Shown here one piece after another: positions 1 through 64,000 of a stretch of 64,000 nucleotides of DNA. A model generated the notes under the pieces. It had not been told where the DNA came from. It saw only the letters and a list, made by a program, of their open reading frames with translations, and did no database searches. Both the position numbers and the translations under genes were made by a program. Every line of letters begins with the position of its first letter. The stretch's first letter is position 1. The stretch comes from Trueperaceae bacterium (lineage in GTDB: Bacteria; Deinococcota; Deinococci; Deinococcales; Trueperaceae): positions 1,344,001-1,408,000 of the forward strand of contig CBDCDZ010000004.1 in the NCBI GenBank assembly GCA_965215565.1, read 5' to 3'.

Positions 1-324
1 GAGGAGGCTCGAGGCGAGCGGCAAGAACGCCCGCCCCGAGGGGCGCGTGAGCCACACACCTAAGGGAATCCCGATGACGAGGATCAGCGCGAGCGCCCAG
101 CCGACGATGACGAGGTGTTGCAAGGTCAGCTCTAAGAGCGTGTTGCGTTCGAAAAGGACGGTGCGCTGCTCGGGAAAGAGCCGCCCTAGCACCGCACCCC
201 ACAGCGCTTGTTGCGCGAACAGCCACAAGAGCGCGGCGAACATCGCGCCCGCCAAGCCTACTTGCAGCCACGCCTTGGCTTTAGGTGAAAGCGACGTAGG
301 CAGGCGTCCGGTCAGGGCGCTCAC
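1..324 (-). CDS. Osmoprotectant ABC transporter permease, YehW/OpuBB-like (partial, runs off window start)
   Basis: Manually translated from GTG at 324, which overlaps the ATPase stop (GTGA): MSALTGRLP...LELTLQHLVIVGWALALILVIGIPLGVWLTRP, a typical ProW/YehW N-terminus. Not in the ORF track because it is truncated. Confidence 0.85.
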   Translation of the reverse strand, partial: MSALTGRLPTSLSPKAKAWLQVGLAGAMFAALLWLFAQQALWGAVLGRLFPEQRTVLFERNTLLELTLQHLVIVGWALALILVIGIPLGVWLTRPSGRAFLPLASSLL

Positions 325-1427
325 GCGGCGGCCTCCTGCTCGCGCTCGCTCGTCAGCGTTAAAATCGTCTGCATGTCGATGACGCCGACGAGCCGCCCGT
401 CTTCCTCGGTCACGGGCATCTCGGTGACGCCCTGCGTGAGCATCCGCGACAGGGCGTCTTTGGCGTCGTCGCCGCTCAGGACGCCGTACACCTCGGCGTC
501 CGCTTCGGTGTAGGCGTCCGCCACGACTCTGTTGTCCGCGAAGGCGCGGCGGTCCAGCCAACCTACCAGCCGCCCTTTGTCCGTCACGTAGACGGTGCTA
601 CGCTGCGCCAGCGCGGTCTCAGCCTCTTTGGGTGACGCGCCGCGCTCCACCGAGATGACCTCTTTGCGCAGGTCGCTCACCTGCACGCGGCTGAGGCGCT
701 TGAGGGCGCGGTCACTCCCGACGAACTGCCGCACAAAGCGGCTCTTGGGTTGCGACAGGAGCGTTTCGGGCGTGTCGTACTGTTCCAACTCGCCCGCGTT
801 CATCACGCAGACCTTGTCGCCCATCTTGATGGCCTCGTCGATATCGTGCGTGACCATAACGATGGTCTTTTTAAGCTGGCTCTGGAGCCGCAAAAACTCC
901 TCTTGGAGCCGCTCGCGGGTCAGCGGGTCCACCGCGCCGAAGGGCTCGTCCATCAGCAGGACGGGCGGGTCCACCGCCAGCGCCCGCGCCACCCCGACGC
1001 GCTGCGCTTGCCCGCCGGAGAGTTCTTTCGGATACGAGTCGCGGTAACGCTCCGGGTCTAAGCCGGTGAGGTGGAGGAGTTCGTCGGCGCGCTCCGCACT
1101 CCGCCCCTTGTCCCACCCAAGCAGGTCAGGCACGACCTGAATATTTTGCTTCACCGTCATGTGCGGAAAGAGCCCGATGCTCTGAATGACGTAGCCGATG
1201 CCGCGCCGCAAAGCTTGCGGGTCAGCGTCTTCGGTGTCTTGACCGTCCACATAGATTTTGCCCGCCGAGGGCTCGATGAGGCGGTTGATCATCTTTAGGG
1301 TGGTCGTCTTGCCGCAGCCCGACGGACCGATCAACACGACTAAGTCGCCCTCGTCAATTTCAAAGGACAATCCCTTCACCGCTATTTCGTCGCCGTAGCG
1401 CTTGCTCACGTTCTCGAGTCTAATCAC
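321..1427 (-). CDS. Osmoprotectant (glycine betaine/proline/choline) ABC transporter ATP-binding protein with C-terminal CBS-like region
   Basis: Walker A GPSGCGKTT, signature LSGGQAQRVG, Walker B LLMDEPF; YehX/OpuBA-like. Confidence 0.93.
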   Translation of the reverse strand: MIRLENVSKRYGDEIAVKGLSFEIDEGDLVVLIGPSGCGKTTTLKMINRLIEPSAGKIYVDGQDTEDADPQALRRGIGYVIQSIGLFPHMTVKQNIQVVPDLLGWDKGRSAERADELLHLTGLDPERYRDSYPKELSGGQAQRVGVARALAVDPPVLLMDEPFGAVDPLTRERLQEEFLRLQSQLKKTIVMVTHDIDEAIKMGDKVCVMNAGELEQYDTPETLLSQPKSRFVRQFVGSDRALKRLSRVQVSDLRKEVISVERGASPKEAETALAQRSTVYVTDKGRLVGWLDRRAFADNRVVADAYTEADAEVYGVLSGDDAKDALSRMLTQGVTEMPVTEEDGRLVGVIDMQTILTLTSEREQEAAA

Positions 1428-1678
1428 CGCGCTCCCCTTTCACCAGCAGAAACCCTCTGGTTATAAGCGCTCTCACTGTACCGCTTAGCCCATGCTGCGG
1501 GATAAAGCCCCGGCAGCCCGATTTTTTGGAACCTAGTTCTTTGGAATTTATCTCCCGCCATGCAAAAACTCTGCAAAGCGAACTGAAAGGTGCAGCTCCT
1601 AGCATACGGTTCGGTTCCATCAAGCGTCCGTTCGTGAAGCTTCAAGGCGTTAGTAGAGAACTGTACGCTTTTGTTCAT
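1424..1678 (-). CDS. Possible 84-aa linker ORF coupled to both neighbours; overlaps a degenerate repeat copy
   Basis: ATGA overlap with the permease stop (1675-1678) and GTGA overlap with the ATPase start (1424-1427); no recognisable motif. Confidence 0.3.
   Translation of the reverse strand: MNKSVQFSTNALKLHERTLDGTEPYARSCTFQFALQSFCMAGDKFQRTRFQKIGLPGLYPAAWAKRYSESAYNQRVSAGERGAR
1444..1520 (-). repeat. Degenerate copy of the TAGCAG...CTGCTA dispersed repeat (right end)
   Basis: agcag-N6-tctggtt-N7-ctctcact has the same spacing as the copy at 53353; the other end is not clearly resolvable. Confidence 0.55.
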
Positions 1679-3081
1679 GACTGAATACCGGGCGAGGTCA
1701 AGAGCGCTCCTACCCCGCGCAAAAGCGCGTCTACAAAGAGCGCCAGCAGGATAATCGGTATCGCGCCTAAGAGGATGAGGTCCGGCACCTGCTGGCTGAT
1801 ACCGCTCTCGATAAAGGTCCCTAAACCGCCCGCGCCGATTAAAAAAGCAACCGTCGCGATGCCGATGGTCAGAACCGCCGACGCCCGGAGCCCCTCGACG
1901 ATGAGCGGCAGTGCTAGGGGCAACTCGACGCGGCGCAGGATCTGCGCCCGGCTCATCCCCATTCCGCGCCCCGCGTCGATGGCGGACTTAGGCACCTCTT
2001 TGATGCCCGTGTAGCAGTTGCGGACGATCGGCAGGAGCGCGTAGAGCGTCAGGGCGATGAGCGCGGGAGCCGTGCCGATGCCGCGTACGCCCAGAGCCGA
2101 GAGCGGCGCGGTGAAGCCGGGCAGCGCGAGTTCGCCGAAGTCCAAGCTAAATACCGCAACGATGAGGTCGTTGAGGAACACGGCGAGAATAACCGTGAGG
2201 AGCGCAAGCGGAACTGTAGCGACAAGCACGACAACGCCTAAGTAGAGATTGGCTACACCCTCCGCGAGCCGCGCCTTTTGAAAGCCCCAGATGAGCGCGG
2301 CGGTCGCGGCGAGCCCTACGAGGATAAAGAGCAGCGCGGCTCCTACGCTCACCCCGTTGCCGAGCCGCGCCAGGGGTCCTAACATCAAACCGAACAGCGC
2401 GAGTGAGGGGAGCGTCTGCAACAGGCTCGCGGTAGGTAACACGACCGCTGCCGCCCGCTCGTTTCGCGCCGCCTGAATCGCGGCGGGCACGCCGATAGCG
2501 GCGGCTAGAAAGACGCTCGTGCCCGAGAGCGCTAAGTGCCGCACCACCTCGGCGGCGAAGTCTTCCCCGCGCACCGCGAACTCGCGGGCGAGACCCAAGT
2601 CGCTGAGCGCCCCTGACGCTATAAGAAGAAGCGCGCCGACGAGCCCTGGCACGACTATCAGGGCACTTTTCCACCTCTTACCGCGCAGTTCACCTAACGC
2701 CCCAAAAATTCCGATGTAGTAAGCGAGCAGCGTGACCCACACGCCGCCACGGGGTGAGACCCGCGCCCTGTCCGCGTTCTCTACCTCAGCGAGCAAGGCT
2801 TGTGTCCCCTGGCTCATGAGGACGATTCCCAAGAGCAACCCCGCCGAAGCGAGCAGACCGAGCACCCAAGGACGCCCTTGAACCTTTGCAAAACTGACCA
2901 GCGCGAGCGCGAGCCAAACGCCGAGCAGCAGGAGGACCCAAACGAGGGGCAACGCAAAGGCGCTGTACGCTTCGCCCTCGACGATGCGGTTCTCTTTGAG
3001 CAGCAGCCAATTCGCCGCGAGCACGCCGAGAACGCCCACGGCGCTCGCGAGCAGCGTTACAGGATTGAGTGAATCACGCAC
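1675..3081 (-). CDS. Osmoprotectant ABC transporter permease, YehY-like
   Basis: Multi-TM protein with QTLPSLALFG and the EAA-type loop AIDAGRGMGMSRAQILRRVELPLA. Confidence 0.9.
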   Translation of the reverse strand: MRDSLNPVTLLASAVGVLGVLAANWLLLKENRIVEGEAYSAFALPLVWVLLLLGVWLALALVSFAKVQGRPWVLGLLASAGLLLGIVLMSQGTQALLAEVENADRARVSPRGGVWVTLLAYYIGIFGALGELRGKRWKSALIVVPGLVGALLLIASGALSDLGLAREFAVRGEDFAAEVVRHLALSGTSVFLAAAIGVPAAIQAARNERAAAVVLPTASLLQTLPSLALFGLMLGPLARLGNGVSVGAALLFILVGLAATAALIWGFQKARLAEGVANLYLGVVVLVATVPLALLTVILAVFLNDLIVAVFSLDFGELALPGFTAPLSALGVRGIGTAPALIALTLYALLPIVRNCYTGIKEVPKSAIDAGRGMGMSRAQILRRVELPLALPLIVEGLRASAVLTIGIATVAFLIGAGGLGTFIESGISQQVPDLILLGAIPIILLALFVDALLRGVGALLTSPGIQS

Positions 3082-3099
3082 AACTCACCTCTTCATTCC

Positions 3100-3130
3100 A
3101 AAAAAGATGAGGACAGGTCAACCTGTCCTC
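3100..3130 (-). terminator. Intra-operon hairpin/terminator after the substrate-binding gene
   Basis: GAGGACAGGT/ACCTGTCCTC inverted repeat followed by a T-tract on the minus strand. Confidence 0.6.
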
Positions 3131-3163
3131 TTGAAGCTCTTTTCAACGTATGAAAGGCGAACC

Positions 3164-4090
3164 TTACTGCAAGAAGCCTTCGGAGGTGAGGTAGTCCTCA
3201 GCCACCTGCGCGGGGTCGAGACCCTCCACCGCTACCTGACCGTTAAGGGTTTGCAGCGTCTCCTCATCGAGCGATTCGAAGACAGGGTTGAGAATTTCCG
3301 CGAGTTCCGGGAACTGGCTCGCCACCTCGCCGCGCACGGTGGGCGCAGGCTGATAGATAGCCACCGCGCTTTGAGGATCGTCTAACGTGGTGAGCCCGAG
3401 CGCCGAAATCGTGCCGTCGGTGCCGTACGCCATCGCCGCGTTGACGCCGTCGGTGCCCTGCGCCGCCGCTGTCTCGGTCTGCGTAGTGTTGCCGCCCGCT
3501 AAGATCACGAGTTGGTTTGACGAGACTTCGAAGCCGTAAGTTTCCTCGAAGGCGGGCAGCGCGTCTTCGCGGTCGACGAACTCCTGGCTCGCGGCGAGCT
3601 TGAATTCGCCGCCATCGTTGATATACGTGGCTAAGTCGCCGAGCGTCTCCAAGCCGTTCTCCTGCGCTAAACTTTCAGGCACGGCAATCGCCCAGGTGTT
3701 GTTCGCGGGCGCTTGCTCCAACCAGGTCACGTTGTTGCGCTCGGCGTCGAGCTGTTTCACGGTCTGGTAGAGTTCTTGGGCGTCCGTCGAAACGCCTTCG
3801 GGCAGTGCCGCGTCCGGGAAAAACGTCAGCGCCGAGCCCGTATACTCGGGGTAGAGGTCGATTTCGCCCGCTAAGAGCGCCTCACGCACCACCGACGTCG
3901 TGCCGAAGCCCGAGCGGTCATTTATAGCGAAGTCGTTCTGCTCCAACATGAGCCGGATGATCTGAGCGAGCACCGAGCCCTCGGTATCGATCTTCGAGCC
4001 GACGGTGAGCGTTCCCTTTTGTGCGAAGCCGAAGCTCGAGCCGAGGCTCACACTAAGGACGACGAATAGGACAAAGGCTAGTCTGCGCAT
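3164..4090 (-). CDS. Osmoprotectant ABC transporter substrate-binding protein (OsmF/YehZ-like)
   Basis: Signal peptide; VGSKIDTEG, DLYPEYTG and ANNTWAIAV motifs; GGAGG RBS. Confidence 0.92.
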   Translation of the reverse strand: MRRLAFVLFVVLSVSLGSSFGFAQKGTLTVGSKIDTEGSVLAQIIRLMLEQNDFAINDRSGFGTTSVVREALLAGEIDLYPEYTGSALTFFPDAALPEGVSTDAQELYQTVKQLDAERNNVTWLEQAPANNTWAIAVPESLAQENGLETLGDLATYINDGGEFKLAASQEFVDREDALPAFEETYGFEVSSNQLVILAGGNTTQTETAAAQGTDGVNAAMAYGTDGTISALGLTTLDDPQSAVAIYQPAPTVRGEVASQFPELAEILNPVFESLDEETLQTLNGQVAVEGLDPAQVAEDYLTSEGFLQ

Positions 4091-4424
4091 GGTTTCCTCC
4101 TACTTGTTCTACTGGTATGTATACGGACGTAATGGACCGTTAGAACACATTCACGCAACCATCACTCAGGTCTAGGCTTACGCTTCACTGAACACGTAGT
4201 AGACAAAACGATGAACGCTATCAATGTGAAAAACTACGCTTTGAAGTAAAGCATACAAAGTCGCGAGGCTCTGTTAAGCGCCCTACCAAAAGTTTGTTCT
4301 GGTTGTCGTAAGAGGTGCGCCGACGCTGCCGCCGCACCTCGCCCGTGCTAAAAGGGGCACTAATAGAAGAGGTGAGGTTAGAACCTCACCCCCCACGCTG
4401 TAGAGACTTTACGCTTCGCGCCTG

Positions 4425-4646
4425 CTAAACTCTCGTTCTCATCTCGCCGAGCGAGACTCCCGTAAGGGCATTGCGCCTCTTTTGCCGCAGCGAATCACAG
4501 GCAGCTTGCCAGTTCGCCTTAGCGCGCCTAAGTTCAGCGCGCGCGTTCGTTACGTTGCGCCCCGTACGCTCCGCCTTGTCTACTCTAAATTGCGCTCTGA
4601 CGCACTGGTCTGCGGCTCGGTCTAATGGGGATGAAAAGAAGATCAT
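4425..4646 (-). CDS. Small basic hypothetical protein (73 aa)
   Basis: AGGAGG RBS 5 nt before ATG 4646; hairpin GGTGAGGT/ACCTCACC downstream at about 4372-4391. Confidence 0.5.
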   Translation of the reverse strand: MIFFSSPLDRAADQCVRAQFRVDKAERTGRNVTNARAELRRAKANWQAACDSLRQKRRNALTGVSLGEMRTRV

Positions 4647-4896
4647 GACAGCCTCCTGCAGCTCTCTATGAGATTTCTCACATCTTAGACCTTCTCGTCT
4701 GCACAAGCAACCGCAAATGCGCCTTATGAAGAAACTGTGAGAGCGCTCCTTAGAAAGCGCTCTCTCGCCGTGCTACACGGCTTTTGAGGAACCACTGAGA
4801 GGACCGCGCCACGGCAAAAGACCTCACGGGGCGGTTTCACATATTCTTTATTTTTTTCTCATAAAAAGCGTCAGCGGTAGAGATTTGCGCGGTCTT

Positions 4897-6888
4897 TTAG
4901 GACGCCTCCGCCGCTGCCGACGCAGGTTGCTCCACCTCTTCCGCGCTCCGTCCGAACGTAAAGAGCACGCCGGCGAGCACGAGTAGCCCCGCGATGAGCA
5001 TCAGCCACCAGGGAGCCCCTAGGCCGACGGGCAAGAGCCCGATGAGCAGACCCACGACGCCCGCTGTGAGCGCGTACGGCAACTGCGTGCGCACGTGGTC
5101 GATGTGGTCACACCCCGACGCCATCGACGAGATGATCGTCGTGTCCGAAATCGGTGAGCAGTGGTCACCCCAAACCGCGCCTGAAAGCACCGAAGCTATT
5201 GAGGCGTAAAGGATAGCGTAGTGCTCGGGCGACGCCATCCCGTTCGCCTGCAAGATGGCCCAGGTCAGCGGCACCGTGAGCGGCACCAAAATGCCCATCG
5301 TTCCCCAACTCGTGCCCGTCGCGAACGCCGTCGCCGCCGACACGACGAAGATGAGCGCGGGCAGGGCGGCGGGCGCTAAGCTCTCGCCCAAGATGGAGAC
5401 GAGATAGTCGCCCGTATGCAGCACGTCCGTCACGCCAGAGAGCGCCCACGCCAAGATTAAGATGATAATCACGAAGAGCATGTTTTTGAGCCCGCCGTAC
5501 CACGCACTGACCGTCTCTTCCAAGGATAGAATCCGCTGCCCCACGCTGAGCAGCGCCGCCGCGAGCACGCCCAAGAGCGACGCCCACACGAGCGCGGTGA
5601 AGGAGTCCGCGCTGCCGATGATGTCTTGTATATTGTCGCCTTCGCCCGTCGCGAAAAGCCCGATGATCGCCACGCCGACGAGCACCACGATGGGAACGAT
5701 TGCGTTGAGCGCACGCTCGGGAACGTCCTCTTTAGGTTCCATCTCGTCGCCGATATCGTCCACCCTCGAGTCTCCGCGCATCACCGAGCCGGTGCGCCGT
5801 GCCCGCCGCTCCGCCTGGAGCATCGGACCGTAGTCGCGCCCGGAGAGCGCCACCATAAAGACGAACAGCACCGCGAGGATGGGATAGAAGCTGTAAGGAA
5901 CCGAGTTGAGGAAGATGGTGTAAGCCGCCATATCGAAGCCCTCGATACTACTCACTGCGTCGCCGATGAGCCCCACTTCGAAACCTATCCAGGTCGTGAT
6001 GAGCCCGATCGTCGCCACCGGAGCCGCCGTCGAGTCCACGATGTAGGCGAGCTTCTCGCGCGAGATTTTAAGCCTGTCGGTCACAGGGCGCATGGTGTTG
6101 CCGACGACGAGCGTGTTGGCGTAGTCGTCGAAGAAGATAGCGACGCCTAGAAAGCTCGTCGCCACCTGACCCCGTTTGGGCGTCGAGGCAAAGCCCGTGA
6201 TGCGGTTCACGACCCCTTTCATGCCCCCGTTGCGCGAGATGATGCCGACCATCCCACCGATCATCAAGGTGAAGAGGATAATCGCCGCGTGCCCGGTGCT
6301 GCCATCAGGCGGAACGAGGGCTTGCAGCACGTAGCGGTTGAGCGTCTCTAAAAGTCCTGTCCACACGCCAGAGAGCGACAAGCCGTGAACCGTCACCGCG
6401 CCCACGAAAATGCCCAAAAAGAGCGCCGGGATCACCTGGCGCGTCACGAGCGCCACCGCGATGGCGATGAGCGGCGGCAAAATCGCGAGCCAGCCGAAGA
6501 TCGCCCTCGAGGACCCCTCCGAAAGCGTCTCCCCGCCCTGAACGAGCCGCATGTCGAAGCTACCTGCTGGAACCTGAATATCCTCTACCGTCGCTTCAAA
6601 CCCTAAGCCGGACTCGCTGAAAGCGTCCGGGGCGATAGAGTAGCGCTGTCCGCCAACCTCAAGCTCGAGGGGTTCCCCCACCGGACCCGCCGCCTCAACC
6701 GTCTGGCTAAAAGGGATACCCGCCAGCGCCACCTCAGGCGCTTCGAAGGAAAAGGACTGCGCGTTTTGAGTTTGTGCGTGAGCAGCACAAAATAAAATAC
6801 TGTATAAAATTAGGACGCCGATAAAACCTATGCGCGAGTCCCGAAATTTGCTGGTACTAGAAAGCCGCCAGAACCAAACCTCTCTCAT
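4897..6888 (-). CDS. NhaC-family Na+/H+ antiporter or amino-acid transporter with an N-terminal soluble extension
   Basis: FFDDYAN, YIVDSTAAP, FATGTSWGT and GDHCSPISDTT motifs; start chosen at ATG 6888 after AAAGGAG. Confidence 0.88.
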   Translation of the reverse strand: MREVWFWRLSSTSKFRDSRIGFIGVLILYSILFCAAHAQTQNAQSFSFEAPEVALAGIPFSQTVEAAGPVGEPLELEVGGQRYSIAPDAFSESGLGFEATVEDIQVPAGSFDMRLVQGGETLSEGSSRAIFGWLAILPPLIAIAVALVTRQVIPALFLGIFVGAVTVHGLSLSGVWTGLLETLNRYVLQALVPPDGSTGHAAIILFTLMIGGMVGIISRNGGMKGVVNRITGFASTPKRGQVATSFLGVAIFFDDYANTLVVGNTMRPVTDRLKISREKLAYIVDSTAAPVATIGLITTWIGFEVGLIGDAVSSIEGFDMAAYTIFLNSVPYSFYPILAVLFVFMVALSGRDYGPMLQAERRARRTGSVMRGDSRVDDIGDEMEPKEDVPERALNAIVPIVVLVGVAIIGLFATGEGDNIQDIIGSADSFTALVWASLLGVLAAALLSVGQRILSLEETVSAWYGGLKNMLFVIIILILAWALSGVTDVLHTGDYLVSILGESLAPAALPALIFVVSAATAFATGTSWGTMGILVPLTVPLTWAILQANGMASPEHYAILYASIASVLSGAVWGDHCSPISDTTIISSMASGCDHIDHVRTQLPYALTAGVVGLLIGLLPVGLGAPWWLMLIAGLLVLAGVLFTFGRSAEEVEQPASAAAEAS

Positions 6889-7047
6889 CGTGGGTCTCCT
6901 TTCGCTCCAAACGCAAGTGTACATCTTTTCGTTAAAGCGGAAGAAGATTCATACTTTGACGGTTCTATGGCGCTGCTTTGTGATGCCGCGAAGAGGTTGG
7001 ACGTTGCGGCTTACGCCTACGTTCGTCGTGGTGATATCGCCTAGGAT

Positions 7048-7701
7048 TCAAGAGGTAGAGCTGGATTCAGGCTGATTCAGCAGCCAAGCGTAGAGTTCAG
7101 GCGTATTGTAAGCGTCGTCCCAAGAGGTGTGACCCACCTCCGGATAGACCATCAACTTCGCGTGTCCGCTGCAAGCGTTCACAGCGTCAACCATCTTCGT
7201 CGATTCGCTCAGGGGCACGCGGTCATCTTTCGCGCCATGAAACGCCCAGATGGGCACCTCTTTGAGTGTACACGCCTCTTCAGGATTGCTCCTGCCGCAG
7301 ACGGGCGCGAGCGCGGCGAAGCGGTTGGGATGAGCCGCCCCTAAAAACCACACGCCTTGCCCTCCCAGGCTCAGCCCGGTGAGGTAGATGCGGCTTGTGT
7401 CTACATCGTAGCGCTTTACGGCGTCGTCCAGAAGAGCCTCGAGCGCGCCCAGGTGGTCCGTCCAGCGCGTCTCTTCGGGGCACTGCGGCGCGAGGACGAG
7501 AACTTCGGGGAAGGGGTTGCGGGTTTTCAGCACGTCGGGCAAGCCGTACGTTTTGACGCGCTCGAGATCGTCTCCTCTTTCACCCGAGCCGTGCAGGAAG
7601 AGGACGAGGGGTAGCGTATCGGTCTGAGCACCAGGCGCATACAAGAGGTAGGGCAGGTGCCCTGCCAAGCGAACTGGGCGCGGCGCAAGCGTCGTTTCCA
7701 T
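7048..7701 (-). CDS. Alpha/beta hydrolase (phospholipase/carboxylesterase or peptidase-like)
   Basis: FLHGSGERG, nucleophile GLSLGG, FHGAKDD, GH; probably leaderless. Confidence 0.85.
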   Translation of the reverse strand: METTLAPRPVRLAGHLPYLLYAPGAQTDTLPLVLFLHGSGERGDDLERVKTYGLPDVLKTRNPFPEVLVLAPQCPEETRWTDHLGALEALLDDAVKRYDVDTSRIYLTGLSLGGQGVWFLGAAHPNRFAALAPVCGRSNPEEACTLKEVPIWAFHGAKDDRVPLSESTKMVDAVNACSGHAKLMVYPEVGHTSWDDAYNTPELYAWLLNQPESSSTS

Positions 7702-7711
7702 CTCAGAAGTA

Positions 7712-7846
7712 TAGCAACCAATATAAGTACTGATTAAAATAGCGCAAGTCTCAGCCTGCCAAGGCTAGCGGGATTTCATTCTCAAAGGTGCGTGCTATAT
7801 GGTGTTCTACATCGTGAGAGCGTCCCAAACCAAATAATACTTGCTA
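7712..7846 (+). repeat. MITE-like dispersed repeat, copy A (135 bp)
   Basis: TAGCA...TACTGA, GCGGGATTTCAT...GTGCGTGCTA and GTGAGAG...CAAACCAAATAATACTTGCTA blocks match the copies at 16413 and 53353. Confidence 0.75.
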
Positions 7847-7895
7847 TATAGCGTGTGAGACGACCTCTTCATGAGTCTCGCGTTAGGCTTAAAGG

Positions 7896-9671
7896 ATGGC
7901 GAAACCTCCGTCCTCTTCCGCGCTCGCCAAGCTGTGGAGCCTCCTTGCGCCGCGCAAGTGGCAAGTCGCTGGACTCTCACTCCTGCTTACGCTCTCGGCC
8001 GCCACCGCGCAAATCAGCCCCCAGTTCGTGCGCATCGTCATCGACGACCTCATCCCGCGCGGCGAGGCGCGGCTCTTTTTGCTCCTCGGCGCGGCGATGC
8101 TCGTCTTTTACCTCGTCAGCGCGGGCGTGGGCTACGCGGCGATGTATCTCTCGTATGCGTTCACGCAGTCGGTGATCAGCGACGTACGGATGCGGGCGTA
8201 TTCGACGCTGCTGAGCCTTCCTCTGGCTCGCTTCACCCGCGAGCGCTCGGGCTCACTCGTCTCGCGCGTGGTGTCGGACGTAAACGCTTTAGAGGCCATG
8301 ATCCAGTCCGGCGCGTCGCGCCTTTTGGGGCAGCTTTTCAGCATCATTGTGGTGCTCGCCATTCTCTTCGTGATGGACTGGGTTTTGGCGCTCCTCAGTC
8401 TGGGCGTCGTCGTGCTGATGGCGCTCGTGACGGGCACCTACCAGGGCCCGCTGCGCGAGGCGGCGCGGCACATCCGCAGGAGCGTCGGTGAACTTAACGC
8501 CACTGCGACGGAGGCGATTGGCAACATCGGCGTGGTGAAGACGTTCGCGAACGAGGACCTGGAGCGGGGCACCTTCGGCGCGGAAAATAGCCGCTACGTC
8601 ACGCTCAACTTGGCGCGGCGCAAGCAGGTAGGCTGGATGGAAGGCTTGGTGGGTCTTACCGCCGAACTCGGCCTCGCGGCGCTCCTCCTCTTGGGCGGTT
8701 GGCTCATCGTGCAGCGTGACCTTACGGTGGGCGAACTCTCCGCGTTCTTGCTCTATCTGAATAACCTGATTGGACCCGTGCGCTCGGTCATGTTTTTCAA
8801 CAACTCGCTGCAAGCGGGCGTCGCGGCGCTAGAGCGCGTCAACGACCTCTTGGACGACGCGCCCGAGCAGGAGGGCGAAACGGAAGCGTTAGAGCGGGGG
8901 CGGCTCGAGTTCCGTAACGTCAGCTTCCGCTACCCGGACACCGACACCTTCGCCCTCAAAGACCTCTCGCTGAACGTCGAGGCGGGGCAGACCGCCGCAC
9001 TAGTGGGACCCTCCGGCGCTGGAAAAAGCACCGTCATCGCCCTCTTGAGCCGCCTCTATGACCCTACTTCCGGCGAGATTCGCTTGGCGGGGCGCGACTT
9101 GCGCGACTTCCGCCTGAAGACGCTGCGCCGCGCCGTCGCCGTCGTGCCGCAAGACCCGACGCTCTTCTCCGGTTCCGTGACCGATAACATCCGCTACGCC
9201 AAACCGGACGCGGACGAAGAAGAGGTCAGACGCGCCGCTAAGCTCGCCAACGCGCACGACTTTATCCTCGAGCTGCCGGAAGGTTACGACACGCAAGTCG
9301 GCGAGCGCGGCGTCAAGCTCTCAGGCGGGCAAAAGCAGCGCATCGCCATCGCCAGGGCGATTCTCAAAGAGGCGTCGGTACTGGTTTTAGATGAGGCGAC
9401 GTCGAACTTAGACGCCGAGTCCGAAGCGGTCATTCAAGACGCATTGGAAGGGCTTTTCTCGAGCCGCAGAAGAAGCGTCACGACGATTATCATCGCGCAC
9501 CGCCTCTCGACGGTGCGCAGCGCGGACGAGATTTTCGTGCTGGACCGAGGTGAACTCGCCGAGTCGGGCGTGCACCGCGACCTCTTGGCGCAAGATGGGC
9601 TCTACAAGATGCTCTACGACTTACAGATGGACGACGCCAACCTCTTGCCCTCTTCCGCCGCGTCTTCGTAG
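7896..9671 (+). CDS. ABC exporter, fused TMD-NBD (MsbA/MdlA-like)
   Basis: TM region plus GPSGAGKST, LSGGQKQRIAIARA, LDEATS, IAHRLST. Confidence 0.93.
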   Translation: MAKPPSSSALAKLWSLLAPRKWQVAGLSLLLTLSAATAQISPQFVRIVIDDLIPRGEARLFLLLGAAMLVFYLVSAGVGYAAMYLSYAFTQSVISDVRMRAYSTLLSLPLARFTRERSGSLVSRVVSDVNALEAMIQSGASRLLGQLFSIIVVLAILFVMDWVLALLSLGVVVLMALVTGTYQGPLREAARHIRRSVGELNATATEAIGNIGVVKTFANEDLERGTFGAENSRYVTLNLARRKQVGWMEGLVGLTAELGLAALLLLGGWLIVQRDLTVGELSAFLLYLNNLIGPVRSVMFFNNSLQAGVAALERVNDLLDDAPEQEGETEALERGRLEFRNVSFRYPDTDTFALKDLSLNVEAGQTAALVGPSGAGKSTVIALLSRLYDPTSGEIRLAGRDLRDFRLKTLRRAVAVVPQDPTLFSGSVTDNIRYAKPDADEEEVRRAAKLANAHDFILELPEGYDTQVGERGVKLSGGQKQRIAIARAILKEASVLVLDEATSNLDAESEAVIQDALEGLFSSRRRSVTTIIIAHRLSTVRSADEIFVLDRGELAESGVHRDLLAQDGLYKMLYDLQMDDANLLPSSAASS

Positions 9672-10390
9672 GATAGATAGCCAGACGCGCAGACGCCCGC
9701 GCCGTAGAGGTTCGCTAGTCGGGTGAGTTCAAAGGCGTCGTTTCGTTCGGCGGACGCGAAGCGTCTACAGTCCACCGTGTAGGGGAGCGAGCCGTTTTGG
9801 GGAGCAGCCTCGAGCGTGACCTCTTCAAACGTGAAGCCGAGCGCGCGTAGCGCCCCGAAGAGGTCGTCGTACGCCATCTCGCTGAGGCGTCCCGCGACTT
9901 CGGTCAGCTCACCCACCTTGAGGCGCGCCTCTAAAAAGCTCCCGACGCAGAGCGCGGTGCGCTTCGCGAGACGGTCCACCCCTTCCCAGGTGCGCACGCC
10001 CCTCACTTCGTCATCAGAAATGAGCAAGGACGAGACGCTCGACTGAAGCAGGTGGACGCCGGGCTGGTGCTCTAAGAGGTACTTGGCGTGACGGTGGCAC
10101 GCCCAAGTGCTGACGAAACCGCCGTGTGCGACTTCATCGTAGATTTCTGCCATGAGCGTACCCGGGGGTGGCTCGAGGACCGCGCCGTCCCCGACGAGGT
10201 TGTAGAGCGTGTCCAGGCTCGTCGTGACGAGCAAGACGTCGCACCCGGCCCGCGCACACGCGAGCGCCGCCTCGCTACCTGTAATACCCGCGCCGACGAT
10301 AGCCACGTCATAAACGTGACCTGGCCCTGGGAAGCTCACCTCTTCCCTTCTAGGTTCTCTTTTTCTGCGTCCCCTTTTCCTGCGCCCCAC
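9614..10390 (-). CDS. Short GidA/MnmG-related FAD-dependent protein
   Basis: YDVAIVGAGITGSEAA Rossmann motif, GVRTWEG, GSFL; about 250 aa, like the small GidA homologues of Thermus/Deinococcus. Confidence 0.75.
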   Translation of the reverse strand: MGRRKRGRRKREPRREEVSFPGPGHVYDVAIVGAGITGSEAALACARAGCDVLLVTTSLDTLYNLVGDGAVLEPPPGTLMAEIYDEVAHGGFVSTWACHRHAKYLLEHQPGVHLLQSSVSSLLISDDEVRGVRTWEGVDRLAKRTALCVGSFLEARLKVGELTEVAGRLSEMAYDDLFGALRALGFTFEEVTLEAAPQNGSLPYTVDCRRFASAERNDAFELTRLANLYGAGVCASGYLSYEDAAEEGKRLASSICKS

Positions 10391-10519
10391 TTTTCTACAG
10401 TGGTTCGTAGTTGGCTAGGGGCGGGCAAGAGGTCGCGGCTCTTTGGCGCGAGGTAGGCGCAGTGATGGGGGGCGGGTGGGTGCACTCGAGAGGAACTCGC
10501 CACAGCTTTGTCGCTAGCC

Positions 10520-11101
10520 CTACTCGCCGAACCCATCCAGGAGCGGGAAAGGCTGCCGCCGCCCAGGGGCGCGCAAAAGCAGGTGTTCGCCCGTGCGGGT
10601 GCGCTGATAGATGAAGACGCCCTTGGGATGCTCCAAGAGGTCGCTCGGCTCCCTGGCGTCCACCATCACGCGCAGGTGGAGGGGCAGCGTGTTCTGCAGC
10701 TCGCCGAGTTCGTAGTGCTCACCCTGGGCGCGGTAGCCGAAGAAGACGTCGGTAGTGATCTCACTGTAGATGCAGGTCAGCGACTGCGCTTCCGAGGCGC
10801 GGTAGAGCGCGACGGCCTCCCAGACGGCGGCGAGCGCCGCCTCTTCGCTCACGAGTTCGCAGGCCATCTCACCCGTGTCGCCATAAAACGCCGCCGGGAA
10901 GTTGCGCGACTGCGCGTAAAAGCCTCTTTTACTCACGATGAGCCGCATCACCTTGTTGCTGTACGAAGCGCCTTTCACCGCGCTCTTCATGTAGGCGATA
11001 GCGAGCCCGTAGCGGCGCTCGTGCGCCTCGGCGAAATCTTCCCAGTCGGGGTCGATCAGGGCGGTGTCGGTGTTGACCTCAAAGCCTGTGCGCGTCAACA
11101 T
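10520..11101 (-). CDS. Hypothetical protein (193 aa)
   Basis: Codon usage and composition like neighbouring genes; no motif recognised. Confidence 0.7.
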   Translation of the reverse strand: MLTRTGFEVNTDTALIDPDWEDFAEAHERRYGLAIAYMKSAVKGASYSNKVMRLIVSKRGFYAQSRNFPAAFYGDTGEMACELVSEEAALAAVWEAVALYRASEAQSLTCIYSEITTDVFFGYRAQGEHYELGELQNTLPLHLRVMVDAREPSDLLEHPKGVFIYQRTRTGEHLLLRAPGRRQPFPLLDGFGE

Positions 11102-11368
11102 AAATCTCTAGAAATAGCGGGTATGAGCCGTCTCACTGAGGTTCGGAACGGGTCATCAATGCGCTCACCTGCGAGAGCTGTAAACGAGTGCGCACGTTCA
11201 GAGGTTGTACTGGCGTGATACAAGCTCGGTAAAAGTAAAATTCTCTTAGCCAAAAGCTGAGCCGACATCCTATTGACGCCCTTATAGATAAGCCTGTTCA
11301 AAATTTCGCCCGACGCCCTCTTCTCAGCGCTTCGCATGTGATGTAAATGACGTAGAGCGCTGGGCACG

Positions 11369-12163
11369 TCAGGCTCCCCCCTCTTCTGGTTTATCCCCTA
11401 CATGTAGCGCTGACACCCCGAAAGTCTGTAAGGTGTAGCGCACGTCCGCGAAGCCTGCCGCCTCCATCATCGCGGCGAGCACACTGGGTTTGGGAAACTT
11501 CAAGACCGAGTCGGGCAGATAGGTGTACGCGCTCCGCCTGCCGGATAAGAGCCCGCCCAAAATCGGCACGACTTTGAGGAAGTAGAAGCGGAAGAGCTGA
11601 CCGAACACGCCCCCTGGTGGCGGCGGGAACTCCAGGACGACTAAACGTCCACCCGGTTTAAGCACGCGGTGAAATTCGGCCAGCCCCTTGTCGTAGTCGG
11701 CGAAGTTGCGCAGTCCGTACGCAACCGTCAGGGCGTCGAAGCTCCCGTCTGGAAAGTCCAGCGCCAAGCCGTCGCCCTGCTCAAGCCTGATATCTACCCC
11801 CCGCTTGGCAGCTTTGGCGCGTCCTAGCTCGAGCATCGCCGGGACGAAATCCACCCCGACAACCTCCGCACCGGGCGCAGCCTCTTTAAGCGCCAGTGCG
11901 AGGTCCGCCGTACCCGTCGCCACGTCTAAAATGCGCCCCCCATCCGGCGCACGTTCCAGCGCAGCCTGGACCGCCTGCTTGCGCCATGCGCGGTCGACGC
12001 CCAAGCTCAGGAGGCGGTTCAAGAGGTCGTAGCGGCGCGCGATCGCGCCGAACATCTCTTTGACCTGGTGCGCCTTCTGATCTCCTGGCTGATCTTCCGG
12101 CGCGTGGTTAGGCGCAGGGCTGGGCTGAGCGGCTGGAGGGGACGAGGGCTTGGGCGAATCCAT
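11369..12163 (-). CDS. menG: Demethylmenaquinone methyltransferase (MenG/UbiE)
   Basis: MFGAIARRYDLLNRLLSLGVD, LDVATGTAD, YGLRN, VLKPGG, AYTYLPDS. Confidence 0.92.
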   Translation of the reverse strand: MDSPKPSSPPAAQPSPAPNHAPEDQPGDQKAHQVKEMFGAIARRYDLLNRLLSLGVDRAWRKQAVQAALERAPDGGRILDVATGTADLALALKEAAPGAEVVGVDFVPAMLELGRAKAAKRGVDIRLEQGDGLALDFPDGSFDALTVAYGLRNFADYDKGLAEFHRVLKPGGRLVVLEFPPPPGGVFGQLFRFYFLKVVPILGGLLSGRRSAYTYLPDSVLKFPKPSVLAAMMEAAGFADVRYTLQTFGVSALHVGDKPEEGGA

Positions 12164-12252
12164 AACGCTACGGTATCACGGAGCCTCTGGGTGTGCCCAA
12201 CCTTTGCGGACGTAAAACCTTCATCGTTTCGCGCCGCGCTATACTGCCCGCT

Positions 12253-13629
12253 ATGACCCCTTACCTCACGAACTATCTGAACGAACACCGAGAACGCTTC
12301 ACCGAAGAACTCGCCGACTTCTTGCGCATCCCGTCAGTCAGCACTGACTCGTCTTACCGGGGGGACGTGCGCCGCGCCGCGTCCTTCGTGCTCGAGAAGC
12401 TGCAACAAGCAGGCTTAGAGACGCGCCTCATCGAGACGCCGCGCCACCCCGTCGTCTACGGCTCGTACCACGTTTCCAACCGCGCGCCTACCGTGCTCAT
12501 CTACGGTCACTACGACGTGCAGCCGCCTGAGCCCCTAGAGGGGTGGGACTCACCGCCCTTCGAGCCGAGAATCGAAGCGGGCGTCATCTACGCGCGGGGC
12601 GCAACCGACGACAAGGGTCAGGTGTACGCACACGTCAAAGGGGTGGAGGCGCTGCTCGAGACCGAGGGCGTTTTAGACGTCAACGTGAAGTTCTTGATCG
12701 AGGGCGAGGAGGAGATTGGCAGCCCGAGCCTAAACGAGGTGCTCAAGGTCAACCGAGACCTCTTCGCCGCCGACGTCGTCGTTATCTCGGACGGCTCGAT
12801 GATCGCCCCGGACACGCCCACCATCACCTACGGGCTCAAAGGGCTCGCCTACATCCAAGTCGACGTGCGCGGCGCGGCGCTGGACCTACACTCCGGCGCG
12901 TTCGGCGGCGGCGTCCCGAACCCGATCAACGCGCTCGCCAAGATGATCGCGCAGCTCCACGACGAGGCGGGGCGCGTGGCGGTGCCGGGGTTTTACGACG
13001 ACGTTTTGGACGTCACAGATAGCGAGCGCGAGGCGTTCGCGAAGGTCCCCTTCGACGAGGAGGGGTTCGCCCACGAGATCGGCGTCAGCGCGACGCCGGG
13101 GGAGGCGGGCTATAGCCTCTTAGAGCGGCTTTGGGCTCGCCCGACTTTAGACGTCAACGGAATCGCGGGCGGCTTCCAGGGCGAAGGGGCCAAGACGGTC
13201 ATTGCAAACACGGCGATGGCAAAGATATCGTGCCGCCTGGTGCCTAACCAAGACCCCGCCGACATCACGAGGAAGCTGAGCGACTATCTGCAGAAAGTTA
13301 CACCCGAAGGCGTCACGGTGGACGTGACCGATTTGCACGGCGGCTACCCCGCACTCACGCCCTTGGACTCGCCCGCCGTGCAAGCTGCGAGCCGAGCCCT
13401 CCAAGAGGTCTACAGCCGAGAGCCCGTCTACGCCCGCACGGGCGGCACCATCCCCGTGGTCAGCACCTTTCAGCAGCTCTTGGGCGCAGAGGTCGTTTTA
13501 GTCGGTTTTGGCTTGGAGAATGACCGAATGCACTCGCCCAACGAGAAGTTCGATCTGGTCAACTACTACAGGGGCATCGAAACGAGCGCGGCGCTGCTGG
13601 GAGCGTTTGCGCGTAGGAACAATTCATGA
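12253..13629 (+). CDS. M20-family dipeptidase
   Basis: YGHYDVQP, ARGATDDKG, EGEEEIGS, HSPNE; TATACT 7 nt before ATG 12253 (leaderless-type). Confidence 0.92.
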   Translation: MTPYLTNYLNEHRERFTEELADFLRIPSVSTDSSYRGDVRRAASFVLEKLQQAGLETRLIETPRHPVVYGSYHVSNRAPTVLIYGHYDVQPPEPLEGWDSPPFEPRIEAGVIYARGATDDKGQVYAHVKGVEALLETEGVLDVNVKFLIEGEEEIGSPSLNEVLKVNRDLFAADVVVISDGSMIAPDTPTITYGLKGLAYIQVDVRGAALDLHSGAFGGGVPNPINALAKMIAQLHDEAGRVAVPGFYDDVLDVTDSEREAFAKVPFDEEGFAHEIGVSATPGEAGYSLLERLWARPTLDVNGIAGGFQGEGAKTVIANTAMAKISCRLVPNQDPADITRKLSDYLQKVTPEGVTVDVTDLHGGYPALTPLDSPAVQAASRALQEVYSREPVYARTGGTIPVVSTFQQLLGAEVVLVGFGLENDRMHSPNEKFDLVNYYRGIETSAALLGAFARRNNS

Positions 13630-13673
13630 GTCGCCTTCTACACAGCGCTACCAGTGGGTACAGAGAACGCAAA

Positions 13674-13706
13674 ATGTGGAGACGGGTTCCAAACCCGCCT
13701 CCACAT
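13674..13706. repeat. REP-like palindrome
   Basis: ATGTGGAGACGGGTT-CCA-AACCCGCCTCCACAT, near-perfect inverted repeat beginning GTGG. Confidence 0.6.
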
Positions 13707-13914
13707 CATTCCAATGAGGTCTTGCCGATGTATCCTACTTGAAGAGGTTGCGGATCAAGTTGTGTTGACACTTGTCCCTCGAAAGATCACGCTACCGGGC
13801 GTGGTAAACCCACGTGCTCCACAGCCTTCTCACTCCTCACTCCCTGCTTCTTACTTCTTGCTCCTTACATAGGGAGGCGAAACACATCATGGACAGTTTG
13901 AAACACTAACTGAT

Positions 13915-14727
13915 CTAGTTAAACGCGACAGCGTCCTCGTCGTACTCATCTTCATACTCCTCGTACTCGTACGCTTCAGCGAGGGTTTGCTCGCGGGCAA
14001 CCGAGTAGACGAGGAAGCTAAAGCCCGCTTTGGCGAGCCAGTCCGCGAGCATGTAGCCAAACTGCACGCCGACTTCGGTGGAGGAGCCCCCCAGCCCTAA
14101 GAAGGGCACCATGTAGATGACCGGGAAGAAGCCCCACGAGCCCAAGAGCAAGAGCACCGAGTTGGTGACGAGGCGGCTCGCGTGTTCGCTAAGCTCGGCG
14201 AGGGCGTCGTTGAGCACGCCGTAAAGCACCCAGAGGATATAGAGGAAAGGAACCGTGCTGGCGGTGCCCCAAATCACGCGCGTCTGCGTGTCGGTAGAGA
14301 TTTCGCCGGGGTAGCCGAGAGCGATCATAGCCACCGTCGCGACGCTCAAGCGGACGCCTAGCGAGAGCGCCTTGCCGCGAGGAAAGTCGAGCACGTTGAC
14401 GAGCGAGATGAGCAGAAGCGGCACGGTGGGGAGCCAGTAGACGTAGCGGTAGAGCGCGAAAGGTAGGGTGTCCTCAGTTGGAACGTAGAGCCCCTCTTGC
14501 AGCGCGTAGACGCCGCGCCACTGCGTGAAGAGGAAGAGGTAGTGTAGCGCCGACAGCCCGACGATCGTCGCCACCATCCAGAGCGCAGGGCGGTACGCTT
14601 CGTCGATCTTGCGCCGCGACACCACGAAAAAGGCGGCGAGCGAGACCATGAGCAGCACCGTTGCGATAAAAGCAACCACCACGAAGGTGTACTGAGCGGG
14701 CGAGAGGGCACTTAAAAAATTGAGCAT
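13915..14727 (-). CDS. Microbial (type 1) rhodopsin, xanthorhodopsin/Gloeobacter-rhodopsin-like, with an atypical Y-T-S helix-C motif
   Basis: Seven hydrophobic segments; YRYVYWLPTVPLL, MIALGYPGE, WGTASTVPF, WGFFP and ADWLAK (retinal Lys233); AAGGAG RBS before ATG 14727; 270 aa. Confidence 0.92.
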   Translation of the reverse strand: MLNFLSALSPAQYTFVVVAFIATVLLMVSLAAFFVVSRRKIDEAYRPALWMVATIVGLSALHYLFLFTQWRGVYALQEGLYVPTEDTLPFALYRYVYWLPTVPLLLISLVNVLDFPRGKALSLGVRLSVATVAMIALGYPGEISTDTQTRVIWGTASTVPFLYILWVLYGVLNDALAELSEHASRLVTNSVLLLLGSWGFFPVIYMVPFLGLGGSSTEVGVQFGYMLADWLAKAGFSFLVYSVAREQTLAEAYEYEEYEDEYDEDAVAFN

Positions 14728-15164
14728 AGTTCTCCTTATGATTAGACAGCATAGGCACAACGTCAAAAGTTCTTCCGACAGCGCGAGGGCAACTCCAAGA
14801 ACTGTCAGTGACGTATGTATCGTAGGCGAGAGGCTCTTCTCAAGAGGTCAAATTTTTCATCTTTACTCGGTGTTCAGAAAGTTCGCGGGTATAGCGCTCG
14901 GGGACCTGCTCACTTCTCTAGCCAACCTCTCAAAACAGCGTGCAGAAGGGCGTGAAGCGCGTTTTGCGGTCTACGGAACAGGACTAAAACACCGTAGTTT
15001 TTCACGAGCGAGCTATGACTTTTTGCGAAAAAGAGAGAAAAGTCATAGGGGTGCGGAGCGGCTCAACAGGGTTGGCATTTGGGTCTCAAGATTTGAGAAA
15101 CACTCGGGCTAGCTTCACCGTTCCTTCAGGCGCGTTCATGAAAGGGGGTCTCGCAAACTCGAGA

Positions 15165-15195
15165 TGGTATACTCGCTCACAGGTATTAAATACCT
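15165..15195 (+). promoter_or_regulatory. Extended -10 promoter and palindromic operator upstream of the BMP gene
   Basis: TGgTATACT at 15165-15173; perfect inverted repeat AGGTATT-A-AATACCT at 15181-15195. Confidence 0.45.
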
Positions 15196-15224
15196 CACAT
15201 CGCTCAATACACCCAGGAGGATTC

Positions 15225-16304
15225 ATGCGCAAACTCATCTTCGCTTCTCTTCTTCTCGCTCTGCCGCTAGCCGCCGCACAGGACTACGTCTTCGGTATCA
15301 CCTTCGACGCGGGCGGCAAGTTCGACGGCTCCTTCAACGAGGGCACCTGGAACGGTCTTTCTGGAGCCGTCGCCGACTTGCAAAACGAGGGTCTTCTCAT
15401 CGACATCTTGGAGTTTGAAGGCACCCCCGACACCGCCGCGCAAGGTCAGCGCCAGATCGCCAGCCAGGGCGCGGAACTCATCCTCGCGCCGGGCTTTTTA
15501 CAAGCTGACGCCATCGCCGCAACTTCGCAAGAGTTTCCCGAGACGAACTTCGTCTTGATCGACGCTGTAGCGGAGAACCCCAACGTGCGAAGCGTGCTCT
15601 TCAAGGAGCATGAGGGCAGCTACTTGGTAGGCTACATCGCGGGCTCCTTGACCCAGACGGGCACGGTGGGCTTCGTCGGCGGGATGGACATTCCGCTCAT
15701 TCGCGCGTTTGACTTGGGCTACGAAGAGGGCGTCAAGGCAGCGTGCCCCGAATGCGAAGTGATTTCGAACTACGTGGGCGTCACACCAGCCGCCTGGAAC
15801 GACCCCGCCCGCGCCAAAGAACTCGCCACCACCCAGCAGGCGCAGGGCGCGGACATCATCTACGCGGCGGCGGGCGCGTCGGGCAACGGCGTCATCGACT
15901 TCGTGAACCAGACCATGTGCTTCGAAGGCGGAGACCGCGAGTCGCCGCTCGCGGCGCAGATCGAGAGCGTTGACGTGAGCGACGCCTACGCCAGCAACTG
16001 CGAGGGGCAAAACCCGCTCTTTTTCATCGGCGTGGACTCGAACCAAAACCCGCGCGGCGACACGGATGGCAATCCCGCCACCTTGAACCACGGCTTGACC
16101 AGTATGCTCAAGCGCGTGGACACGGCTGCCTATAACGCCGCGATGGACGTCGCCAACGGCGAGTTCGAAGGCGGTATGCAGACCTTGGGCTTAGCCGAGG
16201 ACGGCGTGGGTTACGCGGTGGACGAGTACAACAGCGCGCTCATCCCCGAGAGCTTAGTGACTGAGTTAGAGGCTGTCAGGCAGCAGATCATCGACGGCGA
16301 ATGA
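15225..16304 (+). CDS. BMP-family ABC substrate-binding protein (nucleoside-type); C-terminus probably truncated by a short insertion
   Basis: GGKFDGSFNE, FKEHEGSYLVG, GFVGGM, AAAGASGNG, IGVDSNQ, TSMLKRVD; AGGAGG RBS before ATG 15225. Confidence 0.9.
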   Translation: MRKLIFASLLLALPLAAAQDYVFGITFDAGGKFDGSFNEGTWNGLSGAVADLQNEGLLIDILEFEGTPDTAAQGQRQIASQGAELILAPGFLQADAIAATSQEFPETNFVLIDAVAENPNVRSVLFKEHEGSYLVGYIAGSLTQTGTVGFVGGMDIPLIRAFDLGYEEGVKAACPECEVISNYVGVTPAAWNDPARAKELATTQQAQGADIIYAAAGASGNGVIDFVNQTMCFEGGDRESPLAAQIESVDVSDAYASNCEGQNPLFFIGVDSNQNPRGDTDGNPATLNHGLTSMLKRVDTAAYNAAMDVANGEFEGGMQTLGLAEDGVGYAVDEYNSALIPESLVTELEAVRQQIIDGE

Positions 16305-16412
16305 ACTTAGTATAATTGTAGTAACGGACTTCCGCGAGCAGTAAAGCTCGGCGTAAACACTAGCGAGCCTTCTCTTCTCCGAGCAATCGTGTTGGGGCTC
16401 TTTTTCATCCTT

Positions 16413-16616
16413 TAGCAGTTCCAAGACATACTGAGACGGATGAGCGCAGATCTCTGTCCGCAAGGACTAGCGTTACGGGCAGGCCGCCCTGCCGTTGCGG
16501 GATTTCATCTCCGAATGTGCGTGCTAGTTACGCAGTTTTCCGCAGGAAACACCGCTTTCATAGTGAGAGTGTTGCTTCGCATCGCTCCGCGCACTCAAAC
16601 CAGATGATACCTGCTA
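16413..16616 (+). repeat. MITE-like dispersed repeat, copy B (204 bp, three extra internal segments)
   Basis: TAGCAGTTCCAAGACATACTGAGACGGATGAGCGCAGAT...CTCAAACCAGATGATACCTGCTA; nearly identical to the reverse complement of 53353-53463 apart from the extra segments. Confidence 0.9.
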
Positions 16617-16655
16617 CTTGTTGTTTCATGCTCCTTACTTCGTCCCAGCCCCACA

Positions 16656-16664
16656 TGCTACAAT
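16656..16664 (+). promoter_or_regulatory. Extended -10 promoter of rnpB
   Basis: TGcTACAAT 8 nt upstream of the P1 helix start. Confidence 0.55.
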
Positions 16665-16672
16665 CACCTCTT

Positions 16673-17151
16673 GCGGTGAGAGGAACCTGGTCGCGGCTTA
16701 GCTGGGCAACTGGCTTGGCTGAGGAAAGTCCGGGCTCCGCAGGGCAGGGTGCCAGGTAACGCCTGGGCGTGTAAGGCGACGGCAAGTGCAGCAGAAAGCA
16801 AGCTGCCAGGGCGGTATCATCGTCGCTCGGACGCGCTAAGTTGTTAAAGCGACTACTGAGCGCGTTGATAGTGGTGGGATGATACCCCCTGGTAACGTTG
16901 AAACGGTGCGGTAAGAGCGCACCAGTGCCTTTGGTAACAAGGGCAGCTAGGTAAACCCCACCCGGTGCAAGGTCCGATAGGGAGAAAGAGCTTGCCCGGC
17001 TCGTTAGTATCTCCGGGTTGACCGCTCGAGGCGCTTGGCGACAAGCGTCCCAGATAGATGACTAGGTAGCTCCCGGAGGTATCACTTGGAGCGTTGCTCC
17101 ATAGATGATACCTCTGGGGACGAACAGGACCCGGCTTACCACCTCTCCCGC
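16673..17151 (+). ncRNA. rnpB: RNase P RNA (type A) with long P12 and P19 helices
   Basis: Conserved GAGGAAAGTCCGGGC, AGTGCAGCAGAAA, GGTAAACCCC...GCAAG and AACAGGACCCGGCTTA; terminal P1 pairing GCGG(T)GAGAGG/CCTCTCCCGC. Confidence 0.95.
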
Positions 17152-17161
17152 ATTATTTTTT

Positions 17162-17195
17162 GGCGAACGCAACCTCTGCGTCCGCCTTTCTTTTT
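17162..17195 (+). terminator. Intrinsic terminator of rnpB
   Basis: GGCGAACGCA/TGCGTCCGCC stem followed by TTTCTTTTT. Confidence 0.7.
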
Positions 17196-17469
17196 GGAGC
17201 TGGTTGGACAAGCCCACGCATGTAGGATTTTTTACATTCGCCGTTTCTCCAAACTCGGCGCTAAGTGGGGGCGCTGTAGGAGGCGAAGTGGGTGGTGAGG
17301 GGGGAGTACGTGGGGAGACGCCAACCTCGAGCTGACTACACTCCGAGAAAGTGCGTGCTAGACTGTAAAAAGCTACCTTTCTAGGACTCGCCACCCCCTT
17401 CCCACTCGTGCTACCCGAAGCTCCCAAATGGAGCACAAGTGGGAGAAAAATCAGAAAACGACGGTGAGA

Positions 17470-17520
17470 GTGGGTCAAAGGTGGGGACTTGTGGGAATCT
17501 GTGGAAAAGTGTGATACACT
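17470..17520 (+). promoter_or_regulatory. MraZ-binding direct repeats overlapping the dcw promoter
   Basis: GTGGG/GTGGA at 17470, 17481, 17491 and 17501 (10-11 bp period), followed by TGaTACACT extended -10. Confidence 0.75.
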
Positions 17521-17610
17521 TCATCCCATAGGTTAAGTCCCTGCGTCACGCCCCTTTGCTGGTCAGACGCTGAACTTGGGCTTTTCACTTAGGTGGGAGC
17601 GTCGTGGAAG

Positions 17611-18039
17611 ATGCCGTTTGGCGAATTTCAATACTCGGTAGACGACAAAGGTCGGGTCATCGTCCCACCTTCCTTTCGCGACTTCGTTACCGACGGCATG
17701 ATCGTAACAAGAGGCATGGAAGGTTGTTTGTACGTCTTCCCGCTCACCAAATGGAACGCGATCGAGAGCGAGCTGAGCAACCTCTCCATCACCGACGCGA
17801 AATCTCGGGGCTTCGTGCGCTTTTTCTATTCGGGCGCGTCCAAAGCCAAAATCGACTCGGCGGGTCGCATCACGATTCCCGCCACGCTCCGCGCTTTCGC
17901 CTCCTTGGAGAACAACGTCCGCATCGCGGGCTTCCCGAACCGCTTAGAGATTTGGGACGAAGCGAAGTGGGAAGAGAACATCAGCGCCGTGCAGCACCAA
18001 CCCGACGCCCCGGAAGCGCTGCTGGAACTCGTCGGATGA
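17611..18039 (+). CDS. mraZ: Division/cell wall cluster transcriptional repressor MraZ
   Basis: MPFGEFQYSVDDKGRVIVP, TRGMEGCL, IDSAGRITIP, RLEIWD. Confidence 0.95.
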   Translation: MPFGEFQYSVDDKGRVIVPPSFRDFVTDGMIVTRGMEGCLYVFPLTKWNAIESELSNLSITDAKSRGFVRFFYSGASKAKIDSAGRITIPATLRAFASLENNVRIAGFPNRLEIWDEAKWEENISAVQHQPDAPEALLELVG

Positions 18040-18989
18040 GTCGTCCCGAGCAGCCCCATATCCCTGTCATGTTACGCGAATGTTTAGAGGGTTTAGATAT
18101 TCGCCAGGGCCACGTCTATATCGACGGAACCTTCGGTGCGGGCGGGCACAGCCAGGCGATCTTAGACGCGGGCGGCTCGGTTTTGGGCATCGACCGCGAT
18201 GAGAAAGCCCTGGCCTTCGCAGACAAACTCGACATCCCCGAGGGACAAATTTTTACCTTCGCACAGGGAAACTTTCGCCACTTAGACGAACACGCAAAAG
18301 AGGCCGACCTCTTTCCGGCTGCCGGTATCCTGCTTGACTTAGGCGTGTCGTCCATGCAACTCGATGAGGCGGAGCGCGGCTTCGCCTTTCGGCAGGCTGG
18401 ACCGCTCGACATGAGGATGGACGCTGGAGACAACAGCGAGAGCGAGTCGGCAGCGGACGTGGTCAACACCTACACGCAAGACGAGTTAGCCGCCATCATC
18501 TTCAAATACGGCGAGGAGCGTCACAGCCGCCGCATCGCCAGGCGCATCGTCGAGGAGCGGGCGACCTCTCCGATTGAGACGACGGAGGCGTTAGCTGACG
18601 TTATTCAGCGCGCGTACCCCGGCGGTTACAGACGCGACCATCCGGCGCGGCGCACCTTTCAAGCGCTACGCATCTTTGTCAACGACGAACTCGGCGCGTT
18701 GGAGGACGCCCTTCAAGCCGCCGAGCGGACGCTTCGCGTAGGTGGGCGGCTGGTGGTGCTCTCCTATCATTCTTTAGAAGACCGCATCGTCAAGCACTTC
18801 GGCAGGGGGAGCGGCGTGCTTACACCGCTGACCAAGCGTCCATTGACGGCGAGCGACGAGGAGATAGAGGTTAATCCCCGGGCTCGCAGCGCCAAGCTCC
18901 GCGTCGCTGTTCGCAACCAAGATTCGACTGAAGACTCAAACGACTCAATTGATAAAATCCTCTCCCCTGCCCCTTCGGAGGCGTTATGA
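18036..18989 (+). CDS. rsmH: 16S rRNA m4C1402 methyltransferase RsmH
   Basis: HIPVML, DGTFGAGGH, DLGVSSMQLD, PLDMRM, SYHSLED, NPRARSAKLR; start at the ATGA overlap. Confidence 0.95.
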   Translation: MSRPEQPHIPVMLRECLEGLDIRQGHVYIDGTFGAGGHSQAILDAGGSVLGIDRDEKALAFADKLDIPEGQIFTFAQGNFRHLDEHAKEADLFPAAGILLDLGVSSMQLDEAERGFAFRQAGPLDMRMDAGDNSESESAADVVNTYTQDELAAIIFKYGEERHSRRIARRIVEERATSPIETTEALADVIQRAYPGGYRRDHPARRTFQALRIFVNDELGALEDALQAAERTLRVGGRLVVLSYHSLEDRIVKHFGRGSGVLTPLTKRPLTASDEEIEVNPRARSAKLRVAVRNQDSTEDSNDSIDKILSPAPSEAL

Positions 18990-19306
18990 CCAGACGGAGC
19001 CAAAGCCTACTCACGCTCTACCTCGCGCTCATCCTCGCGCTCGCCGCGTTAGGCGCGCGCAACCAGGGCCGCCACCGCTACCACTTCTCCCTCTTGGAGA
19101 CCAAACGCGCGCTCCAGTACGAGTTGAGCGATTTGCGCAGCGAAGCCGCGCAGGTCAAAGGTCCTCTCGCGGTGCGCCGCTGGGCGCTCTCGCACGGCAT
19201 GATTTCGTCCCCCGAGGGAACGGAAGCCACCGAGATCGCGCCCACCTCCGGCCCTGAACCCGAAACTCCCGAAGTAGGCCTGGAGGTCCGTACGATATGG
19301 CGGTAA
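18986..19306 (+). CDS. ftsL: FtsL-like cell division protein
   Basis: One TM segment plus coiled coil, between rsmH and the PBP gene. Confidence 0.65.
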   Translation: MTRRSQSLLTLYLALILALAALGARNQGRHRYHFSLLETKRALQYELSDLRSEAAQVKGPLAVRRWALSHGMISSPEGTEATEIAPTSGPEPETPEVGLEVRTIWR

Positions 19307-20802
19307 GAGATACGAGGGCGCGGCTCTCAGCGAAGAGCAAGTCAGTGAAGCGCGGGCCTAAAAACACACACAAGAAAAAAGTCGCCGCTTACAAGACGCC
19401 TGAGAGTGAACCTGCGCCGCAGCTCCGCCTCCACAAGCGGGCGCTCTTTCTCGTCCTCCTCGCGCTGCCCCTCCTAGCGGCGCTCGGCGGCTTCGTCCGC
19501 TTGCAAGCCAAAGCGCCTGACCTGCCCGCCGCGCTCACTGAGGAGCCGAGGCGCGGGCTCATCCAAACGAGAGACGGTACTATCCTCGCCGAAGGTGCTG
19601 TCGAGCACCGCCGCTACCCGGAGGGGCGGCTCGCCGCGCATGTGGTTGGTTTTAGCGGCGCGGTGCAGCCCGACGGGAGGTTCGGTCTAGAGGGGCTCGA
19701 GTACGCCCTAGATAGGCGCTTGCAAGAGGGCGAAGACGTGACGCTGACCCTAGACCCGAGCCTCCAAGCCATCGCCCAAGCCGAGCTGCGCAAAGCTGCG
19801 CAGACCTTTGAGGCGGAGAACGGCGCGGTGGTGATGCTCGAGGCGAACACGGGGCGCGTCTTAGCTGCCGCCTCCTACCCCGAATTCGACCCCAAGAGAC
19901 AAGGACAGGTTGAAGAGCGCAGCATCATCAGCAACCGCGCATTTTTGCAGCAAGTCGAGCCCGGCTCCACTATGAAGCCTTTTGTGGTGGCTGCGCTCAT
20001 GGAAGCGGGGCGGCTCTCGCCAGACGAAACGCTGGAGGTCGGGCCTTACATGCGCGTCGGCACCCAGGACTTCCGCGACGTATCTTCGCACGACCCGGTC
20101 TTGAGCATCCCCGACATCTTACGAGTCTCAAGTAACGTCGGCATGATCAAGCTGGGCGAGCGCTTCTCGTCCGAAGAACTGTCCTCCTGGATGTATCATT
20201 TCGGCTTTGGGCGCGACGTCGGCTTGAACGCCGCATATACCCGCGACGGACGTATCAATCCCTGGCAGAACTGGGTGCCCCAAGACCACGCCTCCGCGAC
20301 CATCGGGCAGAGCGTCTCGACGACGGCGCTCCAACTCGCCGCCGCCTACAGCATCTTCGCGAACGACGGGGTTTACGTGCCGCCGCAACTTCTAGAAGAT
20401 GAGGTCACCTTCGAAGAGGTCAGAGGCGAACCCGTCCGCACAGGCGCGGTGCGGGTGCTCTCCTCGAGTACAGCGCAAAGTGTCAAGGACATGCTCGTCT
20501 ACACGGTGGAGAATAGCGGGCTCAGCGTCGCCAAGATTCCCGGCGTCAAAGTTGCGGGCAAGTCGGGGACGGCGGACGTCTTTGACAACGAAAAGGGCGA
20601 ATATATCAAAGCGGGCACGCTCCTCTTTGCAGGGATGTTTCCGGCGGACGCTCCCCGCGTCACGGCGGTGGTGTACCTGCAAAAACCCAAGGAAGAAAGC
20701 TTGAGCACCTACGTCGCCGCGCCCGTCTTTCGGGCGATCGGCAGCGAGACCGTCGCCCTCTGGGGGCTCCCGCCCAAACCCGGTCAGGTCGCGGGGCAAT
20801 AG
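19297..20802 (+). CDS. ftsI: Class B penicillin-binding protein (FtsI)
   Basis: EPGSTMK (SxxK), SSN, KSG motifs; N-terminal TM. Confidence 0.9.
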   Translation: MAVRDTRARLSAKSKSVKRGPKNTHKKKVAAYKTPESEPAPQLRLHKRALFLVLLALPLLAALGGFVRLQAKAPDLPAALTEEPRRGLIQTRDGTILAEGAVEHRRYPEGRLAAHVVGFSGAVQPDGRFGLEGLEYALDRRLQEGEDVTLTLDPSLQAIAQAELRKAAQTFEAENGAVVMLEANTGRVLAAASYPEFDPKRQGQVEERSIISNRAFLQQVEPGSTMKPFVVAALMEAGRLSPDETLEVGPYMRVGTQDFRDVSSHDPVLSIPDILRVSSNVGMIKLGERFSSEELSSWMYHFGFGRDVGLNAAYTRDGRINPWQNWVPQDHASATIGQSVSTTALQLAAAYSIFANDGVYVPPQLLEDEVTFEEVRGEPVRTGAVRVLSSSTAQSVKDMLVYTVENSGLSVAKIPGVKVAGKSGTADVFDNEKGEYIKAGTLLFAGMFPADAPRVTAVVYLQKPKEESLSTYVAAPVFRAIGSETVALWGLPPKPGQVAGQ

Positions 20803-20818
20803 AGGTATAGTGTCCTCT

Positions 20819-20875
20819 ATGAGCCAGATGGTGACGCAGCATACGAAAGACGAGCGGGGGAACGCTGCGCTGTGA
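20819..20875 (+). CDS. Possible leaderless 18-aa uORF coupled to murF
   Basis: TATAGT 7 nt before ATG 20819; TGA (20873-20875) overlaps the murF GTG (20872). Confidence 0.35.
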   Translation: MSQMVTQHTKDERGNAAL

Positions 20876-22200
20876 CGCCATTGTCACCTCAATTTGTCGC
20901 TGCTACGGCGGGCGTGTCGCTCGAGTCTAGGTCCCTACAAGACGCGAGCGGCGTGAGCTTTCACTCGGCGCGTGTTCATCCCGGCGACGCCTTTTTCGCG
21001 CTCCCCGGAGCGGCGGGACACGGACTCGCGTACGCGGACCAAGCGTTAGCTGCAGGCGCAGCTTTCATCGTTTCGGACAGGCCGCATCCGCGCGGGCTTC
21101 GGGTTGAGAACCCAGCGCAAGTTCTTCTCGACTTGGGCAAACATGCGAGAGGCCAACTCAGAGGTCCTGTCGTTGGCGTGACCGGTTCAGCAGGTAAAAC
21201 GAGCACCAAAGCGATGCTCGCAGCGGCGCTGGGCGCGGCGGCGAGTCCGGGCAACTTCAACACGCCGCTCGCGCTGGCGCAGGTCCTCATAGGCGCTTGG
21301 TTGCAGAGAAAAACGTCGGAAAACGAGAGGTTGGTCCTCGAGCTAGGCATCGACTTCGTCGGCGAGATGGACCAGCTCGTCGCGTTGGCTAAACCCACCC
21401 ACGCCGTTCTCACCCTGATTGCGGAGAGCCACCTGAGCGCCCTGGGCAACGTCGAGACCGTCGCGAGAGAAAAGCTCAAGCTCGTGGACGCGGCCGAACA
21501 CGCCTTCGTCAGCGAGCAAGCTGCACCCTTTACGAACGAGGATCAGCGTGAGAAAAGCACCGTCTACGGGCTCGGCGCAGAGGCAGACTTTTCAGGTGTT
21601 GTGACCGATGTATCGCCAATAGGTCAACGGCTGCAAGTCGGCGGCGTCACGTTTACGCTTCCCTACTTGGGCGACGCGATGGCGCGAAACGCGGTGGCAG
21701 CGGTGGGCGTGGCGCGGCATTTCGGGCTCGGTTTGGACGAAGTCGCTAAGAGGTTGAGCGAGGTGAGGCTCGAGCCCGGACGCTTAGAGGTCAAACGGAC
21801 CGGCAACCTCACCCTTATCGATGACTCGTATAACAGCAACCCCGCGTCGGCGGCGGTGGCTCTGGGCGTTCTGCGCCAATTCCCGAAACCTCACACCGCT
21901 GTTTTGGGCGACATGTTAGAACTCGGCGTGGTGTCAGAAGTGCGTCACCGTGACCTAGGTAAGCAGACGTTGGATTTGGACTACCTCTTTGCCGTGGGCG
22001 ACGAAGCGCGGTTCGTTGCGGCAGAAAATCCGCGCGCAGTTCACCTCGCTTCGGAGGACCTCTTAGACGTTATAGATGCGCTCCCCACTCACGGAACGGT
22101 GCTCGTCAAGGGCTCGAGGGGAACGCGGCTCGAGCGGCTCGTCCAGGCGCTACTCGAAGCGAACGCTAAAATCTCCCAACAAGAGGTGAGCGCGCCGTGA
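20872..22200 (+). CDS. murF: UDP-MurNAc-tripeptide--D-Ala-D-Ala ligase
   Basis: GVTGSAGKTSTK, GNFNT, LELG, DDSYNSNP, LGDMLELG, VKGSRG. Confidence 0.93.
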   Translation: MTPLSPQFVAATAGVSLESRSLQDASGVSFHSARVHPGDAFFALPGAAGHGLAYADQALAAGAAFIVSDRPHPRGLRVENPAQVLLDLGKHARGQLRGPVVGVTGSAGKTSTKAMLAAALGAAASPGNFNTPLALAQVLIGAWLQRKTSENERLVLELGIDFVGEMDQLVALAKPTHAVLTLIAESHLSALGNVETVAREKLKLVDAAEHAFVSEQAAPFTNEDQREKSTVYGLGAEADFSGVVTDVSPIGQRLQVGGVTFTLPYLGDAMARNAVAAVGVARHFGLGLDEVAKRLSEVRLEPGRLEVKRTGNLTLIDDSYNSNPASAAVALGVLRQFPKPHTAVLGDMLELGVVSEVRHRDLGKQTLDLDYLFAVGDEARFVAAENPRAVHLASEDLLDVIDALPTHGTVLVKGSRGTRLERLVQALLEANAKISQQEVSAP

Positions 22201-23120
22201 TCGTTCTCTGGTCCGCCCTCTCATCGCTCTTGCTCGTGGGCGTCTTTATTCAGCTTGCGGGGCGCTACGGCTGGGGCAAAGGGATACGGCGCGACGGACC
22301 CCCAAGCCACCTCAAAAAGGAGGGCACGCCGACGATGGGCGGCGCAGCCTTTCTGCTCGCCGCGCTCTTCACGTGGCTCCTCGCCGGTGAGCCGAGCTTC
22401 GACGGGCTCGCCGTCGTCATGCTGACCTTCGCCGCCGCCCTCTTGGGGCTCTACGATGACCTCTTGGCGCTCCGCCGCAAACGCCGCGCCCTCATCCATG
22501 AACAGGGTGGTGAGGACGACACAACGGGGCTCTTGGCGCGTTACCGCTTGCTCGTCCAGGGCGCGCTCGCCTTCGCCTTTTCTCTCTACGCCGTGCGGGG
22601 CGGCTACACGCTCTTCGATATTCAAGTGTTTGACCTCTTGGCCTTCACCTTTATTATCATGGGCACCATCAACGCCGTGAACTTCAGCGACGGGCTGGAC
22701 GGGCTCGCGGGCGGCATGACGGCGCTTATCTTGCTGCCGTTTAGCGGGGTCAGCTTTATCGCGGCTTTGATCGGTTCACTTTTAGGGTTTCTCTGGTATA
22801 ACGGCTCGCCTGCGCGAGTTTTCATGGGCGGCGTCGGCTCGGAGGGGCTCGGCGCGGCGGTGGCGGGCGTCGCCATCTTGTCCGGTTGGGTGTGGTGGCT
22901 GCCGCTCATCGCCCTCATCCCTGTGCTAGAGGTCTTATCCGTTATCATCCAAGTGACGTACTTTCGGGCGACGGGCGGCAAGAGGTTTTTCAAGATGAGC
23001 CCGCTGCACCATCACTTCGAACTCTCCGGGTGGTCGGAGACGCAAGTGGTCACGCGCTTTTGGCTCGTGACGGCGGTGTGCGTGGCGGTGGCGTGGAGCG
23101 CGCAAAGAGGTCTTTCATGA
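22197..23120 (+). CDS. mraY: Phospho-N-acetylmuramoyl-pentapeptide transferase
   Basis: KEGTPTMGG, NAVNFSDGLDGLA, MSPLHHHFE. Confidence 0.95.
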   Translation: MIVLWSALSSLLLVGVFIQLAGRYGWGKGIRRDGPPSHLKKEGTPTMGGAAFLLAALFTWLLAGEPSFDGLAVVMLTFAAALLGLYDDLLALRRKRRALIHEQGGEDDTTGLLARYRLLVQGALAFAFSLYAVRGGYTLFDIQVFDLLAFTFIIMGTINAVNFSDGLDGLAGGMTALILLPFSGVSFIAALIGSLLGFLWYNGSPARVFMGGVGSEGLGAAVAGVAILSGWVWWLPLIALIPVLEVLSVIIQVTYFRATGGKRFFKMSPLHHHFELSGWSETQVVTRFWLVTAVCVAVAWSAQRGLS

Positions 23121-24499
23121 GAGCGCTTGTGTACGGTTTAGGGCGCAGCGGCGTCGCTGTAGGTAAGCTCTTGCGCTCGCAAGGTCATGAGGTCGTCTAC
23201 TTCGATGAAAACGTTGAGGCCTCGCCCGAATTGGACGCGCTCGGCTGCGAACGGGCGAACACACCTCTTGAGCACGCGAACATAGATGTCTGTATCGCGG
23301 CTCCGGGCGTCCCCTATGACCATCCCGACTTAGAGGCGTTGAGGGACCGCGGCGTTGACACCATCGGCGAAGTCGAGTGGGTGTATAGAACGGTAGACGC
23401 AGAAATCATCGGCATCACGGGTACGGCGGGTAAAGGCACCGTCACGCGCTGGACGAGCGACGTGCTGCGCTCAGCGGGGCTGGACGCGCCCGCCGGGGGC
23501 AACATCGACCCGGCGCTCGCAGAGGTAGCGGGGGCAGGCAAGACGCTCGTCGTGGAGATGTCGTCGTTTATGCTCGAGCGCACGCCCACCCTTAAACCTC
23601 TTATCGCTGCCGCCCTCAATCTAGATATAGACCACTTAGACCGCCACGGCAGCGTGGCAGCCTATCACGCAGCTAAGCGCAATCTTATTCGTAACGTGGA
23701 CGAAAGCTGTACCTTTATCTACAACGCCGACGACGCAACCTTGCGCGACTGGGCAACCGAGGCGCAGCAGAAGAACGCTGAGGTTCGCTTCTTTAGCACA
23801 ACCCAACCTGCGAACGCTTATCTGAACGACGATTCTATCTTTTTAGACGGAGACCCGCTTATGCCGCTCAGTGATTTACAGATTCAAGGCGCGCACCATC
23901 GCGCCAACGCGCTCGCCGTGACCCTCATCTGCCAGGCGAAGGGCTTGTCACGAGAGGAGATTCGAAGGGGTTTAGCCGAGTTCACGGGCGTCCCCGGACC
24001 CTACAGCTTGGTTAAGACCATAGGTAAGGTTCGCTTCATCGAGGATTCGATTGCGACACGCTCGCTCTCGGTTCGGGCTGCGCTGGAAGCCACACCTGCG
24101 CCTATCGTGTGGCTCGCAGGTGGACAGGATAAGGGCGCGGACTTCACCGCTTTAGAACCGCTTATCCGAGCTAAGGTGGCACTTTTTATCGGCATCGGCG
24201 TATCGGGTGAGCGGTTCGCTGAGGCTGTTTCGCCCTGGACGCAGACGGTTGTGGTTGAGGTTGAGGATGGTCAGGCAGCCATGCACCAAGCGGCGCAGCA
24301 AGCCGCAAAGTTTTTACAGGATTTCCCGCAAGGCGGTACGGTTTTACTCGCGCCTCTCGCCGCGTCGTTTGATCAATTTAAGGATTACAAGGAGAGGGCT
24401 CGAGCCTTTAGGGACGCGGTTCACGCTTTGGAAAACTCGTTGGAATTCCAAACCACGCCACAGGAAGAACGAGGGGAGGTCTCGTGGACCCGCTCTTAG
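23117..24499 (+). CDS. murD: UDP-MurNAc-L-Ala--D-glutamate ligase
   Basis: GLGRSG, GITGTAGKGT, EMSSF, DHLDRH, GGQDKG, ASFDQF; start at the ATGA overlap. Confidence 0.92.
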   Translation: MRALVYGLGRSGVAVGKLLRSQGHEVVYFDENVEASPELDALGCERANTPLEHANIDVCIAAPGVPYDHPDLEALRDRGVDTIGEVEWVYRTVDAEIIGITGTAGKGTVTRWTSDVLRSAGLDAPAGGNIDPALAEVAGAGKTLVVEMSSFMLERTPTLKPLIAAALNLDIDHLDRHGSVAAYHAAKRNLIRNVDESCTFIYNADDATLRDWATEAQQKNAEVRFFSTTQPANAYLNDDSIFLDGDPLMPLSDLQIQGAHHRANALAVTLICQAKGLSREEIRRGLAEFTGVPGPYSLVKTIGKVRFIEDSIATRSLSVRAALEATPAPIVWLAGGQDKGADFTALEPLIRAKVALFIGIGVSGERFAEAVSPWTQTVVVEVEDGQAAMHQAAQQAAKFLQDFPQGGTVLLAPLAASFDQFKDYKERARAFRDAVHALENSLEFQTTPQEERGEVSWTRS

Positions 24500-25560
24500 T
24501 CTTTACGCAGCTCATCTTGGGCACGTTGGGCGTGCTGGGCGTCGCCACGAGCGCGCCCGAGCTGTGGCCCGCCCACCTCTTGCGCGTGCTCGCAGGGCTC
24601 GCCCTCACCTTTTTAGCCTCGCGCGTCTCGCCGCAGCGCGTGGTGCGCCTCAGCCCTTACGCCTACGTGGGCGTGCTCGTTCTCTTGGCGGCGGTCCTCA
24701 TCGTCGGCATCTCGCCCGAAGGCAGCGACGCAAAGCGCTGGCTCGACTTGGGCGTGTTCACACTGCAACCTTCCGAGCTGATGAAGGTGACCGTCATCGC
24801 CTACCTGACGGCTTTTTTTTACAACCACCTGGGTGACTGGCAGATTTGGCGGCCCATGTTCGTCATCGGTTTGGCGGCGGGGCTCATCGTGGCGGAGCCG
24901 GACGTGAGCACGGCGGGCTTTATCTTTCTCTTGGCGTTCGCCATCATGTTAGCGGCGGGCACGACTGTCGTGCGGCTGCTGAGTATTACGACAGCGGCGG
25001 CTATTGTCGCCGTCCTTATCGCAGGACCGTATCTCAGCGAATATACCTATATCGGTGACCGCATCAGGGGCTTTGAAGACCTCTGGGGAGCGCAAGAACA
25101 GGCGCAGACCGAAAGCTATCAGGCGGTGCAGGCGCAACGCACCCTCGTTCGCGCCGGGCTTTTCGGCGTCGGACCGGGCGAGATCATCCGCGTACCGGAG
25201 GCGGACACGGACATGATCGCGATTTCGGTGGCGCACGCGCTCGGGCTTTTAGGTGTAGCGACGCTCTTCGCGCTCTACATCTTTATTGCGTGGCGGGGGC
25301 TGAGCATCGCCTCGAGCCTCGCCGGACCCGGCTCGCTCTTAGCGGCGGGGGCGACGGCCTACATCTGCGGTCAAGCGGCGCTGAATTTACTTGTCGCTTC
25401 AGGTCTCGTGCCCGTAACAGGGATTCCCTTGCCGTTTGTTTCTTACGGGCAAAACAGTCTCTTCTCGGTGGCGATTGCGATGGGGTTCATTCACAGCGCC
25501 TACCGCATTTCTCAGAATCCTGAACTGGCAGCACAAAACGCTAAGGAGAAAACCGCGTGA
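24484..25560 (+). CDS. ftsW: SEDS peptidoglycan polymerase FtsW
   Basis: AKRWL, QPSELMK, EPD, PVTGIPLPFVSYG. Confidence 0.92.
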   Translation: MDPLLVFTQLILGTLGVLGVATSAPELWPAHLLRVLAGLALTFLASRVSPQRVVRLSPYAYVGVLVLLAAVLIVGISPEGSDAKRWLDLGVFTLQPSELMKVTVIAYLTAFFYNHLGDWQIWRPMFVIGLAAGLIVAEPDVSTAGFIFLLAFAIMLAAGTTVVRLLSITTAAAIVAVLIAGPYLSEYTYIGDRIRGFEDLWGAQEQAQTESYQAVQAQRTLVRAGLFGVGPGEIIRVPEADTDMIAISVAHALGLLGVATLFALYIFIAWRGLSIASSLAGPGSLLAAGATAYICGQAALNLLVASGLVPVTGIPLPFVSYGQNSLFSVAIAMGFIHSAYRISQNPELAAQNAKEKTA

Positions 25561-26717
25561 CTCGCGTTCTCCTCGCGACAGGCGGCACGGGTGGGCACAT
25601 CTACCCGGCGCTCGCCACCGCAGAGGAACTCGCGGCGCGCGGCTACGAAGTTGCCTTCATCGGACAGCGCGGCGGCATGGAGGCGCGGCTCGTGCCGGAA
25701 ACAGGCTTCGACTTTCACGGCGTCCGGGCAGGCAAGTGGCACCGGGGCAGCCCGGACCCGCGTCAGGCGGTTCAGGCGGGGCTGGGGCTATGGGACGCGG
25801 TCAAAGTCGTGCGCGAACTCAAACCGCTCATCGTCGTCGGCTTCGGCGGCTTCGCGAGTTTTCCGGGGTTGGCAGCCGCCACAGCGCTGCGCGTCCCGGT
25901 TGCGCTGCACGAGCAAAACGCGCTTCCCGGCAAGGTCACGCGCTGGTTTGCTCACCGCGCCGCCTTTGTCGCTACCGCCAACGAAGAGGTCGCGGCACAT
26001 TTACCCCTTCACCGGAGCAAACTCGTTCAGGTTGGCGTACCCGTGCGGGAGGCGCGCGTCGATAAACGCGGCGCGCGGCGTCAGCTCGGCTTCGCAGAAA
26101 CGGACGTGCTCACGCTGGTGATGGGCGGAAGTCAGGGGTCTGCCTTTCTCAACGAACACGCGCCGAAAGCGTTCGCGGGCCTCTCTCGGTCCTTACAAGG
26201 ACACTCTCTCAGCGTCTTACACAGCAGCGGCGAGCGGCATCTGAAAGGGGTCAAGGCCCTAGCCGAAGGGGTACCTAACTACCGCGTGGACAGCTTTGTA
26301 GACGCCGTGGTAGCCTGGTCTGCGGCGGATTTAGCGATCACCAGAGCGGGCAACGGCACGCTTGCGGAGGCGGCCTTTCACGGGGTACCTCTCGTGATGG
26401 TCCCGCTCGCCTCTTCGGCCGAAAACCATCAACTGCATAACGCGAGGGCGGTAGCAGCCGCTGGCGCAGGGCGAGTCGTGGAAGAGCGTGACGCAGGGCA
26501 GCTCGCGGCGGCGTGGCAGGCTCTCCTAGTTCCTGCGCCGCGCCGAGCTGCGGCGAAGGCGGCGCGGCAGCGTTCGCCCGAAGGTGCGGCGGCGCGGCTC
26601 GCGCGGCTTATCGACGAATCCGTGAACGCCTCAACGAACACTCGGTCACCAGACAAAGATTTTCACGCGGCGCACGCCTCTCAGCGGGGTGCAAAGCGTG
26701 TTCGGGAGCAACGATGA
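25557..26717 (+). CDS. murG: Undecaprenyl-PP-MurNAc-pentapeptide GlcNAc transferase
   Basis: GGTGGHIYP, GFGGF, HEQN, GGSQG, HQLHNA. Confidence 0.95.
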   Translation: MTRVLLATGGTGGHIYPALATAEELAARGYEVAFIGQRGGMEARLVPETGFDFHGVRAGKWHRGSPDPRQAVQAGLGLWDAVKVVRELKPLIVVGFGGFASFPGLAAATALRVPVALHEQNALPGKVTRWFAHRAAFVATANEEVAAHLPLHRSKLVQVGVPVREARVDKRGARRQLGFAETDVLTLVMGGSQGSAFLNEHAPKAFAGLSRSLQGHSLSVLHSSGERHLKGVKALAEGVPNYRVDSFVDAVVAWSAADLAITRAGNGTLAEAAFHGVPLVMVPLASSAENHQLHNARAVAAAGAGRVVEERDAGQLAAAWQALLVPAPRRAAAKAARQRSPEGAAARLARLIDESVNASTNTRSPDKDFHAAHASQRGAKRVREQR

Positions 26718-28087
26718 AGTCTCACTTACATTTTATGGGCATCGGCGGAGTTGGCATGAGTGGCTTAGCCAGGTGGTACGCGGCTGACGGATACAGGGTC
26801 TCGGGGTGCGATATCGGACTCAGCGAGGAGATAGAATCCCTTCAAGATGAGGGGGTAGCGGTGGACTTAGAGCACAACCCCGCCCACGTTGAACACATCG
26901 ACGCCCTCATCAGCACCATGGCTGTGCCCGCGACGCACCCCGAAATCGGCGCGGCGAAAGCGCAGGGCAAGCGCACCCTGCGGCGCATCGAACTCTTGGC
27001 GGAACTTTTAGCCGAACATAAGAGCGTCACGGTGACAGGCACGCACGGCAAGAGCACGACGACGGGCATGATCGCTACGCTCTTTTTGGAAGCGGGTACG
27101 GACCCCTCAGTATTGGTGGGCGGGCAGTTGGACATCGTGGGCGGCAACGTCCGCTACGGGCAGGGCGAGCGCCTCATCGCCGAGGTGGACGAGTCGGACC
27201 CCGGCTTCGCGTACCTCCCTTCCGACATCGCGGTCATCACCAACTTAGAAGATGACCACATCGCAGGCAGCTTCGCCGAGCGGCGCAACTATCACGAGAG
27301 CTTGGACGATTTAGAGCGCGCGACGCAGCGCTTCGCCGAACGCGCTAACTTCGTCCTGTACTGCGCGGATTGGGCGGGCTTAGCGCCGCTCTTGGCAAGC
27401 GACAAAGCTTTCACGTACGGGCTCAGCGAGCACGCGACGTACCGCGCAGAAGTGACGGCGCTGCGGGCGATGGGGAGCAGCTTTAAGTTGCACACCCCTG
27501 ACGGCTGCGTAGAGGTCCACGTGCACGTGCCCGGCGAATACAACGTGCAAAACGCGGCGGCGGCGCTCGCGGCGGCGCATTTAGCGGGGCTCGAGCTAGA
27601 AACCGCCGCCCAGCACCTCAGCAAATTCACGGGCATCGGGCGGCGCTGGCAGAGGCGCGGGAGCGCCCAAGGCGCACTCGTTATCGACGATTACGCGCAC
27701 CATCCGACGGAGGTCAGCGTCACGCTCACGGCTGCTAAGCACACCGGGCGGCGCGTCCGCGCAGTTTTGCAACCTCACCGTTGGGTGCGCACCGCGAGGC
27801 ACTGGCCCGCGCTGGCCGACGCCGCGAGCCTCGCCGACGAAATCATCGTGTTGGATGTCTACGCCGCTGGCGAAAAGGCCATCCCCGGCATCTCGCCCGA
27901 GCTTATCGTGGACCGGCTCCGCGAAGGGGGCAAAAAAGCGAGCTACCACAGCGCCGCCTCAGCGGAGCGCTATTTGGCTGAAACGTTAGAAGAGCGTGAC
28001 TTAGTGATCACCCTCGGCGCGGGCGACGTGTGGCGCGTCGCTGAAGGGATTGTCAGGGCTCGAGGCGGTGACGATGACTCCGCTTAG
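26714..28087 (+). CDS. murC: UDP-N-acetylmuramate--L-alanine ligase
   Basis: HFMGIGGVGMSGLA, GTHGKSTTT, EVDESD, DDYAHHPTE, QPHR. Confidence 0.95.
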   Translation: MKSHLHFMGIGGVGMSGLARWYAADGYRVSGCDIGLSEEIESLQDEGVAVDLEHNPAHVEHIDALISTMAVPATHPEIGAAKAQGKRTLRRIELLAELLAEHKSVTVTGTHGKSTTTGMIATLFLEAGTDPSVLVGGQLDIVGGNVRYGQGERLIAEVDESDPGFAYLPSDIAVITNLEDDHIAGSFAERRNYHESLDDLERATQRFAERANFVLYCADWAGLAPLLASDKAFTYGLSEHATYRAEVTALRAMGSSFKLHTPDGCVEVHVHVPGEYNVQNAAAALAAAHLAGLELETAAQHLSKFTGIGRRWQRRGSAQGALVIDDYAHHPTEVSVTLTAAKHTGRRVRAVLQPHRWVRTARHWPALADAASLADEIIVLDVYAAGEKAIPGISPELIVDRLREGGKKASYHSAASAERYLAETLEERDLVITLGAGDVWRVAEGIVRARGGDDDSA

Positions 28088-28958
28088 TCCACTTGTAAAG
28101 CGCATGCGCTTAGGTCCGCTGACCACCTTGGGTGTTGGCGGCGAAGCGGAGCTGTGGGAAGTCGGAGACGAGAAGGGATTACGTCAAGCTACCACCGAAG
28201 CCTACCGCGTCTTAGGCGCAGGCTCGAACGTGCTCATCAGCGACGCGGGCGTGCCGGAGCGCGTTATCAAGTTGGGGCGTGCGTACAATACGATTCGTGA
28301 CTTTGACGGAGCGCGTGACCTCTGGTTGGGCGCGGCGACGCCACTGCCCGGTCTGGTGCGCCGCGCCACCGAAGCTGGGCTTTCTGGTCTGGAACCGCTT
28401 CTCGGTATTCCCGCTGTTTTAGGCGGCGCGATCACCATGAACGCGGGCACACGCTTCGGCGAGATGTCCGACGTGCTCCAAGAGGTCGAGGTGTTTGTGG
28501 ACGGAGGACTTCATCTTTTGAATGTCGATGCGTTAGGGCTCGAGTACCGCCATAGTCAACTACCCGAGGGAGCCGTCATCACGAGAGCGAGGCTCCGCCT
28601 CACGCCTTCTACGCCCGAGCGCGTCGCCGCAAAAGTTGCGCAAGTCGACGCCGCCCGCAAAGGTCAGCCCAAGATCAAGTCAGCGGGCTGCGCGTTCAAA
28701 AACCCCCCCGGAGACAGCGCGGGCAGACTCATCGACGTGCACGGGCTTAAAGGTCTGCGCGTCGGCAACGCCCAAGTCTCCTCTGAACACGGCAACTTTA
28801 TCGTCAACTTGGGAGGAGCGAGCGCATGTGACGTGATGGAACTTTTAGAGCAGATTAAAGACAGCGTCAACGTCCCCTTAGAGTCCGAATGGCAACTTTG
28901 GGGCTTCGACATGAAGGGCAACGAACAGGAGGCAGCGTGCGCCGCCCCCTCATGCTAG
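28074..28958 (+). CDS. murB: UDP-N-acetylenolpyruvoylglucosamine reductase
   Basis: LGAGSNVL, MNAG, YRHS, SAGCAFKNP, HGNFIVN. Confidence 0.94.
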   Translation: MTPLSPLVKRMRLGPLTTLGVGGEAELWEVGDEKGLRQATTEAYRVLGAGSNVLISDAGVPERVIKLGRAYNTIRDFDGARDLWLGAATPLPGLVRRATEAGLSGLEPLLGIPAVLGGAITMNAGTRFGEMSDVLQEVEVFVDGGLHLLNVDALGLEYRHSQLPEGAVITRARLRLTPSTPERVAAKVAQVDAARKGQPKIKSAGCAFKNPPGDSAGRLIDVHGLKGLRVGNAQVSSEHGNFIVNLGGASACDVMELLEQIKDSVNVPLESEWQLWGFDMKGNEQEAACAAPSC

Positions 28959-29542
28959 CGCTTTTGGTTGCGCTTTTTGCGCTCCTCGTTACGACGCGCT
29001 TCTACCCGCAGGTGACGCGCATAGAAGTCTTGGGCGCGTCGCACTACAGCGACGAAGAGATTTTAGCTCTCGCCAACCTAGAGCGCGGGGACCCGCTTCT
29101 CTGGGTCACGAAGTGGCGCAGCGGCGCGCTCGTCCAAGACCCCTGGATACGCCGCGCCCGCATCATCCGTCACTGGCCGGGCACGCTCTCCGTCGCCGTG
29201 TGGGAACGCGAGCCGTTCGCCCGCTTTGGCGAAACGGTCTACGCGGTAGATGGTACAGTGCTCCCTAATGGTTCAACTGAAAGGGAGGAACTAGTGACAC
29301 TGCGCGGTTGGGGTCCAGACCGCACCGACGAGGCGCTCGCGCTCCTTAAGCTCGTCGCACCTTACGAGCCCGAGGTGTTAAGCTACTCGCCGAGCGGTTT
29401 CGACATTCGCTTCTCCGAATCGTCCCCCAAATCGTCGGTGTACACCCCAAGCGTAGAGCTTTTACAGACGCACTGGTCGGGTTTCGCGGGTCAGAGCGAG
29501 AAGCAAATAGCCGTCTACCCCTGGGGAGTGAGCGTACAATGA
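28937..29542 (+). CDS. ftsQ: Cell division protein FtsQ/DivIB
   Basis: TM plus POTRA-like region (IEVLG...PWIRRARIIRHWP), between murB and ftsA; GGAGG before GTG 28937. Confidence 0.8.
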   Translation: MRRPLMLALLVALFALLVTTRFYPQVTRIEVLGASHYSDEEILALANLERGDPLLWVTKWRSGALVQDPWIRRARIIRHWPGTLSVAVWEREPFARFGETVYAVDGTVLPNGSTEREELVTLRGWGPDRTDEALALLKLVAPYEPEVLSYSPSGFDIRFSESSPKSSVYTPSVELLQTHWSGFAGQSEKQIAVYPWGVSVQ

Positions 29543-30783
29543 TGGACGAACGTATAGTCGTCGGTTTAGATATCGGCACGACAAAAATCTGCACTGTAAT
29601 TGGTGAAGTCGCCTCGGATGGGGTTTTGGACATTATCGGCGAGGGAACCGTTCCCTCGGATGGTCTACGCAAAGGCGTCGTCGTGAATTTAGAGCGCACC
29701 ATCGCCTCGGTGCGCCAGTCCATCGCGGCGGCGGAGCGCGTCGCGGGCGTCGAGGTCGAGGAAGCGTGGATAGGCGTGGCGGGCAGTCACCTCAAAGCCT
29801 TTACGAGCCACGGCATGGCGGCGATCCGGCGCGGTCAGGAGATTTCAGGTGCGGACGTCGAGCGCACGATCGAGAACGCTAAAGCCGTCCCTTTAGAAGC
29901 CAATATGGACGTCGTCCACGTCATTCCGCAAGAATACGTCGTGGACGGTCAGGACGGCATCAAAGACCCGGTAGGGATGAGCGGAGTGCGGCTCGAGGTC
30001 GACGTTCACATCGTCGCGGGCGCACAAGGTCCGCTGCAAAACCTCTCGCGCTGCGCCAAGGACGCGGGCGTCAGAGTCGAGGGCATCGTCGTCCAATCGC
30101 TCGCTTCGGGTTTAGCCGTTTTGGACGACAGCGAAAAGGAACTCACCACCGTCTTGATCGACATTGGCGGCGGCACCACCGACGTGGGCGTCTTTCGGCG
30201 CGGCACCTTGGCGGACTCCTCGGTCATCCCCTTGGGTGGTGACCACATCACCCAAGACATCAGCCAACTTTTGCGCATCCCGCCCGACGAGGCCGAGCGC
30301 GTCAAGAAGAAGTACGGCGTCGCGATTCCCGACCTCGCGGACCGAGAGGTAGCCTTAGAGGTCGCGCATCCGAACTACACCGCGTCTTTGTCCACCTTCG
30401 AGCTTGCGCAGGTCATCCGCCCTAGGGTCGCCGAAATTTTAGACCTCGTCAAGCGCTCCATCGAACAGCGTATGGGTGCACTCGAACTCCTAGCGGGCAA
30501 CGTCGTCATCACGGGCGGCGCGTCCTTGATGCCTGGGCTAGACCAAGTTGCCACGGAGCGCTTTCGCTTGCCCGTGCGCGTCGGCAAACCCATCAACATC
30601 TCCGGTTTGGACGACGTCGTGGCGAGCCCGGCTCACGCTACTGCCGTCGGGTTGGTACGGTACGGCGTCGAGCATTCGGCTCAGCAAGCTGCGCATTCAG
30701 GTCCGCGCCGAGTCGGCGGGGGCGAGAGCAGCGTCTCGAACTTTTTCAGCAACATCCGCGATTTTCTCAAGGATTTTTTCTAG
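29539..30783 (+). CDS. ftsA: Cell division protein FtsA
   Basis: GLDIGTTKI, DIGGGTTD, VITGGAS. Confidence 0.96.
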   Translation: MMDERIVVGLDIGTTKICTVIGEVASDGVLDIIGEGTVPSDGLRKGVVVNLERTIASVRQSIAAAERVAGVEVEEAWIGVAGSHLKAFTSHGMAAIRRGQEISGADVERTIENAKAVPLEANMDVVHVIPQEYVVDGQDGIKDPVGMSGVRLEVDVHIVAGAQGPLQNLSRCAKDAGVRVEGIVVQSLASGLAVLDDSEKELTTVLIDIGGGTTDVGVFRRGTLADSSVIPLGGDHITQDISQLLRIPPDEAERVKKKYGVAIPDLADREVALEVAHPNYTASLSTFELAQVIRPRVAEILDLVKRSIEQRMGALELLAGNVVITGGASLMPGLDQVATERFRLPVRVGKPINISGLDDVVASPAHATAVGLVRYGVEHSAQQAAHSGPRRVGGGESSVSNFFSNIRDFLKDFF

Positions 30784-30847
30784 TGACTTTTTCTGGGGGG
30801 CTTTTCTCAATGGACTATTCTATTCTTTCAGTTTTAAGGAGTAAACT

Positions 30848-31921
30848 ATGACCATCAGCAGCGCAAACATGGATAACGCCGTCATCAGAGTGATTGGTCT
30901 TGGAGGGGGCGGCAACAACGCCGTCAACCGGATGATTGAAGCGGGTTTAGAGGGCGTGCAGTTCGTCGCTGCAAACACCGACGCGCAAGTTTTAACCACG
31001 AGCTTGGCGGACACCCGCATCCAGATGGGCGATCACCTCACGAAAGGCTTGGGCGCGGGCGCGAACCCCGAGATCGGCGAGAAAGCCGCCAACGAGGACC
31101 GCGACCGCATCGCCGAGCAGGTGCGCAACTCCGACTTAGTCTTTATCACCGCCGGGATGGGTGGCGGCACGGGCACGGGCAGTGCGCCCGTCGTGGCGGA
31201 AATAGCCCGCGAACAAGGGGCGCTCACCGTCGCGGTCGTCACCACGCCCTTCAGCTTTGAAGGCCCTAAGCGGATGCGCCAGGCGGAAGAAGGGTTAAGA
31301 CGGCTCGAGGACAAAGTCGACGCCCTCATCGTCGTGGAAAACCAGCGCCTCTTGTCCGCTTTGGACCGCAAGGTCAAGCTCACCGACGCTTTCCGCGTCG
31401 CCGACCGCGTCCTCTACTACGGCGTCAAAGGCATCAGCGACGTCATCAACATGTCGGGTCTCATCAACGTGGACTTCGCCGACGTGCGCGCCCTCCTCTC
31501 GGGCGCGGGCACTGTGCTCATGGGTATCGGCACAGGGCGCGGCGAGCAGCTTGTCGAAGAGGCGGCGAACAGCGCCACGCACAGCCCGCTCTTGGCGCGA
31601 GGTGTCGAGGGCGCGCACCAACTCCTCATCAACATCACGGGCTCGGAAGAACTCACGCTTTTCGACGCCCACGAAATCGTCGAGAAGATCAGCGAAGCCA
31701 CCGAAGTCGAGGACGTCAACGTACTCTTCGGCGTCACCTACGACGAAGCCGCCGCCGACGAGGTGCGCGTGACCGTCATCGCCGCAGGCTTCGACCACAA
31801 CCCGCAGACCAAGATTTTACGCCCCGCCCAACTTCGCGCCGCGGGCGGCGCAGGGCGCTCGTACGACCCCTCGAACTACGACATCCCCGCCTTCTTGCGC
31901 TACAACACGGACGAGAATTAA
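30848..31921 (+). CDS. ftsZ: Cell division protein FtsZ
   Basis: [24 protein letters not shown]-terminal DIPAFLR. Confidence 0.97.
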
Positions 31922-31924
31922 AAG

Positions 31925-31999
31925 TAGCTCTTAGCCATTAGGTATTAGCTTTTAGCACAACCCTTTCAGCTAGTACCTAACAGCTAACGGCTCATAGCT
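31925..31999. repeat. Heptamer-based palindromic intergenic repeat
   Basis: TAGCTCT TAGCCAT TAGGTAT TAGCTTT ... GCTAGTA CCTAACA GCTAACG GCTCATA; sister element at 62225. Confidence 0.65.
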
Positions 32000-32000
32000 T

Positions 32001-32519
32001 ATGAAAAGAGAGGTCATCTACGGCGGCAATATCATCACCGTCGTCAAACTCGACGATCACTGGGAAGTCGTCGAGCATACGGCGGCGGTCTGCGTGCTCG
32101 CTTTGCGAGACGGCGAAAGAGGTCAAGAGGTTTTGGGCGTGGTACAGCCGCGTCCGGCTATTCAAGTGGATACGTGGGAACTGCCAGCCGGGTTAGTCGA
32201 AGAGGGCGAAGAGCCTAGAGACGCCGCGCTGCGCGAATTCGCTGAGGAGTGCCAACTCACGGGCGACTTAACCCTTCTGACGCAGGTGCACTCGAGTCCC
32301 GGCTTCTGCACCGAAAAGGCTTACGTTTACGAAGCGACGAACTTGCAACCTGCCGAGGGCACGCCCGACGCGAGCGAAGATATCACCCTCTCGTGGCGCA
32401 ATTTGGAAGAGGTCTGGCGGGAGGTCTCGAGCGGTCAAACGCAAAGCAGCGCCCACGCTCTCATCGCCCTGACCTACGCCCTCGGACGTAGTGGACGTTT
32501 GGGCGGACCTGGTTCTTGA
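32001..32519 (+). CDS. NUDIX hydrolase (ADP-ribose pyrophosphatase-like)
   Basis: Nudix box ELPAGLVEEGEEPRDAALREFAEE; SSPGF. Confidence 0.9.
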   Translation: MKREVIYGGNIITVVKLDDHWEVVEHTAAVCVLALRDGERGQEVLGVVQPRPAIQVDTWELPAGLVEEGEEPRDAALREFAEECQLTGDLTLLTQVHSSPGFCTEKAYVYEATNLQPAEGTPDASEDITLSWRNLEEVWREVSSGQTQSSAHALIALTYALGRSGRLGGPGS

Positions 32520-33426
32520 ACCCCGGAACTTCTCCTTGAATAGTGCCTCCTCTCTCAACGACTTGGATTCGACAGGCGCGGTCATCTGTATCGGCAACTT
32601 CGACGGCGTTCACTTGGGTCATCAGATGCTCTTAGAAGAAATGCGCGCGGTTAGTGAGCGTCAGAGTATACCGAGCATCGTCGTCACCTTTTTTCCGCCT
32701 GCCAAAGTCGTGTTTGGCAAAGGCAGCTATTTAACGAGCCGCGAGGAGAAAATCCACCTCTTAGGGGCGTTCGAGCCGGACGCTGTGGTGATAACGGAGT
32801 TTAGCCTCGAGTACGCTCAAACCCCCAAAGAGGTCTTTTTAGACGAACTGCGCCGCGTGAGTCCGAGCCACATTATCGTCGGCGAGGACTTCCGCTTCGG
32901 TCACAAGCGGAGCGGCGGGCTAGACGATTTGCAGCACGTGACTGAGCGCTTGGAGGTTTTCGGACTCAAAAAGTTAGACGATGATCCTATTAAATCTTCA
33001 CGTATCCGCGAGCTTCTGCAAGTGGGCAACGTGGAGGAGGCGAAGCGGTTCTTGGGTCATAGCTACCTCGCTATTGGTGAGGTCGTAGAGGGCGAGAAGC
33101 GCGGGCGCAGCATCGGTTTTCCCACAGCGAATATCAAGCTCCCTCCTGAAAAGGCGTTGCCGCTCGGTGTGTTCGCTGTTCGGGTAGAGACGCCGGGAGG
33201 GGAGTTCGGCGGCATGGCGAACGTCGGACCGCGTCCGAGTTTTCCCGAGGAGCCGCCCTCGTTGGAGGTCTACCTCTTCGACTTTGGGGGCGACTTGTAC
33301 GGAGAGACGCTCACCGTGTCGTTCGAGCACTTTATACGCGGTCAGATCAAGTTTTCGGGCTTAGAAGAGGTCAAGGCGCAACTTACTAAGGATGAGGAAC
33401 AAGCAAGAGGTCTTTTGCAGCGCTAG
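32491..33426 (+). CDS. ribF: Bifunctional riboflavin kinase/FAD synthetase
   Basis: IGNFDGVHLGHQ, GEDFRFG, SSRIR, GFPTAN; the true start may be slightly downstream. Confidence 0.94.
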   Translation: MDVWADLVLEPRNFSLNSASSLNDLDSTGAVICIGNFDGVHLGHQMLLEEMRAVSERQSIPSIVVTFFPPAKVVFGKGSYLTSREEKIHLLGAFEPDAVVITEFSLEYAQTPKEVFLDELRRVSPSHIIVGEDFRFGHKRSGGLDDLQHVTERLEVFGLKKLDDDPIKSSRIRELLQVGNVEEAKRFLGHSYLAIGEVVEGEKRGRSIGFPTANIKLPPEKALPLGVFAVRVETPGGEFGGMANVGPRPSFPEEPPSLEVYLFDFGGDLYGETLTVSFEHFIRGQIKFSGLEEVKAQLTKDEEQARGLLQR

Positions 33427-33443
33427 CCGAAGATTTCGCCTAG

Positions 33444-33809
33444 CGGAAGTTCCCAGTTAGAGAAAAGAGGTCGGACGTTCACAGCGGCGCGTTCGGCTCG
33501 AGCTGGACGCCTAAAGAATACCTCAAGGTCATGCGGACGCCTGGCTTCGACGCGGGGCGCGAACTGGTCGTAGTTGCACCTGAGGGACGTTTTGCAGCCT
33601 TTCTCGTCTATTGGCTGGACCCGGTGAGCAAAACGGGGCTGTTCGAACCCGTAGGATGTCACGAAGACTTCCGGTGTTTAGGGTTGAGCAAAGCGCTCAT
33701 GGTCGAGGCGATGAAGCGGATGATGGACGCTGGTATGGAAAGAGCCGTGGTGGGGTATAGCAGCGGCAACGTAGCGGCTAGGAAGCTGTACGCTTCGGTT
33801 GGGTTTTAG
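33444..33809 (+). pseudogene. C-terminal remnant of a GNAT acetyltransferase
   Basis: FEPVGCHEDFRCLGLSKALM and NVAARKLYASVGF motifs; the frame is open upstream of ATG 33531 only to a TAG at 33441. Confidence 0.6.
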
Positions 33810-33883
33810 AGGCACATTAGGACGTTCGACTGCGACGTTCATTTGGATGGTGGGCGAGGTTGAGCCTCGAGGGAGGAGAAACG

Positions 33884-35032
33884 ATGATACGCCTCAAGAT
33901 GGGCATGGTAGGCGGCGGCAAGGACGCCTTTATCGGCGCGGTGCACCGCCGCGCCGCTGCGCTGGACGGCGGCACCGACTTCGTTGCGGGCGCACTCTCC
34001 TCGACGCCGGAGAAGGCGAAGGCGTCCGGGCGCGCGCTCGGCTTGGCGGAGGGGCGCAACTACGGCACCTGGGAGGAGATGCTGGAGCGCGAGCTTTCCC
34101 TGAGCGAAGACGAACGCATCGACTTCGTCTCGGTGGTCACACCCAACCACCTGCACTTTTCGGTGGCGCACGCCTTTGTGGAGGCGGGCTTTAACGTCGT
34201 GTCTGACAAGCCGCTGGTTCACACTTCCGAGCAAGCGGAGCAGCTCATCAAAGCGGTAGAGAGAACGGGCGTCGTCTTCGCCGTGACCTACAACTACACG
34301 GGCTATCCGCTGGTCAAACAGGCGCGGCACATGGTCAAGGAGGGTCAGCTCGGCGAACTGCGCAAGGTCATCGTGGAGTACAACCAGGGCTGGCTGGCGA
34401 CCAAGTTGGAGGACGAGGGCACGAAAGGAGCCGAGTGGCGCACCGACCCCGAGCGTTCGGGCGTCGCGGGCACCGTGGGCGACATCGGTTCACACGCGGA
34501 GAACTTAGTAGCGACGATTACGGAGCTAGAACTCAGCGCCCTCTGCGCCGACCTCACGACCTTCGTGCCGGGGCGCAAGTTGGACGACGACGCCAACCTC
34601 TTGCTGCGTTTCGCGGGCGGCGCGAAAGGGGTGCTGATCTGCTCGCAGATTGCAACGGGCGAGGAGAACGCGCTGCGCCTCCGCGTCTACGGCGATAAGG
34701 GCGGGCTCGAGTGGTTCCAAGAGGAGCCCAACACGCTGACCTTTAGACCGTTGGGGGGTCCCGCAAAGGTCCTTAGACCGGGCAATCCGTATCTCTGCGA
34801 GGCGGCGCAAAGGGCGAGCTGCTTCCCGCCCGGTCATCCTGAAGCGTTTTTAGAAGCCTTCGCCAACGTTTACGGGAATGTGACGGCAACGATAAGGGCG
34901 AGAAGAGAGGGGCGCGAGCCGGACGCGCTCGAGCGGGACTTTCCCACGGTTTACGACGGAGCAAGAGGCGTGCGCTTCACCGAAAAAACTGTCGAGAGTG
35001 CCAAAAGTCAAGAGAAGTGGACGGCGGTGTAA
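33884..35032 (+). CDS. Gfo/Idh/MocA-family oxidoreductase
   Basis: [38 protein letters not shown]. Confidence 0.9.
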
Positions 35033-35161
35033 AACAGGTCTACACCTCATCCGCCTTCGCGAATACGCGGATGAGCACCACTACCTATCTAAACGTTTCG
35101 TCCGTCCTACACTCTCCCTCTATAATTGATTTGCAAGGCTCTATCTGCTCGGTCCATATCC

Positions 35162-36067
35162 CTATACCGTGTTGAACGCACCTCTTAATACCTGCCAGTA
35201 GCGAACGGGCAAAAGGCGCTGTGTCACGTCTATAACCTGCGCGTCCGCGCCGATGAGCACGCGGTCCCTGCGACGCTGAACCGCGCGCAAAATCACCTCG
35301 GCAGCCTCGTCGGGCGCGGTTCTAAAACTCTGACTGAAGCGCTCCATCTCCCGCCGCGCAACCACGGGGTCAACTGTGGCAGCCACCCGCGCCCCGAGTG
35401 CGATGTTCGTCTTGACGCCGCCCGGATGAACGACGCTTACGCCTAGACGTCCGCGAAGTTCGTGGCGCAACACCTCACTGAAGCCGCGCACGGCGAACTT
35501 GCTCGACGAATACGCCGCTTGCCCTTCCGGGGCGATAAGGCCGAAGACGCTGGATAAGTTCACCAGATGCGCCCCCTTTACGCGAAGAAGGTGCGGCAAA
35601 CACGCCTTGGTGAGCGCCACCACCGCGCGAAAGTTGATGTTTATCAGCCACTCGAACTCCTCTAAGCTGACCTCTTCGAAGCGCCCGCCGAGCGCCACGC
35701 CCGCGTTGTTGACGAGCAGCGTGAGGCGTCCGTGTTCGCGCAAAACATCGGTGACGAGCGCCTCGATGTCCTCGTGCTGTGAGAGGTCTAAGACGTGCGT
35801 GCTGACCTTCACGCCGCGCTGCCGCACCTTAACCGCCACCTCTTCGAGCCCTGCCGCGTTCCGGTCTACGAGCGCGAGGTGCGTCCCCCTAGCTGCTAAC
35901 CCCTCCGCCAAGGCGCGCCCGATACCGCTCGCCGCGCCCGTGAGGAGCGCGACGCCGTCCCTAAAAACAAAGGGGTCCAGCGGGGGTTTCATACGACGCT
36001 CGAGCGTAGCCGCAACGCCTAAGCCCGCGAGACCTGCGCCGATAAGTGCGATTTGAGCTGGTTTCAC
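35162..36067 (-). CDS. Short-chain dehydrogenase/reductase
   Basis: TGAASGIG, NNAG, catalytic YSSSK. Confidence 0.92.
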   Translation of the reverse strand: MKPAQIALIGAGLAGLGVAATLERRMKPPLDPFVFRDGVALLTGAASGIGRALAEGLAARGTHLALVDRNAAGLEEVAVKVRQRGVKVSTHVLDLSQHEDIEALVTDVLREHGRLTLLVNNAGVALGGRFEEVSLEEFEWLININFRAVVALTKACLPHLLRVKGAHLVNLSSVFGLIAPEGQAAYSSSKFAVRGFSEVLRHELRGRLGVSVVHPGGVKTNIALGARVAATVDPVVARREMERFSQSFRTAPDEAAEVILRAVQRRRDRVLIGADAQVIDVTQRLLPVRYWQVLRGAFNTV

Positions 36068-36957
36068 CTCTTGACCTCCAGGTTGTCTAAAAAGTTCAGC
36101 ACTAAAGCGTTGAAGTCGGCAGATTGCTCGAGCTGCGGCGCGTGCCCCGTGTCCCTAAAAAGATGCGTTTGCGCGTGCGGGTAGCGCTGCGCGGCGCTCT
36201 CCAGATGCGCAGCGGGCAACACCTCATCGTACTCGCCCCAGATGATAAGTGTAGGAAGCTCGAGTTCGGCGAGGCGGCGGCTCAGTTCCTCGCGCCAAGC
36301 TGCTCTAACGCCGCGCCACGTGCCCAAGTTGCGCGCCGCAGCGAGAAACGCCCGCGCCGCACCGGGTTGTCGCGCCACATTCAAGCTGTGCGTGATGCGT
36401 TCTTCCGTCGCTAAACTAGGACCATGAACGAGGCTGCGGACGGTATTTTCGGCGCTGCGCCTCGAGGGTTTCATGAGCAGCTCGCCCAGACCGGGCACCG
36501 TGATGAGCCGCAGTGCGAGGATGACCTCTTTACCGAAGCCCGCGCTCGCCACAAGTACAAGTGCCGTCAAACGTTCTGGATACTGCGCGGCGAAAGTTTG
36601 CGCAACCGCGCCGCCTAATGAGTTGCCTAGCAAAGTAGCGGGTCTCGTCTCCCCTACCGCGTCCAAAAAGTCTTTGACAAACGTCGCTAACTGCGCCAAC
36701 GTGTAGGAAATGTCTGGCTTGTCCGTATAGCCAAAGCCGATGAGGTCAGGAGCGTAGAGGCGGTAGCGTTCAGCGAGAGGTGCAGACGCTGACCAGTCCT
36801 CCAAACTGCGCCCGATGCCGTGTAAGAGGACGAGAGGTGGACGTTCTGCACTTCCCGCGACAGCGTAACGGGTACGCACATTCTGACCTTGACTGCGAAC
36901 GTCGCACCACTCGAGCCGCCAATCTAAATTCACCTCATCCGAAGCTAAATGTGGCAT
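36064..36957 (-). CDS. Alpha/beta fold hydrolase
   Basis: LLHGIG, DLIGFGYT, GNSLGG, GHAPQLE; start uncertain (36957 or 36999). Confidence 0.88.
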   Translation of the reverse strand: MPHLASDEVNLDWRLEWCDVRSQGQNVRTRYAVAGSAERPPLVLLHGIGRSLEDWSASAPLAERYRLYAPDLIGFGYTDKPDISYTLAQLATFVKDFLDAVGETRPATLLGNSLGGAVAQTFAAQYPERLTALVLVASAGFGKEVILALRLITVPGLGELLMKPSRRSAENTVRSLVHGPSLATEERITHSLNVARQPGAARAFLAAARNLGTWRGVRAAWREELSRRLAELELPTLIIWGEYDEVLPAAHLESAAQRYPHAQTHLFRDTGHAPQLEQSADFNALVLNFLDNLEVKR

Positions 36958-36999
36958 AGTGCTTTCTACCACGCTCGACCTCTCGCCGTACGTGTACAC

Positions 37000-37911
37000 T
37001 CAGGGCTCGAGCGGGCGAATCCACGGGCTCTCTAGCTCCGCCACCGCCTCGCGCAGCATCGTGGCGAGGACTTTTGAAAGCTGTGAGCGGTACTGCTGCT
37101 GCCGCCACAAGCAGCCCACAGTGCGCTCCGGTTTCGGGTTGCGCAGGGGGATACCCCTCACATGAGGGTCAGCGGAAGAGGTCAGCGCCATCGCGGGCAC
37201 CACCGCCGCCGCCGCCATGTAGCGCACGCTCACGATGACGCTCGCGATAGAACTCATCTCGGCGACGGTGTGGGTGTGGATACCTGCCGCCTCACAACAC
37301 GCCTCCCAGATGCGCTTCGAGCCCGGCACGATGTTGACCATCGCCGCGCCCTCTAGCTCGGGCACCGCCACCTCTTCGCGCCCCCAAAAGGGGTGCGTGT
37401 CGGGCACGACGAGCATGAGTTCTTCCCTGAAGAGCGGCTCGGTCACGAAGTCGGGCTGGTGCTCCCACAAAAAGCCGATGCCCACGTCGAACTCACCCCT
37501 CGAGAGCTGCGGCTCGATCTGGTCACTCGCCAGCTCGCGGATGTTGACCGACACGCCGGGGTAGCGCTTGCCGAACTTCGCCAAAGTGCGCGGCATGAGG
37601 TTGATGTTGACGCTCTGCACCGTGCCGATGGTGAGGTGCCCGCGCTCCAACCGCTCGACTTCGCTCATGACGAGCCTGGCTTCGTGGAGTTCTTGCAGGA
37701 CACGCCGCGCGTAGGGTAAAAAGGCTCCCCCCGCCGAGGTCAGGGTGACGCCGCGCTTGCTGCGCTCTAAGAGAACGGCGCTGAGGATGTGCTCGAGCCG
37801 TTTGAGCTGCTGCGACAGCGCAGGTTGCGACACGCCTAGCCGCTCGGCGGCGCGGGTCACGTTGCCCTCCTCGACGGCAACCACGAAATACCTGAGCAGC
37901 TTCTCGTCCAT
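37000..37911 (-). CDS. LysR-family transcriptional regulator
   Basis: N-terminal HTH TRAAERLGVSQPALSQQLKRLE. Confidence 0.93.
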   Translation of the reverse strand: MDEKLLRYFVVAVEEGNVTRAAERLGVSQPALSQQLKRLEHILSAVLLERSKRGVTLTSAGGAFLPYARRVLQELHEARLVMSEVERLERGHLTIGTVQSVNINLMPRTLAKFGKRYPGVSVNIRELASDQIEPQLSRGEFDVGIGFLWEHQPDFVTEPLFREELMLVVPDTHPFWGREEVAVPELEGAAMVNIVPGSKRIWEACCEAAGIHTHTVAEMSSIASVIVSVRYMAAAAVVPAMALTSSADPHVRGIPLRNPKPERTVGCLWRQQQYRSQLSKVLATMLREAVAELESPWIRPLEP

Positions 37912-37913
37912 TC

Positions 37914-37928
37914 ATAAGTTTATCTTAT
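37914..37928. promoter_or_regulatory. LysR-type T-N11-A box in the divergent promoter
   Basis: ATAAG-TTTAT-CTTAT inverted repeat between the LysR and TAXI genes. Confidence 0.55.
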
Positions 37929-38022
37929 CGTTATTATATGTTTCTAGTTATTTTACTTATCGTCAAATGTAGGTTACACTAATATGTCCTTGCGGGCAAA
38001 ATCAATTTCTGGAGGCCAAATA

Positions 38023-39024
38023 ATGCGTCATCAACCTTGGCGAAGCTCCCTTATCGGCGGCTTCATCCTTATCCTCTGCCTTGCGCTTGCGTTCGGCACC
38101 GCATTCGCTCAGCGTCAGTTCCTTTCGATCGGTGGTGGCTCCACGGGCGGCACCTTCAACACCTTCGCCTCGGGCGTTGGCGACTTCTTGTCGCAGAATA
38201 TCGACGGGCTCAACCTCACCGTGGAGGGCTCGGCAGGCTCAGCAGAGAACATCCGCCGCATCCAACAGGGCGACATGGACATGGGCATCGCCTTCGCTGG
38301 GGACGCATTTTTGGGCTACAACGGCGAGGGCGTCTTCGCCGAAGGGGGTCCATATGACGGCGTTCGCGCCATCGGCTTCCTCTACAGCGCCGTGTCGCAA
38401 CTCGTGACCTTAGAGGAGACGGGCATTACCTCCGCCGAACAGTTGGCGGGCGAAGCCGTCGCTGTCGGCGGCGCAGGCTCGGGCACGCAGCTCTCCTTAG
38501 AGCGCCTCCTGACCACGCTCGGCGTCTACAGCGAAATCGACCCGGTACTCGTCGCTGGACAGAACGCCTCAGATCAGCTCAAAAATCGCCAGGTCGCGGC
38601 GTACCACGCGCTCTTCGGCGTGCCGAACGCAACGGTGACCGACACCTCTTCGACGAACAACGTGGTTATTCTGAGCACCTACGACGCGGCGGAAGAGGCG
38701 GGCTTTTTCGAGCAGTACCCCTTCTACTCGGAGTACGTGATTCCGGCGGGCACCTTTAACGGCGTGGACGAAGATGTGACCACCTTTCGCGACGCGGGGC
38801 TCTGGATCGTCTCCGCCGACGCGGACGAAGAGTTGGTCTATCAGATGACCAAAACCATCTATGATCAAGCGGGCTTAGACCACATGAACCAAGTGACGGC
38901 TGTCGCCTCGGAGATGGGACCGGACAACGCTTTAGTCGGCGTGCAGATTCCACTTCACCCCGGCGCGGCGCGCTACTGGGAAGAGGTCGGCGTCGAAATT
39001 CCCGACGCGGCGCAACCGCAGTAA
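38023..39024 (+). CDS. TAXI-family TRAP transporter solute-binding subunit
   Basis: Signal peptide, GGGSTGGTF, SAGSAENI, GAGSG, IPLHPGAARYW. Confidence 0.9.
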   Translation: MRHQPWRSSLIGGFILILCLALAFGTAFAQRQFLSIGGGSTGGTFNTFASGVGDFLSQNIDGLNLTVEGSAGSAENIRRIQQGDMDMGIAFAGDAFLGYNGEGVFAEGGPYDGVRAIGFLYSAVSQLVTLEETGITSAEQLAGEAVAVGGAGSGTQLSLERLLTTLGVYSEIDPVLVAGQNASDQLKNRQVAAYHALFGVPNATVTDTSSTNNVVILSTYDAAEEAGFFEQYPFYSEYVIPAGTFNGVDEDVTTFRDAGLWIVSADADEELVYQMTKTIYDQAGLDHMNQVTAVASEMGPDNALVGVQIPLHPGAARYWEEVGVEIPDAAQPQ

Positions 39025-39095
39025 ACGTTGTTTATAGGTCTTTAGAGGCGGGGTAACTCGCCTCTTCTTTCATGAGGAGTCATTAGGAGAACAAC

Positions 39096-41165
39096 ATGGC
39101 ACGCGGTAAAGACCCTAAGCGCGACCTGACCAAATCTGACAGGGCTGAAGCTGGTGACGTCGTCGCGCCTGCGGACAACGTCGCCCCCGAAGACGCAGCG
39201 GCGGCGAACCAAGAGGACGTTCAGGCGTTAGAAGCCTCCGTCAGCGGCAACGCGCCCCTGAATCGCCCCTGGGAACTCATCGTTAATATTTTGGCGGCAG
39301 GAATGTCGTCTTATTACCTCTACGCGGCGCTCTTCGGCGCGACGCGCCTAGAGGTCTATTTGGGCGTTTACGTCGGGCTCACCTACGCGCTCATCTTTTT
39401 GGTTTATCCGCTTAAACGCGGGAGCCTGAAGTTCAGACCCACCCTCTTAGACGTCGGGCTCGCAGTTCTGTCCGTCGCAGTGGTCAGCTACTGGGTCATC
39501 AACTATCAAGCGCTGACCTACCGTGCGGGCTCCGCCACGACGCTCGACCACACCATGTCGTTGCTGATGATCATCTTGTCGCTCGAGATAGGCAGGCGCG
39601 CACTCGGTTGGGTCATGCCCATCGTCGGCGTCGTCCTCATGGTCTACGCTTACTTCGGACCTTATATGCCGCTCATCGTCGCGCATAGGGGCTACGGTTT
39701 AGGACGCATCGGCGAAGCCGTCTTTTTAGACGAGCGCGGCGTGTGGGGCACGATGGCGCAGGTCTTGGTCAACTTCGTCATCATCTTTATTTTCTTCGGC
39801 GCGTTCTTGAACCGCTCGGGCGTCGGGCAGTTCTTTATCGACCTAGCGCTGGGCGTCGCGGGGCGCGCGACGGGTGGACCCGCGAAGGTCTCCGTTTTAG
39901 CGTCCGCGCTGATGGGCTCGATCTCGGGCTCAGCCATCGCCAACACCGTCTCGACGGGTACGCTCACGATTCCCCTGATGAAAAAGACCGGCTTCAAGCC
40001 GGAGATGGCGGGCGCAGTCGAGGCGTCGGCGAGCATCAGTGGGATGTTTTTACCGCCCGTGATGGGCGCGGGCGCGTTCGTGATGGTGGAGCTTACGGGC
40101 ATCCCGTACACCCATATCATGCTCGCGTCGATCGTACCCGCCTTTATCTACGTGCTTTCCATCTGGATGAACGTGCATTTCGAAGCGAAGCGCTTGGGGC
40201 TTAAAGGGGTGCCCGTCGCAGACCTGCCGAAACTCGGCGAGACCTTGAAGAGTGGCTGGTTCTTGGCGCTCCCCCTCATCCTCCTCGTGACGCTGCTCAT
40301 CATGGGGCGCTCGCCCGGCTACGCCGCGTTTTGGGGCACGGCGGCAACGATTCCCGTCTCCTGGTTTACCCAAGACAGCAAGATGGGGCTCAAGCAGATT
40401 TGGGAAGCGCTCGTCGAAGGCGGACGCAACACGCTCGTCATCGGCGCGACGGTGGGGATCATCGGCATCCTCTTAGCGGTCATCAACCTCACGGGCTTGT
40501 CGCAAAAATTCACCACCATCTTCTTGACACTTTCGGGTGGCTCGACGCTCCTTGCCATCCTCTTAGTCGCGCTCGCCTCGCTGATTCTCGGTATGGGGAT
40601 GCCTGTCACCGCCTCGTATCTCGTGACGGCGGTGCTCGCTGTTCCTGCACTGGGTGACCTCGGCGTGTCCGTTTTGGCAGCGCACATGATCGTCTACTGG
40701 CTTTCACAAGACTCAAATATCACGCCGCCCGTGTGCATTGCGGCGTATGCGGGCGCAGCAATCGCGCAAGGGGACCCGTGGAAAACGGGCTGGACCGCCT
40801 TTAAGTACGCCAAGCTGCTCTACGTGATGCCGCTACTCTTTGCCTACACGCCTATCCTGATTGAACCCGGTGGCGCCATAGACATGCACGTCATCACCTC
40901 GTGGATTTCCGCGACGTTAGGGACTATTGCCTTCGCCGCCGTGACCATCGGCTTCTTGCAGCGCAAAACGACGATTCCCGAATGGCTGCTCTTAGCAGGC
41001 GCAACGTTCCTATGTTACATGACGCCGATCTGGACGGATATCGTCGGCGTCGCGCTCGTCGCTGCGCTCTTCTTGATTCAGCGGCGCGTAGAGATCAGCT
41101 TTAGGCGGGGCATACGGACGCTCTCAGCGCAATCCCAAAAAGTCTCTCACACGGGTTCCGACTGA
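39096..41165 (+). CDS. TRAP transporter fused 4TM/12TM permease
   Basis: GGPAKVSV, GSISGSAIAN, PPVMGAGAF, LGMGMP, ITPPV. Confidence 0.92.
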   Translation: MARGKDPKRDLTKSDRAEAGDVVAPADNVAPEDAAAANQEDVQALEASVSGNAPLNRPWELIVNILAAGMSSYYLYAALFGATRLEVYLGVYVGLTYALIFLVYPLKRGSLKFRPTLLDVGLAVLSVAVVSYWVINYQALTYRAGSATTLDHTMSLLMIILSLEIGRRALGWVMPIVGVVLMVYAYFGPYMPLIVAHRGYGLGRIGEAVFLDERGVWGTMAQVLVNFVIIFIFFGAFLNRSGVGQFFIDLALGVAGRATGGPAKVSVLASALMGSISGSAIANTVSTGTLTIPLMKKTGFKPEMAGAVEASASISGMFLPPVMGAGAFVMVELTGIPYTHIMLASIVPAFIYVLSIWMNVHFEAKRLGLKGVPVADLPKLGETLKSGWFLALPLILLVTLLIMGRSPGYAAFWGTAATIPVSWFTQDSKMGLKQIWEALVEGGRNTLVIGATVGIIGILLAVINLTGLSQKFTTIFLTLSGGSTLLAILLVALASLILGMGMPVTASYLVTAVLAVPALGDLGVSVLAAHMIVYWLSQDSNITPPVCIAAYAGAAIAQGDPWKTGWTAFKYAKLLYVMPLLFAYTPILIEPGGAIDMHVITSWISATLGTIAFAAVTIGFLQRKTTIPEWLLLAGATFLCYMTPIWTDIVGVALVAALFLIQRRVEISFRRGIRTLSAQSQKVSHTGSD

Positions 41166-41174
41166 GTAGACTCT

Positions 41175-42125
41175 CTACGGCAACACAAGCTCCGCCACCA
41201 CAGGCAGATGGTCTGACCCGACCGCTCGCCCGACTCGGTAGCCTTCGACTTGCCACGCAGGTGACACAAGGATGTGGTCAATCGGTGCGCTCAGCAGGGG
41301 ACCGCGGTAGGACCAAGTCGGGCGGACGCCGAAGCCTAAGTTGGCGAAGCGTAGCGCGGTCATTCGGGTAAGCTGTTTTACAGGGTGCGACCAGGGCGAA
41401 GCGTTGAAGTCGCCTAAGAGAACAGTGGGGTTCGTGGTCTGCTGCGCGAGCCTCGCTACCGCTCCAAGTTCGTCGTCTCGCCGCGCCGCCCAGCGGCTCC
41501 CGAGCGGCGGGAGAGGGTGAACGCCAAAGAGCGTCACGGGCGCGGGCTCCGCCAGCGTCACCTCGATAATGCGCCTGCCTCTTCCGCCGAGGGGGACGCT
41601 TTTCGCCTCCGCGAAGGGGTAGCGGCTCAGCAGGGCTAAGCCGTAAGTCCCTCGCGTAGACTCGTCATAGATATGCGGATAGAGGTCGCCGACCGTTTCC
41701 CCCAACGCGCGCAGGAGCGCGGGTTTGTTTTCGGAAAGCATCACCACGTCGGCGTTTTCTTCACGGAGATAATCGCTAATCGCGGTGTAGTTTTCGTTAT
41801 CCATGTAGACGTTGAGCGCCATTACGCTAAGTGTCTGGGACGGAGCATCCGTTGGTCCAGTGATGGCTTTTACTGGACCCGGCAGAAAAAAGGGCGCTAA
41901 GAGGTACACGTTCGCGAGCAGTGCGGGCAGCAAAAGCGCGGCGAGTACCCCCGCGCGAAGCAGCGACGCGGCGACAACACAGAGACCGAGCAGCGCGGCG
42001 TATTGCAGGTGAAAGTGTGAAAAGAGGTCCAAGGACCAATGAAAGCGTCCCAAAAAGCTACCTAACGTCAACACGCTCAGGAGCGTACCTAGAGGGATGA
42101 GAAAGCCTAATAGCAGAGACCGCAC
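41175..42125 (-). CDS. Membrane-anchored endonuclease/exonuclease/phosphatase-family protein
   Basis: N-terminal TM helices; GDFNASPWS, IDHIL, GSDHLP. Confidence 0.88.
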   Translation of the reverse strand: MRSLLLGFLIPLGTLLSVLTLGSFLGRFHWSLDLFSHFHLQYAALLGLCVVAASLLRAGVLAALLLPALLANVYLLAPFFLPGPVKAITGPTDAPSQTLSVMALNVYMDNENYTAISDYLREENADVVMLSENKPALLRALGETVGDLYPHIYDESTRGTYGLALLSRYPFAEAKSVPLGGRGRRIIEVTLAEPAPVTLFGVHPLPPLGSRWAARRDDELGAVARLAQQTTNPTVLLGDFNASPWSHPVKQLTRMTALRFANLGFGVRPTWSYRGPLLSAPIDHILVSPAWQVEGYRVGRAVGSDHLPVVAELVLP

Positions 42126-42361
42126 CCCTCACTTTACGTCACACCAGCGAAAAGGTGCGCTACATGGCGTGGCTCAAGCTGGGCGGACAAGAGGTCGACG
42201 TTCACCAATCTTTAAGAGAGATGAAAATAAAGTGAGAGTCTGTGTCACATTTGGGCTTGACGAGTCAATTTTGGAGTATTTTGAGTGTAGGAGAGAAAAC
42301 CTGTGTCGCGCTCATTATTCCTATATCGTCGCCTCGAGCCCCTCACCCTGTAAGGACGTGT

Positions 42362-43474
42362 ATGACGCTTCATCTCTTAGGTTCACCCACAGTTCAAGCA
42401 GACGCGCAGCGCAGCGACGTGGCGCTCAATAAACCCTCTTGGCTGCTCTTTTACTTGGCGTACTACGGCGAGTGGATAAGCCGCGAGGAGTTGGCGTTCT
42501 TCTTTCGCCCGGAAGCGGACGAAGCCACGGCGCGGCGCTACGTGCGCAAACTCCTAAACGGCGCGAAGCAGCTCCCCTGGGCGGAGAACTTAGAGGTAGA
42601 GGCGGACAGGCTGCGCTTCGCCGTGGACACCGACGTGAGCCGCTTTCGCCAAGCGGTAGCGCAAGAACGCTGGTTCGAAGCGACGGAACTCTATAGCGGC
42701 GCGTTCTTGACCGGGCTCAGCGCGGCGAGTTCACCCAGTTACGATGCGTGGCTCAGCTTGGAGCGCGAAACTTTAGAAGAGCTTTGGAAAGACGCCTCGC
42801 TGCACTACGCAGCGGACTTGGAGAGTTCGGGGCAGCACCGCAAAGCGGCGAACGTCGCTAAAAGCCTCCTGGACGCCGACAGCTTCGCCGAGGACGCCTT
42901 GGGAAGCTTTTTGCGCAACGCTTATCTGAGCGGTCAGCGCGAGAGCGCCTTAGAGGTTGCGGCGCGCTTTTGCGAGGGCTTGGCGCGTGAGCTTGGCTTA
43001 GAACCTCTAGAGGAAACCGCTCAGCTCATCGAGAGCATTCGGCTCTCTAAAAGCCTCGAGAAACGTGAAGTGGCACGTTCTTACGGACGCCGCAGCACCG
43101 ACCGCGCCCTGCCGAGCGACCAAGAGACGCAACTACAAGAACTCACCCATTTGCTCGGCAGCGCTGACGCGAGGCTCCTCACCGTCGCGGGCACGGATGA
43201 TAGGGGCGACACGCTCCTCATCGCCAAGCGCGTCCCCGAAAGTAGCGTGGCGCTCTTCGCCATCGCCGAACTCGCCGAGCGCTTGACCCGCCAAGGGCAC
43301 GCGGAACGCGCTCTGGAATTGCTCGTTCTAGTCTTGCGTCACCCCGCGTGCGACGCGCGCGCGCGGCAGAAAGCTGCCGGGCTGTGGACGCGCTTAGAGC
43401 CCAACTTACCGAGCGAACTCGCCCAGAGCGTGAAGGAACGTTGGCGCGAGACGCCGCTGGCGAACGCGGCGTAG
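42362..43474 (+). CDS. SARP/AfsR-like regulator (wHTH+BTAD) with a degenerate or deleted ATPase region
   Basis: LHLLGSP, REELAFFFRPE, LYSGAFL, WLSLERE, LARELGLEP are typical of BTAD-containing regulators. Confidence 0.8.
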   Translation: MTLHLLGSPTVQADAQRSDVALNKPSWLLFYLAYYGEWISREELAFFFRPEADEATARRYVRKLLNGAKQLPWAENLEVEADRLRFAVDTDVSRFRQAVAQERWFEATELYSGAFLTGLSAASSPSYDAWLSLERETLEELWKDASLHYAADLESSGQHRKAANVAKSLLDADSFAEDALGSFLRNAYLSGQRESALEVAARFCEGLARELGLEPLEETAQLIESIRLSKSLEKREVARSYGRRSTDRALPSDQETQLQELTHLLGSADARLLTVAGTDDRGDTLLIAKRVPESSVALFAIAELAERLTRQGHAERALELLVLVLRHPACDARARQKAAGLWTRLEPNLPSELAQSVKERWRETPLANAA

Positions 43475-43510
43475 ACCGACGCGCTCCCCCAAGACTGTTA
43501 CACTCACCTC

Positions 43511-43984
43511 ATGGCAAGCGCAAATTCTGCAACCCAAACCAAGAAGCAAGTCCGCATCTTCACCGACGGCTCGTGCGATACAGGCTCCAGAGAGGGCGGC
43601 TGGGGCTATTTGCTCGTCTACGGTGACGCGAGGAAGACTGCTTCAGGATACGAAGCGGATACAACGAACAACCGCATGGAACTCTCCGCTGCGGTCAAGG
43701 CACTAGAGGCGCTGAAAGAGCCCTGCGAAGTGACTTTAGTGACGGACTCACAGTACCTCAAAAAGGCGTTCACGGCGGGCTGGCTAGAGAACTGGCAGCG
43801 CAACGGCTGGCGCACGGCGAGCAAGCAACCCGTCAAAAATAAGGACTTGTGGCTCGAGCTTTTAGACCTTGCCAAGACGCACACGCTCCACTGGGAGTGG
43901 ACGAAAGGACACGCGGGGCACGCGGAGAACGAACTCGTGGATAAGCTCGCCTTAAACGCGAGGAGGACGAGAGGAAGAGGTTAG
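43511..43984 (+). CDS. rnhA: Ribonuclease HI
   Basis: FTDGSC, TTNNRMEL, TDSQY, VKNKDLW, KGHAG, NELVD; TGtTACACT 6 nt before ATG (leaderless-type). Confidence 0.96.
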   Translation: MASANSATQTKKQVRIFTDGSCDTGSREGGWGYLLVYGDARKTASGYEADTTNNRMELSAAVKALEALKEPCEVTLVTDSQYLKKAFTAGWLENWQRNGWRTASKQPVKNKDLWLELLDLAKTHTLHWEWTKGHAGHAENELVDKLALNARRTRGRG

Positions 43985-44017
43985 GGGCGCGCCCAAAGCG
44001 TCAGTTAAGAACTCTGC

Positions 44018-45124
44018 TCAACGTTCTAAAACGCTCAAGTTCTCCATGAATTTTACGAGCGCCTGATAGCCCGTTACTAAGGATTCGGTCTCCAACCACT
44101 CGCTCAAACGGTGCGCGTCGCCGCCCCGGTACACGCCGAAGGCAACCGCGGGCAGCCCCGCCGCCATCGCCGCGTTCGCGTCTGTGCTGCTCGCCGCTAA
44201 ACGGGTGCGCACATTCACCGCGCTGAGCGCGTCTCTAGCAGCTCTGACAAGCGGCTCATTCGCGACGTTCGCGGCGGGTCTGTCGCCGACGATTTTGGTC
44301 TCGAACGCTACGCTATGTTTCTTCGCGGTTCTGGCGATGCGCTTTAAGGCGTCTTGCTCGAGTCGCTCCAATACGTCCTTATCTTTGCTGCGCAGGTCGA
44401 GGTTGAAACCCGCCTCCTGTGCAATCGCGTTGATGCTCGTGCCGCCCCATATCTGCCCGACATTGTATGAACTGCGCGGCTGTTCGCTTAGCGGGAGCTG
44501 ATTGAGTGCATGAACCGCGCTGCCCAGCGCGTGAACTGCGCTCGGGCTAGGAAAGTCGCCCCAGGAGTGCCCGCCCGCCGCCGAAAAACGCACCTCGTAG
44601 CGCTTCGAGCCCACCGAGCCGTTGATGAGCGCGCCCAAATGTCCGTCCAAAGCGATAACGAAGTCGAACTCGCCTGCACCCTCGTTCATGAGGTGACGCA
44701 TCCCATAGAGGTCACCTAAACCCTCTTCGCCCACAGTCGCGGCGACGGTTAAGCGGGGTCTCTGCTCGTGCTCTCCCCCCATAACCTGCTGCACAAAGCG
44801 TACTAAAACCGCTAAGCTCGCGCTGTTGTCACCGATGCCTGGAGCACTCAAGCGTCCGTTTTCTTCCCGCACACTCACATCTACGTCGGCGCTAAAGACC
44901 GTGTCGAGGTGCGCGGCGATCAGCACGCGCGGTCCCGTGCCACCTGGTAGCTGCGCAGTGACGTTACCGACTTCGTCCATCCGCGGGGAGAGACCCGTCT
45001 CTTCGAGAAGCTGTTCCAGCAACCTGCCTCGCTCCTCCTCTGCAAAGGTCGGCGCGGGCACCTCGCAAATGCGCCTGAGCAGCGAGACGATCTCCTCTAA
45101 GGTTGAAGACGCCGCTAGGGTCAC
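44018..45124 (-). CDS. M20/M25/M40-family metallo-hydrolase
   Basis: AHLDTVF, PGIGDN, GEEGLGDL, GGHSWG, STDAN; start GTG 45124 overlaps the upstream stop. Confidence 0.88.
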   Translation of the reverse strand: MTLAASSTLEEIVSLLRRICEVPAPTFAEEERGRLLEQLLEETGLSPRMDEVGNVTAQLPGGTGPRVLIAAHLDTVFSADVDVSVREENGRLSAPGIGDNSASLAVLVRFVQQVMGGEHEQRPRLTVAATVGEEGLGDLYGMRHLMNEGAGEFDFVIALDGHLGALINGSVGSKRYEVRFSAAGGHSWGDFPSPSAVHALGSAVHALNQLPLSEQPRSSYNVGQIWGGTSINAIAQEAGFNLDLRSKDKDVLERLEQDALKRIARTAKKHSVAFETKIVGDRPAANVANEPLVRAARDALSAVNVRTRLAASSTDANAAMAAGLPAVAFGVYRGGDAHRLSEWLETESLVTGYQALVKFMENLSVLER

Positions 45125-45363
45125 GAGTCTAACCTTTGGGCGAAGGACTCGAGCCCCGCAAAAGGGCCTTTCGCGTCGGCAGGCAGCCAGCGGCAAAAAG
45201 AGGGTGCCCCCTCGGGGATGACGCGGTGCGGACACGCCGGGCATTCGGGAAAGGCGAGTTCGGTGTACGCCACCTCTCGCAAATCCGCCGGGACTTCTTT
45301 CACGCGCTCGCAACCCGCGACGAAGCGCTTTAGGTGGGGTGTATTTGGGCGTTTAGGGCTCAC
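45121..45363 (-). CDS. Small Cys-rich hypothetical protein (80 aa)
   Basis: GTGA overlaps at both ends; C18, C41xxC44, H46, C57. Confidence 0.65.
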
Positions 45364-46028
45364 CCTTTACTCGCATTTAGGGTAGCGATGCCTTCACGCA
45401 GGGCGTAGAGCGCCGCCTGGGTACGGTTGTTAAGCCGCAGTTTGGAAAAGATTTCCGAGAGCCGGTTGCGCACAGTTTTTTCGCTGACGCCTAGCGCCTC
45501 GGCGATCTTTTGGTTCGAGTCGCCCTGCGCTAAAAGCCGCAAGATGGTGGCTTCGCGCTCCGTCAGTTCGGACATTGGGTGGGCAGGATGCGTGGGCAGC
45601 TCCTCTTTAACCTTTTTGAATTCGTCCAAGACGGACGCCGCCATCTCCGCGTTCAGGAGCGCTTCGCCCTCCGCCACGCGCCGAATCGCACCTATGAGGT
45701 CGTTTGCGTCAGCGTCTTTAAGCATGTAGCCGCGCGCGCCCGCCTTGATCGCCTCGAACACGTAACGGTCTTGGCGGTACATTGTGAGAATAATCACTTT
45801 CGTATCCGGGCGCTCCTCTAAGATCGTCTTCGTCGCCGCGACGCCGTCAAGCTCGGGCATCTGAATGTCCATCAACACGATGTCGGGGCGCGTATCCAAA
45901 GCGTAGCGCACCGCTTCGCGCCCGGTTGCCGCTTCGCCGATGATGCGAAAGTCCGGCTCGGTCTCTAAGATGCTCTTCAGCCCTTGGCGAAACATCGCGT
46001 GGTCGTCGCACAGCAGCAAGCGGGTCAT
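45360..46028 (-). CDS. NarL/LuxR-family response regulator (no adjacent kinase)
   Basis: CDDH, LMDIQMP phosphoacceptor, [24 protein letters not shown] 6 nt before ATG. Confidence 0.93.
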
Positions 46029-46151
46029 GGAACAATCGTACCGCAAGTTTTGAACTCTCTTTGCGTAGCAGCGCGCAAAGAGAAGTGAATCAGTATCACT
46101 GCGCTCAGCTCGCGACTTTTGCGCAAAAACAGTTTCTTCCCTCGAGCTACG

Positions 46152-46182
46152 AAAAAGAGCCGGAGTATTCCTCCGACTCTCG
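46152..46182 (-). terminator. Intrinsic terminator of hsp20
   Basis: AGAGTCGGAG/CTCCGGCTCT stem plus TTTTT on the minus strand. Confidence 0.7.
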
Positions 46183-46199
46183 CAAACTATTTAACCTCT

Positions 46200-46670
46200 T
46201 TACTCGTTGTCTGAACTAGTATCCGAACTACTGTCCGTATCGACGGTCTTGCTCTCGCGGTTCGTCGAGACCTCGATCTTGCGCGGCTTGGTGCTCTCCG
46301 AGCGGGGGACGAGCAGGTTCAAAACACCGTTTTCGTACGCCGCCTCGACTTTACCGAGGTCGAAGCTCGAGGGGATATTGAACGAGCGCGAAAACTCTCC
46401 CTTAGGACGCCCCTGGTAGTGGACGGTCTGCGACTCGGTGTGCTTGTAGTGGCGTGTCGCTTTCACATTCAGGCTGCTCTGCTCGGTGCTCACGTCCAGG
46501 CTGCCCTCGTCCACGTCGGGCAAATCCATGTAGATGTATAAGCCCTCTTCGTCTTCGACGACGTCCGTCGCGGGAGCCCAAGTGTTGACGGCACCTTCGC
46601 CCCGCGTAACGCGGTTCATACGGCGCTGCATGTCTTCTAGTTCTTGCCAAGGATTCCAAGATTGTAGCAT
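46200..46670 (-). CDS. Hsp20/alpha-crystallin small heat-shock protein
   Basis: WAPATDVVE, DLPDV, FSRSFNIP, AAYENGVLNLLVPR; AAGGAGG RBS. Confidence 0.93.
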   Translation of the reverse strand: MLQSWNPWQELEDMQRRMNRVTRGEGAVNTWAPATDVVEDEEGLYIYMDLPDVDEGSLDVSTEQSSLNVKATRHYKHTESQTVHYQGRPKGEFSRSFNIPSSFDLGKVEAAYENGVLNLLVPRSESTKPRKIEVSTNRESKTVDTDSSSDTSSDNE

Positions 46671-46696
46671 TATGCCCTCCTTCATTAGTTAAGATT

Positions 46697-46726
46697 ATTA
46701 TAAAACCTGAGTCTACACGTGTCAAG
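46697..46726 (-). promoter_or_regulatory. Consensus sigma-70 promoter overlapped by a HAIR-like (HspR) operator
   Basis: TTGACA-17 nt-TATAAT on the minus strand; CTTGACA-N7-ACTCAGG at 46706-46726 resembles HAIR CTTGAGT-N7-ACTCAAG. Confidence 0.7.
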
Positions 46727-46775
46727 TATTCTGCTGATATACTTGCGGTTCGATCTTGAGCGGGTCCGGTATCCA

Positions 46776-46976
46776 AAGCAGTTTACAGAAGTACTGAATT
46801 GGAATAGCGCTTACGAAGTTTTGCCCCCGGCAAAAGCCTCAGTTCGAAGAACCATCCCGCTCTCAGGCGAAGCCTAGCGGGACGGCTTCGCCTGAGAGCG
46901 GGATTTTATTTAAGAATCTGCGTGTTCGCTCAAGTTCTCTAACGTGAGACTGGCTCAAACCAAATGACACTTGCTA
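46776..46976 (+). repeat. MITE-like dispersed repeat, copy C (201 bp, internal perfect 21-bp hairpin)
   Basis: AGCAGTTT...TACTGA, GCGGGATTT...TGCGTG and GTGAGA...CTCAAACCAAATGACACTTGCTA blocks. Confidence 0.75.
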
Positions 46977-47071
46977 TATCCCGTACAGCTTGACGCATGT
47001 GAAACGCGCTGACTAAGCGGCAGAGACCAAAAAAAGAGGAAGCCGTTGAGCTTCCCCGACGTTCGCCCGCG

Positions 47072-47416
47072 TTAGTGGGTGAAGTCATCGCCTAGCTCTG
47101 ACGCCGACGCCTCTATTGTTATTGTCACAGAGTCGGCGTGCGGCAGAGCTTTCATCTCCGCGGGAGGTGTTGGCTCCTCTTCGCCTCGAGCGAGACCGTA
47201 GACGAGCCAGAGCGGTAACACGTAAAGTGTTGCCAGAGCAAAGATGATGATGATGCGGAGATACTCAACCTGTTTTGATGTAAGGGCAAGCTGAGCTTTA
47301 TCTCCTTGTTTCTCGGCGGTCTCCTGAGCCTTTTCAAGCTCACTGCTTATCCCGATAATCGGAAGGCTTACCAGTAAGGAGAAGCCGAGTACAAAGATAC
47401 TTACAAGGTGTTTCAT
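47072..47416 (-). CDS. Hypothetical membrane protein (2 TM)
   Basis: Two hydrophobic segments; terminator-like hairpin plus T-tract at about 47029-47058. Confidence 0.6.
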   Translation of the reverse strand: MKHLVSIFVLGFSLLVSLPIIGISSELEKAQETAEKQGDKAQLALTSKQVEYLRIIIIFALATLYVLPLWLVYGLARGEEEPTPPAEMKALPHADSVTITIEASASELGDDFTH

Positions 47417-47600
47417 TGGGCTTGCGGCTCGAGCCGCTACAAAGGTTTACCGAGTCGAGTTTATCTCAAAACACTCAGTAAAGAACCTTCAAGCCTTTCT
47501 GAGTAATACGCCCGGTCTCTTCTCACATCCCGTCATTGAATTCACAACAGGTTGAATTCACAACAGACGGCGGCACCCGTGCGGACGTACGATACAGCTC

Positions 47601-48365
47601 ATGATTGAAGTCCAGAACCTCACCAAGCGCTACGGGCGCGTGCAAGCAGTGGGCGGCGTGTCCTTTACGGCGCGACCGGGCGAAGTGTTGGGGCTCCTGG
47701 GTCCGAACGGCGCGGGCAAGTCCACCACCATCAAGGCGATCACGGGGCTGATTCGTCCAACCTCGGGCGAGGTGCGCTTGGCAGGCTTCGACGTCGTTAA
47801 GCAGGCAGTGGCGGCAAAGGCGCACTTGGGCTATGTGCCAGACAGACCCTATTTGTATCTCAAGCTCACCGGGCGCGAACTGCTGCGCTTTCTGGGCAAG
47901 CTGCGCGGCGTCAAGGACACGGAGAAGAAAATTGAGGAATGGTTGGGGTTCTTCGGGCTGCAAGACTTCGGCAACGAACTCATCGAGGGCTACTCCCACG
48001 GGATGCGTCAGAAGCTCACCTTTGTTGGGGCTTTGCTGCACGAGCCGCGGGTACTCGTCATCGACGAGCCGATGGTGGGGCTTGACCCGAGAGCGGCGAA
48101 ACAGGTGCGCGAACTCATGAAGAACTACGCGGAGCGCGAAGACCGCACCGTCCTCCTCACGACGCATTCGATGGAAGTCGCTGAAGAGGTGGCGGACCGC
48201 GTGCTGCTCGTCCACAAGGGTCACATCGCGGCGGCGGGGACGCTGGACGAGTTGCGCCGAGGCGTAGGCGACGACGAGGCAGATTTGGAAGCTATCTTCT
48301 TGCAACTCACCGAGGAAGCCATTCATAACGAACAACGTTTACAACCCACCGAGAAAGCCGTGTGA
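47601..48365 (+). CDS. ABC transporter ATP-binding protein
   Basis: [27 protein letters not shown] 7 nt before ATG. Confidence 0.92.
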
Positions 48366-48372
48366 CCCTCTG

Positions 48373-50031
48373 ATGAACCTCTTTGTGGTGCGTCTAAGAG
48401 GCGCGTGGAACAGTGTCGCGCGCCGTCCTGCTGGCTACCTTTTCGGGCTCGCCCTCTTGAGCCTCGTCTACTGGGGCATGTTCAGCGTGACGCGGCGCGG
48501 CGTGCGTTTCGTCGATACCTTTTTACGCCTCGGCAACGGGGACATCGCCGACGCGGTTTTGCAGCGCAGCTTGGAAACGCTCTTTTTGATCCTCGTTTTG
48601 GGCGTGACCTTCAGCGTGCTGACCACGGCGGTGCACACGCTCTACAGTTCGGACGACCTGCCCTTCTTGCTCTCGTTGCCCATGCCTGCAAGCAGGGTAT
48701 TCACGCTCAAGGTGGCGGAGACGTACGTGTCGGCGGCGCTCTTGCCTGCGCTTTTTACGGTTCCTATCCTAGTCGGCTTAGGCGTCGAGCGAGGGGCGGG
48801 GGTCCTCTTCTATCCGGTGGCGCTCGCCGCCGTGCTCACGCTCTACGCGCTACCTGTCGCCCTCGGCTGTGCGCTCGCGCTCTTTCTGATGCGCGTCGCG
48901 CCGGCGGGACGGGTCAAAGAGATAGCGACGGGCTCGAGCGTCGTTTTAGCCGCCGCCTTTATCTTGGGTCTGCGCGCGCTTAGACCTGAGCAGCTTGCAG
49001 AGATGTCTTTAGAAGAATTGAGCGCTTTTTTAGCGCGCTTCGCGAGTTTCGAAATCGGCTGGCTGCCGACGAGTTGGACCTCAGAGGCGGTCTGGGGCGC
49101 GCTTCGCGGCGAGGTTACGCCTTCAGCGTTTGTGCTAGCGCTCACCTCTTTGCTCGCGCTCTGGTCCGTCGCGGCCCTCGCGGCGTTCGCCTACCGCGAG
49201 GGCTGGATACGCGCGCTGGACTCCGGCGCGCCCAAACTTGATCCGACGCCGCGCCCCGCCTCCTTGTTCGAGCGCACCCTGCACCGCTTCGGGCAAGCGG
49301 GCGCGGTGGTCGCTAAAGACACCAAGCTCCTCTTGCGCGACCCGACGCAGTGGTCCCAGCTTCTCGTGCTCGTCGCGCTGGCGGGCGTCTATCTAGTTAG
49401 CGTCAGCAGCTTGACCGTGGACGGGACGGACAGTCAGCGCTTCCGCGACGCGCTCGGCACGATGAACCTCCTCTTTATGGGCTTCTTGCTAGGCGGCGTC
49501 GGCGTCCGCATGACCTATCCGAGCGTGAGCTTAGAGGGCGAAGGCTTCTGGCTCCTCAAAACTGGACCGGTGCACGCGCGGCGCATCGTGATGAGCAAGT
49601 TTTGGTACGCGCTCCCGGCAATGCTCGCTCTAGGTGTGGGGTTAGGCGTCGCGGCGGCGCTCCTCCTGGACATGAGCCCGACGCTCGCCTGGGCGAGTCC
49701 GGTGGCGGGGCTCTGCGCGGCGCTCGCGGTAACGGGGCTAGGCGTCGGGCTCGGCGCAGCCTTTCCGCGCTTTAACGCCACGACGCCGAGCGAGATACCC
49801 ATGGCGGCGGGCGGGCTTCTCTACATGACGTTGTCGCTCGCGTTCACGCTGCTCATGACAGTCATCTTGGCGTACCCTGCCTGGCAGACGCTCAAGAATC
49901 CAAACCTCATGGTGTGGACGACGCCCGAAGGGTGGCTCGTGCTCGCGCTGCTCGCCCTCGCCACACTTTTCAGCACCGCACTACCTCTTCTCTACGGGAG
50001 TTACCGACTCTCGAGGTATGAGCCGGGCTAG
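48373..50031 (+). CDS. Putative ABC-2-type transporter permease
   Basis: Multi-TM; DLPFLLSLP, KD..LLLRDP, SLEGEGFWLLKT. Confidence 0.85.
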   Translation: MNLFVVRLRGAWNSVARRPAGYLFGLALLSLVYWGMFSVTRRGVRFVDTFLRLGNGDIADAVLQRSLETLFLILVLGVTFSVLTTAVHTLYSSDDLPFLLSLPMPASRVFTLKVAETYVSAALLPALFTVPILVGLGVERGAGVLFYPVALAAVLTLYALPVALGCALALFLMRVAPAGRVKEIATGSSVVLAAAFILGLRALRPEQLAEMSLEELSAFLARFASFEIGWLPTSWTSEAVWGALRGEVTPSAFVLALTSLLALWSVAALAAFAYREGWIRALDSGAPKLDPTPRPASLFERTLHRFGQAGAVVAKDTKLLLRDPTQWSQLLVLVALAGVYLVSVSSLTVDGTDSQRFRDALGTMNLLFMGFLLGGVGVRMTYPSVSLEGEGFWLLKTGPVHARRIVMSKFWYALPAMLALGVGLGVAAALLLDMSPTLAWASPVAGLCAALAVTGLGVGLGAAFPRFNATTPSEIPMAAGGLLYMTLSLAFTLLMTVILAYPAWQTLKNPNLMVWTTPEGWLVLALLALATLFSTALPLLYGSYRLSRYEPG

Positions 50032-50050
50032 TCCTCGGTCATCCATATGA

Positions 50051-50172
50051 CAGCAGTTCCACGCTTCGCTGCACCAAGTGAGGGCGTCTATTTCTTCAAG
50101 GCTTGCGTCCGACTTCGTGAACGCATCCGCTCGCACGTTCCATTGCTATAGCAATGAAACGTGGAAATGCTA
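50051..50172. repeat. Inverted-repeat element sharing the left end of the MITE-like family
   Basis: AGCAGTTCCACG...CGTGGAAATGCTA (11/12 inverted match); internal palindrome centred on TGCTA|TAGCA. Confidence 0.55.
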
Positions 50173-50300
50173 TGAGTTGAGGTCTCACATTAAGACTAGT
50201 GGACCACGCCGAAAAAACTACGGAAAGAGGTTGAGCAGTATAAGAATACCCCTTCGAATCTGAGTATATAGCGGCTCGCCCAGGTTGGCAGAAAAACAGC

Positions 50301-51356
50301 TCAACTGACTACCAAAGACTTCCCTCGCCGCTCCACAACCTCGCCAACCACCGCAGCTCTTGGAAAATTTGCTCTAACTGCCGCTAAAACCTCTTCGACC
50401 TCTTCGCGCGCTACGCTCAGCAGCAGCCCGCCGCTCGTCTGCGGGTCTACGAGTGTCCACCACTGCGTTTGAGTCAGAGATTCGCGCCCTTGCACGTGGG
50501 GCTCGACGTAGGTGGTGTTGCTCTTATGCGCTTTGGTGAGGATATTTTTCTCCAGCGTCTCTTCGGCGTGGTCTAAAAGAGGTATAGCGTCCGCATTTAT
50601 ATCGAGAGTGAGCCCCGAGCCCTGCGCGATGTGCAGCGCGTGACCGAGCACGCCGAAACCCGTGACGTCGGTGGCGGCGTGGACAGCGGCGTGCAGCTCT
50701 TCTGAAAGCTCGAGCTTGTTGAGCGTCTTCATCGACGCAATCGCTTCGCTGATCTGCTCGTAAGATAATTCATCGTTCTTCAGTGCCCCGGTGAGCGTGC
50801 CCGTCCCAACCGCTTTCGTCAAGATGAGCGCGTCGCCCATTTCGGCGCGGCGGTTCGCCCAGAGCTTAGCAGGTTGCGTCAAGCCCGTTACGCTAAAGCC
50901 CAACTTCAAGGTGTCGTCGTCAATCGAATGTCCGCCGACTAAGAGCGCCCCCGCCTCGTTGATCTTCTCAGTTGCGCCGGCCATCAACTCGCGCAAGACC
51001 TCTTGCGGCAACACGTCTAAGGGATACGCCAAGATGGTCAGCGCCGTCGCTGGCGTAGCGCCCATCGCAAACACGTCACTCAGCGCATTCGCCGCCGCCA
51101 CTGCGCCAAAGTCGTAAGGATCGTCCAAGATCGGCGTGAAGAAGTCGAGCGTTTGCACCATCACTTGGTTGTGACTCACTTGCCAGACGGCGGCGTCGTC
51201 TAAAAAGTCGGTGCCGACGAGCAGGTTGGGGTGCTCTTGCCGGGGGAGCGACTTGAGCAAATCCGAGAGCGTGCCCGCGGCAATCTTAGCGGCGCAGCCT
51301 CCCTTCTTGACAGTTTGCGTCAGTCGTATTGGTTGGCTAGTGATTGTGTTATCCAC
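50301..51356 (-). CDS. selD: Selenide, water dikinase (selenophosphate synthetase), Cys form
   Basis: GGCAAK, DDAAV, TLDFFTP, AAANALSD, GGHS, TDVTGFG, DPQTSGGLL. Confidence 0.94.
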   Translation of the reverse strand: MDNTITSQPIRLTQTVKKGGCAAKIAAGTLSDLLKSLPRQEHPNLLVGTDFLDDAAVWQVSHNQVMVQTLDFFTPILDDPYDFGAVAAANALSDVFAMGATPATALTILAYPLDVLPQEVLRELMAGATEKINEAGALLVGGHSIDDDTLKLGFSVTGLTQPAKLWANRRAEMGDALILTKAVGTGTLTGALKNDELSYEQISEAIASMKTLNKLELSEELHAAVHAATDVTGFGVLGHALHIAQGSGLTLDINADAIPLLDHAEETLEKNILTKAHKSNTTYVEPHVQGRESLTQTQWWTLVDPQTSGGLLLSVAREEVEEVLAAVRANFPRAAVVGEVVERRGKSLVVS

Positions 51357-52396
51357 GCTCTACACTCCTTACGGCTACCCTGAAAGATGACGGGTCGGTT
51401 CATGGCGCTAAGACCCTTGCGGTACAGAGGGTCGTAATATTCAGTTAAAAGCGGAGCTATCCAAGTGTGCGCGGCAGAGTCACGCCACACACCGCTTATA
51501 GAAACCTCCTCTAAAGTCTTCGCGCCGCGCTCCACCACGTCACTGCTGAGGCGCTTTCGCAGTTTTAAGAGGCTCTCTTGTAAATACGCCTTTGTCGTCT
51601 CTACACCGTGCATATCGCTTAGCGAGAGGACGTAGTCGCGGTGAATCTGCACCACGCGGCTCGTCACGGACTCTTCGACAAGGATAAGAGGTCCCTTCTC
51701 GATCTCCCTATAGATAGGCTCGGGCAGTTGCCGCTTGCCGATGTTGCGCGACTCATCCTCTAAGAGCAGCACACTCGCCGAACTGAGCAGCAGCCTCGTC
51801 GCGAGGCTATTCTCGAAAGTAGCCTGGGCACTCTGCGGCTCCAACATACTCCCGAACGCGCTACCCCGGTGCTTCGCCTCGCCCTCCAAGTCGAGCGCGA
51901 GCACGTCCGGTTGTCCGCTTAGCTCGTGCAAAAGCGCCGTCTTCCCCGAGCCCGTCATGCCGCCGATGACATAGGTTTCTTTTTTTGCTAAAGAAGTCCC
52001 CAATTCGCTCACGACATAACTGCGGAGCGCCTTGTACCCGCCGCGCACCCTCGGCACGTCTTCACGCCCGATAAACTGAGCCGCCAGCTTGCTGCGCATC
52101 CCGCCGCGCCAGCACATCACCGCTGTCGGCTCGGCGGCGCAGACCTCTCGCCACGCGCTAATGCGCTCCGCCATCACCGCGTCCGTCAGCTCATAGCCCA
52201 GCGCCACCGCCGCCTCTTGCCCCACTTGCTTGTAGCGAATCCCAACTTCGTGGCGCTCCTCGTCAGTGAGAATCGGCGCGTGAACCGAAAGGGGCATCGC
52301 GCCCCGCGCCACCTCGACACTCGCACGCACGTCTAAAAGACGAAACGCAGGCACACCAGCACCTGCGGGGTAAAGAGTATGAGGTTCGATAAGCAC
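51320..52396 (-). CDS. selU: tRNA 2-selenouridine synthase (SelU/MnmH)
   Basis: Rhodanese LDVRA and CWRGGMRS; P-loop GMTGSGKT; HRGSAFG, EDESRNIG, YYDPLY. Confidence 0.92.
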   Translation of the reverse strand: MLIEPHTLYPAGAGVPAFRLLDVRASVEVARGAMPLSVHAPILTDEERHEVGIRYKQVGQEAAVALGYELTDAVMAERISAWREVCAAEPTAVMCWRGGMRSKLAAQFIGREDVPRVRGGYKALRSYVVSELGTSLAKKETYVIGGMTGSGKTALLHELSGQPDVLALDLEGEAKHRGSAFGSMLEPQSAQATFENSLATRLLLSSASVLLLEDESRNIGKRQLPEPIYREIEKGPLILVEESVTSRVVQIHRDYVLSLSDMHGVETTKAYLQESLLKLRKRLSSDVVERGAKTLEEVSISGVWRDSAAHTWIAPLLTEYYDPLYRKGLSAMNRPVIFQGSRKECRAWITQSLANQYD

Positions 52397-52433
52397 GTTT
52401 ATAGCTTACCAAGTAAAGAAGCGATGAGTTGAA

Positions 52434-52609
52434 AGCACAGGTCAGAGCGAAGCTCAAACAGGTTAGAGCAAAGCTCAGTAGGCTCTTACAGGTGAGCACA
52501 AAGTGCAACGGCTTTCAGCCTTAACCTGTGCCTTGACCTGTGCACTGTGTGCTTCACCTGACGAGCAATGAGTGAAAGGCTTTAGACTCATTGCTCGTTG
52601 CTCATTGCT
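52434..52609. repeat. Composite intergenic palindrome with 21-nt units plus a heptamer-based hairpin
   Basis: 21-nt units at 52437, 52458 and 52488, inverted ACCTGTGC units to 52560, and hairpin ACGAGCAATGAGT/ACTCATTGCTCGT at 52561-52598. Confidence 0.6.
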
Positions 52610-52645
52610 TCTTAGAGATGATTTGCCACTCTGCGACTCTACACG

Positions 52646-53284
52646 TTAATTTGCCTGGCTCGAGACCCCCTCCAACTGGTACACCATTTCGTCACCCTCC
52701 CAATTCCGGTTGATGAACCTGTCGCGCCCGGAATTTTGGCGGTAGAAGGAGTAGCTGAGCGAGTTCTTCTTGTAGTAGTTCTGGTGGTATTCCTCGGCGG
52801 GGTAGAACGTGCCGCCATCTACTATCACAGTGGCGATGTCCTTGTTAAATTTACCCGAAGCCTCGAGCGCCTCTCTCGAGCCCTCCGCCAAACGCTTTTG
52901 CTCCTCGTTGGCGTAGTAGATTGCCGAGGTGTAGGACTCTCCCCGGTCAACAAAGGAGCCGCCCGCGTCGGTGGGGTCGTGCATCCGCCAAAAGGCGTCT
53001 AGGAGTTCTTGGTAGGAGATGACGGAGGGGTCGTAGTTCACCTCCACGGTCTCGCGATGTCCGGTGTTGTTTCTCGAGACCTCTTTATAGGTGGGGCTCT
53101 CAGTCTCGCCACCCATATAGCCCGAAATCGCCTCGGAGACGCCCTCCAACTTCTCAAAGTCCGCCTCGGTGCACCAGAAGCAGCCGCCCGCGAAGTAGGC
53201 AACCGCCCCCTCTTGCGCGTCGTTTTGTGCAAAGGTTGTGAAGCCAGTTAAGAATAGAGCTAAAAACAGCAGTTTTCTCGTCAT
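52646..53284 (-). CDS. msrA: Peptide-methionine (S)-S-oxide reductase, probably exported
   Basis: FAGGCFWC, GYMGG, GHRE, FYPAEEYHQNYY; N-terminal signal peptide. Confidence 0.94.
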   Translation of the reverse strand: MTRKLLFLALFLTGFTTFAQNDAQEGAVAYFAGGCFWCTEADFEKLEGVSEAISGYMGGETESPTYKEVSRNNTGHRETVEVNYDPSVISYQELLDAFWRMHDPTDAGGSFVDRGESYTSAIYYANEEQKRLAEGSREALEASGKFNKDIATVIVDGGTFYPAEEYHQNYYKKNSLSYSFYRQNSGRDRFINRNWEGDEMVYQLEGVSSQAN

Positions 53285-53352
53285 GAAGGTCTTCCTTTCT
53301 TACCCTCTATCATGACGTAAAACGCGCCTTATCCCCGTATAACAGTTACTAT

Positions 53353-53463
53353 TAGCAGGTATCATCTGGTTTGAGACACTCTCACTACGCAAAGCGGTGT
53401 CTAGCACGCACATTCGGAGATGATATCTGCGCTCATCCGTCTCAGTATGTCTTGGAACTGCTA
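53353..53463 (-). repeat. MITE-like dispersed repeat, copy D (111 bp, minimal form)
   Basis: TAGCAG...CTGCTA termini; reverse complement matches 16413-16616 outside the extra segments. Confidence 0.9.
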
Positions 53464-53550
53464 TATATTCGGTTGAGGTGTGAAGGTGGCTCGAGCAAAT
53501 CATCCTTAACAACCCCGAAGCCTGAGGACTCCCCGGAGCATTTCACCGCT

Positions 53551-53886
53551 TCAGTCCTCGAGCCCTAACGCCACACGTAGCGCTTCGTCAAGCTCCTGCA
53601 AGGTGTATTCTCCTAACTTGCCTAGGTAGTTCGTCAGGACGCTTTTAGGCAGGCTAATCAGAGTATCGCAGTGGACACTCGAATCGCGCTTTAACCCTTC
53701 GTCAACACCGACAATGACCTGTGTGCTCAGCGCGTCGTAGCGCGAGTAGACAGGTGCACAGATGACGGTAGAGTATCCCGAGTCGACAACGATTTGGCGG
53801 CTCACCACGACGTAGACACGGTAAGGTCTAGGGTCTTCGTCAGGCGTGTTGGGGCGTTTGACGCGGTAGAGATAGCCGCGCCTCAC
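53551..53886 (-). CDS. Type II toxin, MazF/PemK family
   Basis: [40 protein letters not shown]. Confidence 0.85.
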
Positions 53887-54140
53887 GGCTGCTCTTCGCC
53901 CTGCTCCTGAAAAATCTCTGAGACGAACGCTAGGTCACTCTGCACCTCTTGATTCAAGGCGTCCGCGGTGGCGCTCAAACGTTCCGCGTCGCGGGCGTCG
54001 CGTTTAGCACGTTCGCGCTGCTGAGCGAGCTGCTGCGCAGCGCTCAGAAAAAAAGCGCTGCGCGACTCGCTCTCTAAAAGTGCGTCGTCTATGCGGCTTA
54101 GCAGTTCAGCGTCCAGAGTAATGCTGGTCTTGACCTTCAT
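53883..54140 (-). CDS. Ribbon-helix-helix antitoxin
   Basis: [13 protein letters not shown]...SRSAF; GTGA-coupled to the toxin. Confidence 0.8.
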
Positions 54141-54147
54141 ACCTTAT

Positions 54148-54170
54148 AGTATACCAAGATAGTTGGTATA
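54148..54170 (-). promoter_or_regulatory. Leaderless-type promoter and inverted-repeat operator of the TA operon
   Basis: TATACT 7 nt before ATG; TATACCAA-N5-TTGGTATA at 54150-54170. Confidence 0.65.
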
Positions 54171-54201
54171 TCTCTGCATCCACCGACGCATCTTTACCCC
54201 T

Positions 54202-56022
54202 CTACAGCGCGCCTAAAAACCTCTCCACCTGCGGCTTCAAAAGCGGCTCCGCGAACAGAAACCCCTGCGCCTGCGGGCAGCCGAGTTCGCGCAGCGCTCT
54301 GAGCTGCGCCTCGGTCTCCACCCCTTCGGCGACGACTTGGAGACCCAAGTTCTGCGCCATGCTGATCATCGTGCGTACCAGTTCGGCGCTCCCTTCGTCC
54401 TGGGTCATGCCCTCGACAAAGGAGCGGTCTATCTTGAGGGCGTCCACGGGGAAGCGCCGCAAGTAGCTTAGGGATGAGTAGCCCGTGCCGAAGTCGTCCA
54501 AGTAGAGCTTCACGCCGAGCGCTTTAAGCTGGGCGACGGTCTCTTTTACAGAATCCGACGAGTCGATGAGGACACCCTCGGTGATTTCGAGCACGAGCTG
54601 GGTGGGATCGAAATTAGTCTCTCGCAAGAGGGCGCTCACGTCTTCGGCTAGATCGGCGTGGAGGAACTGCTGCGGGGAGAGGTTGAGCGAAAGGGTGAGG
54701 GGACGCCCCGTCTTCCGCTGCCAGCGCACCACCTGCGTACACGCGCTGCGCCAGACCCAAAAGTCCAACTCGCGAATCAGCCCGGCTTCTTCCGCTAAAC
54801 CTAAGAACGCGGCTGGCTCTAAGAGCCCTCTCTTGGGGTGCTGCCAGCGCACCAGCGCCTCGAAACCCAAGAGGTGGCCTGTGACGAGCAAAATAGGTTG
54901 GTACGCGGTGCGTAGCTCGCCCCTGCGCAGCGCGGTGTGGAGTTCGCGCTCGAGCTGCATACTCGCCATCACCTGGGCGTGCATCGCCTCGCTAAAAACC
55001 TCGTAACGGCCCCGCCCCTGCGCCTTGGCGCGGTACATCGCGATGTCGGCGTCACGCACGACCTCTTCAGCGTGGGCGTACGCCGACGTCGAGGTGACGA
55101 TACCGATAGACGCCGAGGTATTCAGCTCATGCTCCTCTACTATCAAAGGTTGCATGAACGCCTTTTGGATGCGCTTTGCTACTTTGATGACCTCGGCGGG
55201 ACGGGTGACGTTTTCTAGCAGGACGACGAACTCGTCGCCGCCCAAACGCGCCACCGAGTCTGCCGGACGCACGCAGCTCTTGAGGCGCTCCGCAATCGCT
55301 CTTAACATCGCGTCGCCTAGTGCGTGACCGAGCGAGTCGTTGACGACCTTGAAGCGGTCAAAGTCCATGTAGAGGAGCGCGGCGGTGTGCTCTTGATGGC
55401 GCACTTGCCGCTTCAAGACCCTCTCTAAGCGCTCGTGTAAGAGGAGCCGGTTAGGAAGCCCAGTCAGCGAATCGTGAAAAGCGTCGTGATAGAGCCGCGC
55501 GTTGGCACGCTCCAACTCAGCGACCTGACTTCGCACCTGGTACTGCCGCGCCCGCGCCCTGAGCGCCATCTTGAGCGTGCTCACAAGCGTACTGATTCTG
55601 ACTGGGCGCTCTAACAAGATGACGTTGCCGAGCAGGTCCAAAGCCCGCAGCGCGAGTACCGAGTCTGTCCCGCTGCGGGTGAGGAGCAACACGGGCAAGT
55701 CCGACCAGCTCGGCTGCGCGTTGAGCACGCCTACAAGCCCTTGAATGTCGCTCAGCAAGAGGGCTTCTTCAGTCAGGACGAGTGCGCCCGCGCCCTCTCG
55801 CAGCCTGTCTAGGAGTAGGGTGAACGTCGTGGCGCTCTCGACCTGGAGATCGGCTCTACCCAAAACCTCTCGGCTCAGGGCGGCGTCGAGCCCGGTAGGA
55901 GCCAGGATGAGAACGCGGTGCTCGAGCGCCACGTTAGTCTCAGCGCCTAGCTCCCGCACTTGGCTATTCAACTCGCTATTCACTTGCTCAGACTCCACCT
56001 TGTGCCGCTCCACCCCTATCAA
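54202..56022 (-). CDS. Pseudo-receiver/GGDEF/EAL c-di-GMP signalling protein
   Basis: RVLILAPTG N-terminal receiver-like domain; DSLTGLPNR, RLGGDEF, FEALVRW, LDDFGTGYSSL, AEGVET. Confidence 0.92.
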   Translation of the reverse strand: MIGVERHKVESEQVNSELNSQVRELGAETNVALEHRVLILAPTGLDAALSREVLGRADLQVESATTFTLLLDRLREGAGALVLTEEALLLSDIQGLVGVLNAQPSWSDLPVLLLTRSGTDSVLALRALDLLGNVILLERPVRISTLVSTLKMALRARARQYQVRSQVAELERANARLYHDAFHDSLTGLPNRLLLHERLERVLKRQVRHQEHTAALLYMDFDRFKVVNDSLGHALGDAMLRAIAERLKSCVRPADSVARLGGDEFVVLLENVTRPAEVIKVAKRIQKAFMQPLIVEEHELNTSASIGIVTSTSAYAHAEEVVRDADIAMYRAKAQGRGRYEVFSEAMHAQVMASMQLERELHTALRRGELRTAYQPILLVTGHLLGFEALVRWQHPKRGLLEPAAFLGLAEEAGLIRELDFWVWRSACTQVVRWQRKTGRPLTLSLNLSPQQFLHADLAEDVSALLRETNFDPTQLVLEITEGVLIDSSDSVKETVAQLKALGVKLYLDDFGTGYSSLSYLRRFPVDALKIDRSFVEGMTQDEGSAELVRTMISMAQNLGLQVVAEGVETEAQLRALRELGCPQAQGFLFAEPLLKPQVERFLGAL

Positions 56023-56027
56023 CTGCG

Positions 56028-57530
56028 CTAGACTTCGCCTATATCCGCGTTTGTGGGTTCGGAGAGCACCGGCGTTCCGCGCAAGACGCCCTCGAGTCCC
56101 TCTAGCGCCTCGCCGATGCTCAGCTTTTCGCCGGGCTCCCCTAAATGAAGCTCGCGAATATCGCGCTGATGAGGTCCGTTGCGCTTTTTCAGGACGCTGA
56201 TCGCCTTGCGGACCTGCCCGCTGCGTTCGAAGTAGCGCAGCATGACGACTGAGTCCACCAAGTAACTCGCGTTGACGGGCGTGGTGATATCGTTACCGAC
56301 GAGCCCAGGCTGCGTGACTACCAGGAGCGTCGTGACCCCCTTGCGCCCTAGAAAAGTGAAAAGTTCGTGAAACTGGATTAGAAGCGAGCTTTCGCTCGGC
56401 ATTGCGTGGAGGTAGCCGTTCAAACTGTCGATGACGAGCACGCGCGTGCCGTCCTCGACCATCGCTCGGATCATATGTTCGAAGCTGCCGGGCGAGAGCT
56501 GCGCCGGATCGACCTGCCGGATGTTGAGCGTACCCGCATCTAAAAGAGGCTCCAGGTCGAGCCCTATCCCCTTCGCCCGATTGAGATAGGTACCGCGCCG
56601 CTCGTCAAAGGTGAAAATCACCGCTTTATCGCCCCGCTCCGCGGCGGCAGCGGCGAAGTGCACGCTGATGGTGGATTTGCCCGCGCCGGTGGGTCCTATG
56701 AGCATCGTGCCCGTGCCGCGCTCTAAGCCGCCGCCCAGCATCTCGTCGAGCGTCGGAACGCCGCTGGTAATGGCTCCGCCAGAGCGCGTGTCGCCGTGCT
56801 CGGCCGCAACCAAACGCGGAAACACCTCTAAGCCGCCCCGCAAAATGGAGAAGTCGTGGTAGCCCGGGCGGTAGGTGCGCCCGCGCATCTTGATAATGCG
56901 CAGTCGCCTATGGTCCACGCCGTATTCGGGCGAGAGATGCTCTAAATACATCACGCCGTGCGCCGCGTTATGCAGGTTGTGGTACTCGTCGCTCATGACG
57001 GAATCGTCTAGGAGGAGCACCGTGCAGCTATGTTGCGAGAAGAAGTGCTTCAAGGCCAAGACCTGCCGCCTGTAGCGCAGCGGGTCTTGCGCCAACATGC
57101 GAATTTCGGCGAGCGAGTCGAACACGACGCGCTTAGGCTTGAGCCGCTCGACCTCCGCTAAAACGGTCTGCGTCGTTTTACTCAGCTCGACCTCTGAAGG
57201 GTGGAACATGGTGTACTGCACGTCCACGCCCAAGTTCTCCTCGGAGACGTTCAGCTCAGAGATTTTAATCTTTTCGCTATCTAGCGACCAACCATGCGAA
57301 TGGGCCACCTCGCGCAGTTCCTCTTCGGTCTCGGATAGGGCGATGTAAAGCCCCTGCTCACCTTGCGCGACGCCGGTGAGCAAAAACTGCAGCGCCAGCG
57401 TCGTTTTGCCCGCGCCGGGCGTTCCCTGCACGAGGTAGAGACGCTCTTTGGTGAGTCCGCCGTGCAGAACGTTGTCTAAACCTGCAATACCTGTCGCTGC
57501 AAATTTGTCTTTGTGGACCGTATCAGCCAC
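56028..57530 (-). CDS. KaiC-like tandem RecA-type ATPase
   Basis: Two domains: TGIAGLD...GTPGAGKT and SGVPTLD...GPTGAGKS; IIKMRG, VLKKRNG; start uncertain (ORF extends to 57635). Confidence 0.9.
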   Translation of the reverse strand: MADTVHKDKFAATGIAGLDNVLHGGLTKERLYLVQGTPGAGKTTLALQFLLTGVAQGEQGLYIALSETEEELREVAHSHGWSLDSEKIKISELNVSEENLGVDVQYTMFHPSEVELSKTTQTVLAEVERLKPKRVVFDSLAEIRMLAQDPLRYRRQVLALKHFFSQHSCTVLLLDDSVMSDEYHNLHNAAHGVMYLEHLSPEYGVDHRRLRIIKMRGRTYRPGYHDFSILRGGLEVFPRLVAAEHGDTRSGGAITSGVPTLDEMLGGGLERGTGTMLIGPTGAGKSTISVHFAAAAAERGDKAVIFTFDERRGTYLNRAKGIGLDLEPLLDAGTLNIRQVDPAQLSPGSFEHMIRAMVEDGTRVLVIDSLNGYLHAMPSESSLLIQFHELFTFLGRKGVTTLLVVTQPGLVGNDITTPVNASYLVDSVVMLRYFERSGQVRKAISVLKKRNGPHQRDIRELHLGEPGEKLSIGEALEGLEGVLRGTPVLSEPTNADIGEV

Positions 57531-57697
57531 CGCGCCCACCGCGCCGAATCTTTGTCTGTGCTCGAATCTGAAGTCTCTGTATGAAATCCATTGGCCCCCA
57601 AGCAAGCTCTCTACCAGGAGCCTATCAGCTTGCACCTTGACCCGCTGCGAGATGTTAGATATGTCACTTGGGGTCCCGCTCCAACAAGCGCAAGCTC

Positions 57698-58207
57698 TTA
57701 TTCGGTGGCTGGGGCAACCTTAGAGGCGCGCAGCCGCTCGGCTAACTCAGTGTGACCGTGACTTTGGGCGAGTTGAAACGCGGTGAAACCTCTTGCATCT
57801 ACCGCGTTTGGTTCGGCACCCCTAGCCATCAACAGTTCGGCGATCTCCGGCTGATTGAACATCGCCGCGAACATGAGCGCCGTCGCGCCTGCGCCGTTGC
57901 GGGCGTCGGGGTTTGCACCGCCTTCTAAAAGCTGCTCAGCAACGTCCGCGTAGCCCTTGAAGCACGTGCCCATAAGCGGCGTGTTGCCCGCCGGGTCGGG
58001 GCGGTCAGGGTCTGCGCCGCGCTCTAAAAGCAGCGTGGCCATCTCTCTTTGCTGGTTATACGCTGCAATCATCAAAAGGCTGTAACCCTGCTCATTCAAG
58101 AGGTCGGGCTCTAAGCCCGCCTGCAAAAACGCTGCCATAACTTCGGTATCTCCCCGGCGGGCGATTTCGTGGAAGTCTACGTTGCTTAAATCTATGGGGT
58201 CGGACAT
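57698..58207 (-). CDS. Ankyrin repeat protein (catalase-associated AnkB-like)
   Basis: Repeats G.SLLMIAAYN, GNTPLMG, GATALMFAA. Confidence 0.9.
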   Translation of the reverse strand: MSDPIDLSNVDFHEIARRGDTEVMAAFLQAGLEPDLLNEQGYSLLMIAAYNQQREMATLLLERGADPDRPDPAGNTPLMGTCFKGYADVAEQLLEGGANPDARNGAGATALMFAAMFNQPEIAELLMARGAEPNAVDARGFTAFQLAQSHGHTELAERLRASKVAPATE

Positions 58208-58334
58208 GAGGTTCCTTTGGGGCTCGAGGTTCTGATAGCGAGTCAGCGCTTCAGCGTTTCAGGAAGATCTCGAGGCTGGCGTACTTTCATCTTGATATTG
58301 AAGCTGAGCAACGCTTTCTTCTAAACGGAACAAG

Positions 58335-58445
58335 CAGCAGTTCCACGACATACTGAGAAAAAGTGTCGCAGATATCATCCCATAATGTGCGTGCTAAGCA
58401 CTATCTCTTACGGTGAAAGTGTCTCTGACCAGATGATACCTGCTA
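58335..58445 (+). repeat. MITE-like dispersed repeat, copy E (111 bp)
   Basis: AGCAGTTCCACGACATACTGAGA...AATGTGCGTGCTA...ACCAGATGATACCTGCTA. Confidence 0.85.
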
Positions 58446-58511
58446 AAGCAAATAGAAACATCCACCGCGTCTCATTCACGCGGCGGATGTCAAGACCAAA
58501 CTTAAAACTTC

Positions 58512-60014
58512 TTAGCTAAGAACCGCTTCGCCGTCAGGCACGTCGTCGTTGACAGCCAGTTCACCGTGGCTCGGGGCTTGCTCTAAAAACGCCCGCACGC
58601 GGCGTCCGTAGTCCTCGTCCGCAAGGTCGAAGTGCGGCAGTTGCCGGTCGATAATCTCTTGACTGCAGCCGCCCAACGTCGAGGCGATCGCCTGCGCGAG
58701 CCGGTCTTTTTGCCCCTCGTCGAACATGCGGTACAAGTTGCCCGCTTGAGTATAGTCGTCGTGGTCCTCGCGCGAGTTGTAGCGGTCCACGGTCACGTCG
58801 CCCAAGTGCCACGCGGGTTCGGCGTAGGCAGGGTCAGGGCGCGGCGCACCTTCGACGCTGTTAGGGTAGTAGTTCGGGTGCCCGGTGCCCTCGGCTGCGT
58901 ACATGCCGCCGTCGCGCTGGTAGTACGACACCTCCGCCTTGGGCTGATTGACCGGAAGCTGGCGGTAGTTCGTGCCGATGCGGTAAAGGTGCGTGTCCTG
59001 GTAGCTCATGAGCCGCGCCTGGAGCATCTTGTCCGGGCTCGGACCGATACCGGGGACGAGAGAGCTGGGGTTAAAGGCGGACTGCTCGATGTCGCGGTGG
59101 TAGTTCTCGGGGTTGCGGTTGAGTTCCATCACGCCGACTTCGGTTAAGGGGTAGTCCGCGTGCGGCCACACCTTGGTCAGATCGAAGGGGTCCCACTCGA
59201 ACTGCCCGGCTTGCTCCTGCGTCATTACCTGGATGTACACCTTCCACTGCGGAAAGTCGCCCTGCTCAACCGAGCGGAAGAGGTCGCGCTGATGGCTCTC
59301 GCGGTCTTGCGCAATGAGTGTCGCCGCTTCATCGTTCGTCAAGGTCTCGTGACCCTGCTCGGTCTTGAAGTGAAACTTGCACCAGACGCGCTCGCCCTCG
59401 TCATTGATGAGCGAGAAGGTGTGCGAGCCGTAGCCGTTCATGTGACGGTACGTTTTGGGGATGCCACGGTCCGAGAAGAGGATGGTCACTTGGTGCAGGC
59501 TCTCCGGGCAGAGGCTCCAGAAGTCCCACTGCATGTTGCCGTCGCGCAGGTTGGTCTGTGGGTGGCGCTTCTGCGAGTGGATGAACATTTGGAACTTGTA
59601 GGGGTCGCGCACGAAGAAGATGGGCGTGTTGTTGCCGACCATGTCCCAGTTGCCCTCTTCGGTGTAGAACTTGACCGCAAAACCGCGCGGGTCGCGCTCG
59701 GCGTCGGCTGCGCCGCGCTCACCTGCAACCGTGGAGAAACGGGCGACGAGTTCTGTCTTCTTGCCGACTTCGGAAAAGAGCGCGGCGCGGGTGTACTTCG
59801 TGATGTCATTTGTGACCGTAAAGGTGCCGAACGCGCCCGAACCCTTCGCGTGCACGACGCGCTCGGGGATGCGTTCGCGGTTAAAGCGCTGCATCTGCTC
59901 TTGCAGTTGCACGTCCTGCATCAAGAGGGGTCCGCGTGGACCTGCCGAGAGCGCGTTTTCAGCGTCCGCAATCGGTGCGCCGTCTGCCGTGGTGAGCCGT
60001 TTCTTGTCCGCCAT
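58512..60014 (-). CDS. katA: Monofunctional heme catalase (small subunit)
   Basis: RERIPERVVHAKG, RFSTV, VGNNTP, heme-ligand motif RLMSYQDTH. Confidence 0.95.
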   Translation of the reverse strand: MADKKRLTTADGAPIADAENALSAGPRGPLLMQDVQLQEQMQRFNRERIPERVVHAKGSGAFGTFTVTNDITKYTRAALFSEVGKKTELVARFSTVAGERGAADAERDPRGFAVKFYTEEGNWDMVGNNTPIFFVRDPYKFQMFIHSQKRHPQTNLRDGNMQWDFWSLCPESLHQVTILFSDRGIPKTYRHMNGYGSHTFSLINDEGERVWCKFHFKTEQGHETLTNDEAATLIAQDRESHQRDLFRSVEQGDFPQWKVYIQVMTQEQAGQFEWDPFDLTKVWPHADYPLTEVGVMELNRNPENYHRDIEQSAFNPSSLVPGIGPSPDKMLQARLMSYQDTHLYRIGTNYRQLPVNQPKAEVSYYQRDGGMYAAEGTGHPNYYPNSVEGAPRPDPAYAEPAWHLGDVTVDRYNSREDHDDYTQAGNLYRMFDEGQKDRLAQAIASTLGGCSQEIIDRQLPHFDLADEDYGRRVRAFLEQAPSHGELAVNDDVPDGEAVLS

Positions 60015-60215
60015 GATGCCTCCTTGAGACTCGAGGGTTGCGTTTTAGGTGGTTAGGTGGTGTTGTAAAGGTCGTTGAACCGACGCCCCCACTTTACCCA
60101 AGCAAGATGAGGATGCCTAGTCTTTCAGTTGACGTTTAGGTACTCGCTTTGGGTAGAGGTGCGCGCGTACTTGGTGTGTTGGAGAAAGAGGTCTATATCC
60201 ATCTACATTTTGTAC

Positions 60216-60467
60216 TCAGTCTCCATAAGCTTCGCTATAAGGCTTGCCAAAGTTTTCAATCAGCTTGTCAACCACCGTCCGGTTAGCCCCCTCTAAGCTG
60301 GTACCTTGACCCATAAGCTCTCGCTGAGCAAGAAGCGCGTCCAAGTCACCCTCTAAAAAGGCAATCGTCGCGTCAACATAGGCGTTCCAGGGGGATGTGA
60401 ACCCGCCAGCCTCGTCAACTGGGTAAGAAGGAAGAGGGTTTGCATTATCCGGTAACCTAACGGACAA
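60216..60467 (-). pseudogene. Probable C-terminal gene fragment or small hypothetical protein
   Basis: Protein-like WNAYVDATIAFL...VVDKLIENFGKPYSEAY, but the start lies inside the kinase 3' end and the N-terminus looks non-native. Confidence 0.4.
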
Positions 60468-61416
60468 TGTCGCTGTGCGCGTTGTCCAAAAGCCGGTCTA
60501 GCTCGAGCCGACTCACCACGGGCTGGTCGCCATATTGACTCAGCGAGAGCGCCGCGCAGAGCACGCCGTAATGCAAGCCCGTCGCGAAGTCGTCCTGTAA
60601 AATCCCGTGCAGCACGCCCGCCACCATCGAATCGCCTGCGCCGATGCGGTCTAGGATGACAACATCTCTGGCGGGCACGTGCGTATACCTCTCGCCGTCC
60701 CAACCCATCAAACCCTCGCTCGACATGGACATCACAATTTTGCGAGCATGGGTGTGTTCGGCAAGTTGCGCGATGACCTCTTCAGGCGTACCCCTAAATC
60801 CGAAAACCGTCTGCGCGTCGCTGCGTCCGCAAAAGAGGGTGTCGAGGTCGCGTAACAGGGGCAGCACCGCCGCTTTCGCCGCCTCGGGCGTCCACAAGCG
60901 GCTGCGGTAATTCATGTCGAAACTGACGGGCACACCTGCTTCTTTCGCCCGCGCCGCCGCCTCTTTTAGAACCTCTTCGCTGTTGCCACACAGCCCCACC
61001 GTGATGCCCGAGAGGTGCAGCAGGCGCGTGTCTAAAACGTAGTCCCAGTCGATATCTTCGGGCGTGAGCTGCGTGAAACATGTGCCCCGGCGGTCGTAGT
61101 AGACCTGCGTGGAGCGCGGCGGCACGGCGTACTCGACGTAGTAGGTGGCGAGGCGGTGGTCGTGTGACCACTTCACCGCAGAGAGGTCCAACCCGGCAAA
61201 GCGGTAATCGCCCGCGACGCGGCGTCCTAGCGGCGTGTCGGGTAGAGCGCTGACCCAGCCACAGCGCCAACCCAACCGCGACAATGTCGAGGCGACGTTG
61301 CCCTCCGTGCCCGAGATATTCACGTCGAACTGTTTAGCTTGCTCGAGCATCATGCCTGCGGGCACAGAAAACCTGAGCTGCCCCTCCCCTATCGTCGTCA
61401 CGTCAAAGCGCGGCAT
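60457..61416 (-). CDS. PfkB-family sugar kinase (KdgK-like)
   Basis: GTEGNVA, SGIT, FDMNYR..LW, DRIGAGDS. Confidence 0.9.
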   Translation of the reverse strand: MPRFDVTTIGEGQLRFSVPAGMMLEQAKQFDVNISGTEGNVASTLSRLGWRCGWVSALPDTPLGRRVAGDYRFAGLDLSAVKWSHDHRLATYYVEYAVPPRSTQVYYDRRGTCFTQLTPEDIDWDYVLDTRLLHLSGITVGLCGNSEEVLKEAAARAKEAGVPVSFDMNYRSRLWTPEAAKAAVLPLLRDLDTLFCGRSDAQTVFGFRGTPEEVIAQLAEHTHARKIVMSMSSEGLMGWDGERYTHVPARDVVILDRIGAGDSMVAGVLHGILQDDFATGLHYGVLCAALSLSQYGDQPVVSRLELDRLLDNAHSDIVR

Positions 61417-61530
61417 CGCCCTGCCCTCCTCAAAATTCAGTTCATCTGTTCTTTCTCACTCTACTAAAATGTAGTCGAGACCGCAATAGTAAATATTCAT
61501 TCTTTGAACACATGTGCAAGTCAAGGACAT

Positions 61531-62181
61531 TTACAGAGACCGCAAGAGGTCGAGCGAACATCCGTTCAGTGAAGCCAACACGGTATCGGCTCGAGCCAAC
61601 ACCTCTTCATCCACCGGAAATCTCTCGTCAGGAACAGCGATGACTTTCATGCCCGCGTTCAGACCCGAGAGGATGCCGTTTTTCGAATCCTCCAAGCATA
61701 CACACTTCTCCACGTCAACGCTTAAACGCTTCGCCGTCTCCAAGTAGACGTCAGGGTGCGGCTTACCTCTTTCTACTTGGTCGGCGGACAAGATAATCTC
61801 AAACTTACCGCTTAGCTCAGGCGAAGAGGTCACGAGGTCGATTAAGCTGCGCTCCGAACCCGAGGCGAGCGCAGTCCGGTAGTGCGCCGCTGCCAAATCC
61901 ACCGCTTCTATTGCACCTTCACGAAAGGGGATTTGCTCGTTGTAGATGTCCCGCATCCGCTCGACAACCTCTTGGATGATCTCTTCTAAAGAGGTCTCTA
62001 GCTCCCACCTGTCACGCATATAGGTGGCCCATTCCTCCGTCGAGACGCCCATGATGGCTGCGTGGTCGTCCTCGTTCCAAGACCTACCCAAACGAGCTGC
62101 CATATCGGTTCTAGCTTGGTCCCACTTAGGTTCCGAGTCGATGAGGAGCCCGTCCATGTCGAAAATGACTGCGCTGAGCAA
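61531..62181 (-). CDS. HAD-family phosphatase
   Basis: FDMDGLLIDSE, GKPHPDVY, EDS; GGAGG before TTG 62181. Confidence 0.9.
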   Translation of the reverse strand: MLSAVIFDMDGLLIDSEPKWDQARTDMAARLGRSWNEDDHAAIMGVSTEEWATYMRDRWELETSLEEIIQEVVERMRDIYNEQIPFREGAIEAVDLAAAHYRTALASGSERSLIDLVTSSPELSGKFEIILSADQVERGKPHPDVYLETAKRLSVDVEKCVCLEDSKNGILSGLNAGMKVIAVPDERFPVDEEVLARADTVLASLNGCSLDLLRSL

Positions 62182-62224
62182 AATGCCACCTCCAGTGAAG
62201 TGAATAGAATGTGGCACTTCTTCG

Positions 62225-62291
62225 TGACTCTTGGCTGTTAGCTTTTAGGTCTTGGGTTTAGCTAATGGCTAACAGCTGATACCTAACAGCT
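62225..62291. repeat. Heptamer-based palindromic intergenic repeat
   Basis: TGGCTGT TAGCTTT TAGGTCT ... GCTAATG GCTAACA GCTGATA CCTAACA. Confidence 0.65.
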
Positions 62292-62294
62292 TCC

Positions 62295-63233
62295 TTATCC
62301 TTTCACTGCCCCCGCCGTCATCCCTTGGATGATTTGCTTCGCCGCGAAGAAGGTGATGATAAGGGGCGGAATCGCAATCAGGCTCCCCACCGCCATCATC
62401 TCACCCCACAGTACGCCGCTGTCGCGGATAAATTCGGAGGCAAAGACGGGCAGCGTTTTCGTATAGCGGCTCGTCAAGAAGAGTGCCAAGATGAACTCGT
62501 TCCAAGCGATGCGAAAGGTGAAAATCGCCGAGACTGCGAAGCCTCCACTGATGAGCGGAAAGATGACACGGAACAGGACCTGTAAGAGACTCGCGCCGTC
62601 TACGATGGCGGCTTCTTCGAGTTCTACCGGAATCTGCTGGATGAAGCCAAACAAGAGCCATACGGAGAAAGGAAGATTGAGCGCCGTATAAAAGAGCATC
62701 AAGCCGAGCTGCGAACCGTCGAAGAGGTCGCCGCGCCCGAGACCGTTTGGCAGACTGAAGCGCACCCCTTCCACCGCGTCGCCGATGCCCCACGAAATCC
62801 AAAAGCCAATGACCGCCACCGCGATAACTGCAGGCGGAATCATACGAATGACGAGCGTCGTTTGCGCGATGATGCCACGCCCCGGGAAGCGCATCCGCGC
62901 GAGCGCGAACGCCGCCATGCCCGCTGTTAAGAGCGTGAAAAAGGTCGAGCCCAGCGCGATAACGAGCGACGAGATGAGGTAAGGAATCATGCGGTAGGTG
63001 GTAATGACTTCCGTATAGTTGCTGACTGTGGGCATGAAAATCCAGCGCGGAACCCGCGACTGAATCTCTACCGGAAGTTTCAAAGAGGTCGCGAACATGA
63101 CGAAGATGGGTGCGAGGGTGACGAGCGCGAGTGTCACGAGTGCAATGTAGCGCCACACGTCGCCGCTCTTGGGGCTCGAGCGTTTCGCCCTGCGCTCCCG
63201 CTGCTCCAAACCTCTTTCTACTGTCCGCTGCAC
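62295..63233 (-). CDS. Carbohydrate ABC transporter permease (MalG-type)
   Basis: IPVELEEAAIVDGA, AWNEF, GMTAGAVKG. Confidence 0.92.
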   Translation of the reverse strand: MQRTVERGLEQRERRAKRSSPKSGDVWRYIALVTLALVTLAPIFVMFATSLKLPVEIQSRVPRWIFMPTVSNYTEVITTYRMIPYLISSLVIALGSTFFTLLTAGMAAFALARMRFPGRGIIAQTTLVIRMIPPAVIAVAVIGFWISWGIGDAVEGVRFSLPNGLGRGDLFDGSQLGLMLFYTALNLPFSVWLLFGFIQQIPVELEEAAIVDGASLLQVLFRVIFPLISGGFAVSAIFTFRIAWNEFILALFLTSRYTKTLPVFASEFIRDSGVLWGEMMAVGSLIAIPPLIITFFAAKQIIQGMTAGAVKG

Positions 63234-63234
63234 C

Positions 63235-64000
63235 TTAAATCTCCCTGTCCTTGAGCGGATTGTTGTAGAGCATCAGCAAGATGCTGAGAACAATCAAGAT
63301 GACGCTTAAAAGCACGGCGATGGTCGCGGCGTAGCCCAAGTCATTCGAGGTAAAGGCGGTTTGGAAAAGGAGAAGGGACAGGACTCGAGTCGAACTCCCC
63401 GGACCGCCGTTCGTCATGATGTAGATGACCTCTAAAGCCCTAAACACGTCGATAATCCGCATCAGCAGGGCAATCAACAAGATATTGCGCATCATCGGCA
63501 GTTTGATACGCCACGTCATCTGGAGCCAGTTTGCGCCGTCGATTTTGGAGGCTTCGATGATATTCGAAGGTAAACCCTGCAAACCCGCCAGCGCAATCAT
63601 GAAGATAAAGGGCGTCCACTGCCACACGTCGCTGATGACAATGGAAAACATCGCCAGCGCGGGGTCAGCGAGCCACTCTTGCCTGTCGAAGCCTAAGGTT
63701 TGCAAGAAAGGCAGGGCGTCGCCAATCGCCTCGAGGTAATAGTTAATCACGCCGTTACGTGCGTCGAGTAGATAGCGCCAGATGAGCCCAACGACGATGG
63801 GCGCGATCATAAGAGGTAAAACGAAAATCGTGCGAAAGAACGACGCACCTCTTACGGGTTGCTCTAAGAGCAGCGCCAAGCCGACGCCGATGATCATCTC
63901 GAGCAAGACCACCCAAAAGCCGAACAAGAAGGTCACGCGCACCGCGTTCCATACGGTTGGGTCGCTCAGGAGCCGGCGGAAGTTGCGAAAGCCCAGGTAA
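63235..64000 (-). CDS. Carbohydrate ABC transporter permease (MalF-type), partial
   Basis: DVWQWTPF, EASKIDGA, MTNGGPG; the 5' end lies beyond the window. Confidence 0.9.
   Translation of the reverse strand, partial: YLGFRNFRRLLSDPTVWNAVRVTFLFGFWVVLLEMIIGVGLALLLEQPVRGASFFRTIFVLPLMIAPIVVGLIWRYLLDARNGVINYYLEAIGDALPFLQTLGFDRQEWLADPALAMFSIVISDVWQWTPFIFMIALAGLQGLPSNIIEASKIDGANWLQMTWRIKLPMMRNILLIALLMRIIDVFRALEVIYIMTNGGPGSSTRVLSLLLFQTAFTSNDLGYAATIAVLLSVILIVLSILLMLYNNPLKDREI

What the first reader, a model, noticed from the sequence alone, without database searches (positions are those of the whole stretch)
13915..14727. Xanthorhodopsin-like rhodopsin with a Y-T-S motif in place of the D-T-E proton-pump triad
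Seen: helix C reads YRYVYWLPTVPLLLISL. The bacteriorhodopsin D85/T89/D96 positions are Tyr97/Thr101/Ser108, there is an extra Pro100, and the helix-F Tyr (BR Y185) is Phe201. Arg94, His62, Asp229 and the Schiff-base Lys233 are intact. Established: xanthorhodopsin, Gloeobacter and Thermus rhodopsins have YRYVDWLLTVP...E and need the Asp acceptor for outward H+ pumping; Na+ pumps are NDQ, Cl- pumps NTQ/TSA/TSD, and schizorhodopsins (inward H+ pumps) have an aromatic Phe at the D85 position. Inference: this is not a standard outward proton pump, and could be an inward pump, anion transporter, channel or photosensor of a subfamily I do not recognise. Caveat: GAC to TAC is a single-base change, but the simultaneous loss of the donor Glu and two other site changes argue for real functional divergence.
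Basis: partly seen in the sequence, partly recalled or inferred. Interest (0 to 1): 0.9.

Follow-up and report, generated by a model that had tools for sequence, protein, structure and literature searches.

The report
Xanthorhodopsin offshoot with tyrosine counterion
This is an intact, conserved light-receptor gene that descends from light-driven proton pumps but has replaced the pump's two key acidic residues with tyrosine and serine, so it most likely senses light instead of pumping protons, and no one appears to have tested this small group.

Summary
Window 13915-14727 (-) encodes a 270-aa rhodopsin of the xanthorhodopsin (XR) family with Tyr97/Thr101/Ser108 where pumps have Asp/Thr/Glu. 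Pro100, Phe201, Trp230, His62, Arg94, Asp229 and Lys233 are as described.

It is not a sequencing error or a decaying copy:
- The motif and 11 co-varying changes are shared by 25 protein clusters (56 sequences), down to 45% identity.
- These form one clade inside the XR family, with support 100, or 99 with the trait columns removed.
- dN/dS is 0.10-0.13.
- The same genome keeps a canonical D-T-E XR and a retinal synthase.

The only tyrosine-at-Asp85 precedent that my searches found is Proteo-SR (Y-T/C-M). It is an unrelated, PR/ESR-like sensor that neither deprotonates its Schiff base nor pumps (PMC10519204). The Y-T-S clade fails Proteo-SR membership: it has Ser not Met, keeps its His, and has no Htr/Che neighbours.

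Best reading (about 50%): a non-pumping photosensor that arose convergently and keeps a carotenoid-antenna site. Its signalling partner is unknown and its function is untested.

No paper naming a Y-T-S rhodopsin was found. The scan noted the same motif earlier on another genome (e1-7783484).

The parts
13915..14727 (-). Coding sequence of the Y-T-S rhodopsin (270 aa plus stop), P0001
   Evidence: ORF and translation. Pfam Bac_rhodopsin 4e-31. AlphaFold model pLDDT 92.1 with seven helices. Fold matches psXR and GR at TM 0.94, rmsd 1.5-1.6 A.
14731..14737 (-). Shine-Dalgarno-like AAGGAGA, 3 nt before the ATG
   Evidence: Read from the sequence. AAGGAGAA and the ATG are invariant in the three orthologous upstream regions aligned.
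14437..14439 (-). Codon of Tyr97 (TAC), at the position of BR Asp85, the primary proton acceptor and counterion
   Evidence: Tyr in 24 of 25 clade clusters and Asp in 95 of 95 D-T-E relatives. The codon is TAC, TAT, TAC, TAC in four genes.
14428..14430 (-). Codon of Pro100 (BR Phe88 position), a clade-specific Leu->Pro one residue before Thr101
   Evidence: Pro in 25 of 25 clade clusters; Leu in 91, Val in 3 and Phe in 1 of 95 D-T-E relatives.
14425..14427 (-). Codon of Thr101 (BR Thr89 position)
   Evidence: Thr in 25 of 25 clade clusters and 95 of 95 D-T-E relatives.
14404..14406 (-). Codon of Ser108 (TCG), at the position of the cytoplasmic proton donor (BR Asp96, XR-family Glu)
   Evidence: Ser in 24 of 25 clade clusters (Ala in one); Glu in 95 of 95 D-T-E relatives. 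TCG in four genes.
14542..14544 (-). Codon of His62, the helix-B His that pairs with the Asp acceptor in PR/XR-type pumps; kept here next to Tyr97
   Evidence: His in 25 of 25 clade clusters and 95 of 95 D-T-E relatives. The role of this His is taken from PMC10519204 section 3.1.
14125..14127 (-). Codon of Phe201 (BR Tyr185 position)
   Evidence: Phe in 25 of 25 clade clusters; Tyr in 95 of 95 D-T-E relatives.
14029..14043 (-). Codons of Asp229-Trp230-Leu-Ala-Lys233: the remaining carboxylate counterion (BR Asp212), clade-specific Trp230, and the Schiff-base lysine
   Evidence: Read from the sequence. Asp in 24 of 25, Trp in 25 of 25 and Lys in 25 of 25 clade clusters; the D-T-E group has Val, Ile or Leu at position 230.
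14245..14268 (-). Codons of Gly154-Phe161 (GTASTVPF), the helix-E carotenoid 'locked' motif with the fenestration glycine
   Evidence: The gap-free alignment block to GR gives GR number = query number + 24. GR G178, T179, S181, T182 and F185 are named as carotenoid-binding in PMC9151804; all five are identical here. Gly154 is kept in 18 of 25 clade clusters and is Phe or Leu in 7.

Best explanation
The gene encodes a retinal-binding rhodopsin that arose by duplication of a xanthorhodopsin-type outward proton pump and was remodelled into a non-pumping photoreceptor.

Shown:
- It has the XR fold, the Schiff-base Lys233, the retinal-pocket Trp98, Trp198 and Pro202, and Arg94, His62, Tyr63 and Asp229.
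- Both proton-relay carboxylates of the pump are gone (Asp->Tyr97, Glu->Ser108).
- The loss is fixed, together with Leu->Pro100, Tyr->Phe201, Val->Trp230, Arg65->Phe and Lys247->Gln, in a monophyletic clade under purifying selection.
- The host keeps a separate canonical pump.

Inferred:
- Tyr97 and Asp229 form a Tyr/Asp counterion. The Tyr97 hydroxyl takes over the hydrogen bond to Asp229 that the helix-F Tyr gives in pumps, which would explain the coupled Tyr201->Phe. His62 would bond to Tyr97 in place of the Asp.
- With no acceptor on helix C and no cytoplasmic donor, the Schiff base probably stays protonated or cycles slowly after light. No net proton would be moved, and a long-lived conformational state would carry a signal, as measured for the unrelated Proteo-SRs.
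- The window's protein keeps the carotenoid-binding residues of Gloeobacter rhodopsin, so it may use a carotenoid antenna.

The partner that receives the signal is unknown. No transducer gene lies beside the gene in either subclade.
For: - **Family and fold.** Pfam 4e-31. The best solved relatives are XR-family pumps at 5e-60 to 4e-49. The model has pLDDT 92.1 and matches at TM 0.94.
- **Loss of acceptor and donor is fixed.** Of the 120 best homologues, 25 clusters are Y-T-S-like (23 YTS, 1 LTS, 1 YTA) and 95 are DTE. A clade profile ranks the same 25 first (358-486 bits), then a gap to 294 bits. The 49 newly seen proteins are 48 DTE and 1 DTQ.
- **One origin.** The 25 form one clade with SH-aLRT 100 and a stem of 0.88 changes per column. 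Support is 99 with the 12 trait columns removed.
- **Co-varying changes.** Thirteen near-invariant positions differ from the D-T-E group.
- **Selection.** dN/dS is 0.102, 0.107 and 0.130 among three orthologues. The D-T-E paralog of the same genome pair gives 0.027.
- **Division of labour.** G000 and G148 each carry an intact D-T-E XR as well, and G206 a D-T-E copy that reads in three frames. G000 has a blh-type retinal synthase.
- **Functional precedent.** Proteo-SRs have Tyr at the Asp85 position. They absorb near 580 nm, do not deprotonate the Schiff base and do not transport protons; Y90F has a strong phenotype (PMC10519204, sections 3.1, 3.4 and Conclusions read).
- **Antenna site.** G154, T155, S157, T158, F161, S197, W198 and P202 match GR G178, T179, S181, T182, F185, S221, W222 and P226.
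- **Taxis machinery exists.** The genome has a Pil-Chp-like cluster with two MCPs.
Against: - No experiment exists on any member of the clade.
- No transducer is adjacent. The neighbours are a PnrA-like lipoprotein gene and an M20 dipeptidase in the window, and a CYP107-like P450 and TPR/lipoprotein genes in subclade B.
- The two MCP genes lie 2.5 Mb away, and MCPs occur in 25 of 121 family genomes, most of which lack this rhodopsin.
- The ASRT-family gene is found in only 2 of the 3 Y-T-S genomes and in 11 of 118 others.
- No longer, fused form with a signalling domain was found. The tool calls this weak evidence.
- The Proteo-SR analogy is convergent, not homologous. There the His is shifted by one position and the donor position is Met.
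- Pumps without a carboxylic donor exist (DTG/DTS rhodopsins; abstract of PMC8927995 seen in a search listing), so Ser108 alone does not exclude pumping.
- dN/dS is about four times that of the pump paralog.
Confidence: 0.5

Rival explanations
1. It is a light-driven ion transporter of a new type: an inward proton pump that uses Asp229 as its single counterion (as schizorhodopsins do with Phe at the Asp85 position), or an anion-binding pump in which Tyr97, Thr101 and Arg94 line the binding site.
For: - Schizorhodopsins have an aromatic residue (Phe) at the Asp85 position and pump protons inward. Chloride pumps replace Asp85 with an uncharged residue (passage of PMC13739731).
- The proton-release side is depleted of charge here: Arg65->Phe, and the Asp of the NDAYRY loop is lost.
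- One clade member (P0008/P0272) has Leu at position 97 and Thr at 229, so no carboxylate at all. A protonated Schiff base there would need a bound anion.
- The gene stands alone without a transducer, as pump genes do.
Against: - The position that schizorhodopsins fill with Glu (FSE) is Ser here (one search compared).
- No clade-conserved carboxylate or His appears in the cytoplasmic half among the invariant columns.
- Known chloride pumps have small Thr or Asn, not bulky Tyr, at this position.
- Nothing about ion specificity can be read from the neighbours.
Confidence: 0.22
2. It is still an outward proton pump that uses another acceptor (Asp229, or Tyr97 as a tyrosinate stabilised by His62 and Arg94) and works without a carboxylic donor, as DTG/DTS rhodopsins do.
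For: - Arg94, His62, Tyr63, Asp229 and Lys233 and the whole retinal pocket are kept.
- Donor-less pumps exist (abstract of PMC8927995 seen in a search listing).
- The carotenoid antenna site of energy-harvesting XRs is kept in 18 of 25 clusters.
Against: - All 95 D-T-E relatives examined keep Asp and Glu without exception, so the pump function strongly constrains them.
- The host already has a canonical pump under tighter constraint.
- The one characterised Tyr-for-Asp rhodopsin does not form M or pump.
- The long stem branch (0.88) and 13 coupled changes point to a change of function.
Confidence: 0.1
3. It is a relic: a duplicated pump gene that lost function and drifts, or a sequencing or assembly error at the motif codon.
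For: GAC->TAC is one base change. dN/dS is higher than in the pump paralog.
Against: - The frame is intact in all 25 clusters, and the motif is kept down to 45% identity.
- dN/dS is 0.10-0.13.
- The Ser codon is at least two changes from Glu.
- Twelve other positions are fixed clade-wide.
- Contigs of two runs show no other letter at the codon among the differences listed.
Confidence: 0.02

Closest known systems
Xanthorhodopsin-family outward proton pumps (psXR 9wfa, Gloeobacter rhodopsin 6nwd, Salinibacter xanthorhodopsin 3ddl, Thermus rhodopsin 5azd, Kin4B8)
   Same: - Same fold and family: 5e-60 to 9e-47 by sequence, TM 0.90-0.94.
- The clade nests inside the XR-like tree.
- Shared residues: His62, Tyr63, Arg94, Trp98, Thr101, the GYPGE motif, Asp229 and Lys233.
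- The carotenoid-site residues of GR are shared.
   Different: - The D-T-E triad is Y-T-S.
- Also changed: Leu->Pro100, Tyr->Phe201, Val->Trp230, Arg65->Phe, Lys247->Gln, and one inserted residue before YRY.
- The acceptor and donor that define the pump are absent.
Proteo-SR sensory rhodopsins, Y(T/C)M motif (Saliminasab et al. 2023, PMC10519204)
   Same: - Tyr in place of the helix-C Asp counterion, giving a Tyr/Asp counterion.
- The carboxylic donor is lost.
- Arg82, Trp86, Asp212 and Lys216 equivalents are kept.
- It gives the best functional analogy: no Schiff-base deprotonation and no proton transport.
   Different: - Proteo-SRs are PR/ESR-like and only 24% identical to xanthorhodopsin by the paper's figure. 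P0001 is 40-46% identical to XR-family structures.
- The donor position is Met, not Ser.
- The PR-type His is missing and a His replaces BR Tyr57, whereas here His62 and Tyr63 are both kept.
- Proteo-SR genes lie beside Htr, CheA, CheW and CheY genes; this one does not.
- No Proteo-SR sequence was in hand for a direct alignment.
Schizorhodopsins (FSE), inward proton pumps
   Same: An aromatic, uncharged residue at the Asp85 position, a single carboxylate counterion on helix G, and no proton-release group.
   Different: Phe not Tyr, Ser not Thr at the second position, and Glu at the third position where this clade has Ser. It is a different, distant family. It was not compared by sequence here.
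Anabaena sensory rhodopsin (D-T-S) with its soluble transducer ASRT
   Same: Thr and Ser at the second and third motif positions (the ASR motif is recalled, not taken from a call). An ASRT-family gene exists in the genome.
   Different: - ASR keeps Asp at the first position and has Pro at the Asp212 position (recalled). Here the residues are Tyr97 and Asp229.
- The ASRT-family gene is 1.2 Mb away beside a CYP152-type P450, is missing from one of the three Y-T-S genomes, and is present in 11 genomes without this rhodopsin.

Membership tests
Microbial (type 1) rhodopsin, Pfam PF01036 | Seven-helix fold matching the family profile | tested here: met
   Pfam 108.7 bits against a cut-off of 24.6. 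The model has seven helices, pLDDT 92.1. Foldseek matches to rhodopsins have probability 1.00.
Microbial (type 1) rhodopsin, Pfam PF01036 | Schiff-base lysine on helix G and retinal-pocket Trp/Trp/Pro (BR W86, W182, P186) | tested here: met
   Lys233, Trp98, Trp198 and Pro202 are each present in 25 of 25 clade clusters. Retinal binding itself is not testable here.
Xanthorhodopsin family (sequence clade) | Closest solved and database relatives are XR-type, and it is placed inside the XR-like tree | tested here: met
   The clade sits among D-T-E XR-like rows, with NDQ/NTQ rows as outgroup.
Xanthorhodopsin family (sequence clade) | Helix-B His paired with the acceptor position; fenestration Gly and carotenoid-site residues | tested here: met
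   His62 in 25 of 25 clusters. G154 in 18 of 25, including the window's protein. T155, S157, T158, F161, S197, W198 and P202 match GR.
XR-type outward proton pump (function) | Asp proton acceptor on helix C (BR Asp85) | tested here: not met
   Tyr97; Asp in 95 of 95 D-T-E relatives and in 0 of 25 clade clusters.
XR-type outward proton pump (function) | Glu proton donor on helix C (BR Asp96 position) | tested here: not met
   Ser108; Glu in 95 of 95 D-T-E relatives and in 0 of 25 clade clusters.
Proteo-SR (Y(T/C)M sensory rhodopsins) | Tyr at the Asp85 position | tested here: met
   Tyr97. The feature is defined in PMC10519204 section 3.1.
Proteo-SR (Y(T/C)M sensory rhodopsins) | Met at the donor position; PR-type His absent and a His in place of BR Tyr57 | tested here: not met
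   Ser108, with His62 and Tyr63 both kept, against the description.
Proteo-SR (Y(T/C)M sensory rhodopsins) | Htr, CheA, CheW and CheY genes next to the rhodopsin gene | tested here: not met
   The neighbours are Bmp/PnrA-like and M20 peptidase genes in the window, and P450 and TPR genes in L005 and L007. The MCP/Che cluster is 2.5 Mb away.
Proteo-SR (Y(T/C)M sensory rhodopsins) | Phylogenetic place with ESR/PR, far from XR | not tested
The paper gives 24% identity to XR, whereas P0001 is 40-46% identical to XR-family structures, which argues against membership.
Schizorhodopsin (FSE inward pump) | F-S-E motif with Glu at the third position | tested here: not met
   Y-T-S here; the motif is taken from PMC13739731.
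Chloride-pumping rhodopsins (TSA/TSD, NTQ) | Thr or Asn at the Asp85 position | tested here: not met
   Tyr97; the motifs are taken.
ASR-type sensor with ASRT transducer | ASRT gene adjacent to, or co-occurring with, the rhodopsin | tested here: not met
   PF07100 was found in 13 of 121 family genomes. These include G000 and G148 but not G206, which is 97% complete and carries the Y-T-S gene. It is not adjacent.

The most novel reading that the evidence does not exclude
This would be the first sensory or regulatory rhodopsin born inside the xanthorhodopsin family, and the first photosensor that keeps a carotenoid light-harvesting antenna. A Tyr97/His62/Asp229 counterion triad would replace the pump's Asp/His/Asp. 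It would signal to a partner of a kind not yet known for rhodopsins, since no Htr, ASRT or fused domain accompanies it. Its Leu/Thr variant (P0008) would work with no carboxylate counterion at all.
Probability: 0.3. Interest if true: 0.75.

Novelty: new variant of a known kind. Interest (0 to 1): 0.62.

Why it matters
Helix-C motifs are how microbial rhodopsins are sorted by function, and each new conserved motif tested so far has given a new function or mechanism.

A Y-T-S clade inside the XR family would be a second, independent invention of the Tyr/Asp counterion. That makes it a natural test of whether this counterion by itself turns a pump into a sensor.

Because the clade is only a few changes away from well-studied pumps with solved structures (GR, XR, psXR), back-mutation experiments are straightforward.

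If the carotenoid site is functional, it would show antenna-assisted light sensing. A red-shifted, non-pumping, slow-cycling XR scaffold could also interest tool builders.

The clade is rare: 25 clusters against more than 1,700 XR-like clusters. Its ecological weight is therefore probably small.

Tried and rejected
- **ASRT as transducer.** A PF07100 gene exists in G000 but fails co-occurrence and adjacency. Dropped.
- **Htr-type transducer.** There are two MCP genes in a Pil-Chp-like cluster. They are far away, both MCPs have long N-terminal regions before the HAMP domain (a dCache_1 match in one of them), and MCPs occur in 25 of 121 family genomes. This permits a sensor role but is not specific to it.
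- **Fused forms.** A 'longer' search with the clade profile found none at E <= 1e-20. The tool calls this weak evidence.
- **Carotenoid link through the P450 next to subclade B genes.** The P450 resembles PksS/CYP107-type enzymes, and no hit named a carotenoid hydroxylase.
- **Regulatory RNA around the gene.** There were 0 Rfam matches at E <= 1. One promoter-like site was found against 0.6 expected, and its -10 element is not conserved.
- **NCBIfam.** No model matched P0001.
- **ESM Atlas.** Only generic XR and bacteriorhodopsin clusters came up.
- **Expression.** No RNA holder was listed.
- **Taxon of subclade B.** Only three short metagenome contigs were fetched. None of the 301 Deinococcota genomes sampled holds it.
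- **Literature.** Searches for 'YTS' with 'rhodopsin' or 'microbial rhodopsin', 'YTS motif', and 'Y-T-S' with 'rhodopsin' found nothing relevant. A search for 'replaced by Tyr/tyrosine' found only the Proteo-SR paper among rhodopsin papers. Subscription journals and supplements were not searched.
Full report
**1. Observation**

The minus strand of the window carries an ORF from ATG 14727 to the stop at 13915-13917, preceded by AAGGAGA at 14737-14731. Its 270-aa product (P0001) matches Pfam Bac_rhodopsin at 4e-31.

The best solved relatives are all xanthorhodopsin-family proton pumps:
- psXR, 9wfa, 5e-60
- Gloeobacter rhodopsin, 6nwd, 4.5e-56
- xanthorhodopsin, 3ddl, 1e-52
- Thermus rhodopsin, 5azd, 4e-49

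In each printed alignment the pump's YRYVDWLLTVPLLLVE lies opposite YRYVYWLPTVPLLLIS. This gives Tyr97, Pro100, Thr101 and Ser108.

Pro100 replaces a Leu and is not an extra residue. The one-residue insertion is Leu92.

**2. It is not an error or a relic**

- **Conservation.** Among the 120 best of 2,670 homologues, 25 clusters carry the motif or a near variant (23 YTS, 1 LTS, 1 YTA) and 95 carry DTE. Sixteen further cluster members read 14 YTS, 1 LTS and 1 partial.
- **Clade size.** A profile of the clade recovers exactly the same 25 clusters first (358-486 bits), followed by a gap to 294 bits. The 49 newly seen proteins are 48 DTE and 1 DTQ. By my count of the 'member_sequences' column, the 25 clusters stand for 56 sequences.
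- **Single origin.** In a tree of 88 rows (quick IQ-TREE, SH-aLRT only) the 25 are one clade. Support is 100 and the stem is 0.88 changes per column. Support is 99 after removal of the 12 trait columns.
- **Subclades.** Subclade A holds the window's protein and its relatives. Subclade B is known only from metagenomes.
- **Selection.** Nei-Gojobori dN/dS among the window gene and two orthologues (86-89% protein identity) is 0.102, 0.107 and 0.130. The canonical paralog of the same genome pair gives 0.027.
- **Codons.** The Tyr codon is TAC, TAT, TAC, TAC in four genes. Ser108 is TCG in all four, at least two changes from Glu.
- **Reads.** Contigs of two runs of one sample cover the codon. No other letter appears there among the 40 differences listed, but 32 more were not shown, and the sample may be the assembly's own source.

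**3. What changed with the motif**

Against the 95 D-T-E relatives, 13 positions are near-invariant in the clade and rare or absent outside it:
- Val55->Ile
- Ala59->Ser
- Arg65->Phe
- an inserted Leu92
- Asp97->Tyr
- Leu100->Pro
- Glu108->Ser
- Ala131->Thr
- Tyr201->Phe
- Val230->Trp
- Lys247->Gln
- Ala at position 24
- a Tyr at 255 in the C-terminal tail

Kept in all 25 clusters are His62, Tyr63, Arg94, Trp98, Thr101, Leu105, Trp198, Pro202 and Lys233. Asp229 is kept in 24.

The pairing of Asp->Tyr97 with Tyr->Phe201 suggests that a hydroxyl donor to Asp229 moved from helix F to helix C. This is inference. BR Tyr185-Asp212 bonding is established knowledge, and Tyr57-Asp212 is stated in PMC10519204.

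The model has pLDDT 92.1, pTM 0.87 and seven helices. It superposes on psXR and GR at TM 0.94 and rmsd 1.5-1.6 A. Its coordinates could not be inspected.

**4. Carotenoid site**

The gap-free alignment block to GR gives GR number = query number + 24. PMC9151804 names the residues that hold the carotenoid (passages):

| GR residue | P0001 residue |
|---|---|
| G178 | G154 |
| T179 | T155 |
| S181 | S157 |
| T182 | T158 |
| F185 | F161 |
| S221 | S197 |
| W222 | W198 |
| P226 | P202 |
| I227 | V203 (changed) |

Across the clade the fenestration Gly is kept in 18 of 25 clusters and is Phe or Leu in 7.

**5. Genomic setting**

Record titles of the two closest genomic hits name Trueperaceae MAGs.

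In a sample of 301 Deinococcota genomes, 85 have a rhodopsin match. Only three, all in one genus (G000, G148, G206), carry the Y-T-S gene. Of the 27 other best-matching loci held as loci, 26 read DTE and one, which has an internal stop, gave no reading.

All three Y-T-S genomes also have a D-T-E XR. In G206 it reads in three frames, which may be frameshifts or assembly errors. G000 has a blh-type retinal synthase.

The gene stands alone:
- A divergent PnrA/Bmp-like lipoprotein gene is conserved upstream in all three genomes. An M20 dipeptidase lies downstream in two.
- In subclade B the neighbours are a CYP107-like P450 and TPR/lipoprotein genes.
- No transducer is adjacent in either subclade.

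**6. Candidate partners tested**

- **ASRT.** A PF07100 gene exists in G000. It occurs in 13 of 121 family genomes, is missing from the Y-T-S genome G206, and lies beside a CYP152-type P450.
- **MCPs.** Two MCP genes sit in a Pil-Chp-like cluster 2.5 Mb away. MCPs occur in 25 of 121 family genomes.
- **Fused forms.** No longer, fused form was found, which is weak evidence.

These results neither identify nor exclude a partner.

**7. Comparison with the known**

- FSE in schizorhodopsins
- DSA/DTL/DTS with Pro at the Asp212 position in xenorhodopsins
- TSA/TSD and NTQ in chloride pumps

These are Y(T/C)M rhodopsins with Tyr at the Asp85 position. They absorb near 580 nm, do not deprotonate the Schiff base and do not transport protons. 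They bind an Htr-like transducer encoded next door.

The Y-T-S clade works most like them but is not a member:
- Proteo-SRs are PR/ESR-like, with 24% identity to XR by the paper's figure.
- They have Met at the donor position.
- They lack the PR-type His and put a His at the BR Tyr57 position.
- Their genes sit beside Htr/Che genes.

None of these four features holds here. The tyrosine counterion therefore seems to have arisen twice.

**8. Mechanism and odds**

| Reading | Odds |
|---|---|
| Non-pumping photoreceptor with a Tyr97/Asp229 counterion (His62 bonded to Tyr97), slow or M-less photocycle, possibly antenna-assisted, partner unknown | about 0.5 |
| New ion transporter (inward proton pump or anion binder) | about 0.22 |
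| Outward pump with another acceptor | about 0.1 |
| Relic or error | about 0.02 |

The remainder is left for functions not considered. The member with Leu97 and Thr229 (P0008/P0272) has no carboxylate counterion. It shows that the clade's function does not depend on proton transfer to a counterion.

**9. Novelty**

No paper in the library joins 'YTS', 'YTS motif' or 'Y-T-S' with rhodopsins. 'Replaced by Tyr/tyrosine' finds only the Proteo-SR paper among rhodopsin papers. The XR phylogeny papers opened do not mention such a clade in their main text. Supplements and subscription journals were not searched.

It is not independent evidence.

I class the finding as a new variant of a known kind: real, conserved and uncharacterised, with its function still to be measured.

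Noticed in passing
Protein ids P0008 and P0272 (no DNA held): The sister lineage of the Trueperaceae Y-T-S group reads L-T-S and has Thr at the Asp212 position (ATWVGK). It therefore has no carboxylate counterion at all, and may need a bound anion or have an unprotonated Schiff base.
   Followed up: partly
G000:C4:1878709-1879386 (-), locus L003 1420-2280 (-); outside the window: The same genome holds a canonical D-T-E xanthorhodopsin paralog (286-aa ORF, 46% identical to P0001). It is 97% identical to its G148 orthologue and has dN/dS 0.027.
   Followed up: yes
L069 (G206:C2:1071900-1073300): The D-T-E paralog of the third Y-T-S genome reads in three different frames. This may be frameshifts or assembly errors.
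   Followed up: partly
window 14289-14384: One contig in each of two runs of one sample skips 94 bases inside the rhodopsin gene, which is not a multiple of three. Many strain-level differences are seen in the same runs. It was laid at 90% likeness in a metagenome, so it may come from a relative or be an assembly artefact.
   Followed up: no
Protein ids P0124, P0139, P0192, P0157: Other XR-like cluster representatives lack Asp at the acceptor position: VTE, HTQ, STQ and STE motifs.
   Followed up: no
G000:C4:144343-144693 (+), locus L059 1486-1863: An ASRT-family gene (PF07100, 7e-56) lies directly downstream of a CYP152-type fatty-acid peroxygenase gene. The family is present in 13 of 121 Trueperaceae-level genomes searched.
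   Followed up: partly
L070 3174-14122 (G000:C4, about 3929200-3940100): A Pil-Chp-like chemosensory cluster is present. It has a single-domain receiver, CheW, two MCPs (a dCache_1 match in one of them), a 1,099-aa CheA with several Hpt domains and a receiver, a DUF4388 protein and a response regulator.
   Followed up: partly
window 13950-13994 (C-terminal tail, residues 252-266): The tail is very acidic and Tyr-rich (YEYEEYEDEYDED) in subclade A. A Tyr at position 255 is kept in 22 of 25 clade clusters but is not typical of D-T-E relatives.
   Followed up: no
window 321-6924 and 17604-28087: The window also carries a glycine-betaine ABC transporter (ATPase with CBS, permease, OpuAC), a 675-aa Na+/H+ antiporter family protein, and a cell-division/wall cluster (MraW, PBP, Mur ligases, MraY, FtsW, MurG).
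   Followed up: no
window 14800-14860 (-): Two short blocks upstream of the rhodopsin gene (ATGAAAAATTTGACC and GTCACTGACAGTT) are conserved among the three orthologous loci in an otherwise diverged spacer. They could be promoter or operator elements.
   Followed up: no
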